DNA of 29,350 nucleotides from an uncultured virus (IMG/VR IMGVR_UViG_3300043540_000465) (taxonomy: Duplodnaviria; Heunggongvirae; Uroviricota; Caudoviricetes): the IMG/VR virus record IMGVR_UViG_3300043540_000465; one strand, written 5' to 3'. Numbering within the stretch: position 1 is the first letter of the stretch; each line of letters begins with the position of its first letter. The translations under genes and the position numbers were made by a program. A model generated the notes under the pieces. It did no database searches. It was not told the DNA's origin and was given only the letters and a program-made list of their open reading frames with translations. This document shows positions 1-29,350 of this stretch, one piece after another.

Positions 1-423
1 AAGAAGAAGCCGCGGGTGGAGCCGCTGGATATGACCGAGTTCGGCGGGGACGAAGATGATGCGCCGCCGCGCAAGCACAAGGACCACAAGAAGCCCAAGG
101 TCCAGCCGGTGGTGAAGCCCAAGGTCAAGGTCAAGGTGCCCAAGCCGCCTAAGCCAGAACCGAAGCGACCCGACAAGGGTAAGGCGAGGGGCCAAGGCGT
201 CGCCCCGCCAGGCACGGCCGAGTGGTTCCGCGCGGTGCGCAACAAGGACAAGAAGATCGTGTGGGTGAACCGTAAGCGGTTCATGGCCCACCCTGGCAAG
301 TACTCGATCATGAAGAAGTACGTGCCGCGGTCGATCAGCCACCCGGGGGTGCCGCGCAAGCCTGACAAGCACAAGGCGAAGAAGGTAAAGACCATCACGT
401 GGGCCAAGCCCAAGCGGCGGTAG
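1..423 (+). CDS. Lys/Pro-rich basic protein, 5'-truncated by the window edge
   Basis: Frame is open from base 1 (aag aag aag ccg cgg gtg...) to TAG 421-423, with strong G/C third positions. The stop overlaps the AGGAGG RBS of the next gene. Confidence 0.8.
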   Translation, partial: KKKPRVEPLDMTEFGGDEDDAPPRKHKDHKKPKVQPVVKPKVKVKVPKPPKPEPKRPDKGKARGQGVAPPGTAEWFRAVRNKDKKIVWVNRKRFMAHPGKYSIMKKYVPRSISHPGVPRKPDKHKAKKVKTITWAKPKRR

Positions 424-434
424 GAGGACGGATC

Positions 435-680
435 ATGACAACGGTTCCGAAGAAGATCAAGTACCGCGGGCAGGTGTACGTACTGAAGACGGCCACGACC
501 AAGGCCGCCGCGTGGGAGAACCTGCCTAAAGGCTGGGACAAGAAAAGTCTCAAGAGCATGTGGCGGTCGCTCACCGGCAGCCGTAAGCATAAGATCACTG
601 CATGTGCTAAAAAGATGGACGGTAAGGTATCAGATGCCTACGCATTCTGTGCCTCGCTGGCCAGAAAGGTTGATGAGTAG
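435..680 (+). CDS. Small basic protein with YxGxxY leader; putative virion/internal head protein
   Basis: AGGAGG RBS then ATG 435. Starts MTTVPKKIKYRGQVYVLKTA. Confidence 0.8.
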   Translation: MTTVPKKIKYRGQVYVLKTATTKAAAWENLPKGWDKKSLKSMWRSLTGSRKHKITACAKKMDGKVSDAYAFCASLARKVDE

Positions 681-727
681 CGGGGGCGCCGCGCCATGGC
701 CTCAAGGTTCGCCGCCGCGCGGTATCC

Positions 728-1318
728 ATGTACCGCAGCGGATGCTCAATCCGAGAGACAGCTGCTAGTCTTGAGCTACCAGCAGGTACCGTTCAGTACA
801 TGCTACGGGGCATTAAGCTACGACCACGCGCAGAGGCACTAACTGGTCGCAAGCTATCACCTGCGCATATCGAGAAGATCCGTGTTCTGAAGACCGGATT
901 AGTGCAGTCAGCTGCGACGCGGAGAAAGCGAAGTTTGGCACTCAGGGGTCGGGTCAAGCCTGTTGCCTTCGTCCGACACATGAGTGAAACGCGGCGAGGG
1001 AAAAGCAATCCCAACTACCGTCACGATCTGAGCGCTCGCGATCGTGCACACCTGCGAGTACGAGGATATACCCCAGGCTATAACAACTGGAGCAGAGCCG
1101 TTCGAGCTAGAGACCACGATATCTGTGTTGTGTGTGATGGGCCAGGAGAACTAGCTCATCACCTGAATGGGTATCGCAGCTTTCCTGAGCAGCGAGCTGA
1201 TCTAGATAACGGCGTCACGCTGTGCTCAAACTGCCATACCGCGTTCCATCGACGCTACGGACGTCTGCTTGTAACAAAACAGCAATTCACTGAGTTTCTG
1301 CGACGCAAGATGGGCTAG
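728..1318 (+). CDS. HNH homing endonuclease with N-terminal HTH and NUMOD3-like DNA-binding repeats
   Basis: W...VRARDHDICVVC...AHH...DLDNGVTLCSNCHTAFH is an HNH zinc-finger core. Upstream K(L)SPAHIEKIR, SAATRRKRS and GKSNPNY are NUMOD3-like. Codon usage is more AT-rich than the neighbours. Confidence 0.85.
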   Translation: MYRSGCSIRETAASLELPAGTVQYMLRGIKLRPRAEALTGRKLSPAHIEKIRVLKTGLVQSAATRRKRSLALRGRVKPVAFVRHMSETRRGKSNPNYRHDLSARDRAHLRVRGYTPGYNNWSRAVRARDHDICVVCDGPGELAHHLNGYRSFPEQRADLDNGVTLCSNCHTAFHRRYGRLLVTKQQFTEFLRRKMG

Positions 1319-1327
1319 GAGCTGACC

Positions 1328-1946
1328 ATGACGCAGCCGCTGCTAGTGCACTTCAACGGACGGCGGTACCTCCGCGCAGGGGTCACCAAGCTCGCCGCCG
1401 CCGTGAACCTCGCGGTCTACGACCCCACACACGAAGTCGAGGCGCAGAAGTGGGTCGCCGATCAGCTACGCAAAAAGCGGCGCGTGTGGCGCGACCTCGC
1501 CGAGCAGATGGACTTCGTGCTGTTCTCGTCGGACATTCCCGACGCGCAGAAGGCGGTGTTCGCCATCCGGCAGAAGTTTGACAAGATGTTCGATACGCCG
1601 GTGAAGCTGATCGAACTGGTCGAGGCCGAGCAGCTGCAGACCAAGCCGGTCGCGCCAGTCACCGACCGGTCCACAACCCCGGCCACGCCGCGCAGCCAAG
1701 CAGCTGACAGCGCCACCGCCAGAGTTGAAGCAGGAGGTCGACGCGCCGCTGCAACCTCGTCCGCACGAGACTGCATCCGAGTACTACAAGCGACTGCGCG
1801 CAGGAGTAGAGCGCGAGATGCAGAAGCTCCACCAGCTGATCCAACGCTACTACACGGAACAGGCTAGAAACCCGAAGGACTGGGGCTACGTGGGTGACCT
1901 GGGATACATCTACAGGAAGCTGCGTGAGATGAACCCAGAGGAGTAA
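1328..1946 (+). pseudogene. Leader-motif protein split by an apparent +1 frameshift near 1650-1670
   Basis: Starts MTQPLLVHFNGRRYLRA after a GGAG RBS. Coding-like sequence moves to the +1 frame (PTGPQPRPRRAAKQLTAPPPELKQEVD...WGYVGDLGYIYRKLREMNPEE*), which has no RBS of its own. Confidence 0.6.
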
Positions 1947-2018
1947 TCCGTGAGGCTGGCTCTACAAAACCCGCGCCGACTTCGAACGGGGCCTGAAGAA
2001 GCTCATGGGTAAGTAACC

Positions 2019-3440
2019 GTGCCGTCCCTGTATTTACGTGATCTCGCCGCCACCATCCAGCGGCAGCTACCACGCTGGACTGCAGCCCGCGTCATTCCCC
2101 GCGGACTGGCACTGCCCATCGATCTGTTCCTCAAGGGCTACGCCCGATTCATGAAGAAGGTGGGCGAGGCCTACCCGGTGCTGCTACCTAACCTCACCGC
2201 GGACACGGCGCTGGCGTTGTCGGCGATGGACTACGTGTTGACGCTGCAGCCTAACAGCTTGGCCTACCTAGACAAGGACTACCTCATCGACATCGGCGGC
2301 CAACAGCTCAACCGCGTAGCCAAGGTGCTGCCGGATGGGCGCGTGTGGTTGGACTATCGCATGCGCAAGGCGGCGCCGGTCAACACCACGGTCTTTGTCT
2401 ACGGGGCTCCGGGGTACCACAACGGATCCCGCGAGGTCGGCGCCGACAACGTCGAGATCAAGCTGCCGACGGGCATGAAGGTTATGGTGGGCGACACGCT
2501 GCTGCAGGAGGGCAGCATCGCCTTAGCGTTCTACGAGTACAAGATCACCGAGGTCATTGCCCAACCGGTACCGCCGCACACGGTGACGGCGGTGCGGATC
2601 ACGCCAACGCTACAACGCAGCGTCGACGATGGTGGCCTGCTGTACCTCAAGGCCAACCCTGCGTACTTCTCGCAGCTGATTCCGGTGCCACAGGGCTACC
2701 CCGATCTGCCGGTGGACTTCGGTCCCTACTTGCTGGACCGCATTACCGGCCTGATCAGCGACAACCCCAACACTCAAGGTGACGTGCCGGAGACGGTAGA
2801 GATGGAGCTGTACCAAGCGGGCGCGGTGCTGCACCGGACGCTGCGGGTCACTACGGCCAATGCCGCGACCCCGGTACAGATCTGGAACGCGCCGATCCTA
2901 CCAGAGCACATGGTGCTGTGGCACGTGCAGCATGGAGTCATCGATCTCACGCCCAATGCGCTACGCGCTACGCTGGACGCGCGGGGCCGGTGGAAGCTGA
3001 GCACCGATCTGGTACCGTCACTGGGTTCGCTCAACGAGGAGCTACCACAGTGGCGCGTGATCGCCCGCTCTCGCTCACCGTTCCAGTTCGCGTTCACGGT
3101 CTGGCCGGGGGTCACCACCAACGTCAGCTCATTGTCCATCGGCGGTCTGCAGCAAGCGGTGGCCCTGCTGGATACCGCCAGCATTGCCAGCAGTGGCGAC
3201 CGCCCGCGAGTAATGGAGTTGTACATTCATGGTCTGGCGGGCCAGACGGTGGATGTAGCGCCAATCATACCGACGCTGCCGAGCATCCGTAGCGTGCGCT
3301 ACCGGGTGCTAGTCGAGACGCGGGGCCGCTACCACTGGGCCAGCAGCGGCCTGTTCCTCAAGCCGCTGTTCCTGTCGTCGGAGTACGTGCACGCGCAGGG
3401 TCGCGAGATCCCGCTCAACCAGGGACGGATGCTCACGTGA
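2019..3440 (+). CDS. Probable virion structural protein (473 aa, beta-rich)
   Basis: Long ORF with strong codon bias and a V/L/P/T-rich composition; GTGA coupling to the next ORF. Function is inferred from composition and context only. Confidence 0.7.
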   Translation: MPSLYLRDLAATIQRQLPRWTAARVIPRGLALPIDLFLKGYARFMKKVGEAYPVLLPNLTADTALALSAMDYVLTLQPNSLAYLDKDYLIDIGGQQLNRVAKVLPDGRVWLDYRMRKAAPVNTTVFVYGAPGYHNGSREVGADNVEIKLPTGMKVMVGDTLLQEGSIALAFYEYKITEVIAQPVPPHTVTAVRITPTLQRSVDDGGLLYLKANPAYFSQLIPVPQGYPDLPVDFGPYLLDRITGLISDNPNTQGDVPETVEMELYQAGAVLHRTLRVTTANAATPVQIWNAPILPEHMVLWHVQHGVIDLTPNALRATLDARGRWKLSTDLVPSLGSLNEELPQWRVIARSRSPFQFAFTVWPGVTTNVSSLSIGGLQQAVALLDTASIASSGDRPRVMELYIHGLAGQTVDVAPIIPTLPSIRSVRYRVLVETRGRYHWASSGLFLKPLFLSSEYVHAQGREIPLNQGRMLT

Positions 3441-3715
3441 TCGCGCTGCGCTACCGCGGCTGCATCTACGTCGTGGCGGATGACGATGATGACGCCGATT
3501 GGATCGCACGGATCACCCGGCGTAACCGCGCTCTGTTTAGCAGCAGCCCGGGCTGAAACAGCTGGAGGCCAAGCTGCTACAAGTAGGTGGTAAGTTGGTG
3601 CCGTTTCACGTACCACCACCTGGAGAGGTGTCCGAGCAGTACGCGAAGAAGTTACTGGCGCGCGGCACTAGAGGCATTCGTGCGTCGTAAACTGCAGGAA
3701 CGAGGTGTAGCGTGA
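3437..3715 (+). pseudogene. Leader-motif protein broken by two frameshifts
   Basis: GTG 3437 overlaps the upstream TGA and reads MIALRYRGCIYVVADDDD...RNRALF. It continues in the -1 frame (QQPGLKQLEAKLLQVGGKLV...KKLLARG), then returns to the first frame (LEAFVRRKLQERGVA*), whose TGA overlaps GTG 3712. Confidence 0.6.
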
Positions 3716-6147
3716 TCCCAGTTGACCGCGATGATGCGCCGGCATTAAGTTATGACAGTGATCTTTCGGCCGAGGACTGGGAGTACATTGAGAACACATA
3801 CGTCCAGTTGGGCCTGAATGCCGTGCAGTTGGCCATGGCTGGGCAGTACGGTATCGTGACTCCCAGCGATCCCATCAGCAGTAGCAACAAGACGCTGCTG
3901 CCCGAGGTCGATCCGGGCGACGCGTTCCTGTACCATGTACGCGCCGGCGGCGCCGTCACGCAGAAGGGGCAGTTCACCTACCTCGCCCAGGACCAGGATC
4001 TGGTCATCGCCGATGCTAACAGTCGCCCACTGGCAGACGGACAGCTGTTCGTGATCGTGCTGCGGTACTTGCTGATCGAATCTGACAGCGACAAGGTTAT
4101 GACGCACGCGGGGTTCTACGAACCCAAATACACCCGGCTGGCGCCCCCGGAGCAACGCCTGCAGCTACTGCGGTTGGAGGACTACCAGACAACGGCGCCG
4201 TCGGCGTTGTACGATGCAGTAGCCTTGGGCGTGCTCCGCATCACCAGCAGCGAGGGCGCGCTGACAACCACGCTCACGATCACGCGCGATGCCTACCCCT
4301 TCAACCGCCCCTGGTTCTCGCCGGTGGACGCGATTCACCGCGCCAGTGTCGGGTCGGGCACGGTCACCGCGACCAATCCTCACGGCTACACGCTGGCCGA
4401 CCTGGATGTCGGTCCCATCCCACTGTTCCAGCTCTACCGCACCGCAGGCACGATCATTGCCAAGGACTGGCAGTATCCCCGCTGCGCCGGCAACCTCACC
4501 CGCGAAGTCATCAAGGTGTCGTCGCTGTACAAAGGCGTGGTCGCGCGGTTGACCGGCAAGCCAGTGGTCATGGGTCGACTGATCGGTAACACTACCGGCC
4601 GCCAGCTGGCGTACTACTACGACCCCATCTACAACGCAGCCCTGCTGCTCAACCCCATCAGCAGCGACGACACCGAGCTGACGCTGGAGTACACCACGGC
4701 GCTGTCGTTGGTGCCGCGGTTGGTGAGTCAAACCGTGCGGGTGGGCAAGGCTGAGTCGTGGGAGGCAGTGATCGCGGAAGGCCGGGTGGTGCCTACGGCC
4801 AATCTCCTAGCCGATCAGGATGTGGATCTGTCTGACAGCGGTGGCGCGGTGCAGCCTACCGAGGTCTATGTAGCCGGAGACGGCGTGGCCTTCCGCAACC
4901 CGCAAACGCTACTGTGCAATGCCCGGATCAATAAGGACTTCGCGGGCGGGCTGGCGAACCCCACCGCGGCCATGGTACGCTTGGGTCTACCGCGACTGCT
5001 CATCACCGATCGCGTGCCGCTGACGTGTACGGTCACGCTCACGGGTACCGACTACCTCGGGCAGGCACAGACCGACATCATCACCGTGGACTACACTCCC
5101 GAGCCCATCTCGCACCCAGACGATACGATGCCGCACCTGCTGGACAGCCTGCAGTTACCGTCGGGGATGACGACGCTACCCGCCGAGATCGCCAGGCAGC
5201 GACGGTTGATTGTAGGATCTAGGGGCTCGTTCTTCTACGCCACCAAGCTGTTCGCCAGCATCAGCACGGTGCGCATTGATGACCTACAAGGCGGCACCAC
5301 CGACGCCGCGCTGACGCTACAGGCAATCCTAGACAGCCGCGGCACCTGCAAGGTCGCCTCGTTACTGATGGTAGACCACCGGCCCACAGGATTGGTGGAT
5401 GCCCGCGACATCGACTACGTGCTGCGCGATCCCAGCACGCTCACGGTCAACGCGGCGTTGACGACGGCAGCCACAGCCATCAGCACGACTATGGGCCAGA
5501 CGATCTACACGACCACGATCCTGGAGTCCCTGGCCCGCCCGTTGTGGATGGACGTCAGCAACAGTCTGCTGGATGACAACGCCGACGAGTCGGCGTACTA
5601 CAAGTCGCGGGCCGTGCCCATCAACCCGCGGGTGCAGCTGAGCGGCAGCGACTACAACTTCGACAAGTCGTTCCCCAGCATGGTGCTAGGGAACCTTCCT
5701 GATCAGTGGCGGCATCTGCTCACCCCCGAACCGGCGGCGCTGGATTGGCGAGTGATGCTGGGGCAGACACCCATCTTCCAGTGGGTGTGGGAGCACCTGC
5801 ACAGCAATGGCATCTTCCGCCGCTTCGCTACCATGCTGCCGCAGTACTTCTACCCCAACGGTGGCGCCGTGGGCAACACGCCTACGGGGGCAGCCACGCA
5901 CCTGGCAGTGCAATGTCTGGGGCAGCCAGAATGGGCACGCTTAACCTTCACCCGCTACGGTAATCCCGACGGATCGCACGAAGACGACACGTACGTGCTC
6001 GACGGGCCGCGGTGGGTGACTGGTACCATCATCAACCTGATGTCGCTGCCGTGGTCCCTAGCATACACCAAGTCGCTGTGCGTCGAACTTCGCGGCAAAG
6101 AACTGCCCGGATACGTGGTAGTCATCGGCCGCGAGGAACCCATCTGA
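3712..6147 (+). CDS. Probable virion structural (tail/baseplate-type) protein, 811 aa
   Basis: GAGGT RBS, long ORF, Thr/Gly-rich, contains HRASVGSGTVTATNPHG. NPH motifs recur in phage tail-associated proteins. Function is an inference. Confidence 0.7.
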   Translation: MIPVDRDDAPALSYDSDLSAEDWEYIENTYVQLGLNAVQLAMAGQYGIVTPSDPISSSNKTLLPEVDPGDAFLYHVRAGGAVTQKGQFTYLAQDQDLVIADANSRPLADGQLFVIVLRYLLIESDSDKVMTHAGFYEPKYTRLAPPEQRLQLLRLEDYQTTAPSALYDAVALGVLRITSSEGALTTTLTITRDAYPFNRPWFSPVDAIHRASVGSGTVTATNPHGYTLADLDVGPIPLFQLYRTAGTIIAKDWQYPRCAGNLTREVIKVSSLYKGVVARLTGKPVVMGRLIGNTTGRQLAYYYDPIYNAALLLNPISSDDTELTLEYTTALSLVPRLVSQTVRVGKAESWEAVIAEGRVVPTANLLADQDVDLSDSGGAVQPTEVYVAGDGVAFRNPQTLLCNARINKDFAGGLANPTAAMVRLGLPRLLITDRVPLTCTVTLTGTDYLGQAQTDIITVDYTPEPISHPDDTMPHLLDSLQLPSGMTTLPAEIARQRRLIVGSRGSFFYATKLFASISTVRIDDLQGGTTDAALTLQAILDSRGTCKVASLLMVDHRPTGLVDARDIDYVLRDPSTLTVNAALTTAATAISTTMGQTIYTTTILESLARPLWMDVSNSLLDDNADESAYYKSRAVPINPRVQLSGSDYNFDKSFPSMVLGNLPDQWRHLLTPEPAALDWRVMLGQTPIFQWVWEHLHSNGIFRRFATMLPQYFYPNGGAVGNTPTGAATHLAVQCLGQPEWARLTFTRYGNPDGSHEDDTYVLDGPRWVTGTIINLMSLPWSLAYTKSLCVELRGKELPGYVVVIGREEPI

Positions 6148-6161
6148 AGGAGGAGTGCGTC

Positions 6162-6587
6162 ATGCTACCTAGGCGCATCAAGTACCAAGGTCAGATCTAC
6201 CGCTTGGCCGAAAGTCAGCATAAGCGCTGTCCTAGGAGACAGCACTGGAACGATGAGCAGAAAAGGTGTCTGCCCTTGCCCGCAGAGATACAGCAGTACA
6301 TCACCCGTGCCAGACGGGCTAGTGCCAAGGCCAAGTTCAAGTCGCGCATCACCAAGGGCAGTACGGGTAAGCTCGCCGTTCGACTACACCGTCGCGCGCA
6401 AGAGGCACACGATAAGGCCAGCGGTTTGCACATGAAGGTCGTGAAGGCGGCAGACAAGCTAGGCTTCAATGACCTAGCGCAGAAGCACACCGACCACATG
6501 GCCTACCACGACGAGAAGACCTTGCACCATCAAGATCAGCGCCGCAAGCATCGGTGGGGTGGAGCTAGCCGTCGCAGCGATCAATAG
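6162..6587 (+). CDS. Basic His-rich protein with YxGxxY leader and CPxxxxW...C module
   Basis: AAGGAGGAG RBS, ATG 6162, MLPRRIKYQGQIYRLAE. Reading past TAG 6585-6587 reaches TAA 6612-6614, which overlaps the next ATG (TAATG). Confidence 0.8.
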   Translation: MLPRRIKYQGQIYRLAESQHKRCPRRQHWNDEQKRCLPLPAEIQQYITRARRASAKAKFKSRITKGSTGKLAVRLHRRAQEAHDKASGLHMKVVKAADKLGFNDLAQKHTDHMAYHDEKTLHHQDQRRKHRWGGASRRSDQ

Positions 6588-6613
6588 ATCGAACGCAGCC
6601 TCGATACACCCTA

Positions 6614-6795
6614 ATGCGCGCAATCCTGTTCCACGGCGTGCAGTACGTAGCGGTGGAGCACCGGCCACCGTCACTCGCGGTGGCCGGATTACATATGAGT
6701 TGGACTGGTGGCGCGAGGCGCGCGAGTGGGTATGGGTAGTCGAAACACAGTTTGTGGCTCAACGAAGTGACGAGATCAGTGGGATCGCGGCGTGA
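6614..6795 (+). pseudogene. Degraded leader-motif gene
   Basis: ATG 6614 reads MRAILFHGVQYVAVE. The tail that is GTGA-coupled to the 6792 gene (...ELDWWREAREWVWVVETQF...GIAA*) lies in another frame. Confidence 0.5.
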
Positions 6796-7722
6796 GCGTG
6801 CGCTATCAGGGAGTACTATATGTTGCGGCCGACGAAGATACCTGTCCCACCGGGCAGGTGAAAGACTCGTGGGGTCGCTGCATCAGCGTGGATGAGTACC
6901 ACCAGGTGCATGGTCGCTGTCCCGACTACTACCACCAAGAACGCAGTACACGCAAGTGTATCAAGACGCTAGCGCTGCCACCCACGGTCTACCACGCCAC
7001 GCCCCATCCGCACGAGATTGCAGCACGGGTTTGAGATCAATCCCGAGCGGCAGACCTTCGGCGGCCACGGCACCTACGTCGGCGTCACCAATAAGACCAA
7101 TGCGCTCAAATACCGTGACGGCCTGCGCTGGGCTATCGGTGCGGTCAATGGTCAGTACTCGTGGGACCAGTTGCAGCAGTATGTGCGCGAGCAGAACGGC
7201 GGCAGCAATCGCGCCAACGACAGCGCGCTGCACAACGTACTCTTCAACGAGGCTCACGACTGGCTGTGGCGGGCGAAGGAGTCGAAGATGTCACACAGGC
7301 ACCGCCTGTATCAACGGGCGGCGCGCAACTACCGGCGGCTGAACCTGGGCGATCCGGCCATCATCAAGTACCTGCTCGACGGTCACACCATCGCTGGGCA
7401 GAAGCTCAGTGCCAAGCATGAGCGCAAGCGGCGGTTGAACTTTATCCACACCGTACCCAACTTCATGGACTTTGAGCACACGGACAAGCTGCCGCTGTTC
7501 ATAGGCAGCGATCCGCCCGCGCACTGGCAGGGCGTCAAACCCGAGGACGTCCACGTGGTGGAGTCGACGGTGCAGCCAGGGCAGCACCAACTACCCAACG
7601 CGTACAATGTCGATCACCACCGGCCCGCCCAGCACGCGGCGCAACACGACTACTACTACCATCCCGCGGAATAGGAATACCGCGTGTTTGACCCCACGGT
7701 CTGCAGCCGACGCGGATTGTAA
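6792..7722 (+). pseudogene. Leader-motif protein with CP..C repeats and an ADP-ribosyltransferase-like domain, interrupted
   Basis: Reads MSVRYQGVLYVAADE, two CPxx..C modules, then VYHAT-PHPHEI / (+1 at ~7017) LQHGF...FGGHGTYV, and finally HPAE-TAG-EYRVFDP, an ExE-like strand interrupted by TAG 7672-7674. Confidence 0.55.
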
Positions 7723-7893
7723 CTGAGTAGTCGTGAGATCGATGGGTATCAAGTCTGTTGTGTCAACTGCCGCAACAAGCACCATATAGCGATCTAAAAG
7801 AGGGTATCTTTGCTACTAGCCCAGGGTATTCCTGAGCGGCGCCTACTTTACCGTTGTCACTACCACGCTACTATGTTCACGCGGAGGAGATCC

Positions 7894-8841
7894 ATGAACA
7901 CACAGAAGAAGGCTCTGTCGAAGCTACTGAAGCTCGCCGCTGCCCTGGAGGACCAGGACTACGCCAAGCTGGCGAGCCGTACCCTGGGATTGCACAGCAT
8001 GCTGAAGCAAGCCGCGAGCGATATGCCGGACACGCCGGCCAGCCCCGCCGAGGTGGTGGCGCCCCCAGTGGCGCCCCCGGCCTCCACTCCCGAGATGTCA
8101 GCGGACGACAGCGACAGCGACTCGGACGACTCGGACGACTCGGACGACTCGGACGACTCGGACGACTCGGACGACTCGGACGACTCGGACGACTCGGAAG
8201 CCGACGCGGACGACTCGGACGCCGACGCGGACGACTCGGAAGCCGACGCGGACGACTCGGACGACTCGGACGACTCGGACGACTCGGAAGCCTACGCGGA
8301 CGAGGAGAGCAGCGACAGCGACTCGGACTCGGACTCGGACGACTCGGACGAGGAGAGCAGCGACAGCGACTCGGACTCGGACGACTCGGACAAGGAGAGC
8401 AGCGACAGCCGGCGACGGCGTCGCCGCCACCACCGCCCCTGCGATAATACCCGCCCTGACTCGGAAGCCTACGCGGCCGAGGAGAGCGGCGACAGCGACT
8501 CGGACGACTTGGACGACGAGTCGAGTGCCTCGGACGACGTTCCCGAGATTCCCCAGGATGAGGTCACGCCGGTGACCGAGCCGGGAGCTGCCGGTGCCCC
8601 ACCCACGCCCGATGAGCTGGCGCAGGCCGACGAGTCGGATGATGATGATGAGGACCAGGAAGACGAGAGCTGCGAAGGCTGCGAGGACGAGTCCGAGGAG
8701 AAGTCGGCGCTGGCCCTACGCGAAGCCTGCACGCGGCTGTTCCGCGCGGGCACCCAGGCCCGCGGCAGCAAGAACAAGGGGCTGCGCAAACTGGGCAAGG
8801 AGCTGCTGAAGATCGAAGCGTACGTGCGCCGCTCGCTGTAG
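7894..8841 (+). CDS. Highly acidic Asp/Ser-repeat protein with helical termini; possible scaffold or internal head protein
   Basis: GGAGGAG RBS then ATG 7894 (MNTQKKALSKLLKLAAAL...). Central (DSD)n tract, basic helical C-terminus, followed by a terminator-like hairpin. Confidence 0.8.
   Translation: MNTQKKALSKLLKLAAALEDQDYAKLASRTLGLHSMLKQAASDMPDTPASPAEVVAPPVAPPASTPEMSADDSDSDSDDSDDSDDSDDSDDSDDSDDSDDSEADADDSDADADDSEADADDSDDSDDSDDSEAYADEESSDSDSDSDSDDSDEESSDSDSDSDDSDKESSDSRRRRRRHHRPCDNTRPDSEAYAAEESGDSDSDDLDDESSASDDVPEIPQDEVTPVTEPGAAGAPPTPDELAQADESDDDDEDQEDESCEGCEDESEEKSALALREACTRLFRAGTQARGSKNKGLRKLGKELLKIEAYVRRSL
8104..8410 (+). repeat. Coding minisatellite based on the 9-bp unit GACTCGGAC
   Basis: Eight perfect GACTCGGAC copies at 8119-8190, then 21-bp variants (GACTCGGA[A/C]GCCGACGCGGAC) and recurring GAGAGCAGCGACAGC blocks. 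Confidence 0.95.
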
Positions 8842-8871
8842 TCGACTCTCCACTACTAGTTAACCCCGGTT

Positions 8872-8933
8872 GCCGGGTGCGAGCTTGCAGCTTTCCTGAA
8901 GAGAGTGCGGGCTCGCGCCCGGCTTTGCTATTT
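8872..8933 (+). terminator. Long GC-rich hairpin, probable intrinsic terminator
   Basis: GCCGGGTGCGAGCTTGCA pairs with TGCGGGCTCGCGCCCGGC (three G-U pairs) and is followed by TTTGCTATTT. Confidence 0.7.
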
Positions 8934-9035
8934 ACTGTCGGTTTACAGGAGCATCATGTCTAACGTCGCGCCTGCACTACCCAGCCCCGCGTCCCCACCC
9001 CAGCTTATTGTTACTACCAGCTAGCGAGGACGCTC

Positions 9036-10088
9036 ATGGCTGAAGTGCGCATCTTCGATTTCGGCACGGTGCTGACGTCGGATCTCTTCAATCTGATGCT
9101 GCGCGAACTGTTCGTATCCGGCGTCTACGATGGCTTCACCATGACCGCCATCGACACCGACGTATTCGAACTGAGCGCCGGTACCTGTCTCATCGCCTCG
9201 CTGGGCGATCCCACCTCGGGCCTGCTACCCACCGGCATTCTCATGCAGCAGACGGGGGCCAAGCAGTTTCAGATCCCAGAAGACCTCACCCAGTACGACC
9301 TGCGCTACCCGCAGAAGTTCTACCTCGCGGTGCGCTACCGCCCGCAGCTGGTTGTGGGTGGCGTGCCCACGGAGACGGCGCTGGTGTGGGCCGGGCCAAC
9401 CGACGATCCCCGCAACTACCTAGATGCGTGGACCTACGGCTACGCCTACGTCGTGCTGGGGCAAGTCAACTGGGCGGGCACCCTGGTACACACTCTAGAA
9501 CAAGGCGATCTGGTCGAGTCGCAGAAGGTGCGCACGCAGCTAGAGCGCATCATGCTCGACTACACTGGCGGGCGTAGTACCGACCGCTTCAACGTGCCGT
9601 TCAGCGACGGTGTGATCAGCACGTTCGCGTTGCCGCTGCCGCAGATCGATACGACCACCCAGATGCAGTACTACCCAGACGTCAACCCTACGATCAGCGA
9701 TCTCATCCGCTGGCAGTGCTTCGTGCCCATTGGTCTGCAACCCACCGCCGTCAACATCTGGGCACGGCGCGCTCTGACCACGCCGCCGGGTGCGTCGGCC
9801 AGCATTGGCATCAAGGCGTTCGATTCACGCGGCTTCGAAGTACCGATCAGCACCAGCACCAGCCCGACGATTCCACTGACTAGCAGCACATTCGAGTTCC
9901 ATAGCTTCCAGCTAGATCCTAGCAAGTCCACGTTCTACGACGGTGGCTTGTTGACGCTACGGCTCACGGCCCTGCATGCCGATCTAGGAGGTAGCATGGT
10001 CATATACGGGTCCGCCTACCCGCTGCTACTGCGACCGATTCCCCAGGGCCTGAACGGCGGCATCCTGTGGTCTAGCCCGGCCGCCTGA
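9036..10088 (+). CDS. Probable virion structural (tail-associated) protein, 350 aa
   Basis: GAGGA RBS. The N-terminus (DFGTVLTSDLFN...SGVYDGF...LSAG) resembles phage baseplate/fibre attachment domains; function is an inference. Confidence 0.7.
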   Translation: MAEVRIFDFGTVLTSDLFNLMLRELFVSGVYDGFTMTAIDTDVFELSAGTCLIASLGDPTSGLLPTGILMQQTGAKQFQIPEDLTQYDLRYPQKFYLAVRYRPQLVVGGVPTETALVWAGPTDDPRNYLDAWTYGYAYVVLGQVNWAGTLVHTLEQGDLVESQKVRTQLERIMLDYTGGRSTDRFNVPFSDGVISTFALPLPQIDTTTQMQYYPDVNPTISDLIRWQCFVPIGLQPTAVNIWARRALTTPPGASASIGIKAFDSRGFEVPISTSTSPTIPLTSSTFEFHSFQLDPSKSTFYDGGLLTLRLTALHADLGGSMVIYGSAYPLLLRPIPQGLNGGILWSSPAA

Positions 10089-10117
10089 CGCCTTACTCAC
10101 GGGTTGGAGGAAACCTC

Positions 10118-10365
10118 GTGCGCACCAAACCGCCGGACGTCGGCCCCCGATGGACGGCAGAACCACTGCCGTCGCTGTGTGCGGAAAGTGAGCGCACGTC
10201 GTGCTAGACTTTGACCATGTACGTGGACATAAAGTCTATGGCATCGGACAGCTAGTTAGCCACAACCGTAGATAGGCAGTGGTGCAACGCGATATTTCCA
10301 AGTGCGAAGTGCGTTGTCATAACTGCCATCGTCTCCGTCATAAGACGGAGCTGGCCGCAGCTTAA
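10118..10365 (+). pseudogene. Decayed HNH endonuclease
   Basis: GGAGG RBS and GTG 10118. The fragments DGRQNHCRRC and VLDFDHVRGHK...HNRR*AVVQRDISKCEVRCHNCHRLRH* lie in different frames, with an in-frame TAG at 10273-10275. Confidence 0.75.
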
Positions 10366-10401
10366 TACTGCATTACGGCGAGGTGCACTATTCGAACAAT
10401 C

Positions 10402-10842
10402 GTGAAGTTCTTCCCTAACCCGCAAGAAGATCAGCGCGAGGCCATTCCGTTCATCTCGCGCACCATGTGCAAGCTGGCCATCGTGTCCAAGAACTACAAG
10501 GGCATCGAGCAGCTGCCGCAGGAACCTACCTTCTTCTGGGTGCGGATCCAGCAAGAGACGTTCGCCCGGGGCCGACCGGCGTCGCAGTCGGGCTGCTTTG
10601 TGGTCGAGCCGCTGGAAGTCGTTAAAGACAACGCGATCATGCGGCTGCTGCCGGGCATGTTCCGATGCACCGCCACCGAGGGCATCGTCATCATTCGGCC
10701 GACGCAGAGCGTGGACCTGCCGTGGATCATCCCGCTCAACCTGCGCAAGAAGCTGGCCAAGGAACACGCCGCTCACGCCGTGATCGTCGACCTATCGCCA
10801 CAAGCCCCCGCTACCCTCGCTCCACCAGTCCCCGCCGAATAG
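10402..10842 (+). CDS. Hypothetical protein
   Basis: 146-aa ORF with strong GC3 bias, directly upstream of the polymerase. Confidence 0.75.
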   Translation: MKFFPNPQEDQREAIPFISRTMCKLAIVSKNYKGIEQLPQEPTFFWVRIQQETFARGRPASQSGCFVVEPLEVVKDNAIMRLLPGMFRCTATEGIVIIRPTQSVDLPWIIPLNLRKKLAKEHAAHAVIVDLSPQAPATLAPPVPAE

Positions 10843-10931
10843 CTGCGCCCTAGCTTGTAAAGACAGGCCACTATGTCAGTGGCTAGACGGACCAAGCTCT
10901 AGGCTTGGTTCGCACGGGAAGATACGCAGAA

Positions 10932-13736
10932 ATGCACGAAACCCTGCGACGCCGCTACGACTACTGCAACAAGTTCTGCCCGCTGTACAACTCTGAACAC
11001 GTCACCAACCGTCACGTGCCCAGCGAGGTAGTACAACGCAACGCGGCGGGCGGGGTCGACATCGCGTTCGTCGCCGAAGCCCCAGGCGAAGAGGAGGACT
11101 TGCAGCTACGCCCGCTGGTGGGCCGGTCGGGGGCCAAGCTGCGCGGCCACCTGGCGCGCATCGGCATGGAGGGCGTGGGCTATGCCTTCCTTAACATCTG
11201 CAGATGCAGACCTACCAAGCTGGTGCCGAATGAGCGGACCGCCAAGCTGGAGGTCATTAACCGTACGCCAACGGTGAAAGAGCAGCAGGCGTGCGTGCGG
11301 TACCTGTGGGAGGACTTGCAGCAGCTGCGCCCCACCAAGATCGTAGCCCTGGGCAGCACCGCCACCAAGATACTGCTGCCGACGCTCAAGGGTGGCATCA
11401 CCGATGAGCATGGACGCGTGCATGTGCAGAAGATACGCGGCCTCAAACGTCCCCGCACCATCATCCCCACCTACCACCCCGCGGCGGCCCTGTATGACAA
11501 GGCCGTCGAACCGTACTTGGTGGAGGATCTGACCCGCGCGCTGAACAAGACGACCAAGACCTGGAACGCGAACGGCAAGACCCGGGCACTGCTGACGCTG
11601 AAGGACGTGAGCAAGTTCATCCACCGCTTGCGGCACAAGCTGACTCCGGAGCACATCGTCAGCTTCGACGTGGAAACCACGACCACCAATCGGGTCGGGC
11701 CGAATCGCCTGCTGTCCATCGCCTTCGCCTACAACGACACCACGGCCTACGCCATTCCCTACGACCACCCCAAGGCGCCGTGGACGCCCCGCGAGTTCAA
11801 GAAGCTGCGGCGCATGCTGCGGCGGCTGTTCATCAAACCCAATCCATCGTTTGGCTACTGGGCGGCGCACAACTCGTCGTTCGACCAGCAAATCATCCAC
11901 AAGGAGCTTGGCACCTTCGTCATCAGTAGGCCGACGCTGGACACGATGTGGATGTTCTTCGGCTACGACGAGACGCGCTTGGACATCAAGCACCCACGTC
12001 CGTTCGCGTTGAAGCAACTGCTAATCGAGTTCCTCGATTGGAATCCGTACGACGACGATATGCTCAAGCTGCGCGAGCGGGGGCGGATGGACGACGCCGA
12101 CCTGCTGAAGCTGCTGGCGTACAACGGCACCGACTGCTACGCCACCATTCGATTGATCGCGTGGATCAAAGAGCAGGCCGGGGATAGCTACTGGCCCAAG
12201 TTGCTACGCCTAGCCGACAAGCTGATGGCCCCGGCGCAGTTGGCCCTGAACCAAGTCGAGCTGAACGGGTTTGCCATCGATGTCGGACTCGCGCAGAAAC
12301 TGTACTCCAAGCAGTCACCGTTGCTGAAGGAGCTAGATAAGATCAAGGAGTGGTTCCGCCACTACAAGCCAGCCCAGCGGGTCAACAAGCGGATACTGCA
12401 ACAGCAATCGCGGGGCATGCCCACGCTGTTTGCCAATCGCGAGTGGGTGTTCGATCTGCGCAAGCGCACCCACTTGCTGGAGTTGTTCATCGAGGAGCTG
12501 GGCCTCGCCCCCATCAACTTCGGTAAGGAGCTGTGGAAGGGCAAGCCCGGCCCCAAGATCGACAAGAAGTTCAAGGACGCGTACAAGGACCACGAGGCGG
12601 TCAAGAAGCTAAAGCAGTTCGGCGAGATCGACAAGCTGATCTCGTCCTACGTCAAGTCGATCCTCACCAAGTTCCTGCGCACCAACCCCGACTGCGCGGA
12701 TGGACGTGTGCGCTCGCACTTCTGGACAACGCGTACGGTCACCGGCCGTCTGGCGTCGAAGAACCCCAACCTGCAGCAGATCCCGAGGAAGTCCGACGAG
12801 GATGATACGCTGCAGGCCAAGACCCAGATCAAGAACATGTTTTGCGCCACGCCCGGCTGGGCGTTGGTGTCCGCCGACTTCATGCAGGGCGAGGTGTACC
12901 TGCTGGGCCAGGTATCCCGCGACGCCAACTTCTGCGCGCTGCTGTGGCGCATCCGTAAGCTGATGGAGGAGTACGAAAAGCGGCCATCGGAAGAGCTAGC
13001 CAAGCAGATCAAGAACGACGGTGACGTGCACCGCCAAACCGCCGCGCTGATGTTCAACGTCGACGTCAAAGACGTCACCAAGGACATGCGGCAGACCGCC
13101 AAGGCCATCGTCTTCGGTTTGATCTACGGCAAGGCCATCACCACGCTGGCCAAAGATCTGAAGATTAGTGACGAGGAAGCCAAGAAGAAGGCCAAGATGT
13201 TCTTCTCGCGCTTCCCCGCTGCGGAGAAGTGGCTGCACAAGATCGAGCTGTTCGCCATCAAGCACAAGTTCGTGGAGTCGGTGCTGGGACGTCGTCGCCG
13301 GTTCCCGCGGGTGGGCGATCGCACCAATCCTGATCCCAAGGAAGACGGCAAGGCCCGGCGACGGGCGCGCAACTCGCCCATCCAGTCTCTGCTGTCGGAC
13401 ATCACCCTGCACGCCGCCGGGAGGTTGCAGCAGTATATCTGGCAGCATAAGCTGACGTGGCGTATCGTTGACATCGTGCACGATGCCATCATCGCCGAGG
13501 TACCGCTGCCGGAGATGGCATCGTACATCCGCGTGACCAAGCGCGTCATGACCGACCTCACGCCAATTGAACGGAACTTCAACATGAAGTTTGTGGTGCC
13601 GATGAACGTGGAGTTCGAGGTGGGTACGCATTACGGGCAGCTGAAGGGCTTGGAGCCTGGGGTGGCAGGCATCCGCGCCGCCAAGCAGCAGATCCGCAAG
13701 GAGTGGCAGAGCTACGGCTACCGCATGGCGGAGTAG
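10932..13736 (+). CDS. polA: Family A DNA polymerase with N-terminal family-4 uracil-DNA glycosylase domain and 3'-5' exonuclease
   Basis: UDG: CNKFCPL, AEAPGEEE..RPLVGRSG, NICRCRP, NRTPT..E...C, TYHPAAAL. Exonuclease: FDVET, HNSSFD, YNGTD. Polymerase: TVTGRLASKNPNLQQIP, motif A DFMQGE, motif B RQTAKAIVFGLIYG, motif C VHDA. Start is ATG 10932 or TTG 10905. Confidence 0.95.
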   Translation: MHETLRRRYDYCNKFCPLYNSEHVTNRHVPSEVVQRNAAGGVDIAFVAEAPGEEEDLQLRPLVGRSGAKLRGHLARIGMEGVGYAFLNICRCRPTKLVPNERTAKLEVINRTPTVKEQQACVRYLWEDLQQLRPTKIVALGSTATKILLPTLKGGITDEHGRVHVQKIRGLKRPRTIIPTYHPAAALYDKAVEPYLVEDLTRALNKTTKTWNANGKTRALLTLKDVSKFIHRLRHKLTPEHIVSFDVETTTTNRVGPNRLLSIAFAYNDTTAYAIPYDHPKAPWTPREFKKLRRMLRRLFIKPNPSFGYWAAHNSSFDQQIIHKELGTFVISRPTLDTMWMFFGYDETRLDIKHPRPFALKQLLIEFLDWNPYDDDMLKLRERGRMDDADLLKLLAYNGTDCYATIRLIAWIKEQAGDSYWPKLLRLADKLMAPAQLALNQVELNGFAIDVGLAQKLYSKQSPLLKELDKIKEWFRHYKPAQRVNKRILQQQSRGMPTLFANREWVFDLRKRTHLLELFIEELGLAPINFGKELWKGKPGPKIDKKFKDAYKDHEAVKKLKQFGEIDKLISSYVKSILTKFLRTNPDCADGRVRSHFWTTRTVTGRLASKNPNLQQIPRKSDEDDTLQAKTQIKNMFCATPGWALVSADFMQGEVYLLGQVSRDANFCALLWRIRKLMEEYEKRPSEELAKQIKNDGDVHRQTAALMFNVDVKDVTKDMRQTAKAIVFGLIYGKAITTLAKDLKISDEEAKKKAKMFFSRFPAAEKWLHKIELFAIKHKFVESVLGRRRRFPRVGDRTNPDPKEDGKARRRARNSPIQSLLSDITLHAAGRLQQYIWQHKLTWRIVDIVHDAIIAEVPLPEMASYIRVTKRVMTDLTPIERNFNMKFVVPMNVEFEVGTHYGQLKGLEPGVAGIRAAKQQIRKEWQSYGYRMAE

Positions 13737-13760
13737 TATCTTTAGGCAGCGAGGTGACGC

Positions 13761-14033
13761 ATGACACGCTATGGGTGGGTAGTGCTGGCAGTGGTGATGG
13801 CTCTGGGCAGCTGCAAACCGGATACCGAGTGCACCACGGTAGCCGACACCCGCTGCAATGCCAACGTAGTGGAGATCTGCCAAAGCGACAAGACCTGGAG
13901 TGCGTTCGAAGACTGCACGGCGTTGTCGGCCAGCAACAACATGGAACTGGTGTGCTGCTACCAACCAGGCGACGAGGCCGCCGGGATTCCCGCGGGGCAC
14001 ACCTGTCTACCGCCCGCGCAGTGCGAGTACTAA
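13761..14033 (+). CDS. Cys-rich lipoprotein
   Basis: GAGGTG RBS, signal peptide MTRYGWVVLAVVMALGS-C with a lipobox, and a mature region rich in cysteines (TRC..NVVEIC....W...EDC). Confidence 0.85.
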   Translation: MTRYGWVVLAVVMALGSCKPDTECTTVADTRCNANVVEICQSDKTWSAFEDCTALSASNNMELVCCYQPGDEAAGIPAGHTCLPPAQCEY

Positions 14034-14034
14034 G

Positions 14035-14366
14035 ATGCAGCTCCGCAAGCCTGCACCCATCGTATCGATTGGGGTGACCTGCAGCGGCTACCGACGGCGC
14101 TGGCCGACCTGACCGCTGAGATCGCACGCGGTGACCTGCGCGGCATTGTCATCAACCTACTGCCGAAGAGGCGGCGGCGACCGCTGGATCTACTGGTCCA
14201 CGGCAAGGTGCGTACTGGCGATCTGGCATTGATTGGCGCGGTCATAACCAGCCATGCTGTGCTGCTAGAAGCCGAGAAAGCCCAGCAACCCGGTACGAAG
14301 CTGCACGAAGATCCGTATGGGGCTCATGAAACCGAAACTGCAGCTACGCGACAACGACATCTTTGA
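14035..14366 (+). pseudogene. Hypothetical gene with an apparent -1 frameshift at a G run
   Basis: ATG lies 1 nt after the upstream TAA (MQLRKPAPIVSIG). The coding-like frame (GDLQRLPTALADLTAEIARGDLRGIVINLL...) is -1 from ATTGGGG at 14068-14074. Confidence 0.5.
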
Positions 14367-14526
14367 CATTCTGGTGCAGAACCAGCGGCAACGGCGGGGT
14401 AGGCCCCGCCGCTTTGCCTTACCCCCGCGCGAGTGCTACTGGCTACGCCGTAACCTACGGCCGCACTTGTACCTGCGCGTCGACGGCAGTACCGCCAGCG
14501 CGCGACGCTTAACCGCAGTGAGGTGA
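14326..14526 (+). CDS. Small basic hypothetical protein
   Basis: Fills the gap before the 14530 gene; its end overlaps that gene's GAGGTG RBS. Confidence 0.55.
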   Translation: MKPKLQLRDNDIFDILVQNQRQRRGRPRRFALPPRECYWLRRNLRPHLYLRVDGSTASARRLTAVR

Positions 14527-14529
14527 ACC

Positions 14530-15165
14530 ATGGGTGGACGCCTGCAGGCTCTACCGCTGATCGGCGCGTGGTTCCAAGACATCACGCCCAACGAGGTACG
14601 GACATTCTGGCAGTACATGACCAACCAGTTTCACATTACCGTGGTCAACAAGGACGACGATACCAGCATGAAGCTGATTGCCCAGCTGCTGGACGCGCTG
14701 AAGATCACCAATAAGGACGACTTCCTTCAGCACTTCGTAACTACTCTGGGCCACCGCATCTACACCCCGTTCGTCGTCGGTGTGCCGCAGGCGGAGTGGA
14801 GCTTGTGGAGTCAGGTGGAGGTGTGCATTCACGAGTGCCAGCACATCCACCAGTACGATCAAGCGGGGACGCTGGAGTTTGCGTGGGACTACGTCACCGA
14901 CCACACGGCCCGAGCGCACTACGAAGCTGAGGCCTACACCTGCAGCATGGAGTCCTACTGGTGGCGGTTCAAGCGCCTGCCCAACGTCACCGCCATGGCG
15001 CAGCTGCTCAGCAACTACGGTTGCACTGCGGCCGACATCGCCGTGGTTGCCAAGTGTCTGGGGTTGGCGGCAGCTACAGTACGTAGTGGCGCCGTGGTGC
15101 AATACGCGTCGCAGGTCGGCATTGCGTGGTTGAACCGCAACGTGCCCCGGCTGCACACTACTTAA
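14530..15165 (+). CDS. Putative zinc metallopeptidase (zincin-like)
   Basis: HECQHIHQ (HExxH) with downstream YEAEAY as candidate third ligand, plus TTLGHRIY. Confidence 0.75.
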   Translation: MGGRLQALPLIGAWFQDITPNEVRTFWQYMTNQFHITVVNKDDDTSMKLIAQLLDALKITNKDDFLQHFVTTLGHRIYTPFVVGVPQAEWSLWSQVEVCIHECQHIHQYDQAGTLEFAWDYVTDHTARAHYEAEAYTCSMESYWWRFKRLPNVTAMAQLLSNYGCTAADIAVVAKCLGLAAATVRSGAVVQYASQVGIAWLNRNVPRLHTT

Positions 15166-15437
15166 CCCTCGCTGTACGCGGCAACGGAGTATGATCCTGA
15201 TGCATAGGGGTGTCCGCCTACGATCAACATCGTGTTTGTCACCGCGGACCCCAGTAAGCAGGATCCGTATGGTAACCAGATCGAATGGCTGTCGTCGGTA
15301 ACCCATCACAAGGTGACCACGGCGCCGGGCCGCTACTGGTTCCACCCCGACGAGCCAAAGCCGTAGCTTCAACGCCTGAAGCGGTGCCGATGAGGGGCCG
15401 TAAGCTTCGGGTTCTGCTGCCGCGTAGAGCGAGGGTT
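15164..15437. repeat. 20-bp inverted repeat pair enclosing ~235 bp
   Basis: AACCCTCGCTGTACGCGGCA (15164-15183) matches the reverse complement of TGCCGCGTAGAGCGAGGGTT (15418-15437) at 19/20. Confidence 0.85.
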
Positions 15438-15499
15438 TGCGCACGTAATCGCGCCACAGTTGCACTGTACGCGCACCGTAGCGCGTGTATCTTTCAAGT

Positions 15500-16267
15500 A
15501 TGCTACTAATCACCGCAGACACCTATCAATCGCTGGTGCGCGCTGCGCAACGGCTATTGCGCTACAAGCAACCGCAGCTGGCCGCGGACGTCGCTCGCGT
15601 CGCCCTAGATCTGACGCAGCATGGCGTTACCGAGGTGCTGCACATTTCGCCCAAGGGCTTGTCGCTAGGCGATCGGGTGCGGATTCGTACTCGCCATCAG
15701 CGCCTCCCCAAGGACACGCCCGGCAACGTCGTCGGCTTCTCCAAGGGCAAGCTACTGGTGTTGTTCTTCCCCGCTACCTTCCCCGCCGGTACCCTGGCTC
15801 AAGTAGACGAAGCCGACGTGCTGTTCCTCAGCAAGCCGACGGTGATTGGTCCGTGGGCGCTGACTGACGAGGCCGAACCCGCGGCCCACGGGCCGGGCAA
15901 GCCCAGCGTCATCATGCCCGGCGGCACCAATACGCCGGTAGCCCCCGCGCTACCGTCGGCGCCGGTTACGCCGGCGCCGACTCCGCCCAAGCACACCGCG
16001 CGCGTACTGGAAGCCGCACTGGTACGCATGGGGTTTGAGGTGGTGCGACGGGAGCGCGACGCGCTGACGTACTTGTTGCATCTGCGGCGCCGCACTGCTG
16101 ATCTCGATGCCCGGCAGGTGCAAGCGCAGCTTGGTACTCAGTTTGGCAAGCTGCGGTTGCGAGGTAACTACCCACAGCCCCAGACGCTACGCTGCGCCGA
16201 GTTCATCATCGACTTCGGTACTGCTGATGATGTAGTGGTGATAGTAGATCGCCAGCGACAGAGGTAG
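15500..16267 (+). CDS. Hypothetical protein with SH3/KOW-like segment and Pro-rich linker
   Basis: Long ORF containing LSLGDRVRI...GNVVG...LLVLF. ATG 15500 lies 6 nt after TATCTT with no RBS, so it may be leaderless. Confidence 0.7.
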   Translation: MLLITADTYQSLVRAAQRLLRYKQPQLAADVARVALDLTQHGVTEVLHISPKGLSLGDRVRIRTRHQRLPKDTPGNVVGFSKGKLLVLFFPATFPAGTLAQVDEADVLFLSKPTVIGPWALTDEAEPAAHGPGKPSVIMPGGTNTPVAPALPSAPVTPAPTPPKHTARVLEAALVRMGFEVVRRERDALTYLLHLRRRTADLDARQVQAQLGTQFGKLRLRGNYPQPQTLRCAEFIIDFGTADDVVVIVDRQRQR

Positions 16268-16270
16268 CCT

Positions 16271-16705
16271 ATGCCCATGTCCGTAGATCAACCCAAGTCG
16301 CTCCGCGAAGTGGCGGGCGACGATGCAGTTAAGGGCACCGAGCGGCGGCTACGGCGGGCACTGAAGCCGTTTCTGACGGAGCGGCGGGCGCGCAAGAAGC
16401 TCGCCCGTGCGGTCATGGCCGAGATGCTGCTGCAGCAACCGTGGAGCCATCACACGTGGCGCAAGCTAGCGGCGAAGCACGGCGTGACGCAGCAAGTAGA
16501 TCTAGCAGAGAACGCCGCGAAGAACGAGTGGCTCAAGAGCGTCGCCAAGTATCAGCAGCAGCACCCCACTCCCTTCCCCCCGCCGGATCGTCCGGCTCCG
16601 TGGCCACTTACCCAGCCCGTATCGCCACCGGAAACCAATTACCATGGAGGCAGTGCGCCCGACATCATCTTCGCCTACGGCGGCATGTACCTCAAGCGGC
16701 AGTAG
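16271..16705 (+). CDS. Hypothetical protein
   Basis: GAGGT RBS, 144-aa ORF with codon bias. Confidence 0.75.
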   Translation: MPMSVDQPKSLREVAGDDAVKGTERRLRRALKPFLTERRARKKLARAVMAEMLLQQPWSHHTWRKLAAKHGVTQQVDLAENAAKNEWLKSVAKYQQQHPTPFPPPDRPAPWPLTQPVSPPETNYHGGSAPDIIFAYGGMYLKRQ

Positions 16706-16725
16706 CCGCGCTGTGGAGGTGAGGT

Positions 16726-17037
16726 ATGCGGACTACCAGTGCGACCGGCCAGGTCCGGTACGCTTTGCAGCTAGCCGCGGATCCGACCGAGGCGGTGCCC
16801 GCAGGGTTTGGGCACAGCGATGCCGTGGTGCTAGCGGCGTTGACGCGGTTACCGGAGCAGGGATTGCAGGTGGACTGGGCGAGTATGGATGGGACTACCG
16901 CGCAGCCGATCGCTAGCGCAGATTTGTTTCGGGTGTGGCTGGCGTTGGCGCAGCAGCTAGCCGACGATCCGGAGCTGCATCATGTGCAGCGCGCCTTGTG
17001 CGCGGCGGTGTTTGCGCGGATGCACTCGCAGCGCTAG
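16726..17037 (+). CDS. Hypothetical protein, last gene of the + strand block
   Basis: GGAGGTGAGG RBS; stop overlaps the convergent - strand stop (CTAG). Confidence 0.7.
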   Translation: MRTTSATGQVRYALQLAADPTEAVPAGFGHSDAVVLAALTRLPEQGLQVDWASMDGTTAQPIASADLFRVWLALAQQLADDPELHHVQRALCAAVFARMHSQR

Positions 17038-17240
17038 AGCGGTGTGACGTTGAGCAGCAGTTGGATGGGGCGGTAGCCGTCCCAGCCCCAGCGCAGCACC
17101 TGCCGTTCCAGCAACCACGCCGCCCGGCCGTTGACCACGTGAGAGAACAGCTCGCGCGCGCGTTCGCTGCCACCCGGAGCCACGGCAATGGTAACGCTGA
17201 CACGGTCGTGCTGCACGTATTTTGGTGCCCTGGTGGTCAT
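17034..17240 (-). CDS. Hypothetical protein
   Basis: GAGGAGG RBS then MTTRAPKYVQHDRV. Confidence 0.7.
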   Translation of the reverse strand: MTTRAPKYVQHDRVSVTIAVAPGGSERARELFSHVVNGRAAWLLERQVLRWGWDGYRPIQLLLNVTPL

Positions 17241-17441
17241 TGTTCCTCCTCTACTTTGTGGCGAACCGGCATGACCAGGATCATGATCGCATCTCGGGAA
17301 ACGGCCGAGCCGCCAACTCCACGGTACGCAAGAAGTCGAGATCGCGCGCCAGCAGCAAGCAGCCATGACCGTACAGGTTGACGGCGACGCAGCCAGCAGG
17401 TCGGTTCTGGCTGCGTCGCTCATGAGTCACCGACCGCCTAG

Positions 17442-18419
17442 CTACCCTGCTGCTTCTACCAGAGATGCAAGCCGCTCGGCGGCGGCTTGCAGATCTTCCA
17501 GGGATCGCCGTTCCCCACGTGGGGAACCAGCGATCCCGTCGTGCCCACCGGCACGAGGACCCCACAGCTCTTGCACCAGCTTCCGGCAACTGACGCCGGG
17601 AACCGGCTCTGCAAGACTCGCGGTGATCTCACCGCGAGTCGCATTGAAAGACACTACTCCCCGACAGATCCTCCCGTCGGGGGTGGCGTACAGATGGTTG
17701 ACGAATGCGGGAGACACCCGCACAATCACCTCGCCAACCACCTGCACAAACGAGGAGGAGTTCAACTCCTCCTCGCGGCGGGCGAATTCCTCGCCCGCCC
17801 GGAGAAAGCTCTGATCGCCATCAAGGATGGCGACCAGGGCTCGCTTTGCTTCTTCGACGCGATCTGTCACGTCAAGGACCCCCCCGTCGCGGGGGGGAAA
17901 TACCCGATGCATCTCGCTCCACGCCCAGAAAGCGTGGAGACGGGCGACGTCGACCGGCTCGGCACCGGCTTCTCCAAGCCGGTGCGGCCCATGAGTGTCG
18001 ACGTAGGCCGCGAGCTTCCAAAAGCCTTCGGCCTCGGGCTTGCGCCCGAGGATAGCGAGGACGCCCCCCAGGGCGTCGAGGTCCAAGTGAGAGACCCCGA
18101 CGCACTCAACTCCCAGCTCCCTGTTCTCTCGGAGACAGGGGGCCGGGTTCTTGGCCCTTGGCCCGTGGTGGGCCAGGGTATCTAACGACCCTTCTACAAC
18201 AACATCTCCGTATTCCGCCTCGACCGTCGCGGTCGAGGCGTACGGAGCAAGAGCAGCCCGGAGAGCCTCAGGGCTGCTCGAAAGCAGCACCTTCGGATAC
18301 TCGAGCATGCGCTCGGCTCGCTCCCACCTTGAGTAATCCGGCTCCAGAGGTTCGCCAGCATCGCGAATGTCCTGCGACAGCCGCTCCAGCTCGTCCACGT
18401 GCATCTCCACTTGCTTCAT
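17442..18419 (-). CDS. Putative DHH/DHHA1-like phosphoesterase with atypical motif order
   Basis: TLAHHG, VSHLDLDALGG, VDTHGPH and C-terminal AGGHDGIAGSPR. AAGGA RBS before MKQVEM; the frame stays open upstream to 18575. Confidence 0.55.
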   Translation of the reverse strand: MKQVEMHVDELERLSQDIRDAGEPLEPDYSRWERAERMLEYPKVLLSSSPEALRAALAPYASTATVEAEYGDVVVEGSLDTLAHHGPRAKNPAPCLRENRELGVECVGVSHLDLDALGGVLAILGRKPEAEGFWKLAAYVDTHGPHRLGEAGAEPVDVARLHAFWAWSEMHRVFPPRDGGVLDVTDRVEEAKRALVAILDGDQSFLRAGEEFARREEELNSSSFVQVVGEVIVRVSPAFVNHLYATPDGRICRGVVSFNATRGEITASLAEPVPGVSCRKLVQELWGPRAGGHDGIAGSPRGERRSLEDLQAAAERLASLVEAAG

Positions 18420-18579
18420 CTTCGTGTCCTTTCTGGTAGGTCGCACATCGTGCATACATCCACTGCCTACGCACGAACCGTCCGGTAGAGTGACGCACTT
18501 GGCGTCGGGGGCCGATGCCGCATGCATCGTACCCAGACGCTCCCGCGATTGCGTGGGGCCTGCTAGCTTGCGCATGCTA

Positions 18580-18849
18580 CTACTCCTCCTCGCCGCGGCA
18601 CGGTGAGCAGTAGGCCTGCAGCCGGATCTCCTGCTGCCGCCCCGACATCACCCGCAGGCCGAAGGTCGACAGCGGCAGGCGCTGGTGACATTTGGGGCAC
18701 ACCCGCTCCAGCTCCTTGCCGCCGTCCTGCAGCACCACGCGGTGCCCGTTGATGGTCATGCCCTTCACCACCACCCGCCGGGCGGTCACCGGCTCGAACC
18801 GCTTGCCTTCGGCCAGCGGCAACAGCAACTGCGTAACGCGTTCGCTCAT
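18580..18849 (-). CDS. Small zinc-finger protein
   Basis: CPKC...YCSPC, GGAGG RBS, ATGA coupling. Confidence 0.8.
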   Translation of the reverse strand: MSERVTQLLLPLAEGKRFEPVTARRVVVKGMTINGHRVVLQDGGKELERVCPKCHQRLPLSTFGLRVMSGRQQEIRLQAYCSPCRGEEE

Positions 18850-19238
18850 GACCTCCCCCTTCGTACTCCTCTACGGATCCGCGACACGATAAACCCCAGC
18901 CATTTGTCGAAGCGTGCGATGATGGTATAGTGCACCGTGAGAAGATCGTCCTCGGACGCCGTCTCCGTGTCCCGCACCCGCTGCGTCTCCTCGCGCAGCG
19001 CCGCCAGTTCCGCCTCGACGCCACGCAGCTTCGCTTCCACCACCCGTAGCTCTTCTAGCGAAAGGGTGCGGTTCCCACTGCGCCAGCCACCCTCCGCCGT
19101 GAAGTCCGCAGCCAGGGTTTCGCTGAGATAACACTCCAGATCACCCATGAGCCAGCGGATCTGGTTCACGAGGTTGGTGCGCTCGGTAGCCTCCTGCTTA
19201 CGCTGGCGCTGCTCGGTCAGCGAATGGATCTTCGGCAT
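18846..19238 (-). CDS. Hypothetical coiled-coil protein
   Basis: Operon packing, codon bias, GGAGGGG RBS. Confidence 0.75.
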   Translation of the reverse strand: MPKIHSLTEQRQRKQEATERTNLVNQIRWLMGDLECYLSETLAADFTAEGGWRSGNRTLSLEELRVVEAKLRGVEAELAALREETQRVRDTETASEDDLLTVHYTIIARFDKWLGFIVSRIRRGVRRGRS

Positions 19239-19241
19239 CGC

Positions 19242-19562
19242 CTACCCCTCCGCGACGGTCTCGGCCGCCTGCTCGGCAGCTTGTTCCGCGAGCAACTCGG
19301 CCCACCGTTCGTGTCGCGCCAGCAGGCACACCTGCAGGGCGCACTGGCGCACCACCTGATCTTCTGGCAGCCCGAGGTTGTGCATCTGCAGCACCTCGGC
19401 GGCGTCCACCAATCTGCCGGGATCGGCAGCAAACTTGGCGTCGTCCTGAGCAGCGCAGGTGTCATGCTCGACGTCGGCCCAGTCTCGTCCGATGCGATGC
19501 GCGTCCTGCAGCAGCTCGATGATGGAGGTCGTGGTCATCACAGCACCGTCGCGTCGAGCCAT
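19242..19562 (-). CDS. Hypothetical protein
   Basis: Operon packing, GAGGAGGA RBS. Confidence 0.7.
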   Translation of the reverse strand: MARRDGAVMTTTSIIELLQDAHRIGRDWADVEHDTCAAQDDAKFAADPGRLVDAAEVLQMHNLGLPEDQVVRQCALQVCLLARHERWAELLAEQAAEQAAETVAEG

Positions 19563-19565
19563 GGC

Positions 19566-20171
19566 CTAGTCCTCCTCGTCCTTGCCGTCCTTGACCTTGC
19601 TGCCGCACTCGGGGCAGAACTTGCCGCCGTTGGCGATGGTGGCCTCGCAGTGCGGGCACTTGCGCTCGTGCAGCGGCCACCACCGCAGGCCGTAGGAGAC
19701 GCTGACGTTCTCGATCTTCTCCCGCAGCTTCGCGGGCACCTTGCCGGCGTTGCAGGCCTCGTGGTACGCCTTGACGTCCAGCACCACCTTCTTGACCAGC
19801 ACCTGCTCGGCCAGCCCCGGCAACTTCTTCTCGATGATGGCCGCGGCCAGCTCGTAGTTGATCCGCTCGCGCCGCGTGCCCAGGTTCTCGACCTTGTAGT
19901 CGCCGATGAGCAGGATGCTCTGCTCCGGACGATCCGGGTCGTGTAGGCCGTACTTCACCACCGCTAGAGTTACCTGCTCGCGAAGGCGTTCCCACTTCTC
20001 GCGCGCCTCGACCATGTCGAGGAACGCCTGCTCCAGCGCCACCGCCTTCTTGCCCTCCAGCCGAGGGTACAGCACCTCGGCCTTCTTCAGGCCGAGGTGG
20101 CCGGTGCCCCGCCGCTCCTTGGCCCGCTTCTCCTGCAACAGTTCCTTCGCGCTCTTCTCTCGGATGGCCAT
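19566..20171 (-). CDS. Basic protein with C-terminal zinc ribbon
   Basis: CPHCEATIANGGKFCPECGSK, AAGGAG RBS, very strong GC3. Confidence 0.85.
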   Translation of the reverse strand: MAIREKSAKELLQEKRAKERRGTGHLGLKKAEVLYPRLEGKKAVALEQAFLDMVEAREKWERLREQVTLAVVKYGLHDPDRPEQSILLIGDYKVENLGTRRERINYELAAAIIEKKLPGLAEQVLVKKVVLDVKAYHEACNAGKVPAKLREKIENVSVSYGLRWWPLHERKCPHCEATIANGGKFCPECGSKVKDGKDEED

Positions 20172-20249
20172 GATCGTCTCCTTCTCGCTCTTCTCGCTCT
20201 TCTGGCCGATGATCGACTCGATGAGTGTACTTGAAGTACGGGTTCGGGT

Positions 20250-20579
20250 TTACGGCTGCGCCCGCAGCCGGTGGGCGATCTGCAGCTCGCTGGAAGTGGT
20301 GAACGGCACGTCGTGCACCACCTCGTCCAATGCCTGCACCACGCAGCACACGATCAGCGCGCTGAGACTCGTGGCGCAGTTGCCGAATCGCTTGGCCACG
20401 TAGTGGTCGAGCTTGTCCCCCTGCAGCAACTTCGACCGCGGGTTGATGTTCTGCACGTGCTTGCGCAGGCGATCGACCACCTGCTGCGACGTCTGCGCCA
20501 CGAGATCCATGATCTCGCGGCTCACCGGCTGCATCAGCCGATGGGCGTACTCGGACTCCAGCTTATCGCGCTTGGTCAT
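20250..20579 (-). CDS. Hypothetical protein
   Basis: GAGAGG RBS then MTKRDKLE. Confidence 0.8.
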   Translation of the reverse strand: MTKRDKLESEYAHRLMQPVSREIMDLVAQTSQQVVDRLRKHVQNINPRSKLLQGDKLDHYVAKRFGNCATSLSALIVCCVVQALDEVVHDVPFTTSSELQIAHRLRAQP

Positions 20580-20608
20580 GGCCTCTCGCTTCGGGTTGCT
20601 GATCGGTT

Positions 20609-21043
20609 CTAGTAAGTCGGCGTCCGCGGCAGCTTCTGCCACGTGAGGTTCAGGTCGTAGTCACCCTGAACCAGCCGAGAATCGTTGGTGTACGACTCGT
20701 CCACTGTCACCAGCAGGTCGCGGCGGGCGGTGCGCACCTTCATGATCATGTGGCATCTGCCGCCGCCGAAGCTGGTGGCGTAGTCCACCTGCATCACCTC
20801 CAGCACCTGCTGCGGGAACGGCATCTGCTCCGTGCGCTCCACCCCCTTGTTCCACCAGTGCCGCAGCTGCTGCAGCTTCTGCAGCGCGACCTCGGGCTGC
20901 AGAAGCTGCAGCCGCTCCTTCTCGACTTCTGCGTCCATCTCGGCGTAGAAGTCTCGCATAACCTCGGCACCGCTGCGCCCCTTGCCCTCGCGCTGCGCCT
21001 CGCTGGCCCAGAACTCGCCCTGGGTCGTATCGATCTTTGGCAT
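20609..21043 (-). CDS. Hypothetical protein
   Basis: GAGGA RBS; first gene after the 21103-21131 promoter. Confidence 0.8.
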   Translation of the reverse strand: MPKIDTTQGEFWASEAQREGKGRSGAEVMRDFYAEMDAEVEKERLQLLQPEVALQKLQQLRHWWNKGVERTEQMPFPQQVLEVMQVDYATSFGGGRCHMIMKVRTARRDLLVTVDESYTNDSRLVQGDYDLNLTWQKLPRTPTY

Positions 21044-21102
21044 GTCGTCCTCTCGCTTCGGGTTTCTGATCGCTTCTTCGCTGCTACCATGCTCCCACCT
21101 CC

Positions 21103-21131
21103 AGTATATACGAAGGACGAGGCGGAGTCAA
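21103..21131 (-). promoter_or_regulatory. Sigma70-type promoter
   Basis: TTGACT-17 bp-TATACT. Confidence 0.85.
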
Positions 21132-21369
21132 GGCCGTATCGCAGAAAAACTCGCGAAAAAACCCGAGGGAAATCGCAGCTTTAGCCGCCGGTTCTGGTGT
21201 ACCAGCCCCCGGTGCGGAAGATGCTACACAATCTGGGGTCAGTTTTCCTGCTTGGCGCGCTTGCGCGCGGCGTCCAGCTTCGCGCGGAAGCCCGGCGCGT
21301 GCAGATGGTCCGTAGCTTCCGCCTGCTTCACCGCCGGCTCCATCTGCAGCAGGTCCTCGGCACACTTCT

Positions 21370-23400
21370 TCAGCGTTTGATGTTGAGGTCGGTGGGCGTG
21401 AGCACGACCTCGCGGATGCCGGCCGCGGCCAGCTGGCTCTGGACCTCAGTGAGCTTAGCCAGCACCTGCGCTCGCAGGTCGGCGTTGCTGACCCCGGGAA
21501 GCGCGACTGCCGTAGACGCAGGCGTAGGTGGAGCCTCCGCCTCGCTGGGCAGCAGCGTCACCCGCCACAGCTGATCCCCCACCTGCAGCTTCATGCGGTG
21601 CAGATGCTTCTCCATGGCGTGCGGCGTCATCACCCGGCACTTGTGCTGCAAGCACCAGGAGGAGAAGGCCGAGTACAACGGCATGGTGCCGATGCTGCCA
21701 GCGTCCGTGCGACACCGCTCCAGCAGGAACAACTCCAGCGCATCGTAATCCGGGCCGGATTTCCGCGGGGGCGTAGCTTCCTTGGTAGGCACCGGCAGCG
21801 GGGCGACCACGGGTGGCGTGCCCGGCTTGAGCCGCAGCGCCCGCACCACCACCAGCTTGCCCTGCTGACGGAGTCTACGCCGCGCAAACCCACGGCGATC
21901 CAGCCACTGCGAGAACACGATGTTGTGGTAGGGCGTGGCTCCGTAGGCTTGGCACCACGTGCAGTAGTCCTGATAGATCTCACTCGCGATGGTGTCACCT
22001 CCGGATGTCGTGCGCTCATCCAGCCACAACTCCAGCACCTCGCAGTCCACCATGATCTTGCCGCGCCCGTGGTTGAACTGCAACGTCGTGGGCAGTGCCG
22101 GTGCCGGTTCCGGTGGAGGCGTGGGCGATGTCGCTTCCGGATGCCGCGGCTTAGTGCGCAGCTTGGGCGGCGGCGCCGTGTTCTGCTCCGGTCGCAGCTG
22201 GATCACCGCGGCGACCGGTTCCACCCATGGTAGGGGTACCAGACCCTCACGCTCCAGCGTGACGCGAATTTCACTGGTCTTGCGTGGGATCAGGATCGTC
22301 TGCACCCCCGCGGTCTTGGCCTTCTCTCCCAGCTTCTCGCTTTCGGCATGGCCGATCATATCGGAGAGGATGAGCACCAGGTTGATGTCCTGGGGCAGTG
22401 GGCGCCTAAACTGATTGGTCCGGTGCCACTCCCAGTGGTAGCGCAGCTCGATGTCGTAGAGACTGCGTAGCTTGTACCGAAGCTCACGGATACGATCCTT
22501 GGGGCCACCCGCAATCAATGCCACGTACTTGGCGGGTGTGGTAGTCTCCGGCGTCTCCGTCATGTTGGTCACAGTCGCCTCCGGTTTGAGCACGAAATGC
22601 CGTATAGGTAGCAGCGACGTATGCAGCTGCATATCCTTAGCTAACCCTACAGCCATTAGCCGCGCCGAAGTGCTCCACCGCTCGGAGCGCAGTTGCTGCG
22701 GGCAGTGCTGCAACGACTCCAGCAGCTCGTAGTAGAAGCGTGGCCGATGGTCGTCGTCTATCTCTGACTTCAGCCACTGCCCATCGTCCCGCACGAAGTG
22801 CGCGTCGGCCCACAGCCGCTCGTCGTCGTTGCCGATGCGGAACTCGACGATGCGCTCAGGACTAAGCAGCGTACCTACGAGACGCTGCTCACCGTTGCAC
22901 GCCGCTGCGAGCATAGCCTCCTGGATCTGCTCGCGCGTTTGCCCTCGCTCCATCGCGCTCACGACCACACCCGCACCCCAACTGACGTAGAGTGCCGGCA
23001 GGTTCTCGATCAGTGGCGGCAACGCAGTAGGTGGGGTCAGCGGGGTGGTGTCCTTCTTTCCAAGCACCGTCGCTATCCCGCTGAGATATAGGTCGGGAAA
23101 CATCTCCACGAAGCCGGCGGTTGCCAGCTGCAGCAACGTGGGTATCTGGCGCGTCGAGTTCGAGGACCCGCCGAGCAGAAGCGTGAGGTAGTGACCAACG
23201 GCCCACTGCTGCGGCGTGCGCCGCGCCGGATCGGCATCCCACGAGTTGAAGCGGTATTCGCCCATCGCGATCACGCTCCTTTTGCCTCCGACGACTTCGA
23301 GATCGACCAGCCGACGATGGCCGGCTGCAGCCCCTTGTACTCGCGACACTTGGGGCAGCATCGCACGGTAGTCGTGGTGCGCCTTTGCGTTCGCGCTCAT
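21370..23400 (-). CDS. Multidomain protein: unknown N-terminal half, DUF2325-like domain, two D5/primase-C-terminal-like winged helices
   Basis: ALIAGGP...LPQDINLVLILSDMIGH...AKTAGV is DUF2325-like. WLDERT...EIYQDYCTWC...FSQWLDRRGF and FLLERC...LYSAFSSWC are the winged-helix-like repeats. Possible internal start at 22563 (MTETPET). Confidence 0.7.
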   Translation of the reverse strand: MSANAKAHHDYRAMLPQVSRVQGAAAGHRRLVDLEVVGGKRSVIAMGEYRFNSWDADPARRTPQQWAVGHYLTLLLGGSSNSTRQIPTLLQLATAGFVEMFPDLYLSGIATVLGKKDTTPLTPPTALPPLIENLPALYVSWGAGVVVSAMERGQTREQIQEAMLAAACNGEQRLVGTLLSPERIVEFRIGNDDERLWADAHFVRDDGQWLKSEIDDDHRPRFYYELLESLQHCPQQLRSERWSTSARLMAVGLAKDMQLHTSLLPIRHFVLKPEATVTNMTETPETTTPAKYVALIAGGPKDRIRELRYKLRSLYDIELRYHWEWHRTNQFRRPLPQDINLVLILSDMIGHAESEKLGEKAKTAGVQTILIPRKTSEIRVTLEREGLVPLPWVEPVAAVIQLRPEQNTAPPPKLRTKPRHPEATSPTPPPEPAPALPTTLQFNHGRGKIMVDCEVLELWLDERTTSGGDTIASEIYQDYCTWCQAYGATPYHNIVFSQWLDRRGFARRRLRQQGKLVVVRALRLKPGTPPVVAPLPVPTKEATPPRKSGPDYDALELFLLERCRTDAGSIGTMPLYSAFSSWCLQHKCRVMTPHAMEKHLHRMKLQVGDQLWRVTLLPSEAEAPPTPASTAVALPGVSNADLRAQVLAKLTEVQSQLAAAGIREVVLTPTDLNIKR

Positions 23401-23411
23401 GCCGCCCTCTG

Positions 23412-23834
23412 TCAGTAATTCTTGCCGAAGTATTCCGCCGCAAGGTCCTCTTCGTGCTCGCGTTTCAACTCGGCCGCGGTATCGGGGTCGAAGTTGTCGT
23501 CGTAGCTGCTCACTGCACGAGCGCGCAGCGCCTGCTCCGCGTCCGCCATCAGCCCCAGCGTCTCCAGCACCGCTTCGCTGCTGGGGATCTCTTCGAAGGT
23601 CGGGTGCCGCGCGGTACCCCGCACCAGCAACTCCGTGACCTCGGTGATCTCCACCTCGCCGCCTTCGGCATCGCAGGAGTCATCCGGGTCCATGCGGATG
23701 ATCGCCGGGCGGTACGGTTCGACGTTGCCCTCCACCCGGAACTCCCGCGACTGCTTGATGAAGCGGCCGGTCTTCGCATCGCGATCGGTACCGGCCTCCC
23801 AGACGACATACACACTGAATCTTCCGGTTCGCAT
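23412..23834 (-). CDS. Acidic hypothetical protein
   Basis: GGGAGG RBS, codon bias. Confidence 0.75.
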   Translation of the reverse strand: MRTGRFSVYVVWEAGTDRDAKTGRFIKQSREFRVEGNVEPYRPAIIRMDPDDSCDAEGGEVEITEVTELLVRGTARHPTFEEIPSSEAVLETLGLMADAEQALRARAVSSYDDNFDPDTAAELKREHEEDLAAEYFGKNY

Positions 23835-23879
23835 CTTCGCCTCCCTAGTAATCGGATCCGTCGTAGTTCTGCAGTTCGC

Positions 23880-24149
23880 TCACGCGATACCTCCCATGCT
23901 GATCAGCGCGCGGAACGCCAGAACTCCGGCCATCATGCTCGCGCCGGTGCGGAAGCAGTAGGCTTCCACCGCCAGCTGCGGATCGCTGAGGTACGCCGCC
24001 AGCTCCACCGCGTTGGGAAGTAGCGTACAGATGCTGTCCGGCCCGCTCAGGGTCCGCGGCGCCGCCACCGTGATGCTGCCGATGAACGCGCGGGTCAGCT
24101 TCGGCTTCCGTGGCGTCAGGGTCGGGGTGCTGATCGTGGTCGTGGCCAT
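23880..24149 (-). CDS. Hypothetical protein
   Basis: AAGGAG RBS then MATTTISTP. Confidence 0.75.
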   Translation of the reverse strand: MATTTISTPTLTPRKPKLTRAFIGSITVAAPRTLSGPDSICTLLPNAVELAAYLSDPQLAVEAYCFRTGASMMAGVLAFRALISMGGIA

Positions 24150-24162
24150 GGTCGATCTCCTT

Positions 24163-24402
24163 CTACGACTGCCGCTCACTCTGCGGCAGTTCCCAGTGGG
24201 CGCCGCAATTGCAGCGCCAGATGTCCGGCTCGTCCGTGCCGCTGGCACCGTACGTCTCGATCTCGGTGCTCTCCGCGCTGTCGCAGTGCGGGCAGAAGAT
24301 CTCGGGCGCCGCCGTCGCCTTTGCCGCCTCCCGCTCCTTGCGCACCTGCCGCTGCAGTTCCTCCATACGCGTGGGTCGCTCGTACTTGGTTCCGTTTGCC
24401 AT
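24163..24402 (-). CDS. Small zinc-ribbon protein
   Basis: GGAGG RBS, CPHC...CNCG. Confidence 0.75.
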   Translation of the reverse strand: MANGTKYERPTRMEELQRQVRKEREAAKATAAPEIFCPHCDSAESTEIETYGASGTDEPDIWRCNCGAHWELPQSERQS

Positions 24403-24440
24403 AGCCATCCTCCGTGGTGGGCTTCTGTGCCCCCACCTCC

Positions 24441-24468
24441 AGTGTATACCTAGCGTTTGGTGGAGCAA
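24441..24468 (-). promoter_or_regulatory. Sigma70-type promoter
   Basis: TTGCTC-16 bp-TACACT, followed by GGAGGTGGG as at the 21103 promoter. Confidence 0.75.
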
Positions 24469-24696
24469 GGGAAAAGCGCGAAAAAGTGCATTACTTTCCC
24501 TTGGAAAGGCGGGGGTTTAGCCGCTGTTTTCGCACTACGCTGGGCCAGAGCCAGCTTTGATGGGGATGCTACGCTTTTTCACCGCAGGTCGCTGCGGTGG
24601 AAGCACTCGTTCGCCATGACCAATCTCCTAGAGCAGCAGGGCTCCATTGGCGCGCACCAGCATCTCTACTGGTGCGCCCTAGCAGCTCAGCTACGC

Positions 24697-25197
24697 CTAG
24701 CGCCGCGGCAGCTTGCGCTTCAGCTTCTTGCGTGGCATGGGCTCGTCGTCGTCCTCCACCACCCGCTCCTTGCCCTTCTTGCCCTTGGGAAAATCCGTGG
24801 CGTCCGACTCGTCGTCCGCGTCCTTCTTCGGCTGGTCCTCGTCCTGCGGCGGCTCCGCGTGCTTGTCCAGCCACTTGCTGAACCGCTTGGTGGAGCAGCC
24901 CTCGTCCGTGACCACGTGCGCCGCCCGCAGCTCCTCAAGGAAGCCATCCAGCGCCGCGGTGACGTTCGCCGCCTCCTCCAGCGTCATCCGCCCCAGCTTG
25001 CGGTAGTAGCGCTCGCCGCTGCGCGCCAGCACCCCGGTGCGCATCATACCGATCTTGGGCGGGCCGTCGTTGTAGCTTACAACCGTGAGCCGGATGACCT
25101 GCTCGGCCGCAGTGTCCACGTCCGCGATCAGGTGCAGATCGCGGTTCAGCTCCACGTTCCAGCCGCGCTTGCGCTCACCACTCTTGTCGTTGGCCAT
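24697..25197 (-). CDS. Putative PC4/YdbC-like ssDNA-binding protein with charged tail
   Basis: RLTVVSYNDGPPKIGMMRT...RKLGRMTLEEA resembles the PC4-fold pattern; GGGAG RBS. Confidence 0.55.
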   Translation of the reverse strand: MANDKSGERKRGWNVELNRDLHLIADVDTAAEQVIRLTVVSYNDGPPKIGMMRTGVLARSGERYYRKLGRMTLEEAANVTAALDGFLEELRAAHVVTDEGCSTKRFSKWLDKHAEPPQDEDQPKKDADDESDATDFPKGKKGKERVVEDDDEPMPRKKLKRKLPRR

Positions 25198-25210
25198 GGT
25201 CGTTGTCTCC

Positions 25211-25369
25211 CTAGTCCTTGGGCTTCTCGTACTTGTGGTCGATGTCCTGGTTGATCTTCTGCAACCGCTTCAGCTTGATGCTACCGCGCGCCATCTCGGC
25301 CTGCAGCGCCGTCTCGGTCATCCCGGGGAACCGCTGCAACGCCTGCTTGATCGTGAGGTACTTGGCCAT
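25211..25369 (-). CDS. 52-aa protein, possibly excisionase/AlpA-like HTH (below the ORF-track cutoff)
   Basis: AAGGAG RBS, MAKYLTIKQALQRFPGMTETALQAEMARGSIKLKR...KPKD*. Confidence 0.7.
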   Translation of the reverse strand: MAKYLTIKQALQRFPGMTETALQAEMARGSIKLKRLQKINQDIDHKYEKPKD

Positions 25370-25382
25370 GTGCATCTCCTTC

Positions 25383-25739
25383 CTAGCGAGTCGTCATCAA
25401 CTTGCGGCACTGGACGCAGGTCACCTGCGCCGGGGCCGACGTTATCACCACACCCTCCGTGATCTCGGCCCCCGCACCGCAGGCCGCGAACGGCACGTCC
25501 GCCTCGCGCTGGCCCACGGCGTAGTGGATCTTGATCTCGTGCACCTTCTGCACGGTGACGTTTCCCAGGTCAAAACCCACGAACTGCAGCGCCACCCAGT
25601 CCTTTACCTTGCGCACCGTCAACGCCCGTGCTTCGCCGTCACTGCATTCGGTGCGCAAGCGCAGCAGGATGTCGAAGGACCGGTGCAGCGTCACCGGCAC
25701 GGCCGTGTCATCGAGCTTTGGTTTGCTTCGGGTCGCCAT
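25383..25739 (-). CDS. Hypothetical protein with C-terminal zinc finger
   Basis: GAGGAGG RBS, H...ACG...VTCVQC. Confidence 0.75.
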   Translation of the reverse strand: MATRSKPKLDDTAVPVTLHRSFDILLRLRTECSDGEARALTVRKVKDWVALQFVGFDLGNVTVQKVHEIKIHYAVGQREADVPFAACGAGAEITEGVVITSAPAQVTCVQCRKLMTTR

Positions 25740-25883
25740 CGCGGTCTTCCTCCTCTCCGCCTAGTAAAGCCGCGGACCATGCCATCGCAGCAGCTACCGT
25801 TGCGACAGATGCCATTGTCGTAGTTGCACGCCGTGTCTTCCGGACACGCGGGCTGCGTATCCTGCTGCGTTGTTGTTCACCAT

Positions 25884-26087
25884 TCAGGTCACGGTCGTGG
25901 ACCAGGCTTCTACTGCCGTCTTCGCCTCACGTAAAGACTTGTAAGTCTCTACGAGAACCCAATCTCCGACTCGACGTCGCCGCAGGACAGTCCACCCACG
26001 CCCCTCGTGGACCACCAAGCGGTATGGACGGCGCCAGACATACGAGCCGTCCGAACAGAGATACCAAAATGAAGATGGCCTTGTCAT
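25884..26087 (-). CDS. Small hypothetical protein
   Basis: AGGA RBS; ends YKSLREAKTAVEAW. Confidence 0.6.
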   Translation of the reverse strand: MTRPSSFWYLCSDGSYVWRRPYRLVVHEGRGWTVLRRRRVGDWVLVETYKSLREAKTAVEAWSTTVT

Positions 26088-26105
26088 AGTGGCTTCCTGA
26101 GAAGC

Positions 26106-26321
26106 TTATCGAGGTCGCTGGCGAATAGGTTCAGGCACCGGCGCGGGAGTTGGAAGCGGCTGCGACACCACCAGCGGGTGCTTCCGCAGTGCCTGCTTCA
26201 ACTTCTTGCCCAGGGTGCCACACCGCAGGGAGCTGACGGGCGGCGCGGGTTCGGCGCAGCCCATGGTCTGTTCGAAGCACTGCTGGCACCACTCGTGCCG
26301 TCCGTGTTGGCATCGCGTCAT
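26106..26321 (-). CDS. Small hypothetical protein with CxHGxxxxCxxC motif
   Basis: First ORF after the 26364-26392 promoter, preceded by the shared pre-start motif. Confidence 0.65.
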   Translation of the reverse strand: MTRCQHGRHEWCQQCFEQTMGCAEPAPPVSSLRCGTLGKKLKQALRKHPLVVSQPLPTPAPVPEPIRQRPR

Positions 26322-26363
26322 CGTCGTTCTCGCTTTCGTAGCGCTGATCGGTGTCCCGACTCT

Positions 26364-26392
26364 AGTATATACGTAGTGTGGCCCGAGGTCAA
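26364..26392 (-). promoter_or_regulatory. Sigma70-type promoter
   Basis: TTGACC-17 bp-TATACT. Confidence 0.85.
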
Positions 26393-26537
26393 TGCCGTCG
26401 GCACGCCGTCGGTCACAGCAGTTTGCGGCGAAAGGGGTTGAGGCGGCTGGCCCACTGCCGCAGCAAATCTGGATCGGGGTACGCCTGCTGCAGGATGGTC
26501 TGCGGCGTAGATGTGCCGCCGCCACGGCCGCTCTCGG

Positions 26538-26812
26538 CCTGCCCCGTGTCGGGGCGGGTCACCGGGTTTGCAGGCTGCCCCGGTGGCCCTCTGGACCATG
26601 CATAGTTTGTCCGGCTCGCATCAAAAGGGGCAGGGGCTTACGGTCCCATCGAACCATCCTCGTTCCCGGCTGTCCTCTCGCCAGTCTGGGCAACGTGGTG
26701 TCCGCTCGCTGGGGACCGCTTTGGATCCTTACGGGCTTTACTACTCTGGCAATTAGGGGTCCATGATGGCTTTCCTCCTCTTGGAAGGCTGCGGGTTGCA
26801 TCCCCCGCCGGG
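26538..26812 (-). ncRNA. Candidate structured RNA, tandem copy 2 (275 nt)
   Basis: Colinear blocks shared with copy 1; stems are kept despite sequence change; no convincing ORF. Confidence 0.55.
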
Positions 26813-27089
26813 CCTCGCCCGTGTTCGGGCACATCGCTTCCCTAGCGGGGCAGTAGAAAGCGACGGGTGAACCAGTCTTAGTTTGGTTACAACGCCCTTC
26901 GGCTTCGGGATTGTCCCCTTGCCCATCTAGGCAGCGCAGCCAACACGTCTGCGTCGGGGCTTCCAGTCTCAATGCTTGTGCTTTCCAATCGCGGGCTTCA
27001 GTGTCCCACTGGCATTAGAGGCGCTCAAGGGTCCATGGGCCTTTCCTCCTTGGTTGGAAGTCGCTGGTGGGTTGCATCTCCCCGCCGGG
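26813..27089 (-). ncRNA. Candidate structured RNA, tandem copy 1 (277 nt)
   Basis: Starts immediately after the TGA of the 27090 gene: CCCGGCGGGG-GATGCAACCC...CTTCCAA...GGAGGAAAG...ATGGACCC. Confidence 0.55.
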
Positions 27090-27479
27090 TCAGACGTTGG
27101 GCGTGCCGTGACGACCGGACGCGGCCACGTAGAGCTTGTCCGTGGCCGTGCCCTCCTCCTCCGGCAGCGAGTCCAAGCCGCTGATGAAGACCCGCTTGGC
27201 CAGGTCCCTCCGCACGGCGAAGAACTGGCCCCCGCCCCGTCCGCCGTGCCAGTCGTAAACCAGCGTGTAGCGCTGGATGGACTTGTGCCCCTGGGCCTCG
27301 GTCTTGACCGGGATGGTCTCGACCTTGACCCGCCGAAGCTTGTGCTGCCTGACCGTGCTCGGGGTGACCGCTCCGGTGTCCAGCTTCTCGAACACGCGGA
27401 GAGCCCGGCGCTTGAGCTTGGTCCTGATGTCTGCCTCGACTTCCGGCTTCCTCGGCGGAGCCGCCTTGGTCTTCTCCAT
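27090..27479 (-). CDS. Basic hypothetical protein
   Basis: AGGAGG RBS, strong codon bias. Confidence 0.8.
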   Translation of the reverse strand: MEKTKAAPPRKPEVEADIRTKLKRRALRVFEKLDTGAVTPSTVRQHKLRRVKVETIPVKTEAQGHKSIQRYTLVYDWHGGRGGGQFFAVRRDLAKRVFISGLDSLPEEEGTATDKLYVAASGRHGTPNV

Positions 27480-27549
27480 GATCAGTCCTCCTGATGTGGT
27501 TCAGGAACAGCTTGATGGCGCACTCAAGTGTCTGACCAGCCTCCCCGGT

Positions 27550-27813
27550 TCAGACATAACGCACCGAAGACCTCTCGAGATTCGCCAGCAATTGCTGGCG
27601 AGAAACTTCGCCCAGTGGTGGGCACCCTTTGTGCCGACCCTGACCCAGCATGTGCGCCAGGTCGTCATGCGTCCTGAGATTGTGCTGATTGATGAGAGCC
27701 AGCAGCAGCTTCCTGGGCATCGGGGTGTGGCCGTGTGGACCTCCAAGAATGGTTACAAACCAGCCGTGCCCCGACTGCCCAGGAAGCTGCCAGAGATCGC
27801 GATCTCCGATCAC
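27550..27813 (-). CDS. Hypothetical protein
   Basis: GAGGAG RBS then GTG 27813 (MIGDRDLWQLPG...). Confidence 0.55.
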   Translation of the reverse strand: MIGDRDLWQLPGQSGHGWFVTILGGPHGHTPMPRKLLLALINQHNLRTHDDLAHMLGQGRHKGCPPLGEVSRQQLLANLERSSVRYV

Positions 27814-27972
27814 GATCTTGCTCTCCTCACCGTTCGTACCGTGGTAGCGGGCCTGTGACGTCGTTGCTAGCTCTCGGGTTCTGACGTCCGATACCCTTGC
27901 GGCCCCTCTAGGCCAAAGTCCCATCGGTGGGTTCTAGACCACTAACGGGACCAGGTGTTCCCTGGACATCCC

Positions 27973-28010
27973 AAAAAAAAGCAGCGGAGTGACACCACCT
28001 GCTTCCGCCG
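27973..28010 (-). terminator. Intrinsic terminator / attenuator
   Basis: CGGCGGA...TCCGCTG stem (alternatively AAGCAG...CTGCTT) followed by a T8 run. Confidence 0.7.
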
Positions 28011-28044
28011 ATCCCAACGGCCTCCTAGCCGAGGCGTCTCGGTA

Positions 28045-28119
28045 CTAGGAGATTTTTGCTCGGCTTAAACTAGGTGCATGAACTTCGCTATACCACACCA
28101 TCTCAGCGTCAGCGATCAT
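28045..28119 (-). CDS. Putative 24-aa leader peptide (MIADAEMVWYSEVHAPSLSRAKIS)
   Basis: GGAGG 7 nt before the ATG; lies between a promoter and a terminator; stop codon sits inside a hairpin arm. Confidence 0.4.
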   Translation of the reverse strand: MIADAEMVWYSEVHAPSLSRAKIS

Positions 28120-28213
28120 TAGCATGCCTCCATTAACCCTTTACATAGTTGGTGGGGGGAGGGTCGGAATGGGGGAAAGGGGTGCCCCGTTTGGCACTCC
28201 TGCTTACAGCTCT

Positions 28214-28242
28214 AGTATATGCCTAGCGTTCCGACGAGGCAA
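28214..28242 (-). promoter_or_regulatory. Sigma70-type promoter
   Basis: TTGCCT-17 bp-TATACT, with upstream TTTTTCGC as at two of the other promoters. Confidence 0.8.
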
Positions 28243-28341
28243 GCGAAAAACAGCGCCAGGGCGAAACTTTTTCCGTCGAGACTACGCATACTTACGCGAT
28301 TTCCGCGCCGGAGAGTGAACCTGGCTGTGCGGGGTGCAGAG

Positions 28342-28587
28342 ATGCTGAAGCACGACGGCGAGGTGTGGGTCTACTGGAAGGATCCAGAATCTGGTAAGCG
28401 CAAGAGCGCTCTGGCGGAACGGGTTACGAGTTCCGGGGTCATGCTCAAGCAAGTCGAGGACAAGAACCCCGAGCGCATCAAGGTTCTGGACGTGCTTGAG
28501 TTCATCCAGGGAGAGGAGCACAAGGCCCGACTCTCCGGTAGCGTCAACGAGCGCGAACCTCCCACCACGCGGAAGAAGCGAAAGTGA
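28342..28587 (+). CDS. Hypothetical protein
   Basis: GGGGTG RBS, MLKHDGEVWVYW..., good codon bias from 28342. Confidence 0.7.
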   Translation: MLKHDGEVWVYWKDPESGKRKSALAERVTSSGVMLKQVEDKNPERIKVLDVLEFIQGEEHKARLSGSVNEREPPTTRKKRK

Positions 28588-28595
28588 GGCAGGCC

Positions 28596-28760
28596 ATGGA
28601 ATACTGCACGCTGTCGCTCTACCTTCCGCGCCGTTCCTACCTTCACCTGCTGGACGTGGCGGTGCAGATGCTCGGGTTCAAGTCGCGGTCGGAGTGTCTG
28701 ACGCGACTGTTGGAGCGGCTGTTTGCCGCCGGGCGTTGCATTCCTCTGACAGCTAGCTAG
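28596..28760 (+). CDS. 54-aa ribbon-helix-helix (CopG/NikR-like) DNA-binding protein (below the ORF-track cutoff)
   Basis: MEYCTLSLYLPRRSYLHLLDVAVQMLGFKSRSECLTRLLERLF: beta strand, helix, G-x-x-SRSE, helix. GAGG RBS. Confidence 0.65.
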   Translation: MEYCTLSLYLPRRSYLHLLDVAVQMLGFKSRSECLTRLLERLFAAGRCIPLTAS

Positions 28761-29350
28761 CTAGCGCGTGCGATTCCGCTTCTGCCGCCCGCTCGTCAAC
28801 TTGTCGGCCAGTTCTTCGCTTGCGAGCGGGAGCAACACCGCGATCCCGCGCAGCTTCGCCTGATACCGCAAGTCCCGGTTCGTTCCTGGGTACGCGGCGG
28901 CGATCTGCGCGTCGCTCTCGCCTTCAATGATGCTGCGCCTGGCGATATCCACGTTGCGCGCCGCGCGCCCGGTCAGCGTCAGCGTGCTAAGCAACGTATA
29001 GAATTCTGCACGACACCGCGCCTCTCGCGCCGCTTCCTCGCTCTCGACGCGCGCCGCTTCCTCGGCGCAAAGCTCGCGCCGCTTCAGGGAGTCAAGGTGC
29101 ATACGCCGAGAGATGATGAGGTTACGCGTCGCGATGAAGGCGTACCCCTTTGCGTTCACGGGCGCGTGCTCAAGGCAGCGCTCGCGAATGGTCGCCAGGT
29201 CAGCCAGCGACAACCGCACCATGCCGCCCATGTGGCGCAGTGCAACTGCGATGCCTCGGCTGATGGCGGCGTGCTTCAACATGTGCTCCCCCACCAGGTC
29301 GCCGTTGCAGCCGTTCTGCTCGTTCGCGTTCCCGTTCGCGTTCCCGTTCG
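28761..29350 (-). CDS. ECF/sigma70-family sigma-factor-like protein, 5' end outside the window
   Basis: Region-2-like NAKGYAFIATRNLIISRR and region-4-like IIEGESDAQIAAAY...RYQAKLRG. The frame is open to the window edge through NGNA repeats. Confidence 0.55.
   Translation of the reverse strand, partial: NGNANGNANEQNGCNGDLVGEHMLKHAAISRGIAVALRHMGGMVRLSLADLATIRERCLEHAPVNAKGYAFIATRNLIISRRMHLDSLKRRELCAEEAARVESEEAAREARCRAEFYTLLSTLTLTGRAARNVDIARRSIIEGESDAQIAAAYPGTNRDLRYQAKLRGIAVLLPLASEELADKLTSGRQKRNRTR

Follow-up and report, generated by a model that had tools for sequence, protein, structure and literature searches.

The two head-to-tail units at 26538-27089 of the window (the whole 29,350-nt stretch of DNA that we analysed) look like a partly decayed small-gene cassette, and not like the pair of structured non-coding RNAs that a first-pass annotation had made of them. 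The explanation that we find best, and to which we would give somewhat less than an even chance, is that a small early-gene cassette was duplicated in tandem long ago within a hyperplastic region and that its leader would still act in cis on translation; the event would be old enough for synonymous sites to have become saturated, and the cassette would have partly decayed. If this reading is true, the pair reflects ordinary phage genome plasticity, in which a small ORFan cassette was copied and then decayed, and the claim of an undescribed ncRNA array is to be dropped. Each unit would consist of a conserved leader, a centre with a short ORF, and three hairpins closing the next start codon:

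26813..27089, minus strand: unit 1, 277 nt, beginning right after the TGA of a 129-codon gene
26538..26812, minus strand: unit 2, 275 nt
26990..27089, minus strand: 5' module of unit 1, with a hairpin at 27086-27066 and a CUUCC/GGAGG hairpin at 27060-27045
26730..26812, minus strand: 5' module of unit 2, with a hairpin at 26808-26791 and a CUUCC/GGAGG hairpin at 26787-26774
26813..26890, minus strand: 3' module of unit 1, with hairpins A (26888-26870), B (26865-26832), and C (26831-26816)
26538..26616, minus strand: 3' module of unit 2, with hairpins A (26612-26593), B (26589-26556), and C (26555-26541)

All of the motifs on which the first-pass annotation had based the pair were recovered at their positions on the minus strand, and the colinear head-to-tail duplication on the early-gene strand is real, though the homology is uneven. 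The 5' modules (27089-26990 vs. 26812-26730) agree at 72 of 80 aligned bases (z=12.0; 0/500 dinucleotide shuffles as good), the 3' modules (26890-26813 vs. 26616-26538) show weak homology (z=3.1; 2/500 shuffles), and the centres (26989-26891 vs. 26729-26617) are unrelated as DNA (z=-0.5; 333/500 shuffles). A separate split of the units agreed with this, the 5' part scoring z=12.2 and all the rest z=1.9 (11/300). The near-equal length of the units, which had been taken as a sign of selection on RNA structure, is the net result of large indels in opposite directions; the non-triplet indels cited alongside it do hold in the 5' module. A repeat search identified two direct-repeat seeds with spacings of 272 and 276 nt, and the unit pair is absent from the 32 rows returned by Tandem Repeats Finder. 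Those of the quoted motifs that we tested are confined to the two units, save ATGGACCC, with one further site (23693), and AAGCCCG, with three, and a sequence-only model of the 5' module found just the two units in 49,642 bases (the window plus L001-L003). A third, degenerate unit downstream was considered and rejected, its nucleotide score being non-significant (61/300 and 139/300 shuffles as good). GGA motifs number 20 in the 552 nt against 13.4±3.8 in background windows, of which 18 in 227 have as many; a CsrA sponge of the CsrB/RsmZ type was also considered and was dropped.

The window has a GC content of ~62% and belongs to a phage without a close relative in the collections searched; its polymerase reaches a best identity of 25.7% to phage records (tblastn, 50,697 records), and one window protein is also on record from a 153,350-base contig. 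The stretch occurs in a single public run, of DNA, which carries the label hot springs metagenome; no RNA run was listed. The features of the setting that concern us are these:

10905-13736: UDG-family A DNA polymerase fusion
728-1318: HNH endonuclease
28214..28242, minus strand: early promoter P1, TTGCCT-17-TATACT, the probable source of a transcript through the units
26364..26392, minus strand: early promoter P2, TTGACC-17-TATACT, of the next transcription unit
27090..27479, minus strand: 129-codon ORFan gene, GC3 about 0.95, +0.76 bits/codon

Plausible genes from 17442 to 29294 all lie on the minus strand, except for a plus-strand ORF at 28219-28587. On the minus strand, a search that allowed up to three mismatches placed the early-promoter 20-mer ACGCTAGGYATAYACTRGAG at three sites (28229-28210, 26379-26360, with two mismatches, and 24456-24437) where chance would lead one to expect none, and sigma-70-like site calls cover two of the three. 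Upstream of the units are a 124-codon and a 129-codon ORF, and the next promoter follows ~150 nt downstream; based on the positions of the promoter motif, the units come last in the first early transcription unit. Within 26538-27089 we found no promoter-like or terminator-like sites, and ARAGORN identified no tRNA or tmRNA genes in the whole window. The 129-codon gene has strong GC3 periodicity (0.95 vs. 0.40), and its product matches none but itself among 5.8 billion proteins; ESM Atlas searches were uninformative for the two proteins upstream of the units.

Searches for relatives of the units yielded little. A blastn search of 26400-27200 against 50,697 phage records had no match, pattern scans of IMG/VR gave 0, 16, and 0 matches (all 16 being ordinary gene starts unlike the units), and a similar scan across 185,579 species genomes matched once, at an ordinary Rhizobium gene start. 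In the collections searched there were no independent homologues of the units beyond the two copies and one near-identical variant, a one-unit form to which we return below. Among the neighbouring proteins, the 129-aa protein has one weak related locus (30 aa, E-value 5e-4), PolA has none, and a 676-aa protein has three relatives as well as two metagenome loci (L002 and L003) that both stop short of the element. Neither the 676-aa protein nor P0007, a 237-aa protein of a relative, had a match in IMG/VR.

The 5' module of each unit reads as a putative translation-initiation leader. Before the ATG, 44 of 46 bases are identical between the units, and in both leaders a predicted 5-bp CUUCC/GGAGG hairpin pairs the Shine-Dalgarno (SD) site, which is AAGGAGGA in unit 1 and GAGGAGGA in unit 2. 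Each site precedes a minigene, and in unit 1 a second mini-ORF follows:

27025..27036, minus strand: minigene 1, ATG GAC CCT TGA (Met-Asp-Pro-stop), with GGAGG at 27049-27045 and a GGAGG-to-ATG gap of 8 nt
26753..26764, minus strand: minigene 2, ATG GAC CCC TAA (Met-Asp-Pro-stop), with GGAGG at 26778-26774 and a gap of 9 nt
26998..27015, minus strand: second mini-ORF of unit 1, ATG CCA GTG GGA CAC TGA, in the frame of minigene 1 and 9 nt after it

The unit 2 counterpart of this second mini-ORF reads TTG CCA GAG TAG. With SD duplexes of -11.2 kcal/mol (5th among 32 start sites) for minigene 1 and -11.7 kcal/mol (joint strongest) for minigene 2, both minigenes are on par with the best gene starts of the phage. 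Met-Asp-Pro-stop is common to the two units with differing Pro and stop codons, and this despite a 10-nt indel: the 10 extra bases of unit 1 fall at the minigene stop, and a stop after Pro is still kept, for which we estimated a chance of ~3/64. The near-identity of the leaders stands beside saturated synonymous sites in the centres (see below) and therefore indicates selection on nucleotides or gene conversion, not decay alone. The second of these possibilities is part of the view that the pair is purely a relic, made of decaying gene fragments and duplicated junctions that have no present function, with the leader kept by recent partial gene conversion. We consider a pure relic unlikely, though less so than the other alternatives discussed here; the survival of the minigene stop across the indel counts against it, as does the rarity with which phage genomes retain ~550 nt of junk. 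As the leader and minigene are nearly identical where the rest has diverged to saturation, they are a candidate phage translational control element.

A stronger version of this idea makes the leader a dedicated RNA element, preserved as nucleotides in old paralogues, in which a ribosome-loading or ribosome-stalling minigene with a poor termination context would either relay ribosomes to the SD-less, hairpin-closed downstream starts or, in the manner of lambda bar, sequester ribosomes, release factor, or tRNA-Pro soon after infection of the hot-spring host; we give this a small probability. Leader-peptide attenuators (erm, cat, TnaC) offer one likeness, in that a short ORF with a strong SD site is found ahead of predicted hairpins that bury the next start. 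The TnaC leader peptide ends in Pro-stop, as the minigenes here do. However, a nascent-chain sensor needs more than three codons, the module here is duplicated, one copy has no convincing gene after it, and the distance from minigene stop to start codon (~190 nt in both units and ~73 nt in the short variant) is too great. STAB-SD, described for the B. subtilis hbs leader (PMC5737220), suggests in a similar way that a strong SD site in an untranslated or barely translated leader might keep a ribosome bound and so protect the RNA. STAB-SD elements act at the 5' end of the transcript against RNase J1, whereas the modules here are ~1.2 kb into the presumed transcript.

The phage precedent for such tiny ORFs is the pair of lambda bar minigenes (barI and barII), in which, according to the account in PMC8012679, an SD site is likewise followed by a start, no more than one or two sense codons, and a stop, within sequence that is non-coding apart from this. 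The bar minigenes read AUG-AUA-stop, with one sense codon after the start; those here read Met-Asp-Pro, three codons ending in Pro, with two sense codons after the ATG, which still gives a layout of the bar type. Here, in contrast, the minigene is embedded in a duplicated 276-nt unit together with a relict ORF and hairpins. One could picture a trap, in which the units are stable mini-messages whose Met-Asp-Pro-stop ORFs would stall terminating ribosomes or shed peptidyl-tRNA and so disturb early host translation. Consistent with a trap are the very high strength of the normally spaced SD sites, the retention of the ORF in the one-unit relative as well as in the two units, the bar precedent, and the Asp-Pro ending itself, a dipeptide described as promoting tmRNA tagging when C-terminal and as under-represented at the ends of proteins (PMC3985003). 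On the other hand, the minigene SD sites are mostly paired by prediction (unpaired probabilities of 0.08 and 0.21 at 37 °C), and there is no enrichment across the window: minigenes of six codons or fewer with an SD site and a start number three in the 29 kb, against 4.4±2.1 in shuffles of the whole window. All three are within the element (the two Met-Asp-Pro-stop minigenes and a Met-Gly-Pro-stop at 26649), and two of the three are copies of each other. We regard such a trap as very unlikely.

The annotation had called the pair non-coding throughout, and by general coding statistics little in the units looks like a gene. Under a codon model fitted to ten of the long ORFs, every ORF inside 27089-26600 in the six frames scores ≤0 bits/codon, and GC3 periodicity collapses over the same span. 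A 137-codon ORF has no protein match, itself included, among 5.8 billion proteins, and exact look-up found no record for any of the 10 candidate ORF products that we took from 26109-27181, eight of which overlap the units, though some of these misses may be artefacts because 4 of the 10 start with GTG or TTG and were read as V or L, as in P0006 (the called protein on record for the 49-codon gene described below). No intact, well-initiated ORF with the codon usage of the genome was found within the units. The absence of a called gene from 27089-26563, and of any coding statistic there, is one of the points in favour of two structured non-coding RNAs (a scaffold, decoy, or ribozyme) that would be processed from an early transcript and act in trans, as is the preservation of the leader despite frame-breaking indels. 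The centres, in contrast, point away from such RNAs, as conservation there is of the codon type rather than the pair type. The blocks concerned are:

26899..26973, minus strand: central block of unit 1, IETGSPDADVLAALPRWARGQSRSR, inside a 33-codon TTG ORF (26887-26988)
26658..26726, minus strand: central block of unit 2, IQSGPQRADTTLPRLARGQPGTR, inside a long open frame (26559-26972)

The best local protein alignment across the nine frame pairs joins IETGSPDADVLAALPRWARGQSRSR to IQSGPQRAD--TTLPRLARGQPGTR, with a score of 44 compared to 30.0±4.3 for shuffles (1/300 as high). Over its 23 aligned codons, 12 of 23 residues are identical with just 38 of 69 bases identical (55%); column shuffles would lead one to expect 6.4±1.6 identical residues (P=0.0009, a value that is somewhat optimistic because the block was chosen by protein alignment, so that the 1/300 above is the fairer figure). 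Mismatches fall 10/6/15 by codon position, by our own count 9 of the 12 identical residues are encoded by different codons, and in the B7 sub-block five of seven changed codons are synonymous in the block frame compared to one and none in the other frames. The 23-codon stretch shows codon-type conservation, as would be expected of a putative short reading frame, live or relict; this was a finding that the annotation had set beforehand as one that would speak against it. The block of unit 1 is in the frame of minigene 1, but downstream of two TGA codons, and that of unit 2 is in a different frame from minigene 2; both facts fit a pure relic. We rejected TGA recoding or read-through of the 49-codon frame of unit 1, which is unlikely because TGA terminates 10 of the 28 ORFs examined.

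Our folding analyses gave a mixed picture. Whole units fold no better than shuffles (unit 1 z -0.14, 84/200; unit 2 z -0.93, 35/200), and the 5' modules and centres are also not extra stable (z -0.44, +0.77, +0.46, and -0.23). In a Needleman-Wunsch alignment of whole units the structure conservation index (SCI) is 0.29 and the alifold energy is unremarkable against column shuffles (z +0.42); for the 5' module alone the SCI is 0.58 (z -0.83), with 35 of 200 shuffles equally good. The 3' modules behave differently: both minimum free energy (MFE) folds contain the same three consecutive hairpins and beat shuffles (unit 1 z -2.33, 5/200; unit 2 z -2.32, 2/200). Across the window, 5.4% of 78-nt windows have at least three stems at the energy of the 3' modules, and in only 50 of 11,602 window pairs ~275 nt apart do both members reach that standard. 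The three hairpins were not recovered by RNAalifold (MAFFT alignment of the 3' modules, -5.5 kcal/mol), and they are 1-2 columns out of register in the sequence alignment of the two modules. When the unit 1 structure was imposed on the 3' modules, 79.1% of cells pair, which 32 of 500 shuffles match, and 3 of 22 pairs, in hairpins A and B, are changed on both sides, which 51 of 500 shuffles match; covariation cannot be established from these values because there are only two sequences. Of the shared stems reported by the annotation, the three 3' hairpins stand, then, and the wider claim that the units are structured is not supported. No Rfam family matched, in line with the annotation, which had recognised none: 4227 models at their gathering scores gave nothing in the whole window, and at E≤10 over 26300-27300 there were two matches to miRNA models (E-values 9.2 and 9.7) at 27201-27262, outside the units.

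A common three-hairpin layout, more stable than shuffles in both 3' modules and equalled by few window pairs, and the three pairs changed on both sides are further arguments for two structured RNAs. Against these must be set the folding of everything else in the units, the low SCI, the shuffles that match the pairing and covariation measures, the want of a promoter-like or terminator-like site in the units, and the location of the terminal hairpins, which extend across a start codon into the beginning of a called gene; that overlap also counts against the annotation. No result favoured a ribozyme, guide, or decoy role, and altogether we think a pair of trans-acting structured RNAs distinctly improbable. 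Two narrower candidates were set aside as well, a tmRNA-like RNA, for which ARAGORN finds nothing, and a terminal hairpin of the nut/boxB kind, which no test result supports.

In both MFE folds a potential start codon lies at the same place, the end of hairpin B: unit 1 has AUG at 26834-26832, and unit 2 has GUG at 26562-26560. Both are predicted to be mostly paired (unpaired probabilities of 0.09 and 0.14 at 37 °C). The peptides that they would begin are alike (MC-PNTGEA vs. MTRPDTGQA). The codon runs, ATG TGC CCG AAC ACG GGC GAG GCC in unit 1 and GTG ACC CGC CCC GAC ACG GGG CAG GCC in unit 2, are set apart by a three-base indel plus two synonymous changes, the latter also lengthening hairpin C by one C-G pair. 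The start codon at the same paired position in both units and the retention of the three-hairpin layout with different sequences again count against a pure relic. Two frames begin at these codons:

26559..26834, minus strand: 92-codon open frame, from the hairpin B AUG through the whole of unit 2, -0.05 bits/codon
26413..26562, minus strand: 49-codon gene, with its GUG start inside the unit 2 hairpins, +0.61 bits/codon

The coding status of the 92-codon frame is doubtful, and no protein on record corresponds to it. Its TGA overlaps the GTG of the 49-codon gene (GTGA), a layout typical for translational coupling. The last 29 residues of the 49-codon gene are 86% identical to the C-terminus of P0007, a CxxCxxCC (PF03692) protein, and the remainder of P0007 has no match in the window; as its tail equals the end of a much longer protein, the 49-codon gene may itself be a truncated relic, a resemblance that also suits a pure relic for the pair. 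We also noted a weak likeness at the protein level between unit 1 and the tail of the 49-codon gene (5/300), on which we do not rely.

Under the duplicated-cassette account, the units would share a transcript that starts at early promoter P1 and reaches them after the 129-codon gene, and ribosomes would load at the strong SD sites. Unit 1 would be the decayed copy, its peptide frame sharing the frame of the SD-ATG but being interrupted by the two TGA codons. The leader would still work as a cis-acting ribosome-loading site that feeds the SD-less 92-codon frame and then, through the GTGA overlap, the 49-codon gene, the hairpins otherwise holding the downstream starts closed. Several observations run against a cassette: neither unit contains a convincing intact gene, the ORF products tried had no match on record, decay alone does not explain the near-identity of the leaders, and the ~190 nt from minigene 2 to the GUG is long for coupling.

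The plasticity of the region is apparent from Logan contigs of the single run (8 of 22 records). These contigs break inside the element, with loose ends at 27153 and 26811 whose strings are both absent from the window, and depth rises from a baseline of 217-260 to 416 over the piece 26811-26907 and 370 over 27022-27123. One joint (depth 226) skips 27021-26906, the shorter side of this joint being 28 letters, and past 26811 the sequence opens with the 10-mer that is also found right after unit 2 in the window, before diverging. We infer from these that another genome or locus in the sample carries one unit, with a leader, minigene, and 3' module and without the centre, in the order last 64 nt of the 129-codon gene, unit, and a diverged start of the 49-codon gene. 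A helix closing the unit from 5' to 3' and acting as a switch was predicted in unit 1 and this short form, but was placed differently in unit 2, and the idea was dropped. A relative without one unit and without 116 nt of the other, in a region that is a mosaic, is the remaining evidence in favour of a pure relic.

The same contigs bear on a DNA-level element, i.e., an origin, a repeat bound by protein, or a boundary between modules or hotspot of recombination, as the places where the contigs break and the alternative junction coincide exactly with the unit boundary (26811-26813) and the pair is located between early transcription units marked by the conserved promoter 20-mer. PeSL cassettes of T4-type phages are the obvious comparison: they are described as repeated regulatory modules in hyperplastic early regions, where relatives differ by indels and replacements (PMC2839356, PMC4122927), and their promoter-terminator motifs are reported to drive similar shuffling (PMC4122927). 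PeSL is, however, a composite of a terminator and an early promoter, and the units have neither, the promoter motif of this phage being outside them; in addition, the motifs are limited to the units in the window plus L001-L003, and a repeat search, with the ends compared by eye, found no iterons or terminal inverted repeats, so that we attach a very low probability to an element of this kind. When compared to the window, locus L002 was made up of pieces 85-99% identical that are separated by insertions with coding periodicity.

When we compared the window with the related metagenome contig L002, positions 1-9455 of the latter aligned with window 24703-23180 as colinear blocks of 85-99% identity, separated in L002 by inserted stretches, about 0.25-3.1 kb long, that show coding periodicity; the differences between the two are small early genes gained and lost in mosaic fashion. 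The conserved early-promoter motif, the 20-mer ACGCTAGGYATAYACTRGAG, has three copies in the window at a spacing of about 1.9 kb, all on the minus strand, and a single further copy in L002 (3620-3639); none would be expected by chance. The early-region features are as follows:

28229-28210, 26379-26360 and 24456-24437, minus strand: early-promoter 20-mer ACGCTAGGYATAYACTRGAG, within TTGnCn-N17-TATACT
28000-27979, minus strand: hairpin followed by T8
26638-26649, minus strand: third minigene, ATG GGA CCG TAA (Met-Gly-Pro-stop), downstream of GAGGA in unit 2 of the tandem elements
24675-24648, minus strand: GC-rich hairpin with a perfect 10-bp stem, GGCGCACCAG...CTGGTGCGCC, and no T-run

The C-terminal 29 residues of the 49-codon gene that starts inside the unit 2 hairpins (window 26413-26502, minus strand) share 86% identity with the C-terminal end of P0007, a 237-residue CxxCxxCC (PF03692) protein from a relative. 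As the remaining 208 residues of P0007 have no counterpart anywhere in the window, a gene seems to have been truncated or replaced at this locus (26413-26502). Within unit 2, the Met-Gly-Pro-stop minigene has the Pro-stop ending of the other minigenes, and its counterpart is absent from unit 1.

Directly after promoter P1 lie ~230 nt without an ORF (window 28207-27975, minus strand), with the hairpin and T8 at their 3' end, immediately ahead of the early 124-codon ORF. This stretch returned zero matches in Rfam; it could represent either a small RNA or a leader under terminator control. The hairpin at 24675-24648 is directly downstream of a 166-codon gene and about 190 nt upstream of the third promoter, P3, and may correspond to the hairpins closing the first transcription unit.

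Two further features of the window lie on the plus strand:

10905-13736, plus strand: 943-codon single ORF, a fusion of uracil-DNA-glycosylase-superfamily (residues 51-199) and family A DNA polymerase (residues 515-911) domains
8118-8409, plus strand: long 9-nt repeat array, 18 copies of CGACTCGGA, within a 343-codon ORF (7810-8841)

The array, which also shows a 42-nt super-repeat, would encode an acidic Asp/Ser-rich repeat in the product of the 343-codon ORF.
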